Shown piece after piece: positions 1 to 59,743 of a stretch of 59,743 nt of DNA; position 1 is the stretch's first letter; each line of letters begins with the position of its first letter. The stretch covers positions 1 through 59,743 of IMG/VR virus record IMGVR_UViG_3300015263_000360. One strand, given 5' to 3'. Both the position numbers and the translations under genes were made by a program. Source of the DNA: a virus (taxonomy: Duplodnaviria > Caudoviricetes). The notes under the pieces are model-generated. The model made no database searches. It saw only the letters and a program-made list of their open reading frames with translations, and was not told where the DNA came from.

Positions 1-144
1 AGCTCTGGCGATCCCAACCAAGGCGGGGTGGTCCCTGGCGAGAAGAGAAAGCGGCAGCGTCCTCCGGCCTCCGAGCCTTCGGAGCCTAAGCCACGCCCTG
101 GAAGCAAGAGAGCTAGAGAGCTAGCGCGGGAGAGAGGCTAATGG
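1..144. repeat. Terminal direct repeat (identical to 59600-59743); circular assembly overlap
   Basis: AGCTCTGGCGATCCC...GAGAGGCTAATGG occurs at both ends; ORF 59174-59740 stop (TAA) overlaps the ATG at 141 across the junction. Confidence 0.97.
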
Positions 145-1265
145 CCGGCTCAGGATTTAACTTCGGCCCGGACATGTTGGCGAGTTTTGGGATCAATAGC
201 AAGCTGAAGAAGCAAAACCCTGCGTGGTCCACTCCAGGTCGGGATATCCAATCCACAGAAGGAAAGACGCTTCCAGCCCCCACTAATGCTGCTATGTCCA
301 ACACGCAGCAGGGTGGTAGCGCTTCTGCGGCAAAGCCGCCTGAGCCAGCGGTTCCTCCTGTTAGCATGGACCCAGTGGATCAAGCCCCCACGCCTCCTCC
401 AGGGATTCTTCCAGGCACACCTGCTTACTCGGCATGGCTGAAGAGTCAGCCGGCTAAGCCTGTGCAGCAGGAGCCAGAGGGTGGTCCCGCTGTGGACGGT
501 CCTCCTGGCACAGACCCACCGCAGGCTGGTAACTACTCTGTCAAGTTTGGGAACATCTCGCGCGAGTATGATAGAGCCAAGGTGGACGCAATCATGGCTG
601 GTCTTCCTGAAGGGCAGAAAGCGGCTCTTCAGCAGCTAATCAACGGCGGTAGCTCCACTGGGCTTATGGACTTGATGCGTGCCGGTATGGACCCAAAACA
701 GCTTTTTGAACTACAGAAGGCTGCCGTGGGCGGACGAGGTAAAGGTGGCATCGGTGGATGGGAAGGCGGACCCAGCAAGATGGGGAACCGGAACTATGAG
801 AATTATCGTCCAAAGTGGATGGATAAGAGAATTGCTAGAAATGAAGAGGCTCGCAGGGCAAAAGAAGAGCTCGTCTACAGACCCATGCCGATAACACCTA
901 TAAAAAAGGCTGACGATCCAGAAGGACGCCAGAGTATGCCATGGGATCAGCCTATATTTATTCACCAGGGGCCATGGGAGATAGGTGGTGGTCCTTCCCC
1001 TAATCCAAAACAAGCTCCAAACGAGATGCCTGCCACGTACCCAAACGAGATGCCTCCAATAGGTCAAAATCCTGGTCCTTTCCCTCCTGGATTTCCTCCT
1101 GGACCACCCAGTAACATGATGTTCCCTCCTCCTTGGATGGGAAATCCTGGAGGATTTAGTACAATGCCATATTTCGACCCAAGGCAGTCACCATACCTAG
1201 GAATGATGTTACACGGAGGTCAAGTTTCCGGACCTCCAATGCAACCACAACAGTGGGGAGGATAA
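141..1265 (+). CDS. Low-complexity Pro/Gly/Gln/Met-rich hypothetical protein
   Basis: 374-aa ORF, TAATG coupling to upstream ORF, PPGFPPGPP-type runs. Confidence 0.8.
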   Translation: MAGSGFNFGPDMLASFGINSKLKKQNPAWSTPGRDIQSTEGKTLPAPTNAAMSNTQQGGSASAAKPPEPAVPPVSMDPVDQAPTPPPGILPGTPAYSAWLKSQPAKPVQQEPEGGPAVDGPPGTDPPQAGNYSVKFGNISREYDRAKVDAIMAGLPEGQKAALQQLINGGSSTGLMDLMRAGMDPKQLFELQKAAVGGRGKGGIGGWEGGPSKMGNRNYENYRPKWMDKRIARNEEARRAKEELVYRPMPITPIKKADDPEGRQSMPWDQPIFIHQGPWEIGGGPSPNPKQAPNEMPATYPNEMPPIGQNPGPFPPGFPPGPPSNMMFPPPWMGNPGGFSTMPYFDPRQSPYLGMMLHGGQVSGPPMQPQQWGG

Positions 1266-1268
1266 GAA

Positions 1269-2138
1269 ATGCCCGGAACATTTGACTACATGAAGAGAAT
1301 TGGTGCTCAACCACAACCTGGACGCTCGTTTAATGACATGGGTGGCACAGGTGGCGTTAAGCCGCCCAAGCGGCCAGGGGGACAACCCTATGTTCAGCCA
1401 CCAATGCCTCCGGGAATGGATGCTAACGGACAGGGGATGCCCCCTGGTGGCGGTATGGGACCGGCACAGGGTAATGGACAAGAAGGTGGCCCAGGTATGC
1501 CCGGTGGTGGACCGAGCGGAACTCCTCCCATGCCACCGCAGCCAGGAGGTCCAGGAGCGCAGAGAGGTGGTCCTGGAATTGGTGGTGCTCGGCCTGGAGG
1601 TGGAAACCTTGGTGGCTTCCAAAACCAAGGCAATGTGACTGGGGCTCTCGGAAAGAGTTCTGTACAAGGGCCTCAAGGGAAAGCATCTCCCACTTACGGG
1701 CCTAACGGAGAAATTGTATACCAGTGGGACGGGAAGATTTATCCTTATGACCCCACAGATCCGGCCAATGCTGACAAGGAAGATCCTTATGGTGGTGGTG
1801 GAAACCAGATGAACCCACTACCTGGTCAGGCTGGCTATCCGCCGCAGATGCAGCCCCTACCTGGACAGGGTGGTGGCTATCCTGGACAAAAGCCTGGTGG
1901 TTTCCCTGGTCAAGGGCCTGGACAATTCTATCCTCCGGGCCAAGGTCCAATCCAATCTCCACCATCGTATCCGTATCCTGGTAACGTGGGAGGAGGCGCA
2001 GGAAACCCTGGAACCGTGTTCCCAGGACCCACGCAGGTTCCTGGCGGTGGACGGTTTGGTGGCTATGCAGCACGTAAGATGCCGCAGATGCCTGGCGGAA
2101 TGATCCAACAACCCGGTTATGACGCACAGCTTTACTAA
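1269..2138 (+). CDS. Low-complexity Gly/Pro/Gln-rich hypothetical protein
   Basis: 289-aa ORF with recurring PGQG/YPGQ/PGG units. Confidence 0.8.
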   Translation: MPGTFDYMKRIGAQPQPGRSFNDMGGTGGVKPPKRPGGQPYVQPPMPPGMDANGQGMPPGGGMGPAQGNGQEGGPGMPGGGPSGTPPMPPQPGGPGAQRGGPGIGGARPGGGNLGGFQNQGNVTGALGKSSVQGPQGKASPTYGPNGEIVYQWDGKIYPYDPTDPANADKEDPYGGGGNQMNPLPGQAGYPPQMQPLPGQGGGYPGQKPGGFPGQGPGQFYPPGQGPIQSPPSYPYPGNVGGGAGNPGTVFPGPTQVPGGGRFGGYAARKMPQMPGGMIQQPGYDAQLY

Positions 2139-2149
2139 GGAGAAATAAA

Positions 2150-2392
2150 ATGAAGAATGTATTTGGCATGGACGGAATCAGAGCAGAAAACACAAAGAAG
2201 TTACAGAAGGATGTAAACTTCACCATGGATGGATCGAGCGGTAAGGTTCCTTCTCCACTAACTTCGCCTTATGACATCAGACCGTCGAGTGACGACAACA
2301 AGCTTGGTGCCGGAACTAAGGGTACTCCCTTTGCTCCTGGCAAGATCAACGACAACACCAAGACTCGGAATCGTTCTAGCTCGATGAAGTGA
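2150..2392 (+). CDS. Hypothetical protein
   Basis: 80-aa ORF preceded by AAGGAG RBS. Confidence 0.75.
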   Translation: MKNVFGMDGIRAENTKKLQKDVNFTMDGSSGKVPSPLTSPYDIRPSSDDNKLGAGTKGTPFAPGKINDNTKTRNRSSSMK

Positions 2393-2393
2393 T

Positions 2394-3137
2394 GTGTATA
2401 TAGCAGAACCCCGGAATCCAAGGACTGTAAGACATCCCTTATGGTCCTTGGAAACTTTAAAGGACGAGCTAACCCATTCTAGAAGTACCTTAACAGAAAT
2501 ACTTAAACGCTACGCTCCTTCCCCCAATAATTGGAGAGCCCTCTACGCTGATTACAGGCGATGGAGAGAACAGGACGCGGAATTGCAGGAACTATCAGAA
2601 GCGCATAGACTTCGCACTGACTCAAAGAAGCGAACCACAATCAAGGGAGGCAGACCAAAAAAGGATGCAGACCCTGATCACGCTGACTTTCGAGTGGCCT
2701 ACTGTGAAGCACTCCTGAACACTAAGAGCAGAGTCAAGGCGTGTGAAGCCACACCCTATGACTATAACCAGATCTACCAGATGCTCAACGAGAAGTACTC
2801 CTCGTATGACGCTGAGTTTGCAGAGATGGTACACAAGACCGAAGCCCGCTTAGTGGCTTGGGCAGAAGAGACTATCTGGAATGCCCTAGAGGACGAGACT
2901 AAGCCTAAAGACAAGGCTTGGATCGCCAAGGAAATCTTAAAGGTAAGAGACCGCGACCGCTGGGGCGACAAGCTTCAGATGGACGTGCACGCTCAGGTAC
3001 AGCACCGCATGGTACTAGACCGTGGTCGTATGCTAGCTGAGCTTGCAGAGGAGCAGAAGCGCTTCTTTGCTAATGTTCCCACCACTGCTCTTCCAGCAGG
3101 TGAGGAGATTGTTGTGGAGGCCGAGAACAATGAGTAA
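2394..3137 (+). CDS. terS: Putative terminase small subunit
   Basis: Directly upstream of and overlapping terL; helical; C-terminal ILKVRDRDRWGDKLQMDV resembles TerS ends. Confidence 0.6.
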   Translation: MYIAEPRNPRTVRHPLWSLETLKDELTHSRSTLTEILKRYAPSPNNWRALYADYRRWREQDAELQELSEAHRLRTDSKKRTTIKGGRPKKDADPDHADFRVAYCEALLNTKSRVKACEATPYDYNQIYQMLNEKYSSYDAEFAEMVHKTEARLVAWAEETIWNALEDETKPKDKAWIAKEILKVRDRDRWGDKLQMDVHAQVQHRMVLDRGRMLAELAEEQKRFFANVPTTALPAGEEIVVEAENNE

Positions 3138-4845
3138 CGGCCTGACCATACCAGACACGCTTGATCAGTACAAAGAACTCCGCGAGTGGGTCCATTCTCT
3201 TAGAGACAGGTCTCTTTCATATTGGGAAGAGGCCATGCGGTGGTACGCTCTAAATGACACGTTCTTTGCTCTCAACTTCGTCTTTCTTACTAGGAACGAG
3301 ACTCATTCCACCTATGGCACACCGTTCTATTTTCATGAGTTCTACCTCAAATACTGTAAGCAGCTAGATTGGCTGATAGAGAACTTTGAAAGTAGCTTTG
3401 ACGGTTCTGCTAGAAGAGGCGGAAAGAGCACTGTTCGTACCCGCCTCACTCCAATTAGGATGGGACTTAAGTATCCCAACATCACGCAGGGCATCTTCTC
3501 TCTTGAGCGCAACTTTGCACGCAAGCACATGCGTGGAATTAAGGAAGAGCTCGAGAACAACGACCTACTGAAGACTCTGTTCCCAGACAGGCTGTGGTCT
3601 GACCCCTATGAGGCGGCGCGCAGAGGGGAGTGCGTGTGGTCGTTGAACGATGGCTTCCAGTTTAAGGGAAGAACTGTGCCTAGGAACAACCAGACCATTG
3701 AGTGCAACACGTTCTTCGGTGGTCCAGTGGGATCAGGTTTCGACTTCATGCACTTTGACGACTGCGAAGACGGCACAGTGGTATCCACACCAGATAACAT
3801 CACTAAACTACACGATGCATTTGACGACGCTGTGCAGCTAGCCACCCCTGTTGCCATTCCTCGTCCAGTAATTTGGGTAACAAACACCTTCTATCACCCA
3901 GAGGGTATCGCTAAGAAGCAGTATGACAAGTACCGCTTAGCAGATGAGCGCAAGATCCGCCTTGAACCAGGCGAAGTGAACATCAGGACAGGCGGTCCAG
4001 GCCCCATGGGGGGCCATGCACAGTATCCCTTCACTCTGGAATTCCTCCAGCAGAAGTACGACGAGTGCAAGGACAAGGACGAGTACGCTATCCAGTACTG
4101 CTGCGACTTCACTCTTGGACAGTCAAGAGCGTTTAAGCCGTCTTGGGTCAACTGGTACGAAGAAAACCCTGATGCTGTCATGCAGGGTAAATACAGTTAT
4201 GTCTGTATTGACGCATCTCGTGGAGTGCACGACCCCATGGGCATCTGGGTGTGGTCGGTGGGGGTGGATAAGCGGCTCTTTTGGACTGGAGGGTCTAGGA
4301 AGAAGCTAGATCCAGCCTCTCCTGCGTTTGCTGACGAGATCTTTAACATCTGCGCTAAGGTGGCCAACCTATCAGAGAAGCTAGTGGAGGTTCGGGTGGA
4401 ACAAATGCACTCCCAGACCTGGGCGGAGCTTATCGGGTCGGAGCTAAGAAAGCGCGGAATGCATGTGCCCGTGATACCTTGTCGCGGGAAGCTGGCCAAC
4501 GACCGGGGCATTAGGAAGTTTGAGACCACAAAGCTCGAGAGAGAGTGGCAGCGGTGGTCCCCACCTTTACAACGCGGTGAAATCTGGTTCCCAAAGCCTC
4601 GCAGAGAACTCGGACCAGGTCTCCCCGTGGTAAACGAGCAAGGCGACCCGTTCGATCTTGTGGAATACTTCATTGACTATGAGTATATGTTGTTTCCCAG
4701 AGCACCACATGACGACATGTTGGATGCTGGGTCTTTAATTTGGGATCCAGAGGTGCCGCCGTACATGGCTCCTGCCCCCACTTACCGAAAAATCAGAAAA
4801 GGCGCTTCGGCTGCAGGTCGTCGTGTGTCTTGGATGAGCGCTTAA
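3130..4845 (+). CDS. terL: Terminase large subunit
   Basis: Walker A-like ARRGGKST, Walker B-like FMHFDDCE, nuclease motifs VCIDAS and FPRAPHDDMLDA; ATG at 3130 after GGAGG. Confidence 0.92.
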   Translation: MSNGLTIPDTLDQYKELREWVHSLRDRSLSYWEEAMRWYALNDTFFALNFVFLTRNETHSTYGTPFYFHEFYLKYCKQLDWLIENFESSFDGSARRGGKSTVRTRLTPIRMGLKYPNITQGIFSLERNFARKHMRGIKEELENNDLLKTLFPDRLWSDPYEAARRGECVWSLNDGFQFKGRTVPRNNQTIECNTFFGGPVGSGFDFMHFDDCEDGTVVSTPDNITKLHDAFDDAVQLATPVAIPRPVIWVTNTFYHPEGIAKKQYDKYRLADERKIRLEPGEVNIRTGGPGPMGGHAQYPFTLEFLQQKYDECKDKDEYAIQYCCDFTLGQSRAFKPSWVNWYEENPDAVMQGKYSYVCIDASRGVHDPMGIWVWSVGVDKRLFWTGGSRKKLDPASPAFADEIFNICAKVANLSEKLVEVRVEQMHSQTWAELIGSELRKRGMHVPVIPCRGKLANDRGIRKFETTKLEREWQRWSPPLQRGEIWFPKPRRELGPGLPVVNEQGDPFDLVEYFIDYEYMLFPRAPHDDMLDAGSLIWDPEVPPYMAPAPTYRKIRKGASAAGRRVSWMSA

Positions 4846-4855
4846 GGAGAGCGTT

Positions 4856-6991
4856 ATGTCATTTAGAAACCTATACAAGAAGAGCTCGCCAGAGTGGAAG
4901 GTCATTAATGATCTTAACGCTTGGGTTAGAGAGGGTGTGACTCATTGCGAGCCAGAACACAAGCGCTGCGAAGAAAATGCAGGGTTTGAGCGTGGATACC
5001 AGTGGGCAGAGGGTGATATTCAGCGCCAAGCGGAACGCGATAGACCCGCCCTGCCGTTGAACTCTCTACTAAAACTCGTCAACGGTGTGGCTAACAGAGA
5101 GATCATGGACAGAATTGTACCCAAGATCTTGTCGCGTAAGGAAGAGGACAACGCTCTAGCAGAGGCGCTTGATATGGCCTGCCAGTGGCAGCGTGAAAAG
5201 GCTGAAACCGAGCACGAAGAGTCCACTGCTTTCCGGAGATGTGTGATGTCTGGACTAGGAGTGATGCATAAGCACTGGGATCCTCTGGCTTCGGATGGAG
5301 ACGGAATGATTGCCGATGAGGAAGTGCCCATCTGGTACATGCTGTGGGACCCACGCGCGAGGAAGCAGAACCTAGTGGACCGCAAGTGGCATATCTCTGG
5401 TAAATACGTGGACTTTGTGGAGGCCAAAGAAGAGTTTGGAGAACTCTCGAAGGAAGCGAAGAGAGTATTTCAGCGGCTAGCCACCAACGCAGCTTTTGAC
5501 ATTGACCAGGGCTACGATGCCACAAGAGGTGGTTCTCCTGTGGGAGCTTCTGGAACTTGGGGCCAGATCCTAGGAAACCGCTGGTTATCCACCTCAGCAC
5601 AAGAGATCTTTCTGATTGAGGCGGAGTGGAAGGAAGTGGTCAACTACTACAAGGTGGCTTACCCCGTGTTATTTGACCAGGTACTTAGCATGGTTTCTGA
5701 CCAGGAAGGCGTGGTGGACTTAGGACAAGACGAGCAAGGACAGCCAATCCAGTTTACAAACCAGCAGTACATGCAGATGGACCCCCAAGCCCAGCTCGAC
5801 CTATTAATGCAACTTCTAAGCAACACCGAACTCCGTAAGTTTGAGGATAAATCTGAGTTCTCAGACTTTGCTGAGCAGTATGAGAGCTTAATGGGAGTCA
5901 AGTTTGTTGACTTCAAGCGGAGCAAGAGAACGGTATACAAGTATGCCATTGTCACAGATGGCACCATCTTGGATCACGGTGTGCGGCCCATGGGCTTCAC
6001 TTACGAGTTCCTGACAGGCTATGCATATGAGACCCGCGAGAAGATTGAGCACTTTGGCATGATTGATGTGGCCAAAGGACCGCAGGATTTCAAGAATGCG
6101 CTGTTCAGCAACCTCCTGACTATGTACATGACCTCGCCAAAGCAACACTTAATCATCGAGGAAGGGGCACTTAACGATCCTGAGCAGTTTCTTGATGAGT
6201 ATGCCAAAGTGTCTGGCGTCAGCTTTGTGCCTGACGGCTTTGTGGCAAACCAGAGATTTATTCAACTCCAACAGCCACGCTTCCCTGACATGATTGGGCA
6301 ACTCATCGAGATGGCCGACTCTGCCGTGGAGGATATCTGGGGGCTTAGCTCCATTGAGGCTAGCCAGCAGGGAGACCTGAGAAGAGTGTCTGGCACGGTT
6401 GTTACTGCGGCCAAGCAGGCCACTAACACGCTGCTAGCGCTAATCTTTGATGCCCTTCGTAGGTATCGCAAGCGGTGGGGGCTGCTCACTCTCAAGTACC
6501 TCCTTGAGGCTTATGAGCCGGAAGAGCTTGCCCAAATGGTGGGCGAAACTAAGGTCCCTGCGCTAAGCCAAATTTCTTCTTGGCCAGAGGTGTTCACTTT
6601 TGACATCAAGGTTGACGAGGCTCCTACCTCAGTGTCGGAGCAAATGGAGACTATTGATTACCTCACGCGCACCGGCACTCTGGATAACTGGCGCGCCTCT
6701 GGAGATGTGGATTTCCCTGGTATGTTAGATCTTCTGGTAACCATTCCTAAGTCCACCAGAGATAAACTGAGTGAGGCTTGGCGTCAACGTCAGGACACTC
6801 AGCAGCAGATCCAACAATTGCAACAGCAGCTAGAACAGAAGAGTCAGGAGCATGAGCTTCTGAAGAACTTCGTTAGAACGAATCCGGGCGGTAATGCGAT
6901 TATCGCTCAATACGACCTGCTAAACCAGCTAGCTCAACAGCATGCTCAGGCCATGCAGGAACAACAACAGCAGCAAGAACAGCAGCAGTGA
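4856..6991 (+). CDS. Portal protein (P22-like podovirus type)
   Basis: 711 aa after terL; GYQW...RPALPLNSL N-terminal pattern; Gln-rich coiled C-terminus. Confidence 0.85.
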   Translation: MSFRNLYKKSSPEWKVINDLNAWVREGVTHCEPEHKRCEENAGFERGYQWAEGDIQRQAERDRPALPLNSLLKLVNGVANREIMDRIVPKILSRKEEDNALAEALDMACQWQREKAETEHEESTAFRRCVMSGLGVMHKHWDPLASDGDGMIADEEVPIWYMLWDPRARKQNLVDRKWHISGKYVDFVEAKEEFGELSKEAKRVFQRLATNAAFDIDQGYDATRGGSPVGASGTWGQILGNRWLSTSAQEIFLIEAEWKEVVNYYKVAYPVLFDQVLSMVSDQEGVVDLGQDEQGQPIQFTNQQYMQMDPQAQLDLLMQLLSNTELRKFEDKSEFSDFAEQYESLMGVKFVDFKRSKRTVYKYAIVTDGTILDHGVRPMGFTYEFLTGYAYETREKIEHFGMIDVAKGPQDFKNALFSNLLTMYMTSPKQHLIIEEGALNDPEQFLDEYAKVSGVSFVPDGFVANQRFIQLQQPRFPDMIGQLIEMADSAVEDIWGLSSIEASQQGDLRRVSGTVVTAAKQATNTLLALIFDALRRYRKRWGLLTLKYLLEAYEPEELAQMVGETKVPALSQISSWPEVFTFDIKVDEAPTSVSEQMETIDYLTRTGTLDNWRASGDVDFPGMLDLLVTIPKSTRDKLSEAWRQRQDTQQQIQQLQQQLEQKSQEHELLKNFVRTNPGGNAIIAQYDLLNQLAQQHAQAMQEQQQQQEQQQ

Positions 6992-7002
6992 TGGAGTGAC
7001 AG

Positions 7003-8025
7003 ATGAGAAATGAAGATCAGAATGACCTGAATTATCCCGACCCGATCTACACGGATAGTTCAGAGGACTCGCAGGTCGTTGACGACCCGATGGACATGTC
7101 TGATAGCGTGGTACCAGGAGTGCAGGGTGTTGGCAATCTAGAGGACCTAGGAGAGCTACCTGAAGAAGAGTGGGAGGAACCAGCTCCACCTCCACCACCT
7201 AGGCCGCAGCCACAACCACAAGAGGATCAAGACCGCAAATACGGGAATCCCCATGCTCGTGCCAGAATTGCAGAGCGGGATGCGCGCATTGCACAACAGC
7301 GGTTCCAAGCTTTGTGGAACGCAATGCAGCAAGCGGCCCTCCAGCCAGACGAGGAGGAAGTGGAGGAGCAGGCTCCAGATTTTGACTCTGATCCGCTCCA
7401 GTATCTCCGTCACAAGCTAGACGAAACGACCACTAAGCTCCAGCAGCAGCAACTTCGGGAGCAGATGGAGAAGCAGCAACAAGTGCTCTCTCAGAGTCTC
7501 CAGGCCGGAGCTCAGGACATTAGAACCTTTGCGGCCGAGTCTAACGGGGTGTATCCAGAAGCCATGCAGCATATCTCCAATGTAAGAATTGCTGATCTCC
7601 TAAGCCAGAATCCGCAGCTAACATATCAGGAAGCCAACCAGTTGCTGGCTCGGGATGCGGCTCGAAAGATTGTCATGTGGCAGAGTCAGGGACTTAGCCC
7701 GGCAGAGCAGTTTATGGACGAGGCAATTCGCCTAGGCTACGACTTTGAATCAGCCCTAGCCAGACACGGGTTTCTCGAGCAGCAGCAGCAGCGCGTGCCA
7801 CAAACGGCAAAGCAGACCATCCAACGCGAGGTCAAAAGAGAGAACAAGACCCGCACTGTAGGGAACTTAGGCGGCAAGCCCGTCAAGAAGCGCATCACAG
7901 CCAATGACGCGCTGAGCATGGAAGAGGACGATTTTGATGATGTGCTGGACGCGCTAGCCAACGAAAAGGGGAGCGGCATCAAGTCTAACTTAAAGATGTC
8001 TGACTTCTTCAATGTGATGCGCTAA
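7003..8025 (+). CDS. Putative capsid scaffolding protein
   Basis: Between portal and capsid; acidic disordered N-terminus and coiled-coil core. Confidence 0.65.
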   Translation: MRNEDQNDLNYPDPIYTDSSEDSQVVDDPMDMSDSVVPGVQGVGNLEDLGELPEEEWEEPAPPPPPRPQPQPQEDQDRKYGNPHARARIAERDARIAQQRFQALWNAMQQAALQPDEEEVEEQAPDFDSDPLQYLRHKLDETTTKLQQQQLREQMEKQQQVLSQSLQAGAQDIRTFAAESNGVYPEAMQHISNVRIADLLSQNPQLTYQEANQLLARDAARKIVMWQSQGLSPAEQFMDEAIRLGYDFESALARHGFLEQQQQRVPQTAKQTIQREVKRENKTRTVGNLGGKPVKKRITANDALSMEEDDFDDVLDALANEKGSGIKSNLKMSDFFNVMR

Positions 8026-8037
8026 CTGACCAGCCTG

Positions 8038-8067
8038 TTGACGTTTAGGGACGCCCTGGGGTACTAT
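8038..8067 (+). promoter_or_regulatory. Sigma70-like promoter for the capsid operon
   Basis: TTGACG-N18-TACTAT in the intergenic gap. Confidence 0.55.
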
Positions 8068-8232
8068 ACGCACGTCCAGGGCGCTGTCCCTGCGTTTCCC
8101 GCTTAGGCGGTGAGTCCTTTAGCCCCGGTTCTCGGGAGTGCGGTTCGTGGGCCGCTTTACAAGCACCATAGGCTATCCAAGCTACATTGGATCGTTAGAA
8201 GCGTAAGTTCAACAACAACATGAGGATTGACT

Positions 8233-9393
8233 ATGGCATCTTCAACTGGTTGGTTATCAATCACAGATCCTCGAGTTGTAACTGTTTGGGAACGCCTCCT
8301 AGACCGTGAAGTCCGCGTTAAGGACCCACTGTTTGACACCAAGTATGGATTCGCCTCGAAGGAAAACGGATCGCTTGTTGTCGTAAAGGAGGAGCTCAAG
8401 CAGGGACCTGGAGCTCGCATTCGCAGCAAGCTAAAGTATCAGCTTGAGGGCGAGGGCCGCGCCGGGGATCAGCCGCTAAAGGGCTACGGAGAGTTCTACA
8501 AGACTGCTGTGTTTGATATTTTCATCGACACAATCCGTCACTATGTAGAGACAGCTACCCCCATCATGCAGCAATGGGTCACTGAGGACACCATGGATGA
8601 GGGTCGCGACGGCCTAGCGGACTGGTTCGCAACTCGATTTGGTTTCGCAGCGCACATTCACGCTTGCGGAATCTCCGTTATCACAAAGCCTGTCTACACA
8701 CTTAACAACGATATTCAGGCACTCAATTCGAGCTACATCCTTCGTCCGAACCAAAAGACTGCGGGCAACTTGACATCTAACGATGTGTTCAATGTGGACG
8801 TGGTTAACGAAGCTATCATGAAGCTGAAGCTTCTTAACCCCAAGATTCGTCCTGCGAAGACTCCTCTAGGCGAGCTGTTCGTTTGCTTCATTTCGCCTGA
8901 GCAAGTAAGAGATCTTCGTAAGTCTGACAGCGAGTGGTTCGGCCTGATGAAGGCTTCTCTGCAGGGTGGACGCGTTGACGACAACCCGATCTTCCACAAC
9001 GCTCTGGGCAAGGCCCACGGTGTTCTGTTCATGGAATCGGAACTTGTCCCACCGGGTCTAAACTCTGGCGGAACCAAGCTTAAGGACAAGACTCGTAGAG
9101 CATGGATCGGCGGAGCCAGCGCACTTGCGATGGCATTCGGCCGTGGATATGCTCCTCCGGGATACGACCTTAACAGATTCCGTTGGGATCGTGAGTCTGA
9201 GGACTTTGGTCACCAGCAACAAATTGCTGCGACCACAATCGTTGGGCTTGCAAGACCACAGTACAAGAAGCCGGGTGAGTCGAGTGCACGTGAGGCTGGG
9301 GTATTCGTAATCGAGACCTACGCCGATCACCTTGACACAGGCTCGGATGTTTACGCGCGTTGGATCAACGCCGGCGCGACACTGGAAGCATAA
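8233..9393 (+). CDS. Major capsid protein (N4 gp56/DUF4043-like)
   Basis: 387 aa after scaffold; ELKQGPGARI...QLEGEG, FVCFISPEQVRDLR, GASALAMAFG, ESEDFGHQ motifs. Confidence 0.85.
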   Translation: MASSTGWLSITDPRVVTVWERLLDREVRVKDPLFDTKYGFASKENGSLVVVKEELKQGPGARIRSKLKYQLEGEGRAGDQPLKGYGEFYKTAVFDIFIDTIRHYVETATPIMQQWVTEDTMDEGRDGLADWFATRFGFAAHIHACGISVITKPVYTLNNDIQALNSSYILRPNQKTAGNLTSNDVFNVDVVNEAIMKLKLLNPKIRPAKTPLGELFVCFISPEQVRDLRKSDSEWFGLMKASLQGGRVDDNPIFHNALGKAHGVLFMESELVPPGLNSGGTKLKDKTRRAWIGGASALAMAFGRGYAPPGYDLNRFRWDRESEDFGHQQQIAATTIVGLARPQYKKPGESSAREAGVFVIETYADHLDTGSDVYARWINAGATLEA

Positions 9394-9404
9394 GGAGATA
9401 ACAC

Positions 9405-9926
9405 ATGGCTACTACATATGAAACTCCAAATTTCCGTGACGTAAGCATCTTCGCTGCCAATTTCCCTGGTGTCATTGACCGTACAGTCGAGATTGACCTC
9501 GAGGCTGTGACAGCCGATGCCACCTATGCGTTCATTATCAATGACGTTATTAAGGTCTGCCGTCTCCCGCAAGGAGCTAAGCTTCTTTACGGAAGACTTG
9601 AGTGCGACGACCTAGATGATGACGGTACTCCAACAGTAGAGCTGGACCTCTCGGTTACAGATGGTACTACAACGTACATTCTCGTAAACGGAACCGGCAC
9701 TACTATCGCGGAAGCTGGTGGTGCTCTAGATTCTAGAAGCACCATGGTAACTGACGTGGTAGGATCTGTTCTTGCCAACCCAGACTTCTACCTGCAAGTT
9801 AAGTGCCGCGCAGCGGCCACTGGCGATGCTGGGGCAAGCGCGAAGATCAAGGCGACTGTTGGGTACACCATGGCTGTGGAGTCGAACGAGTACAACAGAG
9901 ACTTCCCTAGCCCAATTCCGACCTAA
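9405..9926 (+). CDS. Putative capsid decoration/cement protein
   Basis: Follows capsid gene with AAGGAG RBS; beta-rich; NDVIKVCRLPQGA motif; paralog at 54736. Confidence 0.6.
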   Translation: MATTYETPNFRDVSIFAANFPGVIDRTVEIDLEAVTADATYAFIINDVIKVCRLPQGAKLLYGRLECDDLDDDGTPTVELDLSVTDGTTTYILVNGTGTTIAEAGGALDSRSTMVTDVVGSVLANPDFYLQVKCRAAATGDAGASAKIKATVGYTMAVESNEYNRDFPSPIPT

Positions 9927-9952
9927 TCGGAGCTGGCTACTGATACTCTTTG

Positions 9953-9985
9953 GGGGGTGGGGTGATACTGCCTCACCCCCTTTTT
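9953..9985 (+). terminator. Rho-independent terminator
   Basis: GGGGGTGGGG...CCTCACCCCC stem followed by TTTTT. Confidence 0.8.
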
Positions 9986-9999
9986 ACTTGTGAGGCCAC

Positions 10000-10737
10000 A
10001 TGTCCGATCTAAATACGATGGTCAAGCAGCTAATGACCGAGCTGCACTTCGACAATAACACTACAGGAACTCAGGCAGAAACCGATGCTAAAGTTGCTAT
10101 CATTGATTCGATCAATTTTACAAAGCGACAGAAAGCATGGTTCAACGAGCGTAGACATACTATCTACTCCTCTGACGGAGTATTCGGATACCCTTTACCA
10201 AACGATTTCATGGGTCTGGTTGGTAATGTGTATTATACTGCCTCTGATAACGACCCTCTTACGAGAGTGGTCCTTCGATATAGATCTCCTGAATGGTGTG
10301 AGGAACATAAGTCTCGCGGTGAGGAATGGGACACCTCTGTAAACTCAGGTAACCCTGATTTCTATAGCATTGATGCGGGTGCCAATGAGATGTTACTGGT
10401 GCCTATCCCGTATCAAGATGGCGACAAGATTGAGTTTAAGTATGTGGTGGATGATGGAGTGCCCACATATAAGGTAGTCAGTACAACGTGGACTTTCTAC
10501 CTACCTAATTCTTCGGAGACACTACCAGCCACATTTACTAATGTGTGGTTCACATCTGCGTACCGGATGATCTTTGCAAGAGCGGCCTACTATCTTCTCA
10601 CTGGCGCCTATGGAGGCACTGAGGCTGCAATGGTTAAGGGCACTGAGTACATCAAGCAGTGGGCAGAAGAGCTTAACAAGCTAAGAGCAGAAACTAAAAG
10701 CAAGGCAAGCCCCAGAGGCGTGCGGAGACACATTTAA
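10000..10737 (+). CDS. Putative head-tail adaptor (tail tubular A-like)
   Basis: Position after capsid operon; YPLPNDF and G.PDFY...LLVPIP motifs. Confidence 0.65.
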   Translation: MSDLNTMVKQLMTELHFDNNTTGTQAETDAKVAIIDSINFTKRQKAWFNERRHTIYSSDGVFGYPLPNDFMGLVGNVYYTASDNDPLTRVVLRYRSPEWCEEHKSRGEEWDTSVNSGNPDFYSIDAGANEMLLVPIPYQDGDKIEFKYVVDDGVPTYKVVSTTWTFYLPNSSETLPATFTNVWFTSAYRMIFARAAYYLLTGAYGGTEAAMVKGTEYIKQWAEELNKLRAETKSKASPRGVRRHI

Positions 10738-12446
10738 TGGCGGAAGGTAGAGTCACTATTCCCTTTGGGAAATGGAAGCCAGATTTTGGTCCCACACCGG
10801 GTCAACATCTTTGGCTGGCTTTCCAGGTTTCCCCAAGCATTACAGGATATGAGCAGTTTCGGCAGATCACATTTTCTGATATTGGGAATAGTACAGAGAC
10901 ATTAAGAGGCGTGGGTGTTTATCGCGGGATTAATCCACGTAATTACATTGCCACTGACACAAAGATTTACGACTATGTTCCGACCACTTTAACGGATAGA
11001 AGCAGAGGAGTGCCGTACAACACAGCCACTGCAGGTGACGGCTTCTTTTTCGCTGAGTTTGGGCCTTACGTGTTTGCCACGAATGGAATTGACAATATTC
11101 AGATCTCAAGCCCTGGACTGGCTGCACCTGTGTATGCTTTTGCTGACATCACTCCAGCCGCCGCTGGTGCCAATCCTGCTGCAAAATACATTATTGCACA
11201 CAAGGGACATGTCATCATTGCGAATATTGATCTTCGAGCTGGGGCTTACGGAGCGATTGCAGCCGACTATCACCCTGACCTAGTGTGGTGGTCTGCCACA
11301 GATAACGGTGTGGCTTTTGGTTCGCCAGCAGATTCTCCGGCCTTGCTCGGCACTGACTACAAGTTCTTGTATGATGGCGATGGTCCAATTACTGGAATGG
11401 TTGCAGCGGCAGATGCATTCTTTGTGTTCAAAGAGCGTGCCGTGTACAGAGTGGATGGACCTCCATTCCAATTCAGTAAGATTAGTTTTGGCTTAGGCAC
11501 GGTGTACCCAAGAAGTATCGTTACCAGAGGGACAAATATCTATTTTATGTCATCTTCTGGGCCTGCAGTGATTGATGCAGTTTCCTCGCAAATGCGGCTG
11601 CTATCCACTGACGGTGGACACCGACACATTGTAGATTCGCTCTTACCAAGAAAAGGTTCGTCTTTGGGCCTAATCCCACAAGGCTTTGGCAACACTTCCC
11701 CTATTCAAAACACTAACGTTGCACTTGACGATTCACTTAATACACCTTTCACTGTAACAGCATTTGCAGATCAAGCACACGACAGGGTCATCTTCACGGC
11801 TTCCAGCTCTCTAACTTTGGTTGAGAACTCTGGCAAACTCTGTTGGATCTATGATGAGAGTTCTGATTCTCTTTCTGTGGCCGGTCTGTATAGTTCCAAC
11901 GGAATTCCTACAATTGTGGGAACAACGGGGAGCATCATGCTAGTTCCGCTTGCTGCATACAGCAAGTATCGCGCACCGTGGCAGGACATGGGCGTGATTT
12001 GTATTAAGGTGGTGGGAGGAGCGGGTGATATCTATCTTGGATTACAGGGAGATGACAACCCCATCAATTCAAATGGACTTGTACAATTCAGATTACCGTT
12101 CACACCATTCACGGATCGTCCAGGTGTCAAGACTAGAATTTTAGCATTCAGGCCAATCTATTCACGCGATGCCCAAAGCGTGCTCCAAGCATTCACCCAT
12201 AAATACGCAATCATCTATTCTGCTGCTCCTGGGTTTGTTTGGGATAAATGTTCGTACGTTTACAATGATTCTCCCATCACGTCTTTTGATGGATGGGTAC
12301 AAACTCCAAACACCGTTTATTCATACATGCACAGTTTGGGGTTTAATTTTACTATGACTTCAGAAGTGGCTGACACCAAGGCATGGTTAGCAAACATCGT
12401 TGGTGTGGAAATTATCTATGACGCCCTAGGGTATAAGGCTGCGTAA
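10737..12446 (+). CDS. Putative tail nozzle / DNA stabilisation protein (P22 gp10-like beta-propeller)
   Basis: IPFGKWKPD start; WWSA..N, DGPITGM, FVFKERAVYR repeats. Confidence 0.7.
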   Translation: MAEGRVTIPFGKWKPDFGPTPGQHLWLAFQVSPSITGYEQFRQITFSDIGNSTETLRGVGVYRGINPRNYIATDTKIYDYVPTTLTDRSRGVPYNTATAGDGFFFAEFGPYVFATNGIDNIQISSPGLAAPVYAFADITPAAAGANPAAKYIIAHKGHVIIANIDLRAGAYGAIAADYHPDLVWWSATDNGVAFGSPADSPALLGTDYKFLYDGDGPITGMVAAADAFFVFKERAVYRVDGPPFQFSKISFGLGTVYPRSIVTRGTNIYFMSSSGPAVIDAVSSQMRLLSTDGGHRHIVDSLLPRKGSSLGLIPQGFGNTSPIQNTNVALDDSLNTPFTVTAFADQAHDRVIFTASSSLTLVENSGKLCWIYDESSDSLSVAGLYSSNGIPTIVGTTGSIMLVPLAAYSKYRAPWQDMGVICIKVVGGAGDIYLGLQGDDNPINSNGLVQFRLPFTPFTDRPGVKTRILAFRPIYSRDAQSVLQAFTHKYAIIYSAAPGFVWDKCSYVYNDSPITSFDGWVQTPNTVYSYMHSLGFNFTMTSEVADTKAWLANIVGVEIIYDALGYKAA

Positions 12447-12447
12447 C

Positions 12448-13089
12448 ATGCATGATTTCACAACCAGCGCCGAGCCCTCCAAGTCGCTTCTTCTGGCTAA
12501 CAATCTTGCCATTGAGGAAGCGTGTAACAATGCGAACTACAACATTTGGATTCCAGCCACTGACATGGCGGCAGTCACTGTGAGTGGCGCAGCTCCTACA
12601 TTCTACACGGCTGGCACTAACTACGCTATTGAACCCGCGTACTGGGAGTTTGCTGCCGGAGGCCCCACTCACCGCGTGGCTTGGTATGTTAGAAGACCAC
12701 CAGCGTGGAAAAACGGGATGGTCTATGTGAAGCTGCATATTGGTAGTGATGTAAACGATGGGAATCCATGGGTAATGGGAGCCTCAGCAAACCTGATTGA
12801 AGACAGCGTGGCTCCGGGAACTGGATTTACAGCCGTGGGTCGCCCATCGCCCACTTTAGCGAATTCAATTACCACGGTTACCACTCTTGATGTCACTGTA
12901 TTTACAAATTTGATACCAAATATGACCACTCGCTACATCGGAGAAGTTTATCGTGTGGATAGAAGAAGTTCAAATGTTGCCGACACACATGCTGGAGATC
13001 TTAGATTATACGGCGCTGAAATGATCTACTTTGAGAAGATAAAGCAGACAGGTGAGAAGCATACACCAGAAGTGAGACAGGAGGCATAA
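12448..13089 (+). CDS. Putative tail protein
   Basis: 213-aa beta-rich ORF in tail module. Confidence 0.55.
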   Translation: MHDFTTSAEPSKSLLLANNLAIEEACNNANYNIWIPATDMAAVTVSGAAPTFYTAGTNYAIEPAYWEFAAGGPTHRVAWYVRRPPAWKNGMVYVKLHIGSDVNDGNPWVMGASANLIEDSVAPGTGFTAVGRPSPTLANSITTVTTLDVTVFTNLIPNMTTRYIGEVYRVDRRSSNVADTHAGDLRLYGAEMIYFEKIKQTGEKHTPEVRQEA

Positions 13090-13090
13090 C

Positions 13091-14254
13091 ATGGGCTGGG
13101 CTGATAGCATTGACTGGGGTAAATGGCTCACTGCTGCCGCTGGTGCCCTTATTCAGGGCAAGGCCGCTAAAGAGGCGGCAAAGGCGAACAAGAAAGAGCA
13201 CGATTACAAGAATGACGAGTTAGCTCGTAGAGCGGCTTTTGAGCAACAAAACATCAGTAGAATACAAAACTCTCCATTTGCAATTCTGTCTAACGCCATG
13301 CTGGACAAAGCGCTGCACGTGTACGGCCAACAGAGCAAGGGACAAGGTGGTTTTGATCTTCCTATTGACGCGCTAAGAGCCATGATGGGATTTGACGATG
13401 GCGATTATCGTCCTGGCACTTACTCGCAGGGATGGGGGAATGTGGATAGCGTGCGTGGTCCTCAAGGTGAGGGGATGCGCCCTGCCACGATGGGAGTGCA
13501 AGCAGACTTTGGCGGTCCAGGCGGGCAGAGATTCCAGCCCACCACTCACGACTCCTTTGGCGGTCCAGGTGAAGGATTCCGTAAGTTTATGGACGGTGAT
13601 GAACAGGCTTATCGCTCCTTTGCTAACGCCACTGGCCCTGCTGGTTATGGTGCTGGCACGGGACGACTGCGACAGATGTGGGACAATAGCCAGACTGCTC
13701 GCGCTGATGCTATCATGGATGACGAGATAAGATTCCAGAGTGGCCTCTTTGTTGGTGGTAACGGTCAGCCCATTTTTGGACCCAGAGAGTTCCGACCAGG
13801 TGCTGGTGGCGATGCTGGCGGTCCTGGTGGGCCTCCTGAGGGGCACTCGCCAGGCAGACTGGCCCAGGCCAGAGATCTTCTTGTTCAAAAGGGTTTTGCA
13901 AACATCCCTGAATGGGCACAGAATGAAGTGTTGTGGGAAGCGGCCCTGGACGATAGACAAACTTGGTGGGGAAGGGGTCTCGGTAACGCAGCTCAAGGTG
14001 GCTTGGACGTGCTAAGGCAACTCTTTACTGGTGGACAGAATCCTGTTACCTCAGCAGTAAATTATGGATATGGCCAAGTGGACAAGAACCCATACAACGT
14101 CCTCTTGCACTACAAAGGTGGCCCAGACGATCTATGGGGCAACGCTCAAAACGCATTTGGACCGGGCGTAGAGGCCAGAAATAATTCGTATAACTTCTTC
14201 GCTAACTACATGAATGGAATTCTGGGCGGCGGTGGATTCCCCACGCTTTACTAA
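13091..14254 (+). CDS. Putative internal virion / DNA ejection protein
   Basis: Hydrophobic N-terminus WLTAAAGALIQGKAAKEAAKAN typical of pilot/ejection proteins; Gly-rich. Confidence 0.55.
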   Translation: MGWADSIDWGKWLTAAAGALIQGKAAKEAAKANKKEHDYKNDELARRAAFEQQNISRIQNSPFAILSNAMLDKALHVYGQQSKGQGGFDLPIDALRAMMGFDDGDYRPGTYSQGWGNVDSVRGPQGEGMRPATMGVQADFGGPGGQRFQPTTHDSFGGPGEGFRKFMDGDEQAYRSFANATGPAGYGAGTGRLRQMWDNSQTARADAIMDDEIRFQSGLFVGGNGQPIFGPREFRPGAGGDAGGPGGPPEGHSPGRLAQARDLLVQKGFANIPEWAQNEVLWEAALDDRQTWWGRGLGNAAQGGLDVLRQLFTGGQNPVTSAVNYGYGQVDKNPYNVLLHYKGGPDDLWGNAQNAFGPGVEARNNSYNFFANYMNGILGGGGFPTLY

Positions 14255-14265
14255 GGAGTTAGACC

Positions 14266-15687
14266 ATGGGCAAGAAAAAGAAAGCAGCAGCAGACTCGGG
14301 CGACTCCTACAATAAGAAGGCCGCTCGTAAGGATACAGACACCGTTGCTGGTGGAATGTTGGATTGGAACCAAGACTTCCATAACTGGGCAGGCGGTGCA
14401 ATAGACTACGCTCAAGGCAATCCATACCAGGGTTATGCTGATGCCTACATCGGGAACATGCTCGGCGGTGGCATGGGAGCAAACCCATGGATGAGCAACC
14501 TCTACAACAATGTCGGCCATGTTAACATGGACCCAGCCATGGGCATGTTAGAGGACTTCCTTGGCTATGGCAGTGGCGCTGGAGGCAAGTCGCCTGGTGG
14601 ATCAAACCCAAGACCAGGTCGCCCCACATCTAGTGGTGGAGGGAAGGGCGGCGGTGGAGGTGGATGGGTACCGGCAGGTCAGGGAGGCTTTGGAGGGGGA
14701 GGCGGTGGTGGATACCATGGCGGAGGTGGAGGGGGTAGCATTCCCGATACCTACGACGAGGGCACTAAGTTCGGCCAGCAAGCCAAGTACTTCTTTGATG
14801 AGGCCCGTTTAGATCCAGCGAACGATCCCACTCTGGCACCAATGATTGATGCCATTCAGCGTGAAGCTGAGGAGTCCTACTATAAGTCTCTGCAGAACCT
14901 ACATGCCAACATGGAGGGCGCAGGGCAGTTCGGTGGTGGCCTGTACCGTGCTATGATGGGCTCGGCCAACGAGGAGTACAACGAGGCTATCCAGGGCACG
15001 ATTGCCACGCAGTACGCGCAAGCAAGACAAGCCGCACTAGAGCACAAGCAGAACGCACTGAACATGCTTAACCAGCGCGACATTGCTGGTGGACAGATCG
15101 CTGCTCAGGAAGCCGCTGCTAGTGCAGCCGCAGCCGGCCAGGCCGACGCGATTGCGGCTCAAATGCAGATGCACAATCAAGAGATGCAGCTCCAGGGCAT
15201 TGGGATGATGCTACAAGCTGGTCAGTTTGGCCTTGGTCTGCAAGGAGACATGGCTGGATTGATGCAGCAAGGCCAGTTAGGTGCTCTCCAGGCAGGAATG
15301 GGTTATGGTCAGCTCGGCATGTCGGGGTACGACGCTGCTGCTAACTTTGGTCAGCTCGGTCTAGGAGCCCTTCAAGGCGCTGGTAACATGTACAACCAGT
15401 ACTGGAACACTGCTGCTCAAGACGATGCTGCTAGAAGAGCGGCCGCATTACAGCAGCAACAAATGGACTTCACGAAGCAGCGCTACCAGGATCAACTGCC
15501 CTGGCAACAGATGGGCAGCATGATTGATGTGATGCGCGGACTTGGTGATCTAAGTGGTAACTATCTAACGCCAAGCTACACGCCAGGTATGGCACCGTTC
15601 ACGGGAATGGATCCGACTTCCGCTATGTTGTTAGGAGGGTTCGGAGGATTCATGGGTGGAGCCAATATGGGCGGGAAGATGTTCTAA
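14266..15687 (+). CDS. Putative DNA ejection protein
   Basis: Gly/Ala/Gln-rich, G.FGG motif, hydrophobic Gly-rich C-terminus. Confidence 0.6.
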   Translation: MGKKKKAAADSGDSYNKKAARKDTDTVAGGMLDWNQDFHNWAGGAIDYAQGNPYQGYADAYIGNMLGGGMGANPWMSNLYNNVGHVNMDPAMGMLEDFLGYGSGAGGKSPGGSNPRPGRPTSSGGGKGGGGGGWVPAGQGGFGGGGGGGYHGGGGGGSIPDTYDEGTKFGQQAKYFFDEARLDPANDPTLAPMIDAIQREAEESYYKSLQNLHANMEGAGQFGGGLYRAMMGSANEEYNEAIQGTIATQYAQARQAALEHKQNALNMLNQRDIAGGQIAAQEAAASAAAAGQADAIAAQMQMHNQEMQLQGIGMMLQAGQFGLGLQGDMAGLMQQGQLGALQAGMGYGQLGMSGYDAAANFGQLGLGALQGAGNMYNQYWNTAAQDDAARRAAALQQQQMDFTKQRYQDQLPWQQMGSMIDVMRGLGDLSGNYLTPSYTPGMAPFTGMDPTSAMLLGGFGGFMGGANMGGKMF

Positions 15688-15699
15688 TAGGAGAGCACC

Positions 15700-17103
15700 A
15701 TGCCAGCATCAATAATTGGATTGCTATCTCTTCTACAGGGTCTTAACAGCGAAGACTCTAGTTCTCTCTTATTTGACGACTTCGGTCGCTATGGCATCAC
15801 TCCTACTATGACAAGTGATGCTAGATGGAGTGGTTTAGGGGATCTGGGAATGGCCATGTCTTTGGGGGCCATGTCTGGGGATTGGGGTCAGTTTGGTAGT
15901 GCCTTTGCGAAGGGACTCAACCAGGCTCCCAAGACTTACATGTCTGAGCTAGACGCTTACTCTAAGCGCAATATTGAGAATGCCAAGTTTGAACAAGAGA
16001 CTCGTAGGAATGATATCGAGTCTAAGATGAAAGAGTTCCAGTTCAAGCTCGCAGACGAGAAGTACACTAAAGATAAGAATGCAGACGCCGCCATGGCAGA
16101 GCACTACGACGCAATCATGGGTGAGATCGAAGGAGCTGTTAAAGATCTCCCTGACGCAGAGAAAAATGATGCTATCGGAGCCCTGGCAAGCCTAAAGCAC
16201 GCCATCTCGATTGGTGATGAGGAAAAAGTGGCCAAGCTGTATGGTGACTTAATGAACCTCATGCCAGAAAATAAAGCTCAAAAGCTTATTGATCTGCAGA
16301 GTATTCAAGAGGCCACATCTAAGGGCAAGACTCTTGGAGAGGCAGAAGGAGCCATGGAGGGCTACAACTCGATTCCTGCCGAACAAAGATCAGGATACAA
16401 GTGGTACAACGGTGTGCCGGTGCCGATGCTTCCTAGTGAGCTTGCAAAAGAACAGCGCGAGATCGCTGAGTCCGAAGCCCGCATTAAGCAGATTGAAGCC
16501 TACACTAACCGTGCAGAGAAGGAAGACGCAGACGTACGACGTGCCTTCACTTCACAGCAGATTCTAGCTTATAAAAACGGCATTGATGCGGCCAGGGCTG
16601 AGTGGTCCGCAGCAGATGCCACTGTAAAAATGTACGAGACTAAATTTGCAGGCAGCCCAGGAATGCTCTCAGTTCAAAATGGCTACGAACCAGCACTAAA
16701 AACTCGCGCAGAAGCTGCAGCGAAACTAGCAGGTTATGGATTTGCGAACCCATTAAACATTACAGACGATCTTGTTATGAAAAAAGTACAGGATCAGATC
16801 TCCGTGATCGAGAACCTGTTTGGTGCAAGAGGAGTTCCTGGTAGAGGAGTTCCCGGTGGAGTGGGCTTTGGTCCAACGAATGCACCTAGTGGAGGACTTT
16901 CGCCCGCCGCTGTTCAGGACGTCATTGAAAGGGCTAGACGGTATAAACCAGACATTGCCACAAAATCGCCCACGCAGCAAGTCAATTTGATTTTGCAACA
17001 GTTCCTATCATCTCCACAAGGAGAACCGTACAGAGGAGATGCTCAGAAGCAAGCTGTTCTGAGAGCATCCCTCATGGCACAGCTAGGCGTAACACCACAG
17101 TAA
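15700..17103 (+). CDS. Putative DNA ejection protein
   Basis: N-terminal LGDLGMAMSLG...FAKGLN segment followed by helical coiled regions. Confidence 0.55.
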   Translation: MPASIIGLLSLLQGLNSEDSSSLLFDDFGRYGITPTMTSDARWSGLGDLGMAMSLGAMSGDWGQFGSAFAKGLNQAPKTYMSELDAYSKRNIENAKFEQETRRNDIESKMKEFQFKLADEKYTKDKNADAAMAEHYDAIMGEIEGAVKDLPDAEKNDAIGALASLKHAISIGDEEKVAKLYGDLMNLMPENKAQKLIDLQSIQEATSKGKTLGEAEGAMEGYNSIPAEQRSGYKWYNGVPVPMLPSELAKEQREIAESEARIKQIEAYTNRAEKEDADVRRAFTSQQILAYKNGIDAARAEWSAADATVKMYETKFAGSPGMLSVQNGYEPALKTRAEAAAKLAGYGFANPLNITDDLVMKKVQDQISVIENLFGARGVPGRGVPGGVGFGPTNAPSGGLSPAAVQDVIERARRYKPDIATKSPTQQVNLILQQFLSSPQGEPYRGDAQKQAVLRASLMAQLGVTPQ

Positions 17104-17116
17104 CAAGGAAGGCTAA

Positions 17117-20100
17117 ATGCCAAACGACTTCTTAGATCCATTCAAATGGTCTACTGCTGAGTTAGAGTTTAAAGATCCGTTTACCTGGACCGACCCAGAC
17201 CCTTGGGAAGATCGAGGCATCTTTGAGCGCAACACAGACACGGGGGAGATCCGCCTAAAGGCTATTCCTGGTGCGCTCGGCGGTCTTAGCGAAGACTACT
17301 ACAAGCAGCACGAAGAAATTACCAAAGACAAGGACAGTATCCTTTCTGATCTAGACCTTACTAACTGGGGTAAAGAGGATTCTTCTAACCCAGCCTACAA
17401 CCTTGCGCTTGGCGCTGGTGTGGGCTTGTCTAGAATGGGCACCGATATCTATCATGGCGGCTCTTCTGTCTACTGGGATATGATTGGTGCTGGATGGGAC
17501 GCGATTGGCGCTGAGGATTTGGCTGATCAAGCAGAGTCCTACGCTCGTTACCATAAAGAAGTCAAACAAGAGTACCAGGATGCTTATCAAGAGCTTCGTC
17601 CCACCGTTAATCCCAAAGATGATGGTATATTAGACCAATTCATCACTGGAGAAAACGACCCATGGAAGAAGTTTAACGACTTTGCATTCTTCTTTGGAGA
17701 GAACGCTGCTCCGATGTTTGCTGCATCTGGGCTTGGATCTGTGGCTTCACTTGCCACAAGAGGGGCGTTCACTGCTGCCGAAGCTGGTGGCTTTATCACT
17801 CAGGCCCTGTACGGAGCGGACACATTTCAAGACTCTTATCTAGAAACCAGAGAACAGGGTCTAAGCGTGATCCCTGCTGCTGCGGCTGCTGGATCAGCGG
17901 CTATCATCAGCGGGAAGCTTGAGCGATATGGCTTTGAGAACATCATGCGCCCTGGTCAAGGTATCATCAGAAGCACCATCGAGGGTGCTCTTAAAGAAGG
18001 AATAACTGAAGGCACCCAGCAATTAGCCACGGGTACAATTAATGAGGTCATGCCGGTGGCAATGAATGAGGGCATCAAGGGCCTAGTGGATCCTAATCAG
18101 ATCCAATGGGGAGATTTCTTCAAAGAGGTCAGAGAGAACACCCTGGGTGGAGCCTTCATTGGTGGTCCTATCAAGGGCGGAATTACCGGGATCAACCGAC
18201 TGCTGGCCGCTGAACAAAAGAAGCCCCTGGCAGATGTGCGCTTTGACGAGCTAAGCGAGAAGCAAAAGGAGTCTCTCAACAAGGATCTAGCGGTGTTGAA
18301 GACCACCATGTACGGGCGCGGTCTTGGTCAATTAGGATACTCCGATATACACAGACCTTACGTGGAAGCATTCCTTACAAAGTGGGGCCACGTTACAGAC
18401 TTCAAGAATGGGCTAGAAGAAGCCATTCGGCAAGAAGCTGATGCGTTCATGCGGTCGAAGTCGTCCACCCTGAAGTCCCTGTCAGAAACACAGGTACAGG
18501 CTGAGACTCTTGGCAACATGGAGTTCACGGAAAACCCAGCCCCCACAGAGAAGCCTCCTATCGACGTGGACCACGAAGAAGATATCCCTGATTTCTGGGA
18601 AATCCTGCAAAGAGACGTGCCACAGCAACAGGCTCCAAATGACTGGAGAACTGTACAGAAAGATTTCCAGTCACGCTTAAACGCTGCAGAGACCATCATG
18701 GACACCTTTGGTGTGCTAGATGCAGAGACTGTGAGATCTATCGACCTTGGATTCCTCGCCTTTATTGGCGATGGCCGCTCTGGTCTACTCACGCCCGCTC
18801 AGAGAGAGAGAGCGATTAACCTCTACGAGCGCATGGCTCGGGTGGCCACGGACAAGAAAGACATTAGCACCGTGTTTAGCACTCTTGAGCTCTTGCAATC
18901 TGATGCGGACCTACTGCCACAAGCCACAGCGGACCAGCTAGCTCCGTTATTCCAGCAACTAGATCAAGTTCGTAGCATTGACACCGATATCACGGTGAAG
19001 TCGCAGGCTGTTAACGCGGCCATTGCTTCTATTAAAGATCAATTTGGTGGGAACATCACCAGCCAGGCAGAGGATCTACTTGCTGATCTGCAGGCGGATC
19101 TGATTTCTCAAGCAGATGAGATTAGAGCTAGCTCGTCAGAGGCCGATCCTATCGTCCGGAAGCTGAACGCTCTAGCTGCCAATGTAGGCTCGCTCCTGCC
19201 AAGTCGCAAGCAAGCCACACCGAGTACCACACAGGAAGAAGAGTTCCAAGCCATGGACTCCTATGCCACAGACATTCACACAGTGGCAAAGAGCGTGGGT
19301 GATGATGTAGACCTTCTTCGTAGCCTGTTTAACTCTATGGTCACCACTAGAGTTAACATGGGATCCACTCCGGAAACAGGCGTGGGGCTAAGCACACGCG
19401 AAGTGCAGACCATGTCTCGTCAGTTAATGGATGATGTAAATGTCCAGGAGCTGATGAAGCAAATCTTAACGAAGGGCGAACAGGACATCCTCACAGCTGC
19501 GGCAAATGGGATGCCAATACAGAACGCAGAGACAGCCATTGACTGGGCTGCCGTGGAAGAGCGAGTGCTCACCGCACGTGTCGGAGCTATCGACAACAAG
19601 TGGAGAAAGGCCGCTCAGCAAGCCAGTGCTCAGGGCAGAGATAGTCTATTCTTTAAGGTAATGGGTGGTAAGCCACATCAAGATTCAGCTATTAAGTCGG
19701 CCAGAGTATCTGCACAAGCTTCTTCTGATCTCATGTCGCAGATTTGGGAGAAGCGTAAGGAAGTGGATGAACTTCGTAAACTGCTTCGCAAGGCCAAGCG
19801 AATTGGCGTCACTTACGGAGACGACCAGCAAGCTGCGCTTATAGATCTGTACCAAGATAGCTATGACACAGCTTCCGAGTCGCTAGCGCATCACGAAAGA
19901 GAAGTGAGTAACCTCACCAGAGCTCGTAAGCTAGTAGAAGAAGCAGAAGCAGCGCTCTGGGACACTGCCTTTGACACAGACAAGAGTGGCGATATCGACC
20001 TGGCGGTAAAAGACAGCGACAGAAAGCTAGCTGTAGACACCTTAATCTATTCTCTTAAGCGTGAGGTGTTTGCTCACGCCTCTTCTCGAGATCTTAATGA

Positions 20101-23100
20101 TCCTAATGAGAGAACAGCTGTTGTTAAGTCTATTGCAGACGTGCTCACGCGCGCCGGCGTGACGAAGAAGAGAGCCCTCCGTTCGGACAGAGCCCGTGCT
20201 TATCAGGCCCTTATACAAAGCGGCCACGTGCTTCCCTTCAACACCTTTTTAGAGTACGAGAAGGCCGTAAAGACTCAGGCTTTTCCTCCAATTCCTCTGA
20301 TTGAGCATTTCGTTCCTGCTGGAGTGGCTGAAGATATCTATGGATTCCTTGTAGCGCACGAGGAGGCGGCTGGGGATGAGTCTCAGATTCAACCCCCCAC
20401 TGATGCAGAGCGCATTGCGCTTGCCAGAGCCAAGATGTTCCTCCGTAAGTATGCGAATGCCATGGTTCATGGCCTTCCAAGAGAGGATACCACGTCCTGG
20501 GGTCAGCAACGGCTTTGGGGGGCAGTTACCAACAAACTCGACAAGGACTCAGGAAAGCATGCTAATGCAGTTCGATCTGGGATTCTTCTAGAAAGAACAT
20601 ATAAGAAGCTTTCGTTTCTTAGAGCAATTATCCGGCAAGGTGAGCAAGCCATCAAGGAGGCAAAGGGCCTCAAGATGGGTGGTTCTAAGGTTAACCCTGG
20701 GTGGATTCAAAAGCTAGAAACCGAACTAGCTAACCTAAGGCAAGAAGAGAAGAATGTCAGACAATTTCTAGGCAACCTTTCGCCTAAGGGTAGATTCTAT
20801 GGTCCCGCAGGCACGGCCTACTCGTCTGCAAGCTATGGTCTAAAGATCTCTGAATTCTGGAAAGTGCTTCCAGAGCTTCGTCAGGACCTTGAACAGGGCC
20901 TGGTAACTCCTTCCACTGAGCTGAAGGGCGACCCCTTACACAAGACGGTACAGGATAAGTACACTGAGTTCTCGGAAGAAGAGGATCCGTCAAAGCGTGA
21001 GGTGGTTGAAGCTGTCCAAACAGACATGGCCTCATCCACTGGTGTGGATCTTGGAAGACCAAACCGCGTTCGTCAAATCACGGACCTCGAGGTTATGCGT
21101 CTGATGGCGCCAGACATCTACGCTCAAGCCCACGAACGTGCAGATGTCCTGATCAACTTCTATCAAGTGGCCAAGGGACTAGGGTATACATTTCGAGCCG
21201 GTGCTGTAACTGAAGCGGCCCTATCTGAGCCTCTGTTGACGCCAGCTAAAGAACAAGCTCTGAGTTACCTTGAGCGGTTCTATGATGCAGCAGTGGAGGC
21301 AGTGGGGGTGGTAGGAACTCCGGCAAACATCGCAAATATGATGCTGGAAGCAGGTTCTCGTCCAGAATCTATTCGCCTGGGCGTGGCGTTAGTTGCTCGA
21401 CTAGTAGATCGAGCCACGGTGCAATCCGGGATGAGCAGAATTGATGCTGTACGGATGATTGTTCCGCATGTGCTCGCAGTGGAAGAGAACCCAGATGTGG
21501 CCGCAGGGGAAAAAGCTGAAGGTCCTTACGGAGAAATGCGCGGAGGAGCAAACCCAGTCATATTGTTAAACACAGAACCCGTTACCGGATTTGATAGATA
21601 TCATAAGGGCTCCACGTTAATCCACGAAGTGTTGCATGGGCTGCTGGAAAGTGGTGCAATTAGAAAGTTGCTTCCGCCTGAACAGATAGCAAGGCTTGAG
21701 CTATTTCTTGGTGAACAAATTCCAGAGTTCGGAGCAATCCAAAAAAAGAAAAAGATCTCCGTTAGAGGACACGAGCTTTTTGCATCTGGATTAGAGAGAG
21801 TGGCCTCTCTTCACGAGTCAGAAGACCCAGTGCTGAATCGCGCGTTTATTGCGTTACGAGAAGATGCAGTGGATGCATTCACTTCACTGACTAAGGACGG
21901 GGTATTTTCCAATACATCTGGCGTGGCCACTTTTGGCTTTCCCATGATAAACGGAACCGCTGAGGTGTATGCCACGCTTTTCTCTGGCGACAAAGCTCCT
22001 ATGCACATTCTTCCTAGGCTTGCAGTGCCTCGCCAGTTTAGCACAGTAGTGGGAGACAGCGTGGATGGTATTATCATTCACCCAGGGTCCAGAATCGCAA
22101 ATGAAATCCAGTCAATCTCTGGGCTAAACATCTCCTGGGCTATGTTTGATGATATCTTCAAGGCACTGGACGATGCCTCGCTCATTGCAGCAGGGGCTGT
22201 GGAGCGCATTGCTCAAATGAAGCGCACTGCACCAAAGTCCACGCCTGGGCTTACGTACAACGACTTTGTTGAGAACGTGCTTGGCTTAGATCCCAAGAAC
22301 ATCAACGATGAGTATTCTAAGGTGCTCAGGGACGCTCATAAGCTTTCGTTGGATTTTCGTACAGACAAGAAGCGCATCGGCAATAGAGCGAGTATGATAC
22401 AGCAAATTGACCTCACCACTCACAGAGCTTCTGAGGGAGGGGAGATTGCTCTGATGCTTAGGGCCATGCGGGACTTGACTTATCCGCTTCCTTTTGGAGA
22501 CACGGGCACTGCGCAGACTCCGTCGAGCAGACCCACTGCTCTAAGAGAGCAAATTGCACACAGCAGACTAGACAAAGAGGTGGCAGACGCCACGGCCCCG
22601 CTAGCTGGAGTGCAGCTAGACACGGTAGAAAAGGTTATTGACCATTATCTCCGTCTTTCTGCCTCCCCGTTTACCAATCCGGAAGATATTTCCGGTAAAA
22701 GCGCGGTACAAACAGCGTTTCACAAGCTCTGGGCTGTTGTGAAGAACCCTGGGAAGTACTTTGACTCTCGTACTATTGACCTAGAGCGCATTTTACGCAG
22801 TCACGGCTTCACTTCTGAGTACTTCCGCCTCTACAATCAAGCTGGAGTGCTTGCTCAGGCGCGTGAAAACGTGGAACACGATGTGATTGTCTACCAAAAC
22901 GGCAAGTGGGTCAGCATCGGAGAGGGTTTACAGCCTCGTATTGACAGAATTCCTCCTGAAATGCGTGAAGACACGTTCAGATACCTGGCCGCAAGAAGAA
23001 CTCTCGAGCTGGTGGCCAGAAATAAGCGCCTGATGGACAAGTATGAGACCGATTTACTGAAGTGGGAGGCTGGAGAGTACGAAGGTAAGTTCCGTCCGGA

Positions 23101-25762
23101 CAGGCCTAAGACCGTGGAGCTGTCTGCAGACACAATAGCAGCGGCAGTGGTGGCTAAGTACTATCTTGAAGCTCGCTATGGTAAGGAAGGCGGGGAAGTC
23201 GGCAAATTTGCTAAGTCTATCGTGGACTGGGGACACACTGCCATTGTTGACAAGCTTCGTCACTACGGAATGCTCTCGGATAAAGAGGTAAGCGACCTTA
23301 AGGCTAACGGCGAGTGGTGGATTCCTCTTGTTTCTGCCATGGATCACGAGTCCTTCCCCACGGAAAGCATCCCGAATGAGGGAGCTAGAGGCGCTCTGGC
23401 GAATCTACGTGGATTCAGCGGTGAGATCATCCACCCTCTAGAGGAGATGATTGACCGCGCTCAAAAGATCCACATTCTTGTGTCGAATCAGGCTATCCGC
23501 AATGCAGCTCTCGCGGCCATTACTGTGGATCCACGAACTGGGCAGGCTTATTCGGCGGAGCACCTCAAGGCGATTGGGGTGGAGCGTCTGACAGAAAGAG
23601 TGCACCGTCAGATCACGCCACAGGAGTGGCAACAACTCCCTCCGAGCGAAAGAGCGCAGTACACGGTCAAAGGTACCACTAAGTACTACTCCGTGCTAGA
23701 TGAACCTATTGACCGTATGTCGTTCTCGTGGTGGGCAAAGCAGAATTCAGGGAAACTTCCTCACGTGTATTCTCGTTGGATGAATGGGAGGGTTGAGTAC
23801 TATACAATCACCAACAGCGAGATCAAGGAAGCCATAGATTCGATCCCGCCCAAGCAGCTTGGTCCAATGATGAAGCTGCTCTCGGCCACTACACGGTTTG
23901 TTGGTAGCATGATCACCCACGGTCCTATGTTCATTCTGAACATGCCGTTTAAGGACTTCCCGAATGCTATCAACAGAAGCAAGTCTGGTATGAACGTGCT
24001 CACTATCGTCCCTGACTTCATTCGCGGACTAGGAGCAGCTCTGCCGGAGATTTTCCCCACTCTGATGCAGGAGTTTCCTGAGCACTTCGGTCTCTACGCC
24101 AACCGAAGAAAGGGTCTGGCATCACAGACTTCGTTCATGTCCACCTTCAATGAGGCTGTTTCTTCTATTTACTTCCAGAAGGAAGGCTATGAACTCCTTC
24201 CTGACCGCAATGGAGTGAAGCCGCCCAAAACTCTTCGGGCCATGAGAGCAGTCTGGCACGATATAGTGGCGGGCGGTACGAAGGCCGCTGAAGAAACGGT
24301 GGCCATAAAGACTCTAAAGAGACTGCCATCTGTGCTGCGCACTCCACTGCAGCATGTCACTGCTGGTGCCAAGATGGCCTGGGCCGGACTTGGAGCCTTA
24401 TCGTCGTGGACGGATGCCGCGCTCAGAATGCGTGAACGTGAGATGGTAAAGCGGGGCTTGTTTAGTGAACTCGACCGCTTCCGTGATACGCAGAACAGGC
24501 TAAGGAAGGATCAAGAAGCAATTGACGCCATGGCTAAGATTGGTGATGCTATCCCGGATGATTACATAGATGCCCTGGATAGGCAGATCACCCTAGACTT
24601 CAGCAGAAAGGGCGATGTGGTGCAGAAGATCGCAGCGGCCAAGATGTTTGCTGGCCCCATGTTCCAAGACACCACAACCACATTGCAGCGGCTGTTCTCG
24701 CCCAATGGAGCAGAGCGTGCCGCTTTCATTCTACGAGCATTGTCGTCGTACACGATGCCTGCGATTGTCAACTATCTCAGATGGTATGATGACGACGACT
24801 GGAGAAAGCTGTCCGCTTGGGACAAGTATTCCTACTTCCACTTATGGAAGAATGACGACACCTCGTTCAAGAAGGTTCCTAATGGCCTTGGTGTGATGAG
24901 CGTGTTGTTCAAGGACATCCCAATCGGCATTATGGAAATGGTCTCTAATCGTGACCAATACGCCATGGAGAAACTTAAGAATCAAATCGTAGAGCAGACA
25001 CCCCTCATCTTTGTTCCTGTCGTGCAGGACGCCAAGGAGTGGCTTGTCAATGTCATGCCTACAATTCTAGAACCCGTGGCAGAAGTGGGGGTGAACTGGA
25101 ACACGTTCGCCAACGCTCCTGTGGATCCTTATGACAAGTTCACGAGCGCTCCTCGCCCTGAGGATCGCGGACTTGCCAAGTATGGGGTAATTGAGAAGTT
25201 CCTTGCTAATGCCATGGGAACCTCTCCACTCAAGGTGGGGCATGTGCTTCGCAGCACATTCCCTGGAGTGGGACAGATTGCCTACGGAGGGGTCAACGAG
25301 GTTCTAACCTCTGTGTACAGACACATCACAGGGGACAATGAGGTGGGTTCCGAGTACAAGGCTACACCCAAAGAGATCGTGCTCAAGCTTGACACAGGTA
25401 GAACCTGGGGTCCAGCGTCTCAGCCTGTCAATGACCTGTACTTCGCCTATGATAGGGCGGCCAAGGCTCACAAGTCTATGACAAAGGCTTATGAAAGCGG
25501 CTACACGGCTAAGGGTGACGCTATCTGGAAGGGATCTCCTGAGCTAGCCTACTATGATCTTCTGAAATCTGGTTACGGTATGATCACACAACTCAAGATT
25601 AAGAAGGCGCAGTACCTTAAGGCTAGTAACGAACCAGATTCCGTGAAGGAACTTACCTCTACAGAGGTATTTGACAGACAAATGACGATGCTTGCGGATG
25701 AGATCCTAGCAGAGATGCGAAGAGCCTCCTCTCGCACACCAGCACAAGGAATAAAAAAATAA
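17117..25762 (+). CDS. Giant internal virion/ejection protein with HExxH zincin-like motif and LPD38-like C-terminus
   Basis: 2881 aa; TLIHEVLHGLL plus downstream HELFA; DDDWRKLSAWDKYSYF...KVP resembles LPD38. Confidence 0.7.
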   Translation: MPNDFLDPFKWSTAELEFKDPFTWTDPDPWEDRGIFERNTDTGEIRLKAIPGALGGLSEDYYKQHEEITKDKDSILSDLDLTNWGKEDSSNPAYNLALGAGVGLSRMGTDIYHGGSSVYWDMIGAGWDAIGAEDLADQAESYARYHKEVKQEYQDAYQELRPTVNPKDDGILDQFITGENDPWKKFNDFAFFFGENAAPMFAASGLGSVASLATRGAFTAAEAGGFITQALYGADTFQDSYLETREQGLSVIPAAAAAGSAAIISGKLERYGFENIMRPGQGIIRSTIEGALKEGITEGTQQLATGTINEVMPVAMNEGIKGLVDPNQIQWGDFFKEVRENTLGGAFIGGPIKGGITGINRLLAAEQKKPLADVRFDELSEKQKESLNKDLAVLKTTMYGRGLGQLGYSDIHRPYVEAFLTKWGHVTDFKNGLEEAIRQEADAFMRSKSSTLKSLSETQVQAETLGNMEFTENPAPTEKPPIDVDHEEDIPDFWEILQRDVPQQQAPNDWRTVQKDFQSRLNAAETIMDTFGVLDAETVRSIDLGFLAFIGDGRSGLLTPAQRERAINLYERMARVATDKKDISTVFSTLELLQSDADLLPQATADQLAPLFQQLDQVRSIDTDITVKSQAVNAAIASIKDQFGGNITSQAEDLLADLQADLISQADEIRASSSEADPIVRKLNALAANVGSLLPSRKQATPSTTQEEEFQAMDSYATDIHTVAKSVGDDVDLLRSLFNSMVTTRVNMGSTPETGVGLSTREVQTMSRQLMDDVNVQELMKQILTKGEQDILTAAANGMPIQNAETAIDWAAVEERVLTARVGAIDNKWRKAAQQASAQGRDSLFFKVMGGKPHQDSAIKSARVSAQASSDLMSQIWEKRKEVDELRKLLRKAKRIGVTYGDDQQAALIDLYQDSYDTASESLAHHEREVSNLTRARKLVEEAEAALWDTAFDTDKSGDIDLAVKDSDRKLAVDTLIYSLKREVFAHASSRDLNDPNERTAVVKSIADVLTRAGVTKKRALRSDRARAYQALIQSGHVLPFNTFLEYEKAVKTQAFPPIPLIEHFVPAGVAEDIYGFLVAHEEAAGDESQIQPPTDAERIALARAKMFLRKYANAMVHGLPREDTTSWGQQRLWGAVTNKLDKDSGKHANAVRSGILLERTYKKLSFLRAIIRQGEQAIKEAKGLKMGGSKVNPGWIQKLETELANLRQEEKNVRQFLGNLSPKGRFYGPAGTAYSSASYGLKISEFWKVLPELRQDLEQGLVTPSTELKGDPLHKTVQDKYTEFSEEEDPSKREVVEAVQTDMASSTGVDLGRPNRVRQITDLEVMRLMAPDIYAQAHERADVLINFYQVAKGLGYTFRAGAVTEAALSEPLLTPAKEQALSYLERFYDAAVEAVGVVGTPANIANMMLEAGSRPESIRLGVALVARLVDRATVQSGMSRIDAVRMIVPHVLAVEENPDVAAGEKAEGPYGEMRGGANPVILLNTEPVTGFDRYHKGSTLIHEVLHGLLESGAIRKLLPPEQIARLELFLGEQIPEFGAIQKKKKISVRGHELFASGLERVASLHESEDPVLNRAFIALREDAVDAFTSLTKDGVFSNTSGVATFGFPMINGTAEVYATLFSGDKAPMHILPRLAVPRQFSTVVGDSVDGIIIHPGSRIANEIQSISGLNISWAMFDDIFKALDDASLIAAGAVERIAQMKRTAPKSTPGLTYNDFVENVLGLDPKNINDEYSKVLRDAHKLSLDFRTDKKRIGNRASMIQQIDLTTHRASEGGEIALMLRAMRDLTYPLPFGDTGTAQTPSSRPTALREQIAHSRLDKEVADATAPLAGVQLDTVEKVIDHYLRLSASPFTNPEDISGKSAVQTAFHKLWAVVKNPGKYFDSRTIDLERILRSHGFTSEYFRLYNQAGVLAQARENVEHDVIVYQNGKWVSIGEGLQPRIDRIPPEMREDTFRYLAARRTLELVARNKRLMDKYETDLLKWEAGEYEGKFRPDRPKTVELSADTIAAAVVAKYYLEARYGKEGGEVGKFAKSIVDWGHTAIVDKLRHYGMLSDKEVSDLKANGEWWIPLVSAMDHESFPTESIPNEGARGALANLRGFSGEIIHPLEEMIDRAQKIHILVSNQAIRNAALAAITVDPRTGQAYSAEHLKAIGVERLTERVHRQITPQEWQQLPPSERAQYTVKGTTKYYSVLDEPIDRMSFSWWAKQNSGKLPHVYSRWMNGRVEYYTITNSEIKEAIDSIPPKQLGPMMKLLSATTRFVGSMITHGPMFILNMPFKDFPNAINRSKSGMNVLTIVPDFIRGLGAALPEIFPTLMQEFPEHFGLYANRRKGLASQTSFMSTFNEAVSSIYFQKEGYELLPDRNGVKPPKTLRAMRAVWHDIVAGGTKAAEETVAIKTLKRLPSVLRTPLQHVTAGAKMAWAGLGALSSWTDAALRMREREMVKRGLFSELDRFRDTQNRLRKDQEAIDAMAKIGDAIPDDYIDALDRQITLDFSRKGDVVQKIAAAKMFAGPMFQDTTTTLQRLFSPNGAERAAFILRALSSYTMPAIVNYLRWYDDDDWRKLSAWDKYSYFHLWKNDDTSFKKVPNGLGVMSVLFKDIPIGIMEMVSNRDQYAMEKLKNQIVEQTPLIFVPVVQDAKEWLVNVMPTILEPVAEVGVNWNTFANAPVDPYDKFTSAPRPEDRGLAKYGVIEKFLANAMGTSPLKVGHVLRSTFPGVGQIAYGGVNEVLTSVYRHITGDNEVGSEYKATPKEIVLKLDTGRTWGPASQPVNDLYFAYDRAAKAHKSMTKAYESGYTAKGDAIWKGSPELAYYDLLKSGYGMITQLKIKKAQYLKASNEPDSVKELTSTEVFDRQMTMLADEILAEMRRASSRTPAQGIKK

Positions 25763-25773
25763 CAGGAGGGGTT

Positions 25774-26124
25774 ATGTTGATGTTCTTTTTACCAACAATG
25801 CTACTAGGCTTAGCTGAAGGAGCGATCTCGCTTTCTCTCCCTGTGGTTGGGATAACAGTGACTATTGTGCTGGCCCTGATTGGACATGCCCTTGCGCTGT
25901 TTAAATGGGGAAGTAAAATCACTTCAACCGTGGAGTCTATTTCGCCTAAAGTTCAAGATCTGACCTTAGAAGTGGACCGAATTCTTACTAAGCTAGAAGT
26001 TATTGCCAATGGCTTAGCTGTGCAGGCCACTAAGATGGAACAAGTGCAGTCTAACACGCAGCGTATCTACGCCTTAGAGCAAATTGTGTGGGCTCTTAAT
26101 GCAAAAGTAGGTGACAAGAAGTGA
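25774..26124 (+). CDS. Membrane protein with coiled coil (holin/antiholin candidate)
   Basis: N-terminal hydrophobic helices then coiled coil; directly upstream of lysozyme. Confidence 0.55.
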   Translation: MLMFFLPTMLLGLAEGAISLSLPVVGITVTIVLALIGHALALFKWGSKITSTVESISPKVQDLTLEVDRILTKLEVIANGLAVQATKMEQVQSNTQRIYALEQIVWALNAKVGDKK

Positions 26125-26591
26125 GAGTATCTCTAGCCGCTCTTCGGATTCTAGAACATCTGGAGGGATTTGAGCCAAAGCCTTACAAGGACGGTAGAGG
26201 GTATTCAATTGGGTTTGGTCACCAGATTAGACCAGGAGAAGACCTAACAGAAGTTACCGTGGAGGAGGGGAGGGAACTCCTTCTCAGGGATGTGGGCTAC
26301 ATAGAGGAGCGGCTAGAGAAACTAGTTCAAAGATCGCTGGGACAGCACCAATGGGATGCGCTCGTGCTATTTACTTACAACGTGGGGGTGGACAATCTCA
26401 TAGGCACCAACACTCTTGCTGCTATAAACGAAGAGCGCGATGGCGATGTTCCGGATTGGATCAAGAAGTGGAACAAAACTCGTGATGTCGATGGAAACCT
26501 GGTGAAGAATAACTCGTTAACCCGCAGAAGAGCATTTGAGGCTGAGATATGGCAAGGTCTCTACGATTTAAACTTAACAACCCATATATAA
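26121..26591 (+). CDS. Endolysin, GH24 phage lysozyme
   Basis: LEGFEPKPYKD...SIGFGH, QWDALVLFTYNVG, LTRRRAFE motifs. Confidence 0.92.
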   Translation: MRVSLAALRILEHLEGFEPKPYKDGRGYSIGFGHQIRPGEDLTEVTVEEGRELLLRDVGYIEERLEKLVQRSLGQHQWDALVLFTYNVGVDNLIGTNTLAAINEERDGDVPDWIKKWNKTRDVDGNLVKNNSLTRRRAFEAEIWQGLYDLNLTTHI

Positions 26592-26902
26592 TCATATGGC
26601 GAGATCACTACCAACATGCATCAGACAACGCATGGGTGGATAAGACGGAAATAAACGCAGATGCTGCTTACGTTATTACATTAGGTTATGTTACAGCTTC
26701 CTCAAAGAAATCTGTTGCGATCAGCGGAAGCGTGGGCGTGGGGAGTGACACTCAAGTTAGCGCTCCTATGGTTATATTGCGTGAGTGCATTGAGTATTCT
26801 ATTGATCTTAGTCCCATTCAAAAAGAAATAGAGGAGCTCGGTCTTGAGAGGGAAACTTCGGGACAAGCAGAAGGATCGTCCAAAAAAAATAGGACAAAGT
26901 AA
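26549..26902 (+). CDS. Hypothetical protein (start uncertain)
   Basis: WRDH...W...TLGYV pattern seen in small phage proteins. Confidence 0.5.
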   Translation: MARSLRFKLNNPYIIIWRDHYQHASDNAWVDKTEINADAAYVITLGYVTASSKKSVAISGSVGVGSDTQVSAPMVILRECIEYSIDLSPIQKEIEELGLERETSGQAEGSSKKNRTK

Positions 26903-26907
26903 ACGCC

Positions 26908-27177
26908 ATGTCATTGATCGAATCAGAGAAGAGGAACTGGAAAGAGAAAGGGATCCCCGGACCCTGGATGATCTTTCTGGTGACGATTTCAGCCCTGGGG
27001 TCATACTTCCTGGCGGGCTTCAATGTGGGAGTGTTCTATCATCTGATAGTGAATGCCACTGAATTCTGGCCTATGATCTACACAGCGGCCCTTGGTGGTT
27101 TTTATTTCTTAAGAAAGCAAAAGGTGACTCCAGATGTGGTCGAAACAGAGGGTACTCTCAACAGTCAGAAGCCTTAG
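26908..27177 (+). CDS. Holin candidate
   Basis: 89 aa with 2-3 hydrophobic segments and charged C-tail in the lysis cassette. Confidence 0.55.
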   Translation: MSLIESEKRNWKEKGIPGPWMIFLVTISALGSYFLAGFNVGVFYHLIVNATEFWPMIYTAALGGFYFLRKQKVTPDVVETEGTLNSQKP

Positions 27178-27802
27178 CTTTGGCGCCCTCGTGATCCTTG
27201 CGATCAGCGGGTGGGGGATGGCTGCATTCTTTAAGGCAAGTATCACGCCCCCAGTAATTCCTGGCGAGCGCGAGCTCGTACAGAAGCAGCTTCCTCTGGA
27301 GCGCGGAGAGGAAAGAGTCGAGATTCCTTGTGTGAAGGTGGCAGCGATCCACAGTAGCAAGTCCCCAGCGCTACAGTCCACGCCCCGCAGCGAAGGCAGC
27401 GGTACTGATACTGGTGACTCCAGTCAACCCAGTGCTCATAGTACCCCGGTTTTCCCTTTACTTCTAGACAGAATTGAAGTGTTGCCGTCTCGGGACCCAC
27501 AGAAGTTTGAAGTGCGTCTGGAGGACTCAGGTCTAACGTCAGTTGTAAGTGTTCACCAGGGCGGATTTGCACGGTTTGGCGGAGAGCGGTATGCATTTAT
27601 TGACCTTCAATCGGAATGGAGTCAACACTTAAACCGTGAATCAGTGACAGTAGGAGTGCATCAGGATCTCGGTCGCTTATGGCGCGTGGAGACGATGCTG
27701 GAAGCTTACGTTGGAGTACAGCGTATTCGTTTAGACAGCGAGCTATCTGGATCCACTGATCCAGTGTTAGGCGCACGCTTACGAGTGGCTCTTCCGTTTT
27801 AA
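27134..27802 (+). CDS. Membrane-anchored protein, spanin candidate
   Basis: N-terminal TM helix; C-terminal amphipathic beta-strands ending in Phe. Confidence 0.45.
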   Translation: MWSKQRVLSTVRSLSFGALVILAISGWGMAAFFKASITPPVIPGERELVQKQLPLERGEERVEIPCVKVAAIHSSKSPALQSTPRSEGSGTDTGDSSQPSAHSTPVFPLLLDRIEVLPSRDPQKFEVRLEDSGLTSVVSVHQGGFARFGGERYAFIDLQSEWSQHLNRESVTVGVHQDLGRLWRVETMLEAYVGVQRIRLDSELSGSTDPVLGARLRVALPF

Positions 27803-27996
27803 CGCTCACCATTTCTTCCTACAATCCGCAGACAAGCGGCGATCTTTTCTTTACACTCCTCGTCAGAGAGACCCTCTTCTCCTTCTCTACAATTCACCAC
27901 ATGAAGATTCTGTAGCAGAGGAGACCTAATATCAAGGTTAACACCGCACCATGGGCAGTTAGTACTCTCTGATTTCTGCATTTCTTTTTCCCTCAA
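27799..27996 (-). CDS. Small Cys/His zinc-finger-like protein
   Basis: CPWCG...HVVNC motif. Confidence 0.5.
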   Translation of the reverse strand: MREKEMQKSESTNCPWCGVNLDIRSPLLQNLHVVNCREGEEGLSDEECKEKIAACLRIVGRNGER

Positions 27997-28148
27997 GTAT
28001 CTTTTCTAGTCTCTTCCACGAATCATCTTTCGGATTAGGGTGGTGAGCTGAGTCTAAAACCTGGGTGCCGTTCACGCCTTTCCAAAAACAGAGAATCTTC
28101 TTCTGTATAATGTACCAGTCCCATGTTGGGTCATATATACATCTATAC

Positions 28149-28553
28149 TTAGTCATCGAACAATGTCCCTTCCAGAGACAACTCTGTCTTAAGAGCAATG
28201 TCCACATCTCCGGTGGGCTTGCCCTTCTTGCGGTAGCCGCCTTTCGCTCCAGGGCCAAATGTTTTACCCCATCCTTCCTTCTTAGCCAGCTCCACCACCT
28301 CCTTGTATCCTTCTTCCTCCCAGCCTCTTGACAGTCCAAGGGCTTGCTCGCAACGGGATTGCAATTCAACCCATTGCTGGGGAGATAAATTGACAAGCTG
28401 GCCATGAATCATTAGACCCATGGCCTGAGCTTGTTCAAGTATTATATCACCAGTTAGTCCTGGCATCAAGTAGAACCATAGCTTCGAGGCTCTAAGTGGT
28501 GGGGTGTGATCAGGTAGTGGCACTTTCGAGTTGACCCCAGATATGTGAGTCAT
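28149..28553 (-). CDS. Hypothetical protein
   Basis: 134-aa ORF in tightly packed minus-strand operon. Confidence 0.55.
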   Translation of the reverse strand: MTHISGVNSKVPLPDHTPPLRASKLWFYLMPGLTGDIILEQAQAMGLMIHGQLVNLSPQQWVELQSRCEQALGLSRGWEEEGYKEVVELAKKEGWGKTFGPGAKGGYRKKGKPTGDVDIALKTELSLEGTLFDD

Positions 28554-28911
28554 AGAATTGCTCGCAAAGGGTACCTTCGTCTCTGGAAATTCTCACAGCT
28601 CTATCGTCCCACAGCTCTAGCATGTACGGATCTTTAGAAGCAGTGACTTCTAATGGACGCCCTATGTGCTTCTCACACCAATCTTGAATCAGAATTGTCT
28701 GCTTCTCTATGCGTTCAGGAGTTTCCGTGGGACCCACTCTAGCGGTGCAGATCTTCACGTGAAGTCCTCTATCAATGGCTCGCTTAACCATCTCAACCAT
28801 GCGGTGGACAGGCGCATTAACTCCTTCTCCATCCCAGCCTTCTGGGTGGTTAGTGTCCCACCACTCTGCCAGCGTGCCATCTAGGTCCACTCCTACCCAG
28901 TTCTTATGCAT
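28510..28911 (-). CDS. HAD-superfamily phosphatase (PNKP 3'-phosphatase-like)
   Basis: VGVDLDGTLA (DxDxT), ICTAR, K and LWDDRA motifs. Confidence 0.85.
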   Translation of the reverse strand: MHKNWVGVDLDGTLAEWWDTNHPEGWDGEGVNAPVHRMVEMVKRAIDRGLHVKICTARVGPTETPERIEKQTILIQDWCEKHIGRPLEVTASKDPYMLELWDDRAVRISRDEGTLCEQFYDSHIWGQLESATT

Positions 28912-29176
28912 TGGCGTTAGACTTGTCCTTTCCTTGCTTAATCTCAAGTCTCGAGAAATCCACATCAACAAGCTTGGCTGCTTCTAGCCACTTGTCATCT
29001 CCGTTCACGTAGTCGAAGTAATCTCTGCCGTGCTGCTCCCACCACCAGATACAGCGGTCACGGAGCATCTCTTCCACGTTAAAGAGGGCCTCTTCTAAGC
29101 GGTCAATCCTTCTCTCATAGCGATCCATCACTTCACCTAGGTCATATAGGTTGACCATAGTCGTGCTCCATTTCAA
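28904..29176 (-). CDS. Hypothetical protein
   Basis: ORF overlapping both neighbours by a few bases. Confidence 0.55.
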   Translation of the reverse strand: MKWSTTMVNLYDLGEVMDRYERRIDRLEEALFNVEEMLRDRCIWWWEQHGRDYFDYVNGDDKWLEAAKLVDVDFSRLEIKQGKDKSNANA

Positions 29177-29693
29177 ACACTGGCCTGTCGTCAGTGTCTA
29201 TTCCTTTTTGTTGTAGCTCGAGAAGAAATAGTAAATTAGTAGCAGCATGAGCCAGATGGTTGAGATTGCTATCACCAGTGGTATCCTCTCTCTCGTAGTA
29301 CCACGCTTTCATGTGTCTCATGGCTGCATCAAAGTATGCTGACCACGCAACCGGCCTTACCCAGTTGAATCGTTCGTACTTCTCATTGCCATGTTCACAG
29401 ACCTTGACCACTTCTTCTAGCGCGTTGTAAGGCAGCAAGTTCCACTGCCTCTTACCCTCAATCACCTTATGATTTGAACCGCTCAAGGATGTTGACAACC
29501 TTTCTGGCTCCCGTGGTACCGGCGGTAGCCCGTGCAATGCTCTGTACGTGGGGGAGTACTTCTCCCACAGCGCTACTATTTCCGGTGGAGTCGGTTCGAA
29601 GCACGCTTGAAGGGCAGAAGTAAGCCGCTCTCTTGCCTCCATGCGTTGCTTTATATTTCTCAAGCATGGCATCTTTTCCCAGAATCCACCCAT
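29142..29693 (-). CDS. dATP/dGTP diphosphohydrolase domain protein (DUF5664-like); start uncertain
   Basis: GKRQWNLLP.ALEEVVKV.EHGNEKY...NW, DAAMRHM.AW, DSNLNHLAHAA.NLLFL. Confidence 0.85.
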   Translation of the reverse strand: MGGFWEKMPCLRNIKQRMEARERLTSALQACFEPTPPEIVALWEKYSPTYRALHGLPPVPREPERLSTSLSGSNHKVIEGKRQWNLLPYNALEEVVKVCEHGNEKYERFNWVRPVAWSAYFDAAMRHMKAWYYEREDTTGDSNLNHLAHAATNLLFLLELQQKGIDTDDRPVFEMEHDYGQPI

Positions 29694-30066
29694 GAATTTT
29701 CACCTCAGGTCCTTCTCCAGTGGTGAGCCAATACACCCTCTCCGGGTCGTCTCCTGGTCTAATGATAAGATCCCAGTCGTCTCTTGATCTATGGCGCACC
29801 TCATGGCAAGGGGGTATATCAGGCTCGCGCTTGAATTTGTCAATGTGAGCAGGCCATGTAATCTTTAGAAACTTAGACAGAGCCAGCTCTCCTAGACACC
29901 CCCAAAGGTGAATAAGAAATCCCTGAGTAAAGGACTTATCGTTCACGCTGTCCTTTCTGTTAGCCAGCTCTGAGTATAACCACCGTTTCTCGGCTATGTT
30001 GATAGCCAGTGAGTACTCTTCGGGACTGAGCTTAACGACTTGCATACCTTGATCTCCCTCAACCAT
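29467..30066 (-). CDS. Hypothetical protein, possibly restriction-endonuclease-like fold
   Basis: G.LGELA, PD...EV, GWI...YF.P pattern. Confidence 0.6.
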   Translation of the reverse strand: MVEGDQGMQVVKLSPEEYSLAINIAEKRWLYSELANRKDSVNDKSFTQGFLIHLWGCLGELALSKFLKITWPAHIDKFKREPDIPPCHEVRHRSRDDWDLIIRPGDDPERVYWLTTGEGPEVKIHGWILGKDAMLEKYKATHGGKRAAYFCPSSVLRTDSTGNSSAVGEVLPHVQSIARATAGTTGARKVVNILERFKS

Positions 30067-31240
30067 ACATATAGAAGAGTTCTCCCAGCCAATCTAGAAC
30101 CTTCTTCCACCATGGTCGGTACACTTTTCTTGGACCACCACCAGAAACTATTACCTCTGGAGATCCATCCAACTCCGGAGGATTCGGTGAAGGGACAGTC
30201 TTTTTATTCAAGATCTCCTCCATTCCGTCGTAGCTGATATTCCAAATACGGGCTGGAAGCTCAAGTCGTAACACTGTGGTATTGCCTCCGGCCACTTCCT
30301 TGTCATACAATGGGTTGTCCACTTTAAACACAACCATGTCTTTTTCAATGGACCACGAAAGCTTTGCCTTGGATGGTCGCTGTCGTATACGTGTCATGTA
30401 GTTGGTGGGACTGATCTCGATGATATGCTTTAAGCTAGAGTGACCAAAATTTTCTGAGCGCGCAGAAGGTCTGCTTAAGTAAGAAGAATCAATGGCGCCC
30501 ATGATAGCCGGGGTATTCCCGTTTATGTCCTCTTTTAAAAGCACGGCGCTTACATAGTAATCCATGTATCGCCCACGTACAAAATAGGTGGGAACCTTTA
30601 AAGGCCAGATGTAAGAATCACGAAAGCTCATCCACTCAAAGGCATCCTTGAAGAAGCTATACAGCGCTCCATCCTTTTTACAGGCTGCATGCATGAAACC
30701 ATAGCCAGAGATATCTTTCCAGTATTTCTTGTAACCCTTTACCTTCTTCCAGTCTCCTCTTCCTTCCGAGAAGAATCTATACAGAAAGTCTAGCTCGTCG
30801 GACGTGGCTGATCCATGACCAGTGCCACGCATGCCAACCAGGTGGATCTTCTTCTCTGGGCCAAGTCGCATCTCTTTCGCATACCAAAAGAAGCTACCCA
30901 CGCTCTCTTTGCAGAGGTCATATAGTTCTTGGTTACCTGCCTGAGCAATACATGCTAGTCCCACCACGTGGTAGGGCCAGTAGATAGGTGACATCTGCTC
31001 ACTATTCCAGTTGCCATTCTCTTTTTCGTTCTTCAGCACGGCAATAATTTCATCCGTGTTACGGAGCTTCCCGTCCACGATGGTTTTCAGGCCATGCTCA
31101 ATCTTCCACAAATTCTGGCTTCCCTGTGGGTTGGTAGTGGGAGGATGAACATAGTATTTATTTAGAGATCGATCAGGGTAGATCCCTGAACCAACCAGCC
31201 GCCTATTTAATTCAGGCCATACGTTGTCTTCTGTGCCCAT
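30059..31240 (-). CDS. Hypothetical protein
   Basis: 393-aa ORF; C-terminal amphipathic PWWKKVLDWLGELF. Confidence 0.75.
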   Translation of the reverse strand: MGTEDNVWPELNRRLVGSGIYPDRSLNKYYVHPPTTNPQGSQNLWKIEHGLKTIVDGKLRNTDEIIAVLKNEKENGNWNSEQMSPIYWPYHVVGLACIAQAGNQELYDLCKESVGSFFWYAKEMRLGPEKKIHLVGMRGTGHGSATSDELDFLYRFFSEGRGDWKKVKGYKKYWKDISGYGFMHAACKKDGALYSFFKDAFEWMSFRDSYIWPLKVPTYFVRGRYMDYYVSAVLLKEDINGNTPAIMGAIDSSYLSRPSARSENFGHSSLKHIIEISPTNYMTRIRQRPSKAKLSWSIEKDMVVFKVDNPLYDKEVAGGNTTVLRLELPARIWNISYDGMEEILNKKTVPSPNPPELDGSPEVIVSGGGPRKVYRPWWKKVLDWLGELFYMYG

Positions 31241-31444
31241 GATTAGTATTCGGCTTCTACGATAAGGATTCCGTCCACACCTTCCACTGCCTTTTCTAGC
31301 AGATCGCTAATGTACTCGGCCAGTGCGGGACCATGGCTTGCATCTGTGGCCACCACTGGGTGTCCATCATTGTCCAGAATTGCATAGATATCTTCCACTC
31401 TTCTCACTTCAAAGGGACCCGAAAAACAAAGGATCTTCTCCATC

Positions 31445-31843
31445 TCAATCTCCCATTCTATGGATTTCCACAGCAGTGAAATCCTCTCCAGTACCAAAGG
31501 ACACCCTGGAACCATCCAGGCTCTGCACCCATGTATCATTGCTGATCACGTTTGCCTTTTGTAGCAAGTCTAACGCGGCTGTTATCAAGTTGTCTAAGTC
31601 CATTCTTCTGTTGTTCGCCACACTAAAATCAAACTTACACCACAACAAACAATCAGAAGAACCCAGTCTTTTCTTGCTTTTCCATTGCTTAGCAATCTGA
31701 GGAAGCTGCTCAGCTAAGGCTCTCTTGTACACCTTGGAAGGCACGATCATTGCTCGAGGTTTAGCACCACGATATACAATGCTCTGACTGTTTTTCTTAG
31801 TGGGAGGTCTCCCTGTCCACTTTAATGATGCTAGCTTTTTCAT
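31445..31843 (-). CDS. rusA: RusA-like Holliday junction resolvase
   Basis: PPTKKN, RRMDLDNL..AALDLL...VISND..V motifs. Confidence 0.85.
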   Translation of the reverse strand: MKKLASLKWTGRPPTKKNSQSIVYRGAKPRAMIVPSKVYKRALAEQLPQIAKQWKSKKRLGSSDCLLWCKFDFSVANNRRMDLDNLITAALDLLQKANVISNDTWVQSLDGSRVSFGTGEDFTAVEIHRMGD

Positions 31844-32208
31844 TGCACAGGTTCTAACCAGTAGAGATACTCACCTCTCTCGAGCCAACCTCGCTCATGA
31901 AGAGGGAAGCTGTCCTCTTTCTGGTATTCCTTTCTTTGTAAGATATCTAGCATTAACTTGCGGTTGCTTGGTTCGGTGGCATCGTAACGTGCCAACGTGT
32001 ACTTAATGCCCCTTCCTGTCGATGCCAAGAAGTAATAACCAGATGCATGCTCAGGGAATTCCCGACCAAGCAAAGCGGTGGGTGCCACATATGATAGCTC
32101 AGGCATGATGTCTTGCAGCGTGCTGAACAGTCGCGCTCTGCCTCTTACGGGCAAGAACCGTTCCCCGGCTTCTCTTACCCTTTCGCCGGATATATACCAA
32201 GCGGTCAT
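31840..32208 (-). CDS. Hypothetical protein
   Basis: 122-aa ORF with ATGA overlaps on both sides. Confidence 0.7.
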   Translation of the reverse strand: MTAWYISGERVREAGERFLPVRGRARLFSTLQDIMPELSYVAPTALLGREFPEHASGYYFLASTGRGIKYTLARYDATEPSNRKLMLDILQRKEYQKEDSFPLHERGWLERGEYLYWLEPVQ

Positions 32209-33698
32209 TCGTCTGAGATGGTTGTCTGGCTGGACTGTCTGGTCTCCCAGATGAAACCATCTTCCCTCACGTTAAACATCAATAAGCGATCCTTCACATT
32301 CTTGCCTGTGATACGAACCACGCCTGATGTGGAATCCCTATCTCTAGACAGGGACCAGATCACATCAGAAGCTGCGGTCATTCCCATGCTACCTGAAGCG
32401 TGGGCAAGGAAGTCACGGCCATCTTGTTTTGACCTGTGGTGTACACCCACGATAGCAATGTTATGATGCTTGGCAAGAGCTGACAGCTTGGCTAATACAT
32501 AAACATCTTTCTGATATGCGTCCTTTCCTGGAACCTCACCAGCAGGCCAGAACCTAGCCAGGATGTCAATCACAATCAGACCAGTGTGTGGGTTCACTTC
32601 AATATAATCTTCCAGATCCTTGAAGCCGCCTTGATCCATGCGGTCCCATTCAAATGTCACGTCCAGGTTGTCATCGGGCTGTCTACCTTGAAGGATTCTA
32701 TTCCATCGCAGGCGAGCGAAGTGTTCTCCCTGTTCTAAGTCTAGGTATAATACACCAGACTTTTTGGTACGGAACTGATTGAAGGCGTAGTCACCCTCAC
32801 TAACCGCGCGTGCCATATTGGCACACAACATACTCTTCCCTAGCTTAGCGTCGGCATAGAGCAGAGTGAATCCCTGTGGTAGAATATCTTGCACATACCA
32901 TGTAGGTTCCGGGATGTTAGCAGACATCAAGTCCTTAAGCTTCCAGATCTTCTTCTTGTGCTGAACCTTAGGTTCTGCTGGGTAGCGCTTCCAGACTCGG
33001 TCCACGAGCTCTTCCATGGGGCGCTCCACGTAAGGCGGCGAGGCATTCATTGCAGCGGTCTTCAGTACAATAAGAGCCTCCTCTTTAGAGAGATCTAATC
33101 TCCGAAGCCGGGCCGCTAATTTAAATAGCGCTGTCTGTCTCCCACCCTCTTGGACCCCTGAGATGATTTTAACTGGATCAATTCGAGAAGCCGTCTCCTC
33201 TTCCACGGTGTGCACCAAGGGCACAATCCAGTCAGGACAATCCTCAATGTAACTATCCAGCAGACTACGTTCCCAGTAATAGGCTTCCCCTGTATCTGGG
33301 TGGATGGAAGGTGGTGCCATCACGTAGGACCCAAAGGCTCTAACGTCAACCCCCTTCACGATTCCCGTGCTTGGTCTCACGTGAGTGCCTGCTGGGATTC
33401 TGTACCAGAAATGGTACCCCCCTGTGGCCCTAGGCGTGCGGCAAGTCACCGTGGGTGGCAGTTTCCCCAGGTCAATTGCCCCCTCGCCATCCACGAGATC
33501 CACGTCCAGCACAAGCACGTCTTCAGGAATTGCAATACCGATATTGTAATTGGGGTTCTTGGTCCACCACTCTATGATGCGCTCACGGTCCACTGTCGCA
33601 TCTTTAAAACCATTAACGGTGGCCGGACGTTTCGACTTGTACCCACAAGGAAACACCTTGAGCCCCAGCTCTGCATACGCTAACGCCTGCTTCAGCAT
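32205..33698 (-). CDS. Bifunctional primase-polymerase fused to RecA-family (AAA_25) helicase
   Basis: VFPC...KRP, NIGIA...VLDVD, GGYHFWY, DVRA.GSYVMAPPS; YADAKLGKS, YLDLE, IVIDIL, HHRSK; GGAGG RBS before 33698. Confidence 0.9.
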   Translation of the reverse strand: MLKQALAYAELGLKVFPCGYKSKRPATVNGFKDATVDRERIIEWWTKNPNYNIGIAIPEDVLVLDVDLVDGEGAIDLGKLPPTVTCRTPRATGGYHFWYRIPAGTHVRPSTGIVKGVDVRAFGSYVMAPPSIHPDTGEAYYWERSLLDSYIEDCPDWIVPLVHTVEEETASRIDPVKIISGVQEGGRQTALFKLAARLRRLDLSKEEALIVLKTAAMNASPPYVERPMEELVDRVWKRYPAEPKVQHKKKIWKLKDLMSANIPEPTWYVQDILPQGFTLLYADAKLGKSMLCANMARAVSEGDYAFNQFRTKKSGVLYLDLEQGEHFARLRWNRILQGRQPDDNLDVTFEWDRMDQGGFKDLEDYIEVNPHTGLIVIDILARFWPAGEVPGKDAYQKDVYVLAKLSALAKHHNIAIVGVHHRSKQDGRDFLAHASGSMGMTAASDVIWSLSRDRDSTSGVVRITGKNVKDRLLMFNVREDGFIWETRQSSQTTISDE

Positions 33699-33714
33699 TC
33701 CACCTCCACGACAC

Positions 33715-34053
33715 TCACGGTTCACTGCGTGCGCGCAAGATTTCTTCTGCGTGCCGTCTAAGTGCCATTGCAACTGTTCTTGTCCACCATTCCACCAAAG
33801 TCTCGTTCCCCTCAGGACCCACAAATTCCCATGGATCCCCCCCGCACTCTTCGCACACGTACCGCAGGTCAGGCTCCCATGCCTGGCTAGGACCTCCACC
33901 TAATGAATGCGGTATCCATACTTGATGTCCGCATTGCCTGCATGACACGCGACCAAGCACCTGCCCACGCACGCGAACAAGCGAGTCATTCCAATGAAAA
34001 AGCTCAGCTCCTTCTGGCGGTGGTAGGTCTACCCAGTCATCATTGCGTCCCAT
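33715..34053 (-). CDS. Zinc-ribbon protein
   Basis: CRQC...CEEC. Confidence 0.6.
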   Translation of the reverse strand: MGRNDDWVDLPPPEGAELFHWNDSLVRVRGQVLGRVSCRQCGHQVWIPHSLGGGPSQAWEPDLRYVCEECGGDPWEFVGPEGNETLVEWWTRTVAMALRRHAEEILRARSEP

Positions 34054-34089
34054 GCTATCTCCTACTAGCCCACGGTTCACTGCGTGCAT

Positions 34090-34257
34090 TTATAGCGCGT
34101 CACACCAATCGTACACTTGTTCGTAATGATGACGTTTCTCTGGATCTTTTGGTTTCTTCGTGTAACGACGCTCTTTGTAGGAAGAGCTTCGTCCACACAC
34201 TGGGCACTCTATCCAGAAGAACTCATACCAGTATCCCTTCTTGGATTGCTTGCTCAC
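34090..34257 (-). CDS. Small basic protein (55 aa, MSKQSKKGYW...CPVCG), absent from the ORF track
   Basis: GTG start after GAGG; fills gap between neighbours. Confidence 0.55.
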   Translation of the reverse strand: MSKQSKKGYWYEFFWIECPVCGRSSSYKERRYTKKPKDPEKRHHYEQVYDWCDAL

Positions 34258-34626
34258 GTCCTCTCCTGATCGTATTGTATTTGAATCTTAAACCAGTCTG
34301 TCAGTTCTTTTATTCCATCTGGTTTTTTTGGTACGCGCGCAGGCGGAGCCACAGACTCTCGATAACATTGGCGGCATAGCGTGGCCTTGTATCTCTTGCG
34401 AGGTCCGCCACAATGTGCACATGTGCGTGGTGATTGTTTATGCCCTGGCATCAGTGCGAGTAAACTTTGTGATGCGGTAACGAATGTCTGTCCAAACTTG
34501 CGACAGCACACGTTTTTGTTCTCGAGCGTGTTCCCTAGTTCGGTTGATGTCCAAGAGAAGAGGATACCACACGTTTGATCCAGGGAATTGTCTTTCAACT
34601 ACCCACAAGTTCTTTAGCTTCATGGC

Positions 34627-35244
34627 TCACGCCGCCCTTCTAGCCCTCACTGCAGGTTTCTTTTTCACGGGCTCATACGGCTTCTTATCGTAGACGAGCT
34701 GCACGACTGGGTAATTCCCATGGTTTGATTTGTACTCCCAAACCTTCTTCCAACCCAGTTCAAGAAGCTCATCCAAGGATTTGTACAGCTTTTGCGTGGG
34801 GATAAGAGTCATGACTATTGCCGCGTCAGACGAATTGGATTCAGCCACAAGAGTGGTAATTCCAGGCGAGGCATTCCACATCCCAGCCAGTACAAGCAAT
34901 CGACAGCAAGAGGGAAAAGCCTGAACTTTACCACCAAAGATTCTTAAACGCCCAAGAGTCCTAATCAGGCTTGCTCTTGTCTTAGCCTTTTTAATCTTCT
35001 CTATAATCATTTGTTTAGTGATCAGTCGTCTGTATCCCCAGTAATCGAATTGCCACTTTTCCCTTGCTTTTCTTTGAAGATCTACCCGTGCTTGAACGGT
35101 CATCTCGTAGAAGTAGTTGTCTTTGAGAGTTAGTTTGGGATGTGATTGCCTAGACGAAAACACCTTTTCAATCTCAACAATAGCAGCCTCTCTCAATCTA
35201 CTAGTAATAGATTGTTCTTTCTTGGTGCTCTTCTTTGCAGTCAT
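34627..35244 (-). CDS. Hypothetical protein, possibly GNAT-like C-terminal domain
   Basis: FPSCC...LLELGWKKVWEYKSNHG..V pattern. Confidence 0.6.
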   Translation of the reverse strand: MTAKKSTKKEQSITSRLREAAIVEIEKVFSSRQSHPKLTLKDNYFYEMTVQARVDLQRKAREKWQFDYWGYRRLITKQMIIEKIKKAKTRASLIRTLGRLRIFGGKVQAFPSCCRLLVLAGMWNASPGITTLVAESNSSDAAIVMTLIPTQKLYKSLDELLELGWKKVWEYKSNHGNYPVVQLVYDKKPYEPVKKKPAVRARRAA

Positions 35245-35246
35245 AA

Positions 35247-36590
35247 CTAATCCTTGTATGGATCGAATGTACTACTTGGTGCCATGAGAACCACTCGGGG
35301 CTTCAAAGTGTGAAGCACATCAATTGTGCTAGCGTGTAACTTCATCACGTCTTCCATCTTCCTGTAGCACACGGGAGCTTCATCCACTCCGCCTCCTCTA
35401 AGAATCACGTTGGCATCTCTAACCGATTTGGTTAGATCTGATATCCCCACTTGAGGTGGTGCGATAGTGGTGAAAGAATAATCCATCTTCAGGTCTTTCT
35501 TACAGACAGGGCACTTAGGATAGTCTTCTTTAAAGACCGCGCTCGGAGAGAACCTCTCATTCACTCTTGTGCATCCAACGGTACGGCAGTACCAAGTTTT
35601 TGATGTACGAAACTTTCCACGCGCTTGGGTTCTGCTCATCAGTCTACCCGTGCCGTGCACGGTGGAAGAGAGCAGCGCCTTCTGAAGAATTCGAGCCTCA
35701 CTATTCTCTTCAAGTAGAACCTTTCCCATTACAATATGGGCAGGCCCTGTCATGCTGCTTCCGATGAATGAGATCTGTCCCGCATGGGCAGGTGTGGCTC
35801 CCTTACGGTGCACCCACACAGTGCCGATATCTGGATGAGTTTCTTTCCAGATGAAGTTGTGATGATTGTGCACAGCGTAGATTGTTTTGGCACCAAGCAC
35901 CTTAAGCGCTTGATCAATTACCCAGGCTCTTCCTATCTTGGCATAGTCACCGGCAAGATGCATGGCCGTAAGATAATGCTGTGCCTTATCAGACGTGTCC
36001 ACTAGAGTCGACTTGCTGAGGTCGGTTCTATTAGAGAAGGAATGCTCACTACCCCAGGAGTTAAACCCATTGCAAATGTTCCAGCCTAGTCCCCTAGAAC
36101 CGAAGTGTACTGCCACCCACACAGCATTAGTGGATGGTTCTATATAAAGGTTTACAAAATGATTCCCGGAACCTATGGTTCCTAGTTGGTTTCGACCCAG
36201 CTTCTTTAAGCGATCCACTTCTAGCTTTGGGATAGCCTCCCATCTCTCGTCTTCAAAGATCTCGTGGTCGGTTGGAGAGGAACTAGAGGTATTACTTTTT
36301 CCAATCCCAAACGTGAGTGTCTTTTCGAGTTCATCGGCTATCTTGTACCACTCTGAGGGAAGTAAGTCAGACGCCGAGACATTGGTTTTCACGGCCATGT
36401 TCCCGCACCCGATGTCATAGCCAGCACCTGCTATGAGGATACGGTTCTTGAAAGCTAGCACCCCTCCCACCGGAACCACGTGTCCTAAATGCCCATCTGC
36501 CAGAAGCGCACTACGTTCTGCTAGCTTACTACAATCGCGCATTTGTGTTAAGGTATTGGTATCGTGGGAACCGATGATTGTTAGTGTCAT
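35247..36590 (-). CDS. rtcB: RtcB-family RNA ligase with Cys4 insertion
   Basis: DGHLG..VPVGG, GYDIGCG, LGTIGSGNHF, HFGSRG, HHNF, HRKGAT, HGTGR.MSR, DEAP.CYR. Confidence 0.95.
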   Translation of the reverse strand: MTLTIIGSHDTNTLTQMRDCSKLAERSALLADGHLGHVVPVGGVLAFKNRILIAGAGYDIGCGNMAVKTNVSASDLLPSEWYKIADELEKTLTFGIGKSNTSSSSPTDHEIFEDERWEAIPKLEVDRLKKLGRNQLGTIGSGNHFVNLYIEPSTNAVWVAVHFGSRGLGWNICNGFNSWGSEHSFSNRTDLSKSTLVDTSDKAQHYLTAMHLAGDYAKIGRAWVIDQALKVLGAKTIYAVHNHHNFIWKETHPDIGTVWVHRKGATPAHAGQISFIGSSMTGPAHIVMGKVLLEENSEARILQKALLSSTVHGTGRLMSRTQARGKFRTSKTWYCRTVGCTRVNERFSPSAVFKEDYPKCPVCKKDLKMDYSFTTIAPPQVGISDLTKSVRDANVILRGGGVDEAPVCYRKMEDVMKLHASTIDVLHTLKPRVVLMAPSSTFDPYKD

Positions 36591-36604
36591 CTATTACCGC
36601 CTTG

Positions 36605-37417
36605 TTATACAGGGGGGAGCTCTAGCTTCCACGTGTCTACAAAATCTCGGGCTATCTTCGTGACTACATCCTCGCTTACCCAGGCGAAAGACGCGGCAAG
36701 CCCTGCTTGTTGATCCCAACGTGACTGGTTCCTGGGCTTGTTCGCTTCCTTCACTGCTTCGTTTGTTTTGTTGTAGACCCATTCAACTAGAGCATCATTA
36801 AAGATCCACGTGTTAGGCAGCGTGCGATACTCCAAGCCATAAGGCTTGGGACGAAATGCTCCTATGTTCCCATAGAGTTTCTTTCTATGGTAGTCAGGAG
36901 CAGCTACAAAGAAAGGGATCCCTAGATATGTATCAAGCAAGCTTACTATATCTCTCACGGTTTTGAAGGTCATCTTCTTTAAGGGCTCTAGCCCTAGGTG
37001 TAGATGTCCTCCTGCACTCCGCATGTTCTTGTTAGAGCTGTGCGCAGGCTGAGTCAAAGCACCGCTGTATGCATCGAAGTCTGGGTCACACCCAAAGGTG
37101 CGTGCTTGTGGAGTGGCGAGTTGTTTTTTGCTGAACTCCGCTGATGCACTTTTCAAAAGCCCACAACTGTGAGCTTCAGCAATTGTATTTACAATGGACA
37201 ATCCTTCTTTGATCTTACTTGCGAAGTTACGCAGATCCGCAGATGGACTGATGGTAAACTCAGCGGCCACGTTGTCTTCAAGGATACAAATGTTATCACT
37301 AACCGGGAGGGGCTCGTGCTTCTCTCCGCCCACCTTACCCTCTGCAGACTCTGCTTCATCCCCTCTGCTAAAGAAAACTTCCGGGTCAGCACCGATCGTC
37401 ACTAGCCGAATGTCCAT
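36605..37417 (-). CDS. phiEco32-like COOH-NH2 ligase (type 2)
   Basis: TIGADPEVF, EDNVAAEF, FGCDPDFDAY, RSAGGHLHLG, RKKLYG..GAFRPKPYGLEYRTL; GGAG RBS before 37417. Confidence 0.9.
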   Translation of the reverse strand: MDIRLVTIGADPEVFFSRGDEAESAEGKVGGEKHEPLPVSDNICILEDNVAAEFTISPSADLRNFASKIKEGLSIVNTIAEAHSCGLLKSASAEFSKKQLATPQARTFGCDPDFDAYSGALTQPAHSSNKNMRSAGGHLHLGLEPLKKMTFKTVRDIVSLLDTYLGIPFFVAAPDYHRKKLYGNIGAFRPKPYGLEYRTLPNTWIFNDALVEWVYNKTNEAVKEANKPRNQSRWDQQAGLAASFAWVSEDVVTKIARDFVDTWKLELPPV

Positions 37418-37422
37418 ACTGT

Positions 37423-37720
37423 CTCCAAGAGAAAGAACAACTCGGACGCTCTCAAGTCTGGTGAGTCTGTCCATCGAGCCGCATTTCCGTAACCATTAAC
37501 GTAGGTTCGAATGCTCCAGCCGGGTATGCCAACCAGCTCACCACGTAATCGACAAGAGCTGACCGTCGAAACGGAATCACTATATGTCTATTTAGCAGGT
37601 GACGCTATTTCGAAACCACTTCAGTGGTCTCTTGGCTCGTAGACGTGAGCTACTCGCTTGTATTTAAGGGATACAAGACCCCTGTACAGTGTTAGAAGTG
37701 AGGCCCAACTGTGCTCGGAG
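37423..37720 (-). ncRNA. Unclassified ~300-nt structured RNA or 5' leader
   Basis: No credible ORF; paired ends and several hairpins on the - strand (CUUGUAU/AUACAAG, GAGACCAC/GUGGUUUC, CAGCUC/GAGCUG, GCAUU/AAUGC). Confidence 0.6.
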
Positions 37721-37722
37721 AG

Positions 37723-37824
37723 CTATGGACCGTTGCGCCACTGCCTCGTCCACTCAATAATTATCCATCTCATGATAACTACCACTAGTATTATCGTAAG
37801 TAACCAACCGATAACACCTTTCAA
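37723..37824 (-). CDS. Small single-TM peptide (MKGVIGWLLTIILVVVIMRWIIIEWTRQWRNGP)
   Basis: TTG start after AGGAG; hydrophobic core. Confidence 0.5.
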   Translation of the reverse strand: MKGVIGWLLTIILVVVIMRWIIIEWTRQWRNGP

Positions 37825-37837
37825 TGCCACTCCTATC

Positions 37838-37914
37838 TGGTACCCACGGAGGGACTCGAACCCCCAACGCTCGGATTTTAAGTCCGACGACTCTGCCAAT
37901 TGGTCTACGCGGGC
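37838..37914 (-). tRNA. tRNA-Leu(TAA), short variable loop
   Basis: Cloverleaf, TCGGA-CTTAAAA-TCCGA, GGTTCGAGTCC, encoded CCA. Confidence 0.92.
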
Positions 37915-37943
37915 TCCTAATCATTTCCCCACTCCTTTTATGC

Positions 37944-38020
37944 TGGTGCTCTCGGGAGGACTTGAACCTCCAACCAACAGCTTAGAAGGCTGCCGCTCTA
38001 TCCTGTTGAGCTACAAGAGC
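37944..38020 (-). tRNA. tRNA-Arg(TCT)
   Basis: GCAGC-CTTCTAA-GCTGT, GGTTCAAGTCC, CCA. Confidence 0.95.
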
Positions 38021-38025
38021 TATGT

Positions 38026-38403
38026 GGAGTCAGGCTCCCACCACTGCCTTTGACCCCGTGTGCACCCCCAACAGCTCATGACGAACCCTTGGTGCACTGC
38101 CCTAACGTCTTGAGCTTGGAGGAGGTACTAGCTCCTGTCACCCCAAACCAAGACGGTAAAAGTTGGAGGATAGAGAGATCTGCCTTTGGTCGGAGAACCT
38201 TCCATTACCAGATAGCAAGTCTATGAGGCACAGTGGCCTTGACTTGGCTCTCATGAGAGCGCTGTCTGACTAGTTATCTTCGCCTACGCTAGCTCAGCGA
38301 CATCACATACCAGACTGTTTAGCGTGATACTAAAGAGCTGCTCTCTCGGATTTAGCAGGGTCCGGTTCCTGGGTGTTTCCAATTCGGGAGCCGACATGAC
38401 TCC
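38026..38403 (-). ncRNA. Unclassified ~380-nt multi-branched structured RNA
   Basis: Terminal helices GGAGUCA/UGACUCC and GGCUCCC/GGGAGCC; many internal hairpins; no credible ORF; lies between tRNA-Pro and tRNA-Arg. Confidence 0.7.
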
Positions 38404-38430
38404 GTCGTGAGGCACACCTGGCCAGAACTT

Positions 38431-38508
38431 TGGTCGGGACGAGAGGATTTGAACCTCCGACCCCTCGCTCCCAAAGCGAGTGCTCTACGCAACCTGAGCT
38501 ACGTCCCG
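38431..38508 (-). tRNA. tRNA-Pro(TGG)
   Basis: CTCGC-TTTGGGA-GCGAG, GGTTCAAATCC, CCA. Confidence 0.95.
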
Positions 38509-38901
38509 TGTATTTTCTTTCCATGTTGTGACACTCAGCAACTTCTCGCGCGGGATGAACCAGTATGCTACCAACCCAGTTACCTCGTTCCCAGGGTAGC
38601 GTCCCGCTTCGTTTCCTAACAACGCCCTCAGTTCATCCACCAGAACAGGTTGAGAGGATGTGTTTGCTGCCACGATCAGCATCTTCAAGCTAACCCAATT
38701 TCTTAGCTCGATATAATCTCGAATGGCTTGTAGCTTGTTTAGTACTTCAGGCGTGGGTCCAGTACCAAAACCACCGAAGGAATAACAACCGCAGTTGTTC
38801 TTGTCTCCTGACAGGTTCCCATATACCCATCCGTTTTGTTGATCACGGATTTCATACTGTCGGTATTGATCTAGTAGCTTGTACAAATAGAAGGTTGTCA
38901 C
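38485..38901 (-). CDS. Hypothetical protein in the tRNA array (3' end overlaps tRNA-Pro)
   Basis: GTG start after GGAG; NNCGC motif. Confidence 0.65.
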   Translation of the reverse strand: MTTFYLYKLLDQYRQYEIRDQQNGWVYGNLSGDKNNCGCYSFGGFGTGPTPEVLNKLQAIRDYIELRNWVSLKMLIVAANTSSQPVLVDELRALLGNEAGRYPGNEVTGLVAYWFIPREKLLSVTTWKENTRDVAQVA

Positions 38902-38926
38902 TTGGTATCTCCTGGAAGATTTAGAT

Positions 38927-39003
38927 TGGCACGAGAGGTAGGACTTGAACCTACAACCTCTGGGTTCAAAGCCCAGCGCTCTAACCAATTGAGCTACTCT
39001 CGA
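38927..39003 (-). tRNA. tRNA-Gln(TTG)
   Basis: CTGGG-CTTTGAA-CCCAG, GGTTCAAGTCC, GCCA end. Confidence 0.93.
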
Positions 39004-39006
39004 TCA

Positions 39007-39082
39007 TGGTGGACCGCAAGAGATTCGAACTCTCACTCCCCTGCGTGCAAGGCAGGTGCTTTCCCAGTTAAGCTAGCGGCCC
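39007..39082 (-). tRNA. tRNA-Ala(TGC)
   Basis: CCTGC-CTTGCAC-GCAGG, G3:U70, CCA. Confidence 0.95.
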
Positions 39083-39084
39083 TC

Positions 39085-39161
39085 TGGTACCGGAGAGCGG
39101 ACTCGAACCACTGACATTCTGCTTGTAAGACAGATGCTCTAACCACCTGAGCTACTCCGGT
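39085..39161 (-). tRNA. tRNA-Val(TAC)
   Basis: TCTGT-CTTACAA-GCAGA, CCA. Confidence 0.95.
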
Positions 39162-39212
39162 ATATCGTGTTGCGAGTATGCTGGTTGTGTTTACACCACT
39201 GCTAAAGGAACT

Positions 39213-39288
39213 TGGCTCTAGAGACTGGGATCGAACCAGTGTCCTTCCGGTTAACAGCCGGCTGCTCGTCCAACCGAGCTCCTCTAGA
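39213..39288 (-). tRNA. tRNA-Asn(GTT)
   Basis: CCGG-CTGTTAA-CCGG, GGTTCGATCCC, GCCA end. Confidence 0.92.
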
Positions 39289-39358
39289 ATATCAAGAGCC
39301 GCCAGAGGTCGGAGGTCCGGCCCCTAATTTATCGGCGTAGCCGGGCGGCATATTTACT

Positions 39359-39450
39359 TGGCTGAGGCAGTAGGATTTGAACCTACGGGACCGCAATGTG
39401 TCCAGTGTGTTAGCAACACACCGCATTAAGCCAGACTCTGCCATGCCTCA
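39359..39450 (-). tRNA. tRNA-Ser(GCT)
   Basis: GTGTG-TTGCTAA-CACAC, long variable arm, GCCA end. Confidence 0.93.
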
Positions 39451-39451
39451 G

Positions 39452-39529
39452 TGGGGTGACCGATGGGACTTGCACCCACAACCACCGGGTCCACAACCCA
39501 GCGCTCTATCTAATTGAGCTACGGTCAAC
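39452..39529 (-). tRNA. tRNA-His(GTG)
   Basis: CTGGG-TTGTGGA-CCCGG, G-1/C73, CCA; T-loop reads TGCAAGT. Confidence 0.9.
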
Positions 39530-39531
39530 AC

Positions 39532-39657
39532 GGGATGAAACCCCTAAGTGATACCATTGACTGGGAGGTTCGTCAACGGGTTGGAGCCTGTACATCCAGG
39601 TCTCTACCCAGCCTAGCATCCATCTTGGGTACCAATGGTTTTCCATCAAGCGGTCCC
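39532..39657. ncRNA. Rod-like structured element with resemblance to the 6S RNA closing stem
   Basis: ACCATTG/CAATGGT, CTGGGA/TCTTGG, GGGTTGG/CCAGCCT, CCTG/CAGG nested pairings. Confidence 0.4.
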
Positions 39658-39672
39658 AAGCACATGTAAGTA

Positions 39673-39749
39673 TGGTGCTCATGAGAGGATTCGAACCTCC
39701 AACATCTAGATTCTAAGTCTAGCGACTCTACCAATTGGCCTACATGAGC
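39673..39749 (-). tRNA. tRNA-Leu(TAG), short variable loop
   Basis: CTAGA-CTTAGAA-TCTAG, GGTTCGAATCC, CCA. Confidence 0.93.
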
Positions 39750-39813
39750 TATAGGGAAGGAGGTAAATTATTAAAATTTTCCTTGCTCGGGCGGAGCAAT
39801 GGTTCCTTCCCCT

Positions 39814-40266
39814 TTAAATTGCTTCTAGCCAGGTGTCTATCTCATGTTCTGGTTTGAGATAATACGAACTGTGTTCCAAGTCTTTAACCGCATGGTTAAA
39901 CACCGGGTTCTTTCGCATTATCTCCTGTATGTAGCACAGCGTGTCCCGTTTAGGAGTGAAGTGCCAATAACTAAGAGGTGTCTCTCTTTCGTATTTACTT
40001 TTACCCAGATGAAAAATCTTGAAAGGTTCAGGCACCTCAGGGAGATGGAGGTTAGAGCCCTGTATTATAGTGGCTTCTTTAGCAGCCATCCAGAAAAGCC
40101 ATGGGAGCACCATCTTTTCATTAGGGTACACGCTTGCCACGTACCCTCCACAGTTGGCCGGCAGGGGAAAGAAAGGAGGGTAGTGGTAAAATCCCCCATC
40201 TTTATAAGTCGCTCCATGAAGGTTCCAGGCGCTAACGTTGTCTAACCACTCTTGCAGCTTGTACAT
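39814..40266 (-). CDS. Hypothetical protein in the tRNA array
   Basis: 150 aa, AGGA RBS, PANCGG motif. Confidence 0.65.
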   Translation of the reverse strand: MYKLQEWLDNVSAWNLHGATYKDGGFYHYPPFFPLPANCGGYVASVYPNEKMVLPWLFWMAAKEATIIQGSNLHLPEVPEPFKIFHLGKSKYERETPLSYWHFTPKRDTLCYIQEIMRKNPVFNHAVKDLEHSSYYLKPEHEIDTWLEAI

Positions 40267-40282
40267 GTTCCGTCCTATATGT

Positions 40283-40356
40283 TGGAGCGAGTAATCGGAC
40301 TCGAACCGATCTCTCTAGCTTGGAAGGCTAGGGCACAACCTCTATACCACACTCGC
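40283..40356 (-). tRNA. tRNA-Gly(TCC)
   Basis: CTAGC-CTTCCAA-GCTAG, TCCA end. Confidence 0.95.
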
Positions 40357-40358
40357 AT

Positions 40359-40388
40359 AAAAAGGTGGCCAGATCCGGCTTGGCCACC
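40359..40388 (-). terminator. Rho-independent terminator or processing hairpin
   Basis: GGTGGCCA...TGGCCACC followed by T-run on the - strand. Confidence 0.65.
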
Positions 40389-40415
40389 AAGGACAACATG
40401 AACAGTGTTGACAGC

Positions 40416-40688
40416 TTAGCCAGCGGTCAGTTCGATTCGGCCCGACTGCATGGTGCGGGTACCGAACGACTTCTCCGGCACACCGTACTCAGCGAGGGCA
40501 CCCTCGAGGTCATTGCGCAGCCCAAAGAGTCCAGTCTTCAGACTCTTCGGGAAGCGAAACTTCCCGAGAACAGCGGCGAGTGCAGCAGCCGTGTCCTCCG
40601 ACACTGTGATGTTGATGACGACCTTTTCCTTAACGGAAACTCCCATCATGCATCTCCTGTGTGTAACCCGTTTGTAAAGAACCATCAC
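40416..40688 (-). CDS. Hypothetical protein (start probably MMGVSV)
   Basis: GGAG RBS upstream of internal Met. Confidence 0.6.
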   Translation of the reverse strand: MMVLYKRVTHRRCMMGVSVKEKVVINITVSEDTAAALAAVLGKFRFPKSLKTGLFGLRNDLEGALAEYGVPEKSFGTRTMQSGRIELTAG

Positions 40689-40737
40689 GGTGGGTTAGTC
40701 GTGAGCTGGCTCGCGCGAGATTATTCTTAGATGGCGC

Positions 40738-40812
40738 TGGAGCCCTTTCCAGGAATCGAACCCGGCTCTGAGGTTTACAAAACCCCGGCATCGCCAACAA
40801 TGCTTAAAGGGC
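40738..40812 (-). tRNA. tRNA-Thr(TGT)
   Basis: GGGGT-TTTGTAA-ACCTC, GGTTCGATTCC, TCCA end. Confidence 0.93.
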
Positions 40813-40814
40813 AA

Positions 40815-41267
40815 TTAGTAGAAGTAGGGTTCTCCATGGATATGCATGTAGTATGCATCCATGCAGTTCTTGATGCCGTCCACCGTGGCTCTTTTGAACG
40901 CAATAGGCACGCCCACGTAGGGACTAGCTGTGTCAATTGGATTCTTCCAAGCCACTCCTAAGCCCTTGTCCATGTAGACCACATCTCCAATTCGAAGTTC
41001 CAGATCTGCAATCACCACGGTGTATCTACCCACCGTATGCCACGCATACTGAATGACAACCGGCTTAGCTTTACCGAAAGCCTTACGGAACCTGTGACTA
41101 CGATTCAGCGTGCGCTTGATTCGTCTCCAGGCTCTTTGCAAAAGGGCCTCTGCCACCTCAGGAGTTAGTGGCGGCTTCGGCGGAGGCGTGTCAGTAGTGG
41201 CTGGCTCAACCAGACGCAACGCTGGCTTCTCTGGCTCTAGCTCTGAGTCCACCAATTCAGTGTTCAT
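40815..41267 (-). CDS. Hypothetical protein
   Basis: MNTELV start, ATGA overlap with exonuclease gene. Confidence 0.65.
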   Translation of the reverse strand: MNTELVDSELEPEKPALRLVEPATTDTPPPKPPLTPEVAEALLQRAWRRIKRTLNRSHRFRKAFGKAKPVVIQYAWHTVGRYTVVIADLELRIGDVVYMDKGLGVAWKNPIDTASPYVGVPIAFKRATVDGIKNCMDAYYMHIHGEPYFY

Positions 41268-42310
41268 TGTTTTTCCTTTCGCCCTAGGGTGCAGAAGTTT
41301 GCCACGTCGCAGTAGAGTTGACATCTTGTGTTTACTCCTGGTCTGTGCTCCACGTACAGTACTTCTTTGGGCTTCTGGTTCTTGTTGATCCAGGCGTGTG
41401 CTTCTCCAGGAGAATCGCAGCGAATAATCGCCGTTGCTCTACCCTTCTTCATTACAGCCCAGTGCTCTTCCTTAGTCCAACGCTCTTCCGGTGTGCAGAG
41501 AGGAATGTTTTCATCCGACATTTCCTCTGCCTCGATGTGTGCTTCAATTCTTTTGATCATGTCTTCTAGGGTTTGATCCAAAGACCACAACGGAATCTCC
41601 ATCTGATCCGTTTGCTGTTTTGGATAACCCCTTTCGAACATGGCCTTACGCTTTACCCAATCTCGAGCGATGGGGTGGAAGATTACACGATCTGTCTCGA
41701 GTCCATTGACATGCAGAAGGTAGCGGTACCTATTGCCTTGTGCCACCCACTCATCCTTCAGACTTTTCATTGCGAAAACAGAGCAGACCTTGTAGTCATT
41801 GAGCACTCTGTCTGGAGTGATTAATCCAGATCTATCGTATAAGTCCACCTGTCCCGACACTTTCTTCGTGCCGTACTTTGTGGGAATGTCTGCAAAAAAC
41901 CTCTTTTCAAAGAGAAGTCCATGGTGATCCCAGACATATTCCTTATTTGACTCGAGCACTGCAAGTGCGATGGCTTCGTGAAGGGAATCAGAGGCCACGT
42001 CTCCTGAAGCGAAGGAGTATAGCACCTCTTCGATGGCTGTCCATCGGCCGGTCACATTCTTCTCAGCCAGAATCTTAACTGCGTTCTCAAGAATCTGGTG
42101 AACAATCTTACCAAAGAGCATATAGATTCTTTCTGATGCTTCCTTGGTAACCTGATCTCCATAGCGAGTGTTCAATGCCCGGACCAATACCGGAATTGAT
42201 AGCTCAGTTACTGAGAAGTCCGCCCCCTCCTTTGAGTAATTGTCCTCCCCTAGCACAGCAAGGAGAGGGAGCGGTAGGTTGAAAGAATCTACTAGCTTTT
42301 GGTCACTCAT
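41264..42310 (-). CDS. PD-(D/E)xK exonuclease (Cas4/RecB-like)
   Basis: FSVTEL, GKIVHQILE, EKRF, SGQVDL, DYKV, Q.N.Y; C-terminal RC..YC....FC. Confidence 0.85.
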   Translation of the reverse strand: MSDQKLVDSFNLPLPLLAVLGEDNYSKEGADFSVTELSIPVLVRALNTRYGDQVTKEASERIYMLFGKIVHQILENAVKILAEKNVTGRWTAIEEVLYSFASGDVASDSLHEAIALAVLESNKEYVWDHHGLLFEKRFFADIPTKYGTKKVSGQVDLYDRSGLITPDRVLNDYKVCSVFAMKSLKDEWVAQGNRYRYLLHVNGLETDRVIFHPIARDWVKRKAMFERGYPKQQTDQMEIPLWSLDQTLEDMIKRIEAHIEAEEMSDENIPLCTPEERWTKEEHWAVMKKGRATAIIRCDSPGEAHAWINKNQKPKEVLYVEHRPGVNTRCQLYCDVANFCTLGRKEKQ

Positions 42311-42786
42311 TAGAAGGGTGCTGCTTCCGCTCTGGGTGCCACGTCCTCAATTCCAAGTAGCTCGTTCACGAAGATCTTGGTGTAGCGCTTGGTTTGCTGG
42401 GCTCCATTCATGTCAGTGTATGTGCGCTGGTTAGTAACCAAACGGACCATGGCCACTGATCCCACCACTGCTGCACATGCATCATGAATAACTTGAGGGG
42501 AGTCCGGCTCCTGCTCGGGAAGCTCTTGACCGAGAGCCGCCAGTGTTCCTCTCAGCGATGCCAGGCCGGGTAAGCTGGCCTCCCCGTCACGATTCATCAA
42601 GTTAACAGGCACTGAAATCTCTTGCCCGTTATAGGCAGGAAACGAGTAACGAAACCACACAGTGGCATGCTCTTCGTCGAAGTTCGAGGATACCACCTGC
42701 GCCTTGTGCACCCCATCTGGGATGAGAGTGATGCGCGGTCTTGGTGCGGAGTCTCCCCATGCTGCTTTTAGTAGATCGAAATTCAT
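42310..42786 (-). CDS. Single-stranded DNA-binding protein (DUF669-like)
   Basis: LIPDG.H.A.V start; acidic tail ending in PF; located between Sak4-like ATPase and exonuclease. Confidence 0.6.
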   Translation of the reverse strand: MNFDLLKAAWGDSAPRPRITLIPDGVHKAQVVSSNFDEEHATVWFRYSFPAYNGQEISVPVNLMNRDGEASLPGLASLRGTLAALGQELPEQEPDSPQVIHDACAAVVGSVAMVRLVTNQRTYTDMNGAQQTKRYTKIFVNELLGIEDVAPRAEAAPF

Positions 42787-42788
42787 AA

Positions 42789-43694
42789 TTATACCTCGAT
42801 GACCTGGGACATGAGGTCCTTCCATTCATCAGGAATGAAATCCTCAAGCCGCTCTTTCTTGTACTTCTTCTTGAGACTCACAATCTTTTCAGTGAGTTCC
42901 TTCTGCTTTTCTGGTGACTGTGCGGCCACTAACTCTCGTAGTTGCAACACGTTAACAGGATTGATCCCCTTGTCCTTGGGTGCTACCCCAATCTTAGTCT
43001 CGATCTCAGATACGATCACTCCAAGATCTGGTTCACACAGAGAGGTGAGTACTCCCGATCTGTCTCCACAAATGTAGTTAGGATCGGACTCCATGTTAGC
43101 TTGTATTGCACGAACAGGTCTACCTTCGAACTCCACCCAGCGCATGCACAGAATCAAGTCGAACCAACCGAGAATTCCCTTGTTGATTTCCTGTCCTGGC
43201 ATGCTGGGTTTGTAGACAATGCGGCCCTTGTCGTCCTTGTCTTCCATGATGTGAGTGATAAACACCTTTCTCACGCCAGGAATATCCCGCATCCTCTTGA
43301 TCCAACTCTCCATGATCTTATTCATTTCGCCATAGGCTTTAAGATCATTTCGATTGTTCTCGATACGTTCGGCAAGAACCGCTTTTGCAATGTCATCAAG
43401 CCCGTCCACTACCAGCCACTCCATATCTTTACTCCATTTAAGACAGTAAAGATACAAGTCTTGTAGGAACTGCACCGTGATGACTCCATTGGCTGGCTTC
43501 AGTGTCTTAAACTTGCGGGATTGAAGCGCCAATTCTCCAGGATCAGCCCCGATGTAGACAAGCTTAGAGTCATCTGTCAACGGTAGGGTACGAAGAAGAC
43601 TGGTCTTCCCGATTTTTGGAGTACCTGTGACAAGGATGTCCAGCTTGTCTAGTCCAGACTGATACGTGGTTCCTTCAACAATCTTACTCATCAA
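42789..43694 (-). CDS. AAA_24 / Sak4-like NTPase (recombination)
   Basis: GTPKIGKTS, LVVDGL, VFITH, WFDLI motifs. Confidence 0.85.
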   Translation of the reverse strand: MMSKIVEGTTYQSGLDKLDILVTGTPKIGKTSLLRTLPLTDDSKLVYIGADPGELALQSRKFKTLKPANGVITVQFLQDLYLYCLKWSKDMEWLVVDGLDDIAKAVLAERIENNRNDLKAYGEMNKIMESWIKRMRDIPGVRKVFITHIMEDKDDKGRIVYKPSMPGQEINKGILGWFDLILCMRWVEFEGRPVRAIQANMESDPNYICGDRSGVLTSLCEPDLGVIVSEIETKIGVAPKDKGINPVNVLQLRELVAAQSPEKQKELTEKIVSLKKKYKKERLEDFIPDEWKDLMSQVIEV

Positions 43695-43953
43695 AACTCC
43701 AGTCCGCGTCTAGATCTTCTCCAATAAGAGACAGATTATCCTCTGTCTCCTCAAGGATTTGGTTAAAGCGGCCACGGAGTTCTCTTATGTAGTCGATCTC
43801 TGCTGGTTTGGGTAGGGTGCCTCCGCGAATTTTGTCTAGGAGATCCTTCAACTCAGCGATGAGAGTCCCGGTCACTCCAAAAAGTTCCTCGAGACGCTCC
43901 ACTGTCGTTGTAATCCCGTAGATTTCTTCCTCTAATTCTTCTTGGTCCATCAT
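43684..43953 (-). CDS. Acidic helical hypothetical protein
   Basis: 89-aa ORF with GAGG RBS. Confidence 0.65.
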   Translation of the reverse strand: MMDQEELEEEIYGITTTVERLEELFGVTGTLIAELKDLLDKIRGGTLPKPAEIDYIRELRGRFNQILEETEDNLSLIGEDLDADWSFDE

Positions 43954-44025
43954 TGGCTTTCCTCAAGAGAGGACCTAGCGCCATGGACAATGCTGCAAAC
44001 AACACCACCAGTACTAGGATCTCTA

Positions 44026-44883
44026 TCATGCTGCAATCAGTCCTTCCATTAACGCCTTAGATGCGCAACTGTAGCACAAGCGAACCTGTTTGTCAATGTA
44101 ACAAGAGTCGTTCTCTAGAAATTCCTCTTGGCATTGGTCGCACGTGGCACCCGCGTCTATCCAATCCCACCCATTGGTTCTTAGCTCTGTTACCCTGATC
44201 CTGGGGAGACCATAGTTCGGAGTCGTATCCACCACGGTTGGGGTATGGGCGAATTTTCCTTTACTCCCACCCCCACCACTCTCTGTCTGGGAAGTAAGCT
44301 GGTACTGCTGGTAGTGACTTTTTTTTTCGTAGTCTTTCCAGCCCTCGTTTGAGTAGTGAACCCCAGTGGTTTCATCCTTAGACCAGGACTTGGGTTGTGT
44401 AATCGCCAATCTCCCCAGGTTGTCCAGGAAAACCAGTCTGCTACTCCCCGCCTTGTCTGCCACGAGGTTAAGAATAGCCTGATTCGTGTGGAAGTTACGT
44501 GGTAACTTCTGCAGCACATCATGCATGTATTGCTTGGTGTCCGAGTTGTTATCTTTCAGGTTTTTATTATAGTAACCCGGAATTACTCCATTGTGGAAGA
44601 GGAGGAGATTCTTGTTAACCCAGAACGGATGTACATTCTGCACGCTCACTGTACCGTGGGTGCGTATCCTGAAATGCAGAACGAATTGACTGTTCTTGTG
44701 TTCGTCCCAATGCTTGCGGTATAACTTCCACAATCGCTTCTTACTGTTGAGTTCTTTAACCACAGACAGGCGGCCGTTGTGCGCATAAGCAAACCCCCCA
44801 CCATCTGAGTTCCGTTCCCACAATCTATAGAACTGACCCTTCGATAGAGCCACTTTCCTGGGGCAGATTGCAATAATGCACAT
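44026..44883 (-). CDS. Class II (Ntn) glutamine amidotransferase
   Basis: MCII (Cys2 nucleophile), N.DG.G, HFRIRTHG, NVHPF, HNGVI, SDT; C-terminal CxxC..CxxC. Confidence 0.9.
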   Translation of the reverse strand: MCIIAICPRKVALSKGQFYRLWERNSDGGGFAYAHNGRLSVVKELNSKKRLWKLYRKHWDEHKNSQFVLHFRIRTHGTVSVQNVHPFWVNKNLLLFHNGVIPGYYNKNLKDNNSDTKQYMHDVLQKLPRNFHTNQAILNLVADKAGSSRLVFLDNLGRLAITQPKSWSKDETTGVHYSNEGWKDYEKKSHYQQYQLTSQTESGGGGSKGKFAHTPTVVDTTPNYGLPRIRVTELRTNGWDWIDAGATCDQCQEEFLENDSCYIDKQVRLCYSCASKALMEGLIAA

Positions 44884-46583
44884 TACGCTACACTCCTATA
44901 GCCCTTAGTCAAGGGTCGATGTATCACCTTGATATTACGAATCAAAGGACTCTTGTTCCTTTTCGTGTCAGTCAACAGCTTGACATCTAACCAGCTAAGC
45001 GTGGCTTTGTGATACTTCTGTAGCTGTTCCACTGGAAACACCACGCGAGTACCGTGTTGAGCAGTCCAGATTTCCACATCGGATATCTCGATGCGCTCAA
45101 GGTCGAGTCCCATATAGTAACAGGACCATCGCAGCATTGGCTGCCGATTTGGCTCTCCTGCGTCCCGTCCGGCCGTTAGCGTGGCCCTGCCTACCATCTC
45201 GTTGGTTTCTGAATCCCTTATGTAAAATGTTACAGAGGCAGGAGACGATTCTAAATCTGACTGATGATCAAACCAATGATGTGCGGGATTAAGATGGTTC
45301 AGTGTCAGCCTAGGGTTACCCGAGATAAAGATTGCTGATGATTCCACCTCATGGTACTTTGCAGCGAGCATTGCTTCACGGCACATAGAAAGAGCTTGCC
45401 TCTCATTCCAGCATGGCCCCTGTAAAATGAAGTAAGCCATGGGTATCGCTTCTCCGTCTGGTGTGGTGTGCTGAAAGTTTACCACGGCTGTGCTTGTCAA
45501 AGGCCCGATGGCTCCCACACGAGAGTTACGCTCAGCAATCTTTCCCTCAAGAGAAGAGGGCTTTAAAGCAGCATTGCCCACGGTAATCTTTGAGATCTTG
45601 GGTGACTTGATATTGGCGGCCTTGTTGATGCACTTCTGGGTCTTAGCTGCAGCATAAGGGAGTTCCTTCTTATGCTTTAAGAGCCACTCCACAAATCCCG
45701 GTATGCTCATCTGCTGAAAAGAGATGGCCGCTGTATACCTCCTCACGGCTTCCACGAGTTCCACGTTTGCCATGATCGAGTCAGGATTTAAAGTGCCCCG
45801 AAATACTCTGATCTCCACGGTATGAGCGGTGCTGTTTACCACCGAATGATGGTCGTCATGTGTTCCCGCAAGCAGTGCTGGATTAATACCATGGGTAAAC
45901 GCATATCTTGCCGGGTCCGTTTCATACGGTAGGAGATAAGTGGTGCATGCTCTCCTAACAAATGCCTTCGGATCCTTGTGAAACCATGCAAACCGTAAGA
46001 CCTTCTTCAAATCAGTGCGATTGCTGTAAGCCAAGAAGAATGCCGGATTCCGGTGCACAAATGCCTGGAACCTGAGCTGGTGTAGATCTCCCCAAAAGGC
46101 TGATTTTGAAATGTGCACGTGCATACCGCAAGTGTTCCCTTTGTATGAAGTGAACCCTGCAGTTTGCAAGTCTTTGCACAATTTCTTCCAAAGAGGATAG
46201 CTCTCGTGCCAGAAGTTCAGCGTCCAAGGATGACTGACAAGCTCCACGCCATCCTCAAGAGAAGCGTCTTGCTTCACATAGAGCTGCAGCTTTCTTATCA
46301 TGGGCTCCACGTCTTGGATAGCCGCGTAGGACCACTGTGTTCTACCATGATAGGTGTTAGGCTCTCCTCTATTCCAAAGCCACACTTCAGAAGGCGTGTC
46401 CTGATTGACCGTGGTAGTCCTTTGTCTTACTCCTCTCCACCAGCTCTCTAACTTCTCTCGTGCAGGAGGTAGGAGTTCTGTTTCGAGTTCCACGCCAAAG
46501 AAAACATGGGCGTTCTCATTTTCTTTTTTTGTCCAGGAGAAACGTGGTGTGGGTTTGTGTCCCCATGCGTTTACTTCGATCAT
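44883..46583 (-). CDS. Putative amidoligase (COOH-NH2 ligase fold) with C-terminal extension
   Basis: FGVELETE, KQDASL..GVELVSHP, CGMHVHIS, TVEIRVFRGTLN. Confidence 0.88.
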   Translation of the reverse strand: MIEVNAWGHKPTPRFSWTKKENENAHVFFGVELETELLPPAREKLESWWRGVRQRTTTVNQDTPSEVWLWNRGEPNTYHGRTQWSYAAIQDVEPMIRKLQLYVKQDASLEDGVELVSHPWTLNFWHESYPLWKKLCKDLQTAGFTSYKGNTCGMHVHISKSAFWGDLHQLRFQAFVHRNPAFFLAYSNRTDLKKVLRFAWFHKDPKAFVRRACTTYLLPYETDPARYAFTHGINPALLAGTHDDHHSVVNSTAHTVEIRVFRGTLNPDSIMANVELVEAVRRYTAAISFQQMSIPGFVEWLLKHKKELPYAAAKTQKCINKAANIKSPKISKITVGNAALKPSSLEGKIAERNSRVGAIGPLTSTAVVNFQHTTPDGEAIPMAYFILQGPCWNERQALSMCREAMLAAKYHEVESSAIFISGNPRLTLNHLNPAHHWFDHQSDLESSPASVTFYIRDSETNEMVGRATLTAGRDAGEPNRQPMLRWSCYYMGLDLERIEISDVEIWTAQHGTRVVFPVEQLQKYHKATLSWLDVKLLTDTKRNKSPLIRNIKVIHRPLTKGYRSVA

Positions 46584-46595
46584 AACATGTCCTCG

Positions 46596-46675
46596 TGGTG
46601 GAGCGGGTGGGAGTTGAACCCACTTATTGACAGAGGTTATAAGCCTCTCGCTTTATACCGATCAGCCACCGCTCG
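46596..46675 (-). tRNA. tRNA-Ile(TAT)
   Basis: AGAGG-CTTATAA-CCTCT, GGTTCAACTCC, ACCA end; C1-C72 mismatch. Confidence 0.8.
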
Positions 46676-46867
46676 TTCTTCAAGAGCTTCGAGTCGGTCT
46701 TCGAGTTGCTCTATTTCTTCCCACTTTTGATTGAGTGCCATGCTCCAAACAAAGCTACAAACTGTGAACCAAAGCAGCCCTAAGCCCCATAAGAATGTGA
46801 TGTCACGGGCTAATCCTCCCGCAATCAGAAGGAGGCCCACTGCTTTGCCCAGTTGATAGTTGTCCAT
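46637..46867 (-). CDS. Small membrane protein
   Basis: Two hydrophobic segments and coiled tail; stop lies in the tRNA-Ile anticodon loop. Confidence 0.6.
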   Translation of the reverse strand: MDNYQLGKAVGLLLIAGGLARDITFLWGLGLLWFTVCSFVWSMALNQKWEEIEQLEDRLEALEERAVADRYKARGL

Positions 46868-46986
46868 GGTTTACTCCCACCAATCCTCTTCTCCATCACG
46901 GAAGTGGGGTGTGTCCCACCAACGGTGGACCACGTACATGATCCCAGTGATTAGAAGACACACCGTAATAAATCCGAGTACGATTT

Positions 46987-47277
46987 TCATTTCTCCTCCA
47001 GTTCCGTGAGGCGGGCGCGAAGGTGTGCCGCCACTTTCAGAATGTCGTCAACAGGAACGATGCGCTCGCGTGCTGGATTAGCAAAGTCTTTGTATGGAGT
47101 CGGCCACGTTTCCTCCCATCTGATGACATCCTCTAGCGCATTGACCTGCGCCTTGAGAGCGGTGCGCTCGATCAGGCGGCGGACCGGTTCAATGGTGTAG
47201 TGCCAATCGGCCTCCGTGTCGAGAAAGGCCCTTTCAATCTCCTCGTCGCTCGGCATCCAACTCGGTCGGTCACTCAC
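46987..47277 (-). CDS. Hypothetical protein
   Basis: 96-aa ORF coupled to neighbours. Confidence 0.6.
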   Translation of the reverse strand: MSDRPSWMPSDEEIERAFLDTEADWHYTIEPVRRLIERTALKAQVNALEDVIRWEETWPTPYKDFANPARERIVPVDDILKVAAHLRARLTELEEK

Positions 47278-47524
47278 GGTTGCGCCCCTTCTCCCGCTCG
47301 GCGGCTTCCAGGTGGTCGAATAAATCAGTGACCAATGCAGCGAGTTGCCACCTTTGATCCACCCTTCCGGCTTGTGTTGATCTCTCTTGGTAGAGAATAT
47401 CTGTTGATCGAATTACCATCCGTTCCGCCAGCGCCCGAATGCGCGCGGCGCGGTCGGGATATCCCCCCGTGATCTTCAAGCCGTGAGACATGATGGTTGT
47501 CTCTGCGTCTTCCCATTGAACCAT
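47270..47524 (-). CDS. Hypothetical protein
   Basis: GGGAGGGGAG RBS before MVQWED. Confidence 0.6.
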   Translation of the reverse strand: MVQWEDAETTIMSHGLKITGGYPDRAARIRALAERMVIRSTDILYQERSTQAGRVDQRWQLAALVTDLFDHLEAAEREKGRNRE

Positions 47525-47537
47525 CACTCCCCTCCCT

Positions 47538-47867
47538 TCACGGTCTGATGTCCAGGTGGTTCTCTTGGAGACAGAGTTCCACGAGTTTTTCCACTGAGAA
47601 ATGCGGCCCAAACACGGCTGTTCCCCTGTAAGTGAAAAGTTCCCTAGCCTCATGCTCTTCTGCTGTGAGAGCTGCCTTGAAGACCGTTTGTACTAGTTCG
47701 CTCACGGTCATATGCTTGCTCAGTAGCCAGTTTCTGCTGTGCCATGTCTTGTCTTCCACTGTGAATGTCCAGCGGAAGTAGAAGAACGTGCCATGGTCCA
47801 CCACTTCAGGGCTCCAGTCTTTGTATTCGACCCTGGAGAGGATTTGAACTGCTTGGAGTGCATCCAT
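47538..47867 (-). CDS. Hypothetical phage protein
   Basis: GGAGG RBS; R.WLLSKHMT.SELVQT.FKA.LTAEEHEARE.F motif. Confidence 0.75.
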   Translation of the reverse strand: MDALQAVQILSRVEYKDWSPEVVDHGTFFYFRWTFTVEDKTWHSRNWLLSKHMTVSELVQTVFKAALTAEEHEARELFTYRGTAVFGPHFSVEKLVELCLQENHLDIRP

Positions 47868-47918
47868 GTGAACCTCCGATGCTCACGGTTCGTTGCTTAC
47901 TGCCACCCCCGACCCGGC

Positions 47919-47970
47919 AAAAAAGGGGAGGGAGCCGGGGAGCGCAAAGGCGCTTCTACCCGGCCCCCTC
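47919..47970 (-). terminator. Rho-independent terminator
   Basis: GAGGGGGCCGGG...CCCGGCTCCCTC followed by CCC and T6 on the - strand. Confidence 0.75.
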
Positions 47971-47991
47971 GTGGGGAACTTCTGTGGGCGA

Positions 47992-48174
47992 CTAGGCCGC
48001 CTTGGTCTCGAGGAGGACCGCCTCCTCCAGCTTGGCCTCCGCTTCGGCGTGGTCGCCACGCGCTTCGGCCTTGAGGGCGGCGATGAACTTCGCCTTGACG
48101 GCGAGCTTGAGTCCGTCGATGCCCGGCAGGCTGGAAGCCTCCTTCAGCGGGGTGTTCTCGTGGAACAAGTTCAT
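47992..48174 (-). CDS. Small helical protein
   Basis: 60 aa, GGAG RBS, high GC3. Confidence 0.7.
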   Translation of the reverse strand: MNLFHENTPLKEASSLPGIDGLKLAVKAKFIAALKAEARGDHAEAEAKLEEAVLLETKAA

Positions 48175-48175
48175 G

Positions 48176-49222
48176 TCACTCTCCGATCTGGGACTGCGTG
48201 ATGGTGGGGGAATCCGGGGCCGGACCGTGGGACGGTTCCAGATCCACCGGGACGATGTTGTCCTTCCGGTACAGCTCTCCGGCGTGGGCCACCACGATCT
48301 CGAAGGGCGAGGGACAGGAGACCTGGAACCGGATGTTGTTCTCGAGGCTCAGCGAACTGAGCTTCTCGAGGAAGTTCTGCTGGGCCTTCTCGGCCTCTGA
48401 CTCCCGCTCGAAGGGCACCCGGAGAGTCTTCACGTCACCGGGCTTCATCTGCAGGAGACGGCCGATCTGCGTCACGTCCGACTTGCGCGTCTTCTCGTGC
48501 ATCTTCAGCACGTTAGGTACACGCTCCATCATCTTGACCTGGATCATGTACCGCTCGTCGTTGGGGTCCTTGATCCACTGTAGCGAGTAGGGCTCCGAGT
48601 AGTCCCCGTTCTCGACCACCCAGTAGTCGAACTTGATCGTGGTCGGCTCCGTCCACACGGTCTCTCCGGTGAACAGCGCCTGACGCTGCTGGTGGTCCGA
48701 CGTGGCGTTGATCTGCATCCTGACCTTCTGCTGCTCCAGCCCGAAGTTCAGGTGGCGCACCCCACGCATGATGGCGCGCATGAACTCCCACGAGGTCAGC
48801 TCGTCGTGGTTCGGCCACTCCGGCACCTGGGGCGGCTGCTCCTGCTCCGCGCTCGGCTTGAAGAAGCGCGTGATCTTCGCCTGCGCCTCCTTGCGGAAGA
48901 ACTCGCGGTTCTCCGGGTTTCCGAACTGCTCCTTGAGCCAGGCCAGGTTCACCGTGAACGAGTCCTGCTGCCGGGACTTGTACGACGCCAGGAGGCGGTT
49001 CCTCACCGAGCGAGCCAGCCACGCCTTGACGTAGGGGAGGATGGCGTTGGTCCGAGCCTGCGACTTCTCCTTCTCCGTGGGCTCGTTCTCGTCGGCAACT
49101 CCGAAGAGGAGCCTCGAGTCCTCTGCGTTCAGCGTGAGTTCCTCGAACAGCGCCTGAACCTCGTTCTCCTTCTCCTGCGACTCCACGATCTGACCCACGG
49201 TGGACAGCGGCTTCGTGTTCAT
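48176..49222 (-). CDS. Hypothetical early protein with very high GC3
   Basis: 348 aa, GGAG RBS, nearly all codons end in G/C. Confidence 0.85.
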   Translation of the reverse strand: MNTKPLSTVGQIVESQEKENEVQALFEELTLNAEDSRLLFGVADENEPTEKEKSQARTNAILPYVKAWLARSVRNRLLASYKSRQQDSFTVNLAWLKEQFGNPENREFFRKEAQAKITRFFKPSAEQEQPPQVPEWPNHDELTSWEFMRAIMRGVRHLNFGLEQQKVRMQINATSDHQQRQALFTGETVWTEPTTIKFDYWVVENGDYSEPYSLQWIKDPNDERYMIQVKMMERVPNVLKMHEKTRKSDVTQIGRLLQMKPGDVKTLRVPFERESEAEKAQQNFLEKLSSLSLENNIRFQVSCPSPFEIVVAHAGELYRKDNIVPVDLEPSHGPAPDSPTITQSQIGE

Positions 49223-49543
49223 TTGTCACTCCGTGCCCGAATAGGGCTAAGTCTGGGCAAGATTGCCCAACTACAAGTGCGATCAGCACTTAGGTTCGTT
49301 TTCCTAGGCTCATGCACACGCACGAGCACGAGGAAATTTTCAGCAGAAGCGAAGTGCAGCGCGGATCTTCTGCTCTGCGTGCTTCCCCTTCAGCCGGCCC
49401 TCGAGCACTTCCTTGCAGCGCTCTCGGTCGTTGAACTGCAACCCCTTGCAGGAGTGGTCTAGCACGTCCCCCACGTTGGACTTCTGTCGGAAGGTGAGGG
49501 CGAGTCTGGCGTGCAGGGCTGCGCGTCTGCTCATGATCGTCTC

Positions 49544-49741
49544 CTAGTGAGTGTCGATGCGAGCGGCATCGAGGGTTTGCTTCATCTCTCGGGCCAATTC
49601 CCGAGTGAGTTCCAAGCGTTCCGGGTTGATCACTTCATCCAGGATCGACACCAGATCCTCGAACTCTTCCGAAGTGAGAGTCACTGTCACTGAATCCAAT
49701 CGAGTGACTTCCACCCGAGTTCCCTGCTTCTTGACCTGCAT
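49544..49741 (-). CDS. Hypothetical protein
   Basis: AGGAGG RBS. Confidence 0.6.
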   Translation of the reverse strand: MQVKKQGTRVEVTRLDSVTVTLTSEEFEDLVSILDEVINPERLELTRELAREMKQTLDAARIDTH

Positions 49742-49846
49742 CTCATGACCTCCTTGTACCGATTACTCTGTCTTTCCCTGTGCTGCATACACTTAAGACC
49801 CAAAGTGTAACACAGGATCACACTCACTGACAGAGCGGCCATCATG

Positions 49847-50038
49847 TTAGCTCATCGCTTCCACGTCGAAGTAGCCCACGTGATCGGTGTGCTCAGCCTG
49901 CTCGATGGCCTCAGCTTCGGAGCTGAAGGGGCCGAGAGTGGAAAGGCCGTCTCGAAGGAAGTAGGTGTTCTCATCCTCGAAGTCCAGCGCACGGAAGAGA
50001 GTCCAGCCTGCCCAAACTCCGATCTCCACTTCACGCAT
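49847..50038 (-). CDS. Hypothetical protein
   Basis: AGGAG RBS; GPFSSEAEA motif. Confidence 0.6.
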   Translation of the reverse strand: MREVEIGVWAGWTLFRALDFEDENTYFLRDGLSTLGPFSSEAEAIEQAEHTDHVGYFDVEAMS

Positions 50039-50276
50039 GGTGCCACTCCTTCCAACCTAAGGCCACCACTCCAACCATGGAGCTGAGGCCAGTGAGTTGG
50101 TTCCAGAGAGAGATGTGCTTGTCCATCTCACGCTTGTAGATACTCCCAATAGCGCCGTAGACCTCTGCAATCTCGATCTCTCCAGAGGTGCGAGCCCTTT
50201 CTTCAGCCGCGTCTGCCACGTGCATCCTTCGCCAAGCTAACACCGCTTGGTTCCAGTGCCACAGCGCGTCACTCAT
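50031..50276 (-). CDS. Hypothetical protein
   Basis: AGGAG RBS, coupled to neighbours. Confidence 0.55.
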   Translation of the reverse strand: MSDALWHWNQAVLAWRRMHVADAAEERARTSGEIEIAEVYGAIGSIYKREMDKHISLWNQLTGLSSMVGVVALGWKEWHHA

Positions 50277-50749
50277 CGCTTCTCCTTTCCAAGGTTGACC
50301 ACCTTGATCCCCCGAGCCTTGGCAGCACGCAAAGCCTGCCCAGTGCCTCCCACCACCTCACCACCAGGAGTCCAGCAGATCACCAGATCCACCGGAGAGT
50401 TCAAGTCGTGCCCCAGAAGAATCATTATGTTGCGGCCATGAAGCTTACGGACATAGTCAGCGCATGCCCGCCAGTTCGGGTGGTACTTCGAAGCCAGCTC
50501 GATTGCCTGCGGCGTGGCATCAGAAGCGCGGTAAACCTCGATGAACCCCCAATACAGGCCATCACCACCAGCAGACCGCGCTCCCTCCTGGAAGGCAGCA
50601 TCAGCACCACGAGCGCCTCCGGTTCGAAGGGTGTGCCCAGCTTCAGCTCCCCTCCGCCCGATGTCTCGCATCTTGGCCAACACGCTCTCCGGCGTGCTAC
50701 GAGCGCCAATGCCAGCGTAGATCACCACTCCACCTCCTCTTCTTGCCAC
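50273..50749 (-). CDS. SLOG-superfamily (DprA/YspA-like Rossmannoid) protein
   Basis: YAGIGARSTP, LRTGGARGADAAF, RN..I.LG, VICWT..G...GGTGQA. Confidence 0.85.
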   Translation of the reverse strand: MARRGGGVVIYAGIGARSTPESVLAKMRDIGRRGAEAGHTLRTGGARGADAAFQEGARSAGGDGLYWGFIEVYRASDATPQAIELASKYHPNWRACADYVRKLHGRNIMILLGHDLNSPVDLVICWTPGGEVVGGTGQALRAAKARGIKVVNLGKEKR

Positions 50750-51246
50750 TCCTCAAGTTCCCGCTCCAACTGCACGTCCAGCTCCTCCTCAATGGCCCGC
50801 TGCATCTCAGTGCGCGTGCCCATCCACCACTCCACCAGCCAACGGAAGCCAGCATCGCGAACCACCCCATCAAACACATAGTAATGTTCGAAGGGCAGGT
50901 GGGAGTTACGAAACCTCTCGCACATGGCCGGGTGCGCCTTCAGCTTCGCCTCCAAGGCCCGAATGATCTCTTCCTTGAACTCCTCCTCAGGGAGATTCAC
51001 CACCCGCTTCAACATGCGGCCCAGCTTCTTCGCCTCAAACCCACTCAAACGGCGAAGACGGTCGTCGCGAGTACCGAGCCAGTACCAAAAGCCTTCCACG
51101 CTCTCGAAAGAACCATGCTCGGGAAGCACCATCGGCTGTCGCGCGAAGTTGGACATCCACCTCCCAAGCACAGTGCGCCCCCGAGAGTAGATATTCACAT
51201 GCTCCACGCCATCCAAGGCCGGAATCAACTTACGACCCACGCTCAT
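50722..51246 (-). CDS. NADAR-like protein (T4 gp30.3 type)
   Basis: NIYS.G...LGR.MSNF, G.F.SVEGFW, G.EAKKLG, AL.AK..AHP, LPF.HYY. Confidence 0.7.
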   Translation of the reverse strand: MSVGRKLIPALDGVEHVNIYSRGRTVLGRWMSNFARQPMVLPEHGSFESVEGFWYWLGTRDDRLRRLSGFEAKKLGRMLKRVVNLPEEEFKEEIIRALEAKLKAHPAMCERFRNSHLPFEHYYVFDGVVRDAGFRWLVEWWMGTRTEMQRAIEEELDVQLERELEEWQEEEVEW

Positions 51247-51248
51247 GG

Positions 51249-51431
51249 TTAGTCTCCTCCCCCACAACGTGCGCAGTTGCACCCCACGTGCTCCTGCTCA
51301 GCCTCAGCCATCAAGTCCTGCCTCCACTGCTCGAGGGCCTCGTCCAAAAGCTCGGCCTCATAAGCAGTTAGCTCGGAGCCTTTCATATCCTCGCCCCACT
51401 CCCGCCAGAGTTCTTTAACGGTCTCAGGCAT
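51249..51431 (-). CDS. Small acidic protein with Cys/His tail
   Basis: GAGG RBS; HVGCNCARC. Confidence 0.55.
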   Translation of the reverse strand: MPETVKELWREWGEDMKGSELTAYEAELLDEALEQWRQDLMAEAEQEHVGCNCARCGGGD

Positions 51432-51439
51432 GACACACC

Positions 51440-51868
51440 TCAGATGGGGAAATACTGCGGAGCGTTGACTTCCTCACGCCACGCCGCTTCTTGCTCAGGA
51501 GAGTAGCCACACTCAGCAGCGAGCACCTCAGCAAGTGCCACCTTATGCGCTTCCTCCACGGTGAGGGCGCGAGGGCCAGCGTAATTCTCATCGAGGTCTT
51601 CCACTGCCTCAGCGGCCCAATCCTCCGCATCCTCGCGAGCCCACCTCTCTTCGTCAAGCATGCGCTCCAAGGCAGCCTGCTCATCACACCAACGATCGAA
51701 ATCCTCGTCGATAGCCTCATCGTACAAGGAGTCACCCAGCGCCAGCATCTCCTCCTCCCGCTTGCGCTCGGTCACCAGCACGAAGAGCAAGACCACGAGA
51801 TTGGGAAGCACAATGGCCAACATCACGGGCACCACGAAGTTCTCAAACAGCATCGCAGCGTTAAACAT
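51440..51868 (-). CDS. N-terminal TM, highly acidic protein
   Basis: GAGGAG RBS before MFNAAM; hydrophobic N-terminus; Asp/Glu-rich remainder. Confidence 0.65.
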   Translation of the reverse strand: MFNAAMLFENFVVPVMLAIVLPNLVVLLFVLVTERKREEEMLALGDSLYDEAIDEDFDRWCDEQAALERMLDEERWAREDAEDWAAEAVEDLDENYAGPRALTVEEAHKVALAEVLAAECGYSPEQEAAWREEVNAPQYFPI

Positions 51869-52501
51869 AAACCACTCCTCGAGAGGACGCATACACCTCC
51901 ACAGATCTATTTCTGCGGATGGGCTCCTCTTCACCAAGGAACGACTGAGAGGAGCACAGTAGCAGGAGAGGAATTAACTGGGCCTGTGTCCGAGATACTC
52001 TGGATCTCAGCGATAGATACCCCGGCTAAACTACAGCCCGCGAGCGAGCAGCAAGGCACCTTTAGCACGCCTTAAAGCTTCTTCTAATAAGACCGTGCTG
52101 CTTCTTCTGATAAAAACCCCTGTGCCTGCGTTCAACACTAATGGAGCCCACATGCCGCCAACGAGAGAACAGTGACAAGCCGAGCAACAGCAGCGTTGCA
52201 CTGAACAGTGAAGATAAGAAGGATCAGCACAACACTGAATAGAAACTGGATTCACTTACAATCTATATCGCGAGGGTTATGTAGTGCAGTAATTCAGTCA
52301 GTCATCTAGCCTTCTCATGCTGGTAGTGAATGATGGACGTGATGGATGGGGTAAAGCATAGGGGGGACCATAGCCCATTCCAGCCGCCGAATCCCGACAT
52401 ACGAGGTCACGCACATCTTAGGGATCGCGCATGCGGGGCCATCGGGGTAAAATGGGCCACAATCCTGTGGGATTGGTGGGATTATGGCCCGATTGGGTGT
52501 A

Positions 52502-52777
52502 TTAGGAGGGTTTTAGTTCAAGGTCTCTGGGGGTGAGGAGTGTTCTCACGGGTTCGTACCAGGAGAAGGACTGAGTTACCCGTTTCACTTCTTGGACTAG
52601 GATCATCTTCTCGTGTTTGTCGAAGATTACTGCGAAGTAGCGGTCTAGTCCTTTTTGGTCTTTTGGATTTTCCTTATGTGTGTAGATAGTGGTTTCTCCG
52701 TCTTTAGTTAGCACGCCTATCACGCGGTCAGCTTCTGTGATGTGTAGGGCTTGTGAGTTCATTGGCCATGTCACCAT
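52502..52777 (-). CDS. Hypothetical protein
   Basis: 91-aa ORF. Confidence 0.55.
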   Translation of the reverse strand: MVTWPMNSQALHITEADRVIGVLTKDGETTIYTHKENPKDQKGLDRYFAVIFDKHEKMILVQEVKRVTQSFSWYEPVRTLLTPRDLELKPS

Positions 52778-52779
52778 AA

Positions 52780-53085
52780 TTAGACCCCCACAGTGTTGTC
52801 ATTGTTTGCAATGACTGGGAAGGAGCTTGTAGCTCCTGTATAGGTGGGGGTCTGGGTGTAAACGATCCAGGGGTAAGTGGGGTAGGGAGTTTCGGGCCAG
52901 CGGTATTGGTCTACAATGCCTCCGCAGTGGGGGCATCTCCTACAATAGCAGCGGTGGGGGTTATACGGGATGAACGAGGTGGTTCCAGAGCCTTGTCTCG
53001 GGATATTATCTTCCCACGCGTTTAAATGCGTTTTAAAGCCTTCACTGCCTCCAGGCATACCTGGGGTAGGGTCACTGCTGTTCAT
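52780..53085 (-). CDS. Hypothetical protein with CxCxxCPHCG motif
   Basis: 101-aa ORF. Confidence 0.55.
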   Translation of the reverse strand: MNSSDPTPGMPGGSEGFKTHLNAWEDNIPRQGSGTTSFIPYNPHRCYCRRCPHCGGIVDQYRWPETPYPTYPWIVYTQTPTYTGATSSFPVIANNDNTVGV

Positions 53086-53597
53086 GAGCTTCTAGGCCCC
53101 TTTCTGCCCCAGCACGGGGCATTCTAGTTTCAGTGTCCAGCTCTATATTTCCATCTCCAGGAGAGGTGGGGGATTCTCCACGAGCTTTGTCTAGGGCTGC
53201 GAGGATTACTTTCTTTAGGGCTTCCACTCGTGCAGGGTCCACCCTCGAGGGTAACGTCATAAAGGTCTCCTTTACATGCGGGGCAGGTTCCCCGGTTTGC
53301 TGTAAGCACGGCCCCACAATTGAGACATCGTTTACTTACGATCATGTTGGGTACAACACTAGTGAGTACAGAGTTATTCCCACTGGAGTACTATAGAGAA
53401 TGTGGGAATTACCATACAGTTATGTTTAGTGGAATTACTATCTAGAACTACATAGGTTAAGTCCCTTCCATCCCTCCCTCATCTATCCCCCCTATAGTCC
53501 CCCCTTTCTTCTCCCTCCCTTCCTCCCCTTTAAAGGAGTTATGGGAATATCCTGGAGGGGTGTTTGGTTATCCCTGTGCAGAAAGGAGATTCCTACC

Positions 53598-53792
53598 ATG
53601 GCTAGAGGTAGACCTAAGAAGGTGGTTGTGGTGGAGGAGCCCAAGGTGGATTTAGATTTAGTGAAGAATGTCAGCACAGAGATGGTTCTTCATTTCGTGT
53701 CCACTCGGGGAGTGACCCCCACAGAGCAGCATGTGACAGATATAGTTAGTATTGCCAAGCACTTAGCAAAGGAGATCGCTCGTGTCGGATAA
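53598..53792 (+). CDS. Small protein with AT-hook-like N-terminus (ARGRPKK)
   Basis: AAGGAG RBS. Confidence 0.7.
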   Translation: MARGRPKKVVVVEEPKVDLDLVKNVSTEMVLHFVSTRGVTPTEQHVTDIVSIAKHLAKEIARVG

Positions 53793-54057
53793 AGATGTGA
53801 CCTCAGGAAAGTTATTGTTTCATCCCGCAGCCAAGAAGGTGTCGGACCAGGATGAGGAGTTGAAGGAGAAGGCTTTGGTTTTGCTGGATGCCACGAAGGA
53901 GGCGGTGATAGAAAATCCTGGAACTAAGGTGGCTGTCTTTGCTTTCGACAGGGACGATTCCGTGATTGATGTGAGTTTTGTTGGGTTATCGCCTGCAGTG
54001 TTGTTTATTGGCATGTGTGATACCATGTCTCAATATTTCAAGGGAGTGACAAGATGA
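53782..54057 (+). CDS. Hypothetical protein
   Basis: AAGGAG RBS, GTG start. Confidence 0.65.
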   Translation: MSDKDVTSGKLLFHPAAKKVSDQDEELKEKALVLLDATKEAVIENPGTKVAVFAFDRDDSVIDVSFVGLSPAVLFIGMCDTMSQYFKGVTR

Positions 54058-54392
54058 CCGCTTTTATTGAGGTTACCCCTCTTAATGCGTTTGGGCTTCT
54101 GACCGTGCCTGTGGATACAGTGACAGGGGTTACAGCGGTGACAGACGAGGTCTTGTTTGATTCGGATGGTCAGGCAGAGATGAAGAAGCGGTGCATCATC
54201 ACTTTGAAGAATGCGAATCCTCAGGGAGCGGGCTATGGAATTCAGCCTGTGGCGGAGTCCTATGATGAGGTGCTTGGTCTTCTCCGTGAGGCTGGAGCCA
54301 ATGTGGTTCGTACCACGTTCGTGCCTGAGAAGAAAGAGGAGCAGCGCATTGTGCTAGCCAAGGCAGGCGCGGTTCCTGACGCGCATGTCTAA
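54054..54392 (+). CDS. Hypothetical protein
   Basis: GGAG RBS; V.ESYDEV..LL motif. Confidence 0.7.
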   Translation: MTAFIEVTPLNAFGLLTVPVDTVTGVTAVTDEVLFDSDGQAEMKKRCIITLKNANPQGAGYGIQPVAESYDEVLGLLREAGANVVRTTFVPEKKEEQRIVLAKAGAVPDAHV

Positions 54393-54657
54393 CAGGCCCA
54401 CAAACAAGTCGGAGTGCATCACAGCTCTCACGAAAGCTTTGAATTCTGAAGAGGGGCTTTCTGAGCTAGAGGTGCTGCCGCTCCTCCCATTGGTTATCGA
54501 CACCGCTCGGAGGAACCGTAAGCACTTTCCTTATGTGAAGTTTGCGGTGCCTGAGGAGTGGATCAAGGACATCAGGGGTGGCTTTGCTTTAGCCGATGAC
54601 TATCTGGTGGTAAGATTGCCCGTGGCGCGAGCAACCAGCGCATTGACAACCACTTAG
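54385..54657 (+). CDS. Hypothetical protein
   Basis: 90-aa coupled ORF. Confidence 0.6.
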   Translation: MSNRPTNKSECITALTKALNSEEGLSELEVLPLLPLVIDTARRNRKHFPYVKFAVPEEWIKDIRGGFALADDYLVVRLPVARATSALTTT

Positions 54658-54671
54658 CGAAGGTTTATCAT
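54643..54671 (+). promoter_or_regulatory. Near-consensus sigma70 promoter
   Basis: TTGACA-N17-TATCAT upstream of AGGAGG RBS at ~54723. Confidence 0.75.
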
Positions 54672-54735
54672 CTCTGACAGCGAGTTCCCTGGGTGGGAGT
54701 TCGCCTTTTGAAATGCAGTTATAGGAGGATTAACC

Positions 54736-55263
54736 ATGGCGACACTCAGCACCACTCGGCTTTATCGGTCAGTTTATTCGTTTCTCCAGAAGGTTCGGAG
54801 AAAGGAGATTGACAATTTCTCTAGACCGCAGGGCCTCTACATTCTAGACACTGGAAACATCTCTGTCACAGATGCCCTGTATAACACCACAAATGACGTG
54901 ATTGAGGGGCTTCAATTCCCTGACAACTGCTACCTGCTTGGTGCTACAATCACACACACTGACTGGGACACCAACGGAGCGCCAGCGCTTACCATCGATG
55001 TCATCCTTGACAATGGCACCACTACAACAGTGCTCATCAACGAGTCCACTGATTTCCAGAGCACCACACCAGAGATCGTGGACCAAAGCGTGCTGGCCAC
55101 TGCCACGGTGGATACGAACCATGGAGCGTGGCCGTTTGTAGATGTCAGCCAGTACAAGCTGAATCTGAGAGTGGGCGCTGTAGTCGCGGCCACTCCTGGA
55201 ACATCAAGAACCTTCCGGGTAAGAGCTCTGGTTTACCAAGGCTCTGTAGGTACCCTAGCATAA
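54736..55263 (+). CDS. Putative capsid decoration protein, paralog of 9405-9926
   Basis: NDVIEGLQFPDNCYLLG...DTNGAPALTIDV...GTTTTVLIN aligns with the 9405 product. Confidence 0.7.
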   Translation: MATLSTTRLYRSVYSFLQKVRRKEIDNFSRPQGLYILDTGNISVTDALYNTTNDVIEGLQFPDNCYLLGATITHTDWDTNGAPALTIDVILDNGTTTTVLINESTDFQSTTPEIVDQSVLATATVDTNHGAWPFVDVSQYKLNLRVGAVVAATPGTSRTFRVRALVYQGSVGTLA

Positions 55264-55407
55264 CAACGAGGAGCGGGCATAACTTGAATCCCTCCTTCCC
55301 GCCACTCGTGGGTCCCATTGGATGTCCCTCCCGCCAGTGGTTTGACCTGAATATCACTGCCTGGGGTTCTTCGGAGCCCCAGGTCTCTCCTCTCGTGGAG
55401 GTATAAC

Positions 55408-55749
55408 ATGGCCACAGCCACCACAGCGCAATCGCTACCTGACAAGGTATGGGCTGGCACCACCCCGCTTGGTAAGTGGGTAGATGTAATCATTTTGAAT
55501 GCAGTCAACTCCTACACAGCTTCTTATACAGCACCTGATAATGCAAAGTTTGCAGTGATCGCCGCAAACAACCCGGTATATGTAAAGAGCGGAGGCACCG
55601 CTGCTGTGCCGGTCGCGGCGATTGTTGACGGAAGTGGATCGCAGTATGTTTCTGTTGGACTCCAGGTTCGTTTAGAGTCTAGTAGCACTGTGGGATTTAT
55701 TGCTGCCTCGTCCACTGACACTATCGTTACAATCACGGTCTATCGTTAA
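55408..55749 (+). CDS. Small beta-rich virion protein
   Basis: GGAGG RBS; beta-strand pattern. Confidence 0.6.
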   Translation: MATATTAQSLPDKVWAGTTPLGKWVDVIILNAVNSYTASYTAPDNAKFAVIAANNPVYVKSGGTAAVPVAAIVDGSGSQYVSVGLQVRLESSSTVGFIAASSTDTIVTITVYR

Positions 55750-56843
55750 TGCTCCCATTGCCTGGAGATGTACTAGCCCCAGGAGGGGGAGGTGGCGGAG
55801 GGGCTGGCGATATTGTCGGTCCCGCCTCTAGCACCGACAATGCCATCGTTCGCTATGATGGAACCACTGGGAAGCTGTTACAGAACAGCGACGTTACGAT
55901 CGCGGAACCATCAGCGGGTGCCGTCGTCATTGGCACTACGGGCTCAGCTTACAAGATCAACATTGGTTATCCAGGGCTGGGAATAGATGGAGCGAATGGA
56001 TCCTTCTATCCCGCTTCTGGCCAGTTTCGTTTCGACGGCAACATTGGATTCAACGGTACAATCTGGCTCGGATCGTCTAATGACGTTGCCATTGAGCGCT
56101 CCGCCGCGAACGTCCTGAAGGTCACGGATGGGAGCACTGGGTACGGAAATCTCTTAGTAGACAACATTAACTTCAATGATGGCGGCACATGGACTGCGGC
56201 TAACCCGTACTTCAACGTGGATGGTAGTACTCCAGGGAATCTTCAACTAAAAACGAATGGCGGCGTCTATGGCTCCCGCCTGGATATTTTTTCTGGAGGC
56301 AACACCCAATCCATTCGCGTAGACGGGAACGCCAACATGATTGGCATGGTTCCGACCGCTAAAATCTATTGGAGTGATACTGCGGGTAACCCAGACTACA
56401 ACTCGCTTGGGTCATTGGCGTTGAAGCGGCTTGGTGACGGTCAGCTTGCTATTACTGGGGCAACAAAACTGAACGAGCCGTCCACTAATATCAAAATGGC
56501 AATGACCACCGTCAATCTCACGGGTGCCTCCACCACCGCAACGGGCCTGTTCCCGGCCAAGTCGTACCATCTTGGAGTTACAGCCAGAATCACCACTGGA
56601 GTCACGAGCGGCGATGGTGGAACAAGCATCGACGTGGGAGACGGGACGGACGTGGATAGGTACGCAGCCGCTCTAGGATTCACCGTCAACGGGACCGTTG
56701 ATATGTCCCTTGCCACCGCCGATCCCACTGGGTGGCTTTCTGGTGCAGGGGACGTTGTGTTCACATGCAACGCAGGCACCTTCTCAGGCGGCGTGGTTAG
56801 AGTGGTTGCTCACTATATAGATCTGTCCCCACCAACATCGTAA
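55749..56843 (+). CDS. Tail fibre-like protein
   Basis: GGGGG-GDIVGPASSTDNAIVRYDGTTGKLLQNS fibre motif; Gly/Thr/Asn-rich. Confidence 0.7.
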   Translation: MLPLPGDVLAPGGGGGGGAGDIVGPASSTDNAIVRYDGTTGKLLQNSDVTIAEPSAGAVVIGTTGSAYKINIGYPGLGIDGANGSFYPASGQFRFDGNIGFNGTIWLGSSNDVAIERSAANVLKVTDGSTGYGNLLVDNINFNDGGTWTAANPYFNVDGSTPGNLQLKTNGGVYGSRLDIFSGGNTQSIRVDGNANMIGMVPTAKIYWSDTAGNPDYNSLGSLALKRLGDGQLAITGATKLNEPSTNIKMAMTTVNLTGASTTATGLFPAKSYHLGVTARITTGVTSGDGGTSIDVGDGTDVDRYAAALGFTVNGTVDMSLATADPTGWLSGAGDVVFTCNAGTFSGGVVRVVAHYIDLSPPTS

Positions 56844-56853
56844 GGAGAAACAA

Positions 56854-57135
56854 ATGTCTAGAGTGGTTCCAAGTTATACAGTGTTAGATCCCACAATTTC
56901 TGATATCTCCCAAGTGGTGATTCGTAAGGAAGTTGTGGATGATGAACAGGGAGGCACCACAAATGAGCTTCGCTTGTCTGTGTATTACACTCTGCAAGCA
57001 GATGCACCAGATGTGGATGTGGATCAGAAGTTTGAATCCTATTCCGTCCAGCTAGCCGGTGCTGCGAAGACATCGCTAGTGAACTTCATTAACAGCAACG
57101 CAATTCCTGGAATCAAGGCTCAGGAAGGTCTGTGA
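56854..57135 (+). CDS. Hypothetical protein (fibre-associated?)
   Basis: AAGGAG RBS. Confidence 0.65.
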   Translation: MSRVVPSYTVLDPTISDISQVVIRKEVVDDEQGGTTNELRLSVYYTLQADAPDVDVDQKFESYSVQLAGAAKTSLVNFINSNAIPGIKAQEGL

Positions 57136-57407
57136 TTGTATTTGCTCTTGCTGCATTGGCTGACATTCTTACAACACATGTTGTTGGAAAGAGTGGTGGC
57201 GTGGAGGGCCACCCCTTGCTACGCAAGGTTCCGTCCAAGCTGCGCTGGGTGGTCCAGGTTGCAGCGTATGCAGCGATAGCGCTAATGATTTACGACATGC
57301 CCGAATGGGTGGCCTTACTCGTGGCACTCCTTCCGGCAAGCACTGCAACAAATAACGCGGTACGATACTGGAGGCATCATGTTAAATCCGTTTCTTCAAG
57401 AACTTAA
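57132..57407 (+). CDS. Small membrane protein
   Basis: AD.LTT...GG.E.HP motif and hydrophobic helices. Confidence 0.6.
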   Translation: MIVFALAALADILTTHVVGKSGGVEGHPLLRKVPSKLRWVVQVAAYAAIALMIYDMPEWVALLVALLPASTATNNAVRYWRHHVKSVSSRT

Positions 57408-57798
57408 GCGAAGAGGACTTCTAGATCCCGCAGAGTATCCTCCTCAGAAGGTTTCTAGGCCATCCGTGGTGAAGAGAAGCCAGGAGAATCAGCTAGCAGG
57501 TCTTAAGGCCCTCCTTGATGCGGAAGGTAACTTTGTATGGACAAAGACCCCGGAAGCTGACCCGCGTGGTCGTGGGCTATACCCCACCCTTACCTGGGTC
57601 ATGGCTTGGTACGATGGCGCTCTAGGGTTTGGATATCAGCCAGAGGACATTGGTTTCTACCCGCATGATCTGTATGAAGCATGGCATGACTTTGTAGAGG
57701 AGCATTGGCCAGGAGATAAGCGTAATAACTTCCTTCTGGAGAATGTAACCTTTGAGCACAGAATGCCTTTTGATGCAGACTTCGTTTTTCCAGGCTAA
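57379..57798 (+). CDS. Hypothetical protein
   Basis: GGAGG RBS. Confidence 0.65.
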   Translation: MLNPFLQELKRRGLLDPAEYPPQKVSRPSVVKRSQENQLAGLKALLDAEGNFVWTKTPEADPRGRGLYPTLTWVMAWYDGALGFGYQPEDIGFYPHDLYEAWHDFVEEHWPGDKRNNFLLENVTFEHRMPFDADFVFPG

Positions 57799-57801
57799 CG
57801 C

Positions 57802-58674
57802 ATGACCCTAATAGCTACCAACGCGCTGTCGTTTATTGCGACCACATATGGTGAGTTGCCCACCACGGGTGCCGCGCCTGTTGGTAGCATGGGGTATGTA
57901 ACTGGCACGGGGAAGGTATACTACAGCACAAATGGAACCTGGGTGGAGCTCACCTCTGGAGGAGGCCCTGGCTTCCCATCTTACAACACGCCACCCACCT
58001 CTCCATCTGCTTATGACGATGAGTTCATTGGCGGTTCTCTGGACGGGAAATGGAGTGCAGTGTCGGTTGGCACTACAAATCCGATAGCTTCTGGCACTGT
58101 AAACCCACTAAGCTCTTTGACCACGCCGATCTACGATCTCACTTCTCAGAACAGTTGGATTCTGTTCCAGTCGGACAACTCCACAGTGCAAACATTTGGT
58201 TTGCAGCAGTCAATCACTCCAGACACCTCTGCCACTCTTCATTTCAAGTTCTCGATTGATGCACGATCGGTTTCTGGCGCTGGAGAGGGCGGAATGTATT
58301 TTAACCTCATCAACACGGGGGACTCTAACGAGGGCGCTGGCGTGTACATGCAGAGCACCGGCACTGGATACAGAGGTAGATTGCGAGTGAGCAATAACGG
58401 TGCCGTTAGCGAAAGCACCACTGTAACTATGTCCGAAGCCTCGTTTGTTCCGGAGTTCCACTTAGTCCTTTGGAAAAGCAGCAACACTTATTACATGGGC
58501 TACACTTCTGGTGACGGTCTTCCTGGTGTGCTCGGGCCGGTTACGAAAACAGGCGTGACCACGTTTGATGCTGTGGAGGTGGGTTGCTACACGGCAAATG
58601 AGACTCCGAGCATTATCTATGGACTCGACTTTTTTAGGTACTACAATTCAATTAAGATGGGATTGATGAACTGA
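57802..58674 (+). CDS. Fibre/spike protein with lectin-like (concanavalin-type) domain
   Basis: N-terminal LP...G.M.YV...Y...GTW fibre motif; DDEF.G.SLD.KW ... DFFR. Confidence 0.6.
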   Translation: MTLIATNALSFIATTYGELPTTGAAPVGSMGYVTGTGKVYYSTNGTWVELTSGGGPGFPSYNTPPTSPSAYDDEFIGGSLDGKWSAVSVGTTNPIASGTVNPLSSLTTPIYDLTSQNSWILFQSDNSTVQTFGLQQSITPDTSATLHFKFSIDARSVSGAGEGGMYFNLINTGDSNEGAGVYMQSTGTGYRGRLRVSNNGAVSESTTVTMSEASFVPEFHLVLWKSSNTYYMGYTSGDGLPGVLGPVTKTGVTTFDAVEVGCYTANETPSIIYGLDFFRYYNSIKMGLMN

Positions 58675-58681
58675 GGTAAGC

Positions 58682-59143
58682 ATGGCACAGGCTAACGTGT
58701 ACTTCTATGTGGTTGTAGATGAGGGTGCTGGAGAGAACAATGTGGTGGCTGGTAGCCGCAACACTCCTTATGCGGTTTCTTTAACTGGGCCATCAGTTTA
58801 TACAAAGAGATTCGAGGCTGTGGACACTTCCACGACACCGGCAACACTTCTTACCTTGGGTGCAAGTGGGAATTTGGCCGCAGCCTCACTGGTTTTAATT
58901 CGTGCCTCTGTTGCTGGCGTGCTTACCTGGGTTGGAACAGACGACTCGGGCACGTACAAGGACACGAGTGCGCTAGGGATTCCTGCGAATTGTTGGCAGC
59001 CAATCTTCACAGACGACACGGCGGAGCACGACGACGACACAGGTATTAACAGAGCCTTAAACACGGTTCAAAACATTACCGCCTTCTACTTTAAGGCCAA
59101 CACTGGCACTTCAGTGGACATCGAGGTAAAGGCATATGCGTAA
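58682..59143 (+). CDS. Beta-rich putative virion protein
   Basis: GAGG RBS; 153 aa. Confidence 0.6.
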   Translation: MAQANVYFYVVVDEGAGENNVVAGSRNTPYAVSLTGPSVYTKRFEAVDTSTTPATLLTLGASGNLAAASLVLIRASVAGVLTWVGTDDSGTYKDTSALGIPANCWQPIFTDDTAEHDDDTGINRALNTVQNITAFYFKANTGTSVDIEVKAYA

Positions 59144-59173
59144 CGGTATCATTATAGACACGGAGGTTTAACC

Positions 59174-59740
59174 ATGCCTAGATTAACAGATCCTGAAGTG
59201 GGTACGTCGTGGTCCGGATATGTCCGGAAAAGAAAGGGTGGCATGCAACCCACTCTGCCGCCAGAGCCTCTCCAGGCTGAAGCCGCTCCTAATCCAAGTC
59301 CTTGGAACATGGAACCAGGAGTGGTGAATCAGATGCGAGACTTCTTGCGCTCTCGAGGTCTCGGTAAGAAAAATGTGAGAAACGCCATGCAGAACTTCTT
59401 GCAGGGTAACGGACTAGGAGCTGCTGCTGGGTTCCTTGGCGGGGACCTTGGAGGTCTGTATGATGCGGCTCCTGGTATTCTGAAGGGTTACGAGCCTCAA
59501 CAGCTTCTGGACCGCGCTCGTGAGGAGTATGCCAATCAGACAGGTCTGCGCCCCACGATTATGGAGGACAGAGTTTCTCCTGCCACGCGCGAAGCTGCCA
59601 GCTCTGGCGATCCCAACCAAGGCGGGGTGGTCCCTGGCGAGAAGAGAAAGCGGCAGCGTCCTCCGGCCTCCGAGCCTTCGGAGCCTAAGCCACGCCCTGG
59701 AAGCAAGAGAGCTAGAGAGCTAGCGCGGGAGAGAGGCTAA
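59174..59740 (+). CDS. Low-complexity Pro/Gly/Arg-rich hypothetical protein
   Basis: GGAGG RBS; coupled to ORF 141 across the circular junction. Confidence 0.7.
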   Translation: MPRLTDPEVGTSWSGYVRKRKGGMQPTLPPEPLQAEAAPNPSPWNMEPGVVNQMRDFLRSRGLGKKNVRNAMQNFLQGNGLGAAAGFLGGDLGGLYDAAPGILKGYEPQQLLDRAREEYANQTGLRPTIMEDRVSPATREAASSGDPNQGGVVPGEKRKRQRPPASEPSEPKPRPGSKRARELARERG

Positions 59741-59743
59741 TGG
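59600..59743. repeat. Terminal direct repeat (copy of 1-144)
   Basis: Exact match to window start. Confidence 0.97.

Follow-up and report, generated by a model that had tools for sequence, protein, structure and literature searches.

A minus-strand phage tRNA array beside RtcB and a COOH-NH2 ligase is probably of an ordinary kind

Does a block of phage DNA in which tRNA genes, ORF-free spacers, a COOH-NH2 ligase and the RNA ligase RtcB lie together on one strand encode a new RNA-centred system, as a sequence-only reading had proposed, or is it a tRNA array of a familiar sort? The block (34627-40812) belongs to a marine-sediment phage of 59.7 kb, and the window analysed here is the whole stretch of 59,743 nucleotides. 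This genome is complete (direct terminal repeats, 100% complete) and carries the hallmark genes for terminase, portal, major head protein, primase, Sak4 and exonuclease. In the collections searched we found no close relative of this phage and none that carries the array, the nearest relatives being major-head-protein matches (68-70%) on contigs of 5 and 13 kb.

We consider it likely, with a probability of about 0.7, that the block represents a phage tRNA array of the ordinary kind within the minus-strand early/replication module. The gene inventory first described (tRNAs, a small TM peptide, a COOH-NH2 ligase, a Cys4-insert RtcB and orphan ORFs) was borne out. The RNA-centred system is nevertheless untenable as a single new module: three large inter-tRNA gaps are coding, the spacers have neither an Rfam match nor homologues, and the ligase never co-occurs with RtcB in other loci. 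Both the amidoligase/GATase cluster and the placement of RtcB by tRNA arrays are already known.

Table 1. Features of the block and its upstream surroundings, in window coordinates
Feature	Coordinates	Strand	Remarks
tRNA-Ile(UAU), 13th tRNA	46596-46675	-	ARAGORN; beyond the block, beside Amidoligase_2
Amidoligase_2	44883-46583	-	Pfam, E 8.5e-7
Class-II GATase	44026-44883	-	Pfam, E 5.7e-7
tRNA-Thr(UGU), first gene of array	40738..40812	-	ARAGORN; Infernal 44.3 bits
p77, 77-aa orphan protein gene	40416..40649	-	AGGAG 4-7 nt before ATG-ATG
Terminator-like hairpin 3' of p77	40357..40388	-	8-bp GC-rich stem, 9-nt loop, U-run
tRNA-Gly(UCC)	40283..40356	-	ARAGORN, Infernal
p150, 150-aa orphan protein gene	39814..40266	-	Shine-Dalgarno site, then ATG
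Branched hairpin, 64 nt, p150 stop to tRNA-Leu(UAG)	39750..39813	-	MFE -22.9 kcal/mol, z -3.78
tRNA-Leu(UAG)	39673..39749	-	ARAGORN, Infernal
ORF-free spacer, 144 nt (earlier given as about 125 nt)	39529..39672	-	no SD-led ORF on strand
tRNA-His(GUG), tRNA-Ser(GCU)	39359..39528	-	ARAGORN, Infernal
Spacer with GC-rich hairpin, 70 nt	39289..39358	-	z -2.44; 0/200 shuffles equally stable
tRNA-Asn(GUU), 51-nt unstructured spacer, tRNA-Val(UAC), tRNA-Ala(UGC), tRNA-Gln(UUG)	38927..39288	-	
p138, 138-aa orphan protein gene	38485..38901	-	GTG start after AGGAG
tRNA-Pro(UGG)	38431..38508	-	ARAGORN, Infernal
ORF-free spacer, 410 nt	38021..38430	-	between tRNA-Pro and tRNA-Arg; 378 nt between paired ends
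tRNA-Arg(UCU), tRNA-Leu(UAA)	37838..38020	-	ARAGORN, Infernal
33-aa hydrophobic, single TM-like peptide ORF	37723..37824	-	TTG start after AGGAG
ORF-free stretch, 306 nt	37417..37722	-	upstream of probable ligase start
phiEco32-type COOH-NH2 ligase, type 2	36605..37474	-	PF14395, E 3.5e-12; phrog_3815, E 3.7e-65
RtcB RNA ligase with Cys4 insert	35247..36590	-	PF01139, E 2.6e-54
p205, orphan protein gene	34627..35244	-	starts 2 nt past RtcB stop

The array and the genes within its gaps

The claimed set of 12 co-oriented minus-strand tRNA genes was recovered by ARAGORN and by Infernal (37838-40812; 44-73 bits). Their anticodons mostly carry U34, the first gene begins 2 nt past the stop of ORF p169, and neither a tmRNA nor any intron-bearing or remnant tRNA was found. 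Three large inter-tRNA gaps were considered as non-coding RNA and rejected in favour of the protein genes p77, p150 and p138, on codon usage and Shine-Dalgarno sites. With p205, these genes score +0.15 to +0.32 per codon, against a maximum of +0.098 among 104 wrong-frame ORFs of at least 70 codons; over two scorings, p77 (+0.27/+0.32) exceeds all 104, none reaches p150 (+0.16/+0.18) or p138 (+0.15/+0.20), and p205 stands at +0.13/+0.15. The non-coding RNA of about 380 nt that had been suggested fails if the 381-nt Thr-Gly gap (40357-40737) was meant, most of which p77 occupies, whereas 38021-38430 is indeed free of ORFs.

These proteins appear to be particular to this phage. For p77 there is no Pfam or PHROG family, and the Atlas contains its ORF, starting at residue 2. 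A search of 5.8 billion proteins returned p150 only to itself, as the protein search did for p138 with the same start called; their AF2 pLDDT values are 31.5 and 36.9, and p138 runs 24 nt into tRNA-Pro, where its stop codon lies. Among the ORF-free gaps, the 33-aa peptide is the sole SD-led minus-strand ORF. The terminator-like hairpin behind p77 abuts tRNA-Gly and folds at -17.8 kcal/mol; it was read from the sequence, a terminator scan with a loop limit of 8 omitting its larger loop.

ORF-free spacers as RNAs or as a leader

The earlier description of segments as structured suits only the short hairpins of 64 and 70 nt (z -3.8 and -2.4, each equalled in stability by 0 of 200 shuffles) and finds no support for the 410- and 306-nt spacers (z -0.5 and -1.3). 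For the 410-nt spacer we obtained z-scores of -0.47 and -0.50, with 31 of 100 and 48 of 150 shuffles folding equally well; the 306-nt stretch alone gave -1.30 and -1.34, and the 144-nt spacer -1.69 and -1.56. The positive control, a phage tmRNA that sits inside the tRNA array of locus L144 and is a real array ncRNA, reached -4.54 and three coding controls -1.5 to -3.7, so that the 410-nt spacer is weaker than the coding controls, with the caveat that thermodynamic z-scores miss some real RNAs. Sliding-window folding of the spacers likewise resembles the coding background.

It is nonetheless conceivable, at low odds, that at least one spacer, chiefly 38021-38430, is a new stable structured RNA cut from the tRNA precursor and active in translation protection, as a decoy, a scaffold or an RtcB-related RNA. 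ORFs and coding signal are absent from the 410-, 306- and 144-nt spacers, the first showing none in any frame and no tRNA remnant. It is bounded exactly by two tRNAs, which assures excision by position; tRNA processing would therefore free a discrete fragment, whose ends are joined by a 7+7-bp helix with pair probabilities of 0.95-0.97. Furthermore, none of 100 shuffles folds as well as the complete stretch 37475-37837 (363 nt; z -3.37), which speaks against the view of an ordinary array. There are also precedents. The T4 tRNA cluster yields two stable RNAs, C and D (species 1 and 2), of unassigned function and processed by RNase P; non-tRNA RNAs here would likewise come from a tRNA precursor, with the terminal helix as a possible tRNA-like processing signal, yet RNAs C and D were reportedly seen as stable molecules whereas our spacers are known from sequence alone. 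The large ncRNAs GOLLD and ROOL occur near tRNAs and in prophages (PMC5737381), and our spacers have in common with them and with the L144 tmRNA that they are ORF-free stretches of hundreds of nucleotides between phage tRNA genes; in contrast, the spacers here have no Rfam match to them, are smaller (144-410 nt) and form no homologue family, and the two large ones lack a thermodynamic signal.

Several results weigh against such an RNA. Of 500 dinucleotide shuffles of the 410-nt spacer, 35 gave an end-to-end duplex of equal or greater stability, and helices of this kind are common, since 22 inverted pairs with arms of at least 10 nt occur in the 3.5-kb region. An Infernal scan of 34000-41500 against Rfam (E<=5) gave 23 matches, the 12 tRNAs and 11 below threshold; eight of the latter overlap tRNA genes (seven antisense plastid UTR models and mascRNA), and the others fall one each in p77, p169 and the 410-nt spacer, where the model is mir-46 (20.6 bits against a cut-off of 44.7, E 2.2). 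The spacers of 410, 306, 144, 70 and 64 nt thus match no Rfam family. Among 50,697 phage records, the only match was a chance-level one of 36 nt (E 0.3, query 37475-37837). Across 172 ligase and RtcB loci, blastn at E<=0.05 found no spacer homologue, chance matches alone (E>=0.03) appearing at E<=1 in the first 13 loci, nor did nhmmer at E<=10 in 2.1 Mb of such loci. As evidence this apparent lack of conservation is weak, because the collections searched yielded no close relative of the phage.

The arrays of other phages offer a baseline. In the sampled loci they contain 38 inter-tRNA gaps of at least 250 nt, and in 13 the longest ORF covers at most 35% of the gap. The 13 ORF-poor gaps taken for comparison, one of them only 39% ORF, are unconserved between loci with two exceptions, the edges of one gap common to the related arrays L161 and L157 and a 68% match over 188 nt that links L058 with L010. 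Gaps of this kind could themselves harbour unrecognised RNAs.

The proposed circularisation fares no better. Products of RNase P and RNase Z carry 5'-phosphate and 3'-OH ends, and RtcB requires a 5'-OH together with a 2',3'-cyclic phosphate or 3'-phosphate (PMC3458531). Sealing by RtcB of RNAs released by tRNA processing is thus unsupported, because these ends are not its substrates. Likeness to a further system is limited. Bacterial operons combine rsr (Ro), Y RNA (YrlA) and rtcBA, and they too place RtcB beside a non-coding RNA with pairing 5' and 3' ends; here, by contrast, no TROVE/Ro protein, RtcA or archease was found, and YrlA gave five matches that are all below threshold (best 16.6 bits against 69), four of them overlapping tRNA genes and the other extending into the peptide ORF. 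The negative tests leave the spacers unsupported as a structured-RNA family; the 410-nt spacer is the best remaining ncRNA candidate, and a new stable RNA within it is possible, with only a small chance.

Alternatively, function may lie in cis. The 306-nt stretch is likely a leader or spacer, and a more specific version, which we think doubtful, makes it the leader, acting in cis, of an operon formed by the ligase, RtcB and p205, with a processing site and an SD-masking helix that would couple repair-gene expression to tRNA-precursor processing or stress. In the MFE and the centroid fold alike, its opening 8 nt are paired with the 8 nt, GGAG included, that immediately precede ATG 37416; the three genes are separated by 14 and 2 nt, and 37475-37837 taken whole has the strong z-score given above. 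The fold is, however, that of a single sequence, the stretch alone is unremarkable in stability, its minus strand has no sigma-70-like promoter or terminator, and no homologous leader appears in 92 ligase loci. The probable ligase start itself, ATG 37416 after GGAG, is deduced from the SD site and homologue N-termini.

The ligase, RtcB and their usual company

Both enzymes are what they were first taken to be: the ligase is of the phiEco32 type (PF14395, phrog_3815), and RtcB matches PF01139, has intact catalytic motifs and bears a zinc-ribbon-like insert of about 40 aa (CxxxxC...CPxC) after the HGxGR motif. Their association is another matter. RtcB occurs in none of 92 homologous ligase loci (28-43% identity) and the ligase in none of 80 viral RtcB loci, which leaves the ligase unsupported as part of the proposed module; among the loci compared, only this genome has the ligase immediately preceding RtcB. 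In 83 non-redundant ligase loci, the same-strand neighbours within 4 kb include Peptidase_C26/GATase (45), GGACT (22), Amidoligase_2 (19) and GAT-II (17), and 14 loci have a family, unnamed by Pfam, that its sequence suggests to be ATP-grasp-like. Two of these partners, Amidoligase_2 and class-II GATase, are encoded beside tRNA-Ile, 7 kb upstream of our ligase, and tblastn with ligase-locus neighbours also points to the genes at 44026-46583; peptidase C26, GGACT and ATP-grasp partners were not found in this genome. Iyer et al. reportedly made predictions on the phage amidoligase cluster in 2009. A gene table for LUZ24-like phages (LUZ24, PaP3, tf; PMC3890496) lists this cluster as COOH-NH2_lig, Amidoligase_2, class-II GATase, ATP-grasp and AIG2/GGCT; here it is split, with recombination genes and the tRNA array in between. 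Judged from sequence, then, the ligase is a member of a known, widespread phage amidoligase/GATase cluster of unassigned product, outside the RNA module here. That the ligase instead acts with RtcB on RNA, for example by modifying tRNA or repaired ends with aminoacyl or peptidyl groups, in a new repair module with p205 is highly improbable: the two genes are directly adjacent and co-oriented, 16 of 92 ligase loci have same-strand tRNAs in their flanks and the operon-like packing of all three genes would permit them to be functionally linked in this phage alone, but against this stand the absent co-occurrence, the amidotransferase, cyclotransferase and amidoligase genes that the ligase keeps as neighbours, two of them elsewhere in this genome, and p205, which has a homologue in 0 of 80 RtcB loci and, beyond itself, one weak partial match (E 1e-4) among 1.84 billion representative proteins.

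RtcB beside phage tRNA arrays, on the other hand, is recurrent and previously described. A tRNA lies within 10 kb of RtcB in 32 of the 80 viral loci and within 3 kb in 18; at least three tRNAs are present in 13, and in four RtcB is embedded in arrays of 24-32 tRNAs. The link has been reported for jumbo phages (PMC7824862) and bacterial L-arrays (PMC8421152). With such RtcB/Rnl arrays (also L144, L157, L161 and L183) the block shares a co-oriented tRNA cluster that has RtcB next to or inside it, tRNAs interrupted by small ORFs and spacers, and a presumed role against tRNA-cleaving nucleases. It differs in its small number of tRNAs (12 in a 60-kb genome), in the position of RtcB, which follows both the array and an unrelated amidoligase gene, in interspersed ORFs that are all orphans, and in an RtcB whose identity to any other is no higher than 43-44%. 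Thus the idea of a translation-protection or tRNA-repair module stands for a tRNA array by RtcB, a known arrangement, and falls for the spacer RNAs and the ligase as members.

A proposed role for the array

On the reading we prefer, that of an ordinary array, the tRNA genes and adjoining genes would probably be co-transcribed, and the host's RNase P and RNase Z/E would excise the tRNAs from a transcript in which small phage-specific protein genes (p77, p150, p138 and the 33-aa membrane peptide) are interspersed. The ORF-free spacers, in view of the negative tests, most probably serve in processing or regulation or are evolutionary filler. RtcB, from the function of its family, would reseal RNAs with 2',3'-cyclic-phosphate/5'-OH breaks. 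By analogy with published work on other phages, the tRNAs may sustain phage translation, either by supplying under-provided codons or by substituting for host tRNAs cleaved by defence nucleases.

The tRNA array and its RtcB

The gene inventory in the sequence-only reading (tRNAs, RtcB, a COOH-NH2 ligase and a small transmembrane peptide) proved correct, on family matches and, for the peptide, a 33-residue hydrophobic open reading frame (ORF) led by a Shine-Dalgarno sequence. ARAGORN found 13 tRNAs in the window, of which 12 form the minus-strand array at 37838-40812. Infernal agreed on all 12, at 44-73 bits, with 11 reaching the gathering threshold and the twelfth scoring 44.3 bits. Run with and without introns, ARAGORN detected no tmRNA or intron-bearing tRNA in the array.

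The RtcB gene matches phrog_1075 (E 5.1e-63) and PDB RtcB chains (E 1.9e-18) in addition to its Pfam family. The motifs DGH, DIxCGN, GSGNH, HxGSRGxG, HNHHN, RKGAT and HGxGR, which we take to be the metal- and GMP-binding motifs, are invariant columns in a 13-sequence alignment and also align to the P. horikoshii enzyme. The role predicted here is that of the family, GTP-dependent sealing of RNA ends bearing 2',3'-cyclic phosphate and 5'-OH. The database copy of this RtcB has 410 residues, 92% of the length of the ORF analyzed here. Archease, RtcA, a Ro/TROVE gene and a YrlA-type Y RNA were all looked for in the genome, and none was found.

The enzyme does carry the Cys4 insert that had been noticed by eye, and all its catalytic motifs are conserved. 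The insert, CxxxxC...CPxC, spans about 35-40 residues between HGxGR and the C-terminal (V/I)LRGG block. It is common to 8 of 12 homologues chosen by length from the 120 matches listed. Among our comparison loci (L-numbers; 92 ligase loci and 80 viral RtcB loci), it occurs in 8 of the 77 viral RtcB loci that could be parsed (L108, L114, L116, L117, L120, L144, L146 and L155) and, by eye, in two of the three that could not (L126 and L148). We know of no description of such a subgroup. The zinc-ribbon-like Cys4 insert marks a recurrent RtcB subgroup, both viral and metagenomic, that biochemistry could examine.

Proximity of RtcB to tRNAs is also recurrent. A tRNA lies within 10 kb in 32 of the 80 viral RtcB loci and within 3 kb in 18, at least three tRNAs are present in 13, and in L144, L157, L161 and L183 RtcB is embedded in arrays of 24-32 tRNAs. 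L144 (positions 1-11323 of a viral contig) combines 29 tRNAs with a tmRNA (1243-1550, 114 bits) and an RtcB of the insert type, all co-oriented in a single array. Of the translation-protection or RNA-repair module that had been proposed, the pairing of tRNAs with RtcB is supported; the ligase and noncoding RNA parts are not. Passages of PMC7824862 describe RtcB-like and ATP-grasp RNA ligases that supplement phage tRNAs and rejoin cleaved tRNAs, and PMC8421152 reports that rtcB lies near the tRNA L-arrays of bacteria and shares their regulation. Evasion of tRNA-targeting defenses by phage tRNAs is the subject of PMC10264068, PMC11555353 and PMC11464382.

Features in and around the tRNA array, by position
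Feature	Coordinates	Strand	Evidence or remark
RtcB	35247-36590	minus	PF01139, E 2.6e-54, residues 19-330
COOH-NH2 ligase	36605-37474	minus	PF14395, 46.6 bits (cut-off 25); phrog_3815, E 3.7e-65
306-nt spacer	37417-37722		From transmembrane-peptide stop to probable ligase start at 37416; no ORF on either strand
33-residue hydrophobic ORF	37723-37824	minus	AGGAG ribosome-binding site
410-nt spacer	38021-38430		No ORF on either strand; 378 nt between paired ends
p138	38485-38901	minus	GTG start after AGGAG; codon score
70-nt hairpin spacer	39289-39358		No ORF on either strand
144-nt spacer	39529-39672		No ORF on either strand
64-nt hairpin spacer	39750-39813		No ORF on either strand
p150	39814-40266	minus	Codon score
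p77	40416-40649	minus	AGGAG, then double ATG; codon score
Class-II GATase (PF13230)	44026-44883	minus	Pfam; after Amidoligase_2
Amidoligase_2 (PF12224)	44883-46583	minus	Pfam; directly after tRNA-Ile
tRNA-Ile (UAU)	46596-46675	minus	ARAGORN

The COOH-NH2 ligase and its usual partners

The next gene upstream of RtcB is, as had been claimed, a COOH-NH2 ligase of the phiEco32 type, by its PF14395 and phrog_3815 matches. Its longest ORF begins at 37474; a GGAG and the N-termini of homologues favor the ATG at 37416. The further proposal that this ligase and RtcB form a module failed the co-occurrence check: RtcB is in the flanks of none of 92 ligase loci (12 viral and the best 80 of 95 metagenomic), and the ligase is in none of the 80 viral RtcB loci. 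When the ligase set is reduced to 83 non-redundant loci, the same-strand neighbors within 4 kb are a Peptidase_C26/class-I GATase in 45, an unnamed 266-residue protein in 30, a GGACT cyclotransferase in 22, Amidoligase_2 in 19 and a class-II GATase in 17. An ATP-grasp-like protein, recognized by reading the sequences and given no family by Pfam, stands beside the ligase in 14 of the 83. A table in PMC3890496 gives the same gene set for LUZ24-like phages.

Two of these partners, Amidoligase_2 and the class-II GATase, are present in the window 7 kb from the ligase, which lies downstream of them. Because they occur elsewhere in the genome, the ligase cluster is present but split, and the position of the ligase before RtcB is a local accident of gene order. 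The tRNA-Ile (UAU) that precedes Amidoligase_2 is also found in ligase loci L068 and L092. More broadly, tRNAs are in the flanks of 16 of the 92 loci (12 viral and the best 80 of 95 metagenomic), always on the ligase strand, which agrees better with co-location in early regions than with a functional link. The ligase is not part of the proposed RNA module, and chance adjacency to RtcB warrants no RNA-related annotation of the phiEco32-type enzyme.

Orphan genes and ORF-free spacers

A codon-usage model built from 19 long genes of this phage gave per-codon scores of +0.18 to +0.32 for p77, p150 and p138, orphan genes named by length in residues, and +0.15 for p205, a further minus-strand orphan; among 104 wrong-frame ORFs with 70 codons or more, the maximum was +0.098. 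On these scores and a reading of the strand, three large inter-tRNA gaps turn out to be the protein genes p77, p150 and p138. One of them, the 381-nt gap at 40357-40737, has exactly the size of a structured RNA of about 380 nt in the sequence-only reading; if that gap was meant, the length was right but the segment is coding (p77). After p77 comes an 8-bp GC hairpin with a U-run up to tRNA-Gly (40357-40388). This terminator-like element is unexpected inside what is taken to be a single transcript and could serve in processing or attenuation. The stop codon of p138 lies 24 nt within tRNA-Pro (overlap 38485-38508), so excision of the tRNA would remove the end of the p138 frame.

None of the four orphans belongs to a Pfam or PHROG family. 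Searched against 5.8 billion proteins, p150 and p138 matched only themselves, and p205 matched only itself and one weak partial sequence among 1.84 billion representatives. Single-sequence AF2 models were unusable for p150 (pLDDT 31.5) and p138 (pLDDT 36.9). In the Atlas, p77 scored at best 0.88, to viral hypothetical clusters, which is a lead only; p205 had no usable feature match and a TM of at most 0.36, the latter from a poor model.

The five ORF-free spacers resemble no known RNA family. A cmscan of region 34000-41500 with 4227 Rfam families at E<=5 gave 23 matches: the 12 tRNAs, eight sub-threshold matches on tRNA genes (seven antisense plastid UTR models and mascRNA on tRNA-Arg) and three at chance level. 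The only one within a spacer was mir-46, with 20.6 bits where the cut-off is 44.7. Models of tmRNA, RNase P, SRP, 6S, GOLLD, ROOL, raiA, group I and II introns and YrlA had no spacer match near gathering, and the best YrlA score, 16.6 bits against a cut-off of 69, fell on a tRNA. The earlier judgment by eye that signatures of tmRNA, RNase P, SRP and group I introns are missing agrees with Rfam (E<=5) and, for tmRNA, with ARAGORN. Nor did decayed tRNAs emerge in the spacers: these did not outscore shuffles when aligned locally to the 13 tRNAs, and ARAGORN at a lowered threshold gave two antisense artifacts only.

Folding energy, expressed as z against dinucleotide shuffles, was clearly below that of shuffles only for the 64- and 70-nt hairpins among the five spacers. 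Four structured segments had been described; the short hairpins are indeed stable, but the 410-, 306- and 144-nt spacers have z of only -0.5 to -1.7. Compared with the surrounding genes, the large spacers show, if anything, less structure. The paired ends also reported for these segments are real in the 410-nt spacer, as a 7+7-bp helix (pair probability 0.95-0.97), but an end-to-end duplex of equal or greater stability arose in 35 of 500 shuffles of that spacer. The 3.5-kb region also has 22 inverted pairs whose arms reach 10 nt or more. What looks to the eye like a "structured ncRNA" in a tRNA array can be a small orphan gene or an ordinary spacer.

Folding energy of spacers and controls
Segment	z	Shuffles folding as well
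410-nt spacer	-0.47 / -0.50	31/100; 48/150
306-nt spacer	-1.30 / -1.34	10/100; 15/150
144-nt spacer	-1.69 / -1.56	10/200; 9/150
70-nt hairpin	-2.44	0/200
64-nt hairpin	-3.78	0/200
Control: tmRNA in the L144 array	-4.54	0/150
Controls: three coding segments of this phage	-1.5 to -3.7	0 to 10 of 150

Homologues of the spacers were sought at several depths. Against 50,697 phage records, there was a single 36-nt match (E 0.3), for the query 37475-37837. Among the 172 ligase and RtcB loci, blastn at E<=0.05 gave no match, the first 13 loci at E<=1 gave short chance-level matches only (E>=0.03), and nhmmer at E<=10 over the 2.1 Mb of these loci gave none. This absence is weak evidence because the phage is without near relatives in the collections searched. 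In the other phage arrays of the comparison loci, 38 gaps between tRNAs are 250 nt or longer, and in 13 of these the longest ORF covers at most 35% of the gap; the ORF-poor gaps span 270-1300 nt (L144, L161, L157, L058 and L010). When 13 ORF-poor gaps, one with 39% ORF cover, were compared across loci, the related arrays L161 and L157 had one common gap that is alike at its edges only, and the L058 and L010 gaps matched over 188 nt at 68%. From these counts and comparisons, ORF-poor spacers seem to be common and fast-changing in phage tRNA arrays.

Functional readings of the larger spacers can be set against these results. The 306-nt stretch could act as a leader in which a terminal helix hides the ribosome-binding site of the ligase, which we consider unlikely. 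Bounded by tRNAs, the 410-nt spacer would of necessity be released as a piece ending in a helix, and yet we think it quite improbable that it is a real stable RNA. Equally doubtful is the fuller proposal that this spacer, and perhaps those of 306 and 144 nt, is a lineage-specific stable RNA, excised by tRNA processing through the tRNA-acceptor-like 7+7-bp helix and acting in the tRNA/RtcB conflict, for example, by decoying a host nuclease directed at tRNAs. If it were true, the ORF-poor spacers that phage tRNA arrays contain in general would offer an unexplored supply of RNAs that evolve fast, and a stable 410-nt RNA would bring environmental phages into the T4 RNA C/D puzzle. Circularization of the spacers by RtcB, as had been suggested, is chemically unlikely: the ends left by RNase P and RNase Z are 5'-phosphate and 3'-OH, and RtcB needs a 5'-OH with a 2',3'-cyclic phosphate or 3'-phosphate (PMC3458531).

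The array in its phage lineage

The window is a complete genome from a marine-sediment metagenome, 59,743 bp long and bearing direct terminal repeats. PHROG matches identify terminase large subunit, portal and major head protein genes on the plus strand and primase/helicase, Sak4-like annealing protein and exonuclease genes on the minus strand, a gene set that puts the array and RtcB within the early/replication module on the minus strand of a tailed phage. Between 47000 and 52000, the GC content is 0.57-0.63, against about 0.50 elsewhere, with overlapping ORFs on both strands; a 348-residue ORF there (48176-49222) has no PHROG match, and the region may be a foreign insert. Genome-wide, 17 stretches of at least 120 nt are without a called gene, in a crude list that overlooks weak genes. 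Codon usage compared with the tRNA set is mixed (AGA has an RSCU of 2.0; ATA, TTA and GTA are rare) and, taken without a host, gives no clear signal.

Searches for relatives returned little. The exonuclease, p150 and Sak4 queries found none among viral contigs; the major head protein matched only two short contigs (5.1 and 12.9 kb, 68-70% identity), neither with the array, and the major head and portal proteins matched no genome contigs. The closest ligase relative is 42-43% identical among the matches listed from viral and metagenome contigs, and in the metagenome scan the best 80 of 95 ligase loci were all at or below 42% identity and none was syntenic. Array DNA matched only tRNAs in five records reached through these loci. 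Contigs from three DNA runs of one marine-sediment study, one of which may be the source sample, yielded identical pieces of the same phage and no variant strain; the only other matches were tRNAs of other organisms.

Gene identities come from these matches; for the rest of the mechanism, we infer the likeliest course from family knowledge. The array would be transcribed together with neighboring genes, beside which we set the finding that the minus-strand spacers contain no sigma-70 promoter or terminator, with totals at or below shuffle expectation. Host RNase P and 3'-processing enzymes would free the tRNAs, and the pieces between them would serve as short mRNAs (for p77, p150, p138, the transmembrane peptide and the ligase-RtcB-p205 trio) or be discarded. 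The array tRNAs would then sustain phage translation, while RtcB would mend RNAs cut by metal-independent nucleases.

The window is one more case of a known arrangement, in which phage tRNAs and an RNA-repair ligase are set against translation-targeting defenses, here in a phage lineage without sequenced relatives in the collections searched.

Follow-up and report, generated by a model that had tools for sequence, protein, structure and literature searches.

A non-coding interval with a candidate closing helix between tRNA-Pro and tRNA-Arg in the tRNA array of a marine-sediment phage

The window analyzed here is the whole 59,743-base stretch of DNA, which represents a complete virus record bounded by 144-nt direct terminal repeats. 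Structural genes occupy the + strand and include those for the large terminase, the portal, the major head protein and a single 2881-residue ORF (positions 17117 to 25762). A replication and metabolism arm on the − strand encodes a Prim-Pol/helicase, RusA, AAA_24, RtcB and a phiEco32-type amidoligase set consisting of a COOH-NH2 ligase, Amidoligase_2 and GATase. No cultured phage has a capsid protein more than 35% identical to the one encoded here, and the more distant matches include Bcep22/PEp14-like podophages. We take the genome to belong to a lytic-type podophage from marine sediment.

ARAGORN identifies 13 tRNAs in the genome, 12 of which form an array on the − strand (37838 to 40812). 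Flanking the array on the same strand are the RtcB and COOH-NH2 ligase genes on one side and the GATase and Amidoligase_2 genes on the other (35247 to 37474 and 44026 to 46583), an arrangement that suggests an RNA-repair or modification module around the tRNAs. Phage tRNA clusters are now viewed as counter-defense modules. Between tRNA-Pro and tRNA-Arg lies a 410-nt gap (38021 to 38430), wherein a 378-nt segment had been proposed from its letters to be a multi-branched non-coding RNA that nearly fills the space between the two tRNAs, and the segment does occupy 378 of the 410 nt. The COOH-NH2 ligase and RtcB genes are located downstream of this gap on the same strand as the candidate, with RtcB about 1.4 kb away. 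The features of the region, in the direction of transcription of the − strand, are as follows.

40416 to 40688, 39814 to 40266 and 38485 to 38901, − strand: ORFan genes interleaved with the tRNAs, each with a positive codon score
38431 to 38508, − strand: tRNA-Pro(UGG) with an encoded CCA (ARAGORN; Rfam tRNA, 61.9 bits), the upstream neighbor of the candidate on the transcribed strand
38404 to 38430, − strand: 27-nt spacer from the 3′ end of tRNA-Pro to the first base of the closing helix (read from the sequence)
38026 to 38403, − strand: candidate non-coding RNA, 378 nt (no ORF, no Rfam family, minimum free energy (MFE) of −136.8 kcal/mol, z −1.63)
38397 to 38403, − strand: P1 5′ strand, GGAGUCA (perfect 7-nt inverted repeat with 38026 to 38032; pair probability at least 0.98)
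38386 to 38392, − strand: P2 5′ strand, GGCUCCC (perfect 7-nt inverted repeat with 38033 to 38039; pair probability at least 0.99)
38356 to 38362, − strand: P3 5′ strand, GACCCUG (partner 38052 to 38058, including one G-U pair)
38253 to 38347, − strand: predicted branched domain A, RNA positions 57 to 151 (helix probabilities of 0.77 to 0.93)
38216 to 38246, − strand: hairpin B, CAAGUC/GACUUG with AGGC/GCCU (partition function, sequence)
38156 to 38215, − strand: poorly structured central stretch, RNA positions 189 to 248, containing CUCUAUCCUCCAAC (unpaired in the centroid, no pair with a probability above 0.7)
38060 to 38155, − strand: hairpins C (CGUCUUG/CAAGACG) and D (GUGCA/UGCAC) (partition function, sequence)
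38036 to 38044, + strand: one copy of the 9-mer TCCCACCAC, overlapping the P2 3′ strand
38033 to 38039, − strand: P2 3′ strand, GGGAGCC, directly adjoining the 3′ strand of P1 (inverted repeat, partition function)
38026 to 38032, − strand: P1 3′ strand, UGACUCC, with ACAUA between it and tRNA-Arg (sequence, partition function)
37944 to 38020, − strand: tRNA-Arg(UCU), 5 nt downstream of the candidate (ARAGORN, Rfam)

None of the three ORFan genes has a Pfam match, and the two that were checked against PHROGs have no match there either. The ORFan at 38485 to 38901 shares 24 nt with tRNA-Pro, and that at 40416 to 40688 has a hairpin and U-run 3′ of the gene, right before tRNA-Gly.

The gap between tRNA-Pro and tRNA-Arg contains no open frame of its own, and the candidate itself lacks an ORF. 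The longest stop-to-stop frames that touch the gap, of 66 and 100 residues, both extend into tRNA-Pro, and reading TAG as Q or TGA as W opens no frame that is confined to it. Codon-usage log-odds, for which 23 long genes of the same phage served as the training set, are negative in all six frames of the gap (−0.31 to −0.42 bits per codon). By comparison, 151 in-frame gene windows average 0.30 with a minimum of 0.017, and each of the other three large gaps in the array has one clearly positive frame (0.16 to 0.28) with ribosome-binding sites. Among the 21 peptides from six-frame translation of the gap, none has a relative in 214 loci (best E value of 0.19). The frame and codon-score results therefore single out the gap as the array's only large non-coding interval, and the stretch from 38026 to 38403 is non-coding.

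All 12 helix pairs that the sequence-only reading had listed are present at the places given for them on the − strand. The two outermost, GGAGUCA/UGACUCC and GGCUCCC/GGGAGCC, are perfect 7-nt inverted repeats with pair probabilities of at least 0.98. The P1 and P2 5′ strands are separated by a 4-nt bulge (UGUC), and on the 3′ side P2 is contiguous with P1 with no loop between them. Thus the ends of the segment are able to close as a 14-bp helix of 7 bp, a 4-nt bulge and another 7 bp. The set as a whole does not stand as one structure, because CUGCU/AGCAG and GACCCUG both use RNA positions 46 to 48 and are mutually exclusive. Likewise, GCUCUC is present with two possible GAGAGC partner copies. 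P3 appears in the MFE and maximum expected accuracy (MEA) folds, yet its pair probability is below 0.7, and part of the 27-nt spacer upstream has an alternative pairing with 38051 to 38063. When the fold originally proposed is enforced and completed, it reaches −126 kcal/mol, versus −136.8 for the unconstrained MFE.

The stability of the segment as a whole is barely above that of shuffled sequences (z −1.63), and when the entire 410-nt gap is folded the z value is −0.58. A folding energy no better than that of shuffles had been named in advance as grounds to abandon the proposal, and the results come close to this, with 6 of 100 shuffles as good for the segment and 79 of 300 for the gap. The opposite (+) strand of the segment folds better than the − strand (z −2.71), as does a neighboring protein-coding gap (z −2.81). 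Among 396 natural 378-nt windows from the same strand and genome, ranked after correction for G+C and G+U content, the candidate is 20th (z −1.56). Moreover, the frequency of the MFE structure in the ensemble is close to zero, and the centroid is unlike the MFE. The global fold is therefore not distinguishable from chance, and these values give the claim of a specific multi-branched structured RNA no support beyond it.

The closing 7+7-bp helix on its own is somewhat unusual, with p values that range, from one test to another, between about 0.004 and 0.24. With the ends as chosen in the sequence-only reading (40 nt), 7 of 2000 shuffles match the end-duplex energy. An unbiased treatment of the gap with 50-nt ends gives a z value of −2.36, matched by 2 of 150 shuffles; with 60-nt ends, 144 of 2000 shuffles match, and in 72 of 300 shuffles the MFE structure has at least 14 end-to-end pairs. 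We also compared 16 other inter-tRNA gaps, two from this genome and 14 from other viral contigs, and none has an end-duplex z value below −1.34. The evidence is thus mixed, in that the terminal closure stands out in some tests only.

Separately, a 363-nt interval on the − strand that separates tRNA-Leu(UAA) from the COOH-NH2 ligase gene (37475 to 37837) folds with a z value of −3.37, matched by none of 100 shuffles. Its centroid and MFE agree, such that its thermodynamic support is better than that of the candidate. At E≤10 it matches no Rfam family, and the 214 loci contain no relative. Within this interval, a 33-residue, strongly hydrophobic ORF at 37723 to 37824 (− strand), with a UUG start preceded at 5 nt by AGGAG, may encode a membrane micro-protein.

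A search of the whole genome record with Rfam 15 at the gathering score returns tRNAs only. At E≤10, the region from 37900 to 38550 yields, besides tRNA, only far-below-threshold rows from eukaryotic or plastid families, which we take as chance. No known Rfam family thus matches the candidate at either level. Its first description had remarked that the RNase P P4 motif, a T-arm and a G3:U70 pair are absent, and our searches agree. The P4 motif GAGGAAAGUCC has 20 matches in the genome with at most two mismatches, none of them inside 38026 to 38403, and the T-loop consensus (GGUUCRANYCC-type) is absent from the same segment at up to one mismatch. Position 3 of P1 is an A-U rather than a G-U pair, and the 3′ tail is ACAUA with no CCA. 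ARAGORN finds no tmRNA in the gap, Rfam at E≤10 finds no tRNA-like (pseudo-tRNA) remnant there, and no TROVE/Ro protein occurs among 30 proteins scanned.

We searched for relatives of the candidate in several collections. A blastn search with "distant" settings against 50,697 phage records recovered tRNA parts only among the matches listed, and no place covering 80% of the query. Combined nhmmer and blastn searches found no homologue in 12 viral loci, in 95 viral or metagenome loci around relatives of the ligase, capsid and RtcB proteins, or in 119 viral loci that contain the D-arm word of the tRNA-Arg (1.08 Mb in total, with many tRNA arrays). Using the whole array as a blastn query against 214 loci, the tRNAs alone match. 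Covariance sub-models of the region 38060 to 38155 with hairpins C and D (R1) and of domain A (R2) returned self-matches only in 200 sources (1.65 Mb); 100 of the 119 D-arm loci were searched first, and then the remaining 19 together with 81 more loci and the phage's own genome. The proteins used as anchors led to ligase relatives at 43% identity or less, a single RtcB locus at 36% and two short capsid contigs at 68 to 70%, and these loci contain nothing similar to the candidate. A 150-aa ORF of the array and a PD-(D/E)XK-like protein have no relatives in IMG/VR.

Exact words taken from both ends of the candidate gave no more than chance matches. An 18-mer has no match in viral contigs, and a 3′ 17-mer matches two viral contigs, both times in apparent coding DNA and with no extension. 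A 5′ 20-mer occurs at four places in 596 Gb of prokaryote genomes (GTDB), versus about one expected by chance by our own estimate, with neither an extension nor a partner repeat at any of them. The stretch is present in one DNA sequencing run of a marine-sediment metagenome, its likely source, and no RNA run is listed. Among contigs of three runs from the source study, searched at 80% likeness, the source contig alone covers the gap, and no divergent copy was found. These searches of IMG/VR sequences yield no homologue, and because none was found in any collection searched, there is no covariation among relatives to read. Complementarity between the RNA and the rest of the genome reaches 12 to 13 nt, which is within chance, and that to the flanking tRNAs 8 to 9 nt, which by our own arithmetic is likewise within chance expectation.

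To this non-coding, family-less stretch, which lies on the tRNA strand of the array and has its closing helix present, we tentatively assign the role of a spacer RNA, co-transcribed with the tRNAs, set free by the enzymes that process them and held shut by its terminal helix. We give this reading a probability of about 40%, and we infer transcription, processing, stability and any function alike. Transcription of the tRNA operon on the − strand would run through the stretch. RNase P cleavage at the tRNA-Arg 5′ end, combined with maturation of the tRNA-Pro 3′ end, would then leave a fragment of about 380 to 410 nt, whose ends could be held together by the 14-bp helix. Closed in this way, the end would look like an acceptor/T-stem minihelix and might shield the 3′ end from exonucleases, which could allow the fragment to survive as a stable branched RNA. 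Such an RNA would occupy the same niche as T4 RNAC and RNAD and as GOLLD and ROOL, in or beside phage tRNA clusters. In favor of a spacer RNA we count the position in a 12-tRNA array, with a tRNA of the same strand on either side, the pair probabilities of P1 and P2, and the unbiased end-duplex z value of −2.36. A simple scan found no terminator-like or promoter-like site on the − strand of the gap. Counted against it are the chance-level fold, the lack of a homologue and the overlap of TCCCACCAC with P2.

Almost as likely is that the gap is a neutral spacer, or what is left of a small gene or tRNA genes that decayed long ago, wherein the hairpins arise by chance. Under this explanation, the pairing is what any sequence of equal length and 52 to 53% G+C gives, and the transcript is degraded after tRNA processing. 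The fold z values of −1.63 and −0.58 are consistent with it, as is the finding that the antisense strand and coding sequence fold equally well or better. The same is true of the 72 of 300 shuffles that close their ends with at least 14 pairs. Furthermore, when we examined inter-tRNA gaps of 200 to 800 nt in the 119 other viral loci, the longest open frame covered less than 60% of the gap in 7 of 56. ORF-poor gaps between phage tRNAs are therefore not rare, and this genome has 18 stretches of at least 120 nt that a crude gene map leaves uncovered. On the other side, no frame retains codon bias or has protein similarity, nor is a tRNA-like remnant found at Rfam E≤10. The perfect 7+7-bp closure is stronger than in the 16 comparison gaps, and phage genomes usually shed useless DNA, which argues against a neutral interval.

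Several of the gaps in other viral contigs are ORF-poor, flanked by tRNAs on the same strand and 300 to 500 nt long, namely those at L193:9975-10428 and 10506-10975, L181:6648-7004, L107:6293-6795 and L158:11582-11888. These four loci contain no Rfam family other than tRNA, and none of the gaps has unusual end-to-end pairing.

The 9-mer that overlaps P2 bears on a further, unlikely explanation, in which the stretch is a cis-acting operon or DNA element rather than a trans-acting RNA. It could be a processing spacer that sets the timing or order of tRNA maturation, a phage-specific promoter that drives the ligase-RtcB genes along with tRNA-Arg and tRNA-Leu, or the site of a DNA signal linked to TCCCACCAC. 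This word occurs eight times in the genome (3077, 12009(−), 28856, 29037, 30959, 38036, 42460 and 50348) versus 0.65 expected, a count reached by none of 100 shuffles, and one copy lies in the candidate at 38036 to 38044. It ties as the most frequent 9-mer of the genome, wherein related CCACCAC words are also frequent. Irrespective of which way the genes run, seven of the eight copies are on the + strand, and the word may be an orientation-dependent DNA signal, at a guess a Chi-like one. By a crude gene map worked by hand, six of the eight copies are inside predicted protein-coding sequence; the copy at 28856 lies in an uncovered stretch of the map spanned only by an unscored 153-aa ORF. The word is therefore not specific to the gap, and its mostly coding location elsewhere weighs against a cis element here. 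Equally, because part of P2 is a genome-wide 9-mer that occurs in coding DNA as well, that helix may be shaped by a cause other than RNA structure. Also in favor of a cis element, the COOH-NH2 ligase and RtcB genes lie downstream on the same strand. Opposing this, the gap contains no sigma-70-like promoter and has no intergenic motif of 16 nt or more in common with other gaps, and a 27-nt match of 78% between gaps is within chance.

It is very unlikely that the gap encodes one or more very small proteins. Short frames do exist, including a 37-residue AUG frame at the 5′ end, which is the ATG-started part of a 43-aa GTG ORF at 38284 to 38415, and a second AUG frame, of 25 residues, near RNA position 200. 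In addition, the 33-residue ORF just downstream (AGGAG-N5-UUG) looks genuine, so the phage probably codes micro-proteins. Within the gap, however, the codon score is negative in every frame, a spacing of only 2 nt separates the GGAG sequence from the 5′-end AUG that follows it, and the 25-residue frame has no Shine-Dalgarno sequence before its start. A MITE-like miniature mobile element, with P1 and P2 as terminal inverted repeats, is largely refuted: the imperfect 18/14-nt terminal inverted repeat, the non-coding body and a size within the typical MITE range recall such elements, but the stretch is present in a single copy in the phage, the four 20-mer matches in 596 Gb and the 17-mer matches in two viral contigs do not extend, and no target-site duplication is visible.

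Weakest of all is the suggestion that the candidate is a very divergent member of the tmRNA, RNase P RNA, GOLLD, ROOL or Y RNA families, which the size and paired ends reminiscent of tmRNA and RNase P RNA, a phage tmRNA that adjoins tRNA-Arg in another viral contig, and the presence of RtcB 1.4 kb downstream, as in the rsr-Y RNA-rtcBA operons that exist in bacteria, do little to rescue given that Rfam at E≤10 and ARAGORN give no match, that the T-loop and P4 motifs are absent, that A3-U takes the place of G3-U, and that no TROVE/Ro protein is found. Taken individually, tmRNA is ruled out by the missing T-arm, the A3-U pair, the lack of CCA and the absence of an ARAGORN or Rfam match, and RNase P RNA by the missing P4 motif and the absence of an Rfam match. 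GOLLD and ROOL are ruled out because their Rfam models do not match even at E≤10, and a bacterial Y RNA is unsupported because, despite the presence of RtcB, there is no TROVE domain among the 30 proteins scanned and no Rfam match. The phage-contig tmRNA mentioned above (L131:4408-4725, − strand; ARAGORN "tmRNA*", tag ANDNFASFDLALAA) has as its neighbor a tRNA-Arg whose D-arm type matches that of this phage's own tRNA-Arg.

Returning to the spacer RNA that we favor, a more ambitious and rather doubtful version of it holds that the candidate is the first member of a new class of mid-sized (~380 nt) phage RNAs that reside in a tRNA array, are cut out by tRNA processing and act with the tRNA/RtcB RNA-repair module. 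An RNA of this kind might, for instance, counter tRNA-attacking host nucleases by acting as a decoy or scaffold. On the same doubtful footing, neither its sequence nor its fold would be related to those of GOLLD, ROOL, tmRNA and the T4 RNAs. If real, it would be a new and unrelated non-coding RNA embedded in a phage tRNA cluster. As a singleton from one sediment metagenome, the candidate has its value as a lead for when relatives or transcripts appear.

Comparison with established RNAs places these features in context. The candidate resembles tmRNA in its size class (~300 to 400 nt), in having its ends paired in a 7-bp helix and in lying beside tRNAs, as tmRNA does in phages. Bacterial RNase P RNA has a similar size, is also closed by a terminal helix and is multi-branched. 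A structural likeness to tRNA is that to the acceptor/T-stem minihelix substrates of RNase P, wherein the contiguous 3′ strands of P2 and P1, the 14-bp stack and the single-stranded A end have their counterparts. The two differ in that the 5′ strands of the candidate are joined by a 4-nt bulge, whereas those of tRNA are joined by the tRNA body. In place of an RCCA 3′ tail the candidate has ACAUA, and its nucleotide at −1 is C rather than U.

T4 RNAC and RNAD are about 120 to 140 nt in length, much shorter than the 378-nt candidate. Their expression is proven, whereas that of the candidate is presumed, and homology to them is absent from the blastn comparison with 50,697 phage records, where tRNA parts only are among the matches listed. 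As described in two sources (PMC3014915; PMC9697503), they are non-coding, are located in the phage tRNA cluster on the tRNA strand and have a function that is still unknown. The candidate is like them in lying within a tRNA cluster, on the tRNA strand, and in being non-coding.

GOLLD RNAs are often longer than 800 nt and ROOL RNAs average 581 nt, compared with 378 nt here, and both families rest on covariation across many sequences, whereas the candidate is a singleton. Published descriptions present both as large branched RNAs for which no protein partner is known and which are often near the tRNA islands of phages or prophages (bioRxiv 10.1101/2024.12.08.627333; PMC5737381). Our comparison with the 224 motifs of PMC5737381 was made through Rfam 15. 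The candidate shares with GOLLD and ROOL its place adjoining tRNA genes, in this case within a 12-tRNA array of a complete virus record. Several large RNAs whose function is unknown, namely GOLLD, ROOL and T4 RNAC and RNAD, thus sit in phage tRNA clusters, and if our reading is true, the candidate would be a further RNA in that niche, where its proximity to an RtcB RNA ligase would make it a test case for function.
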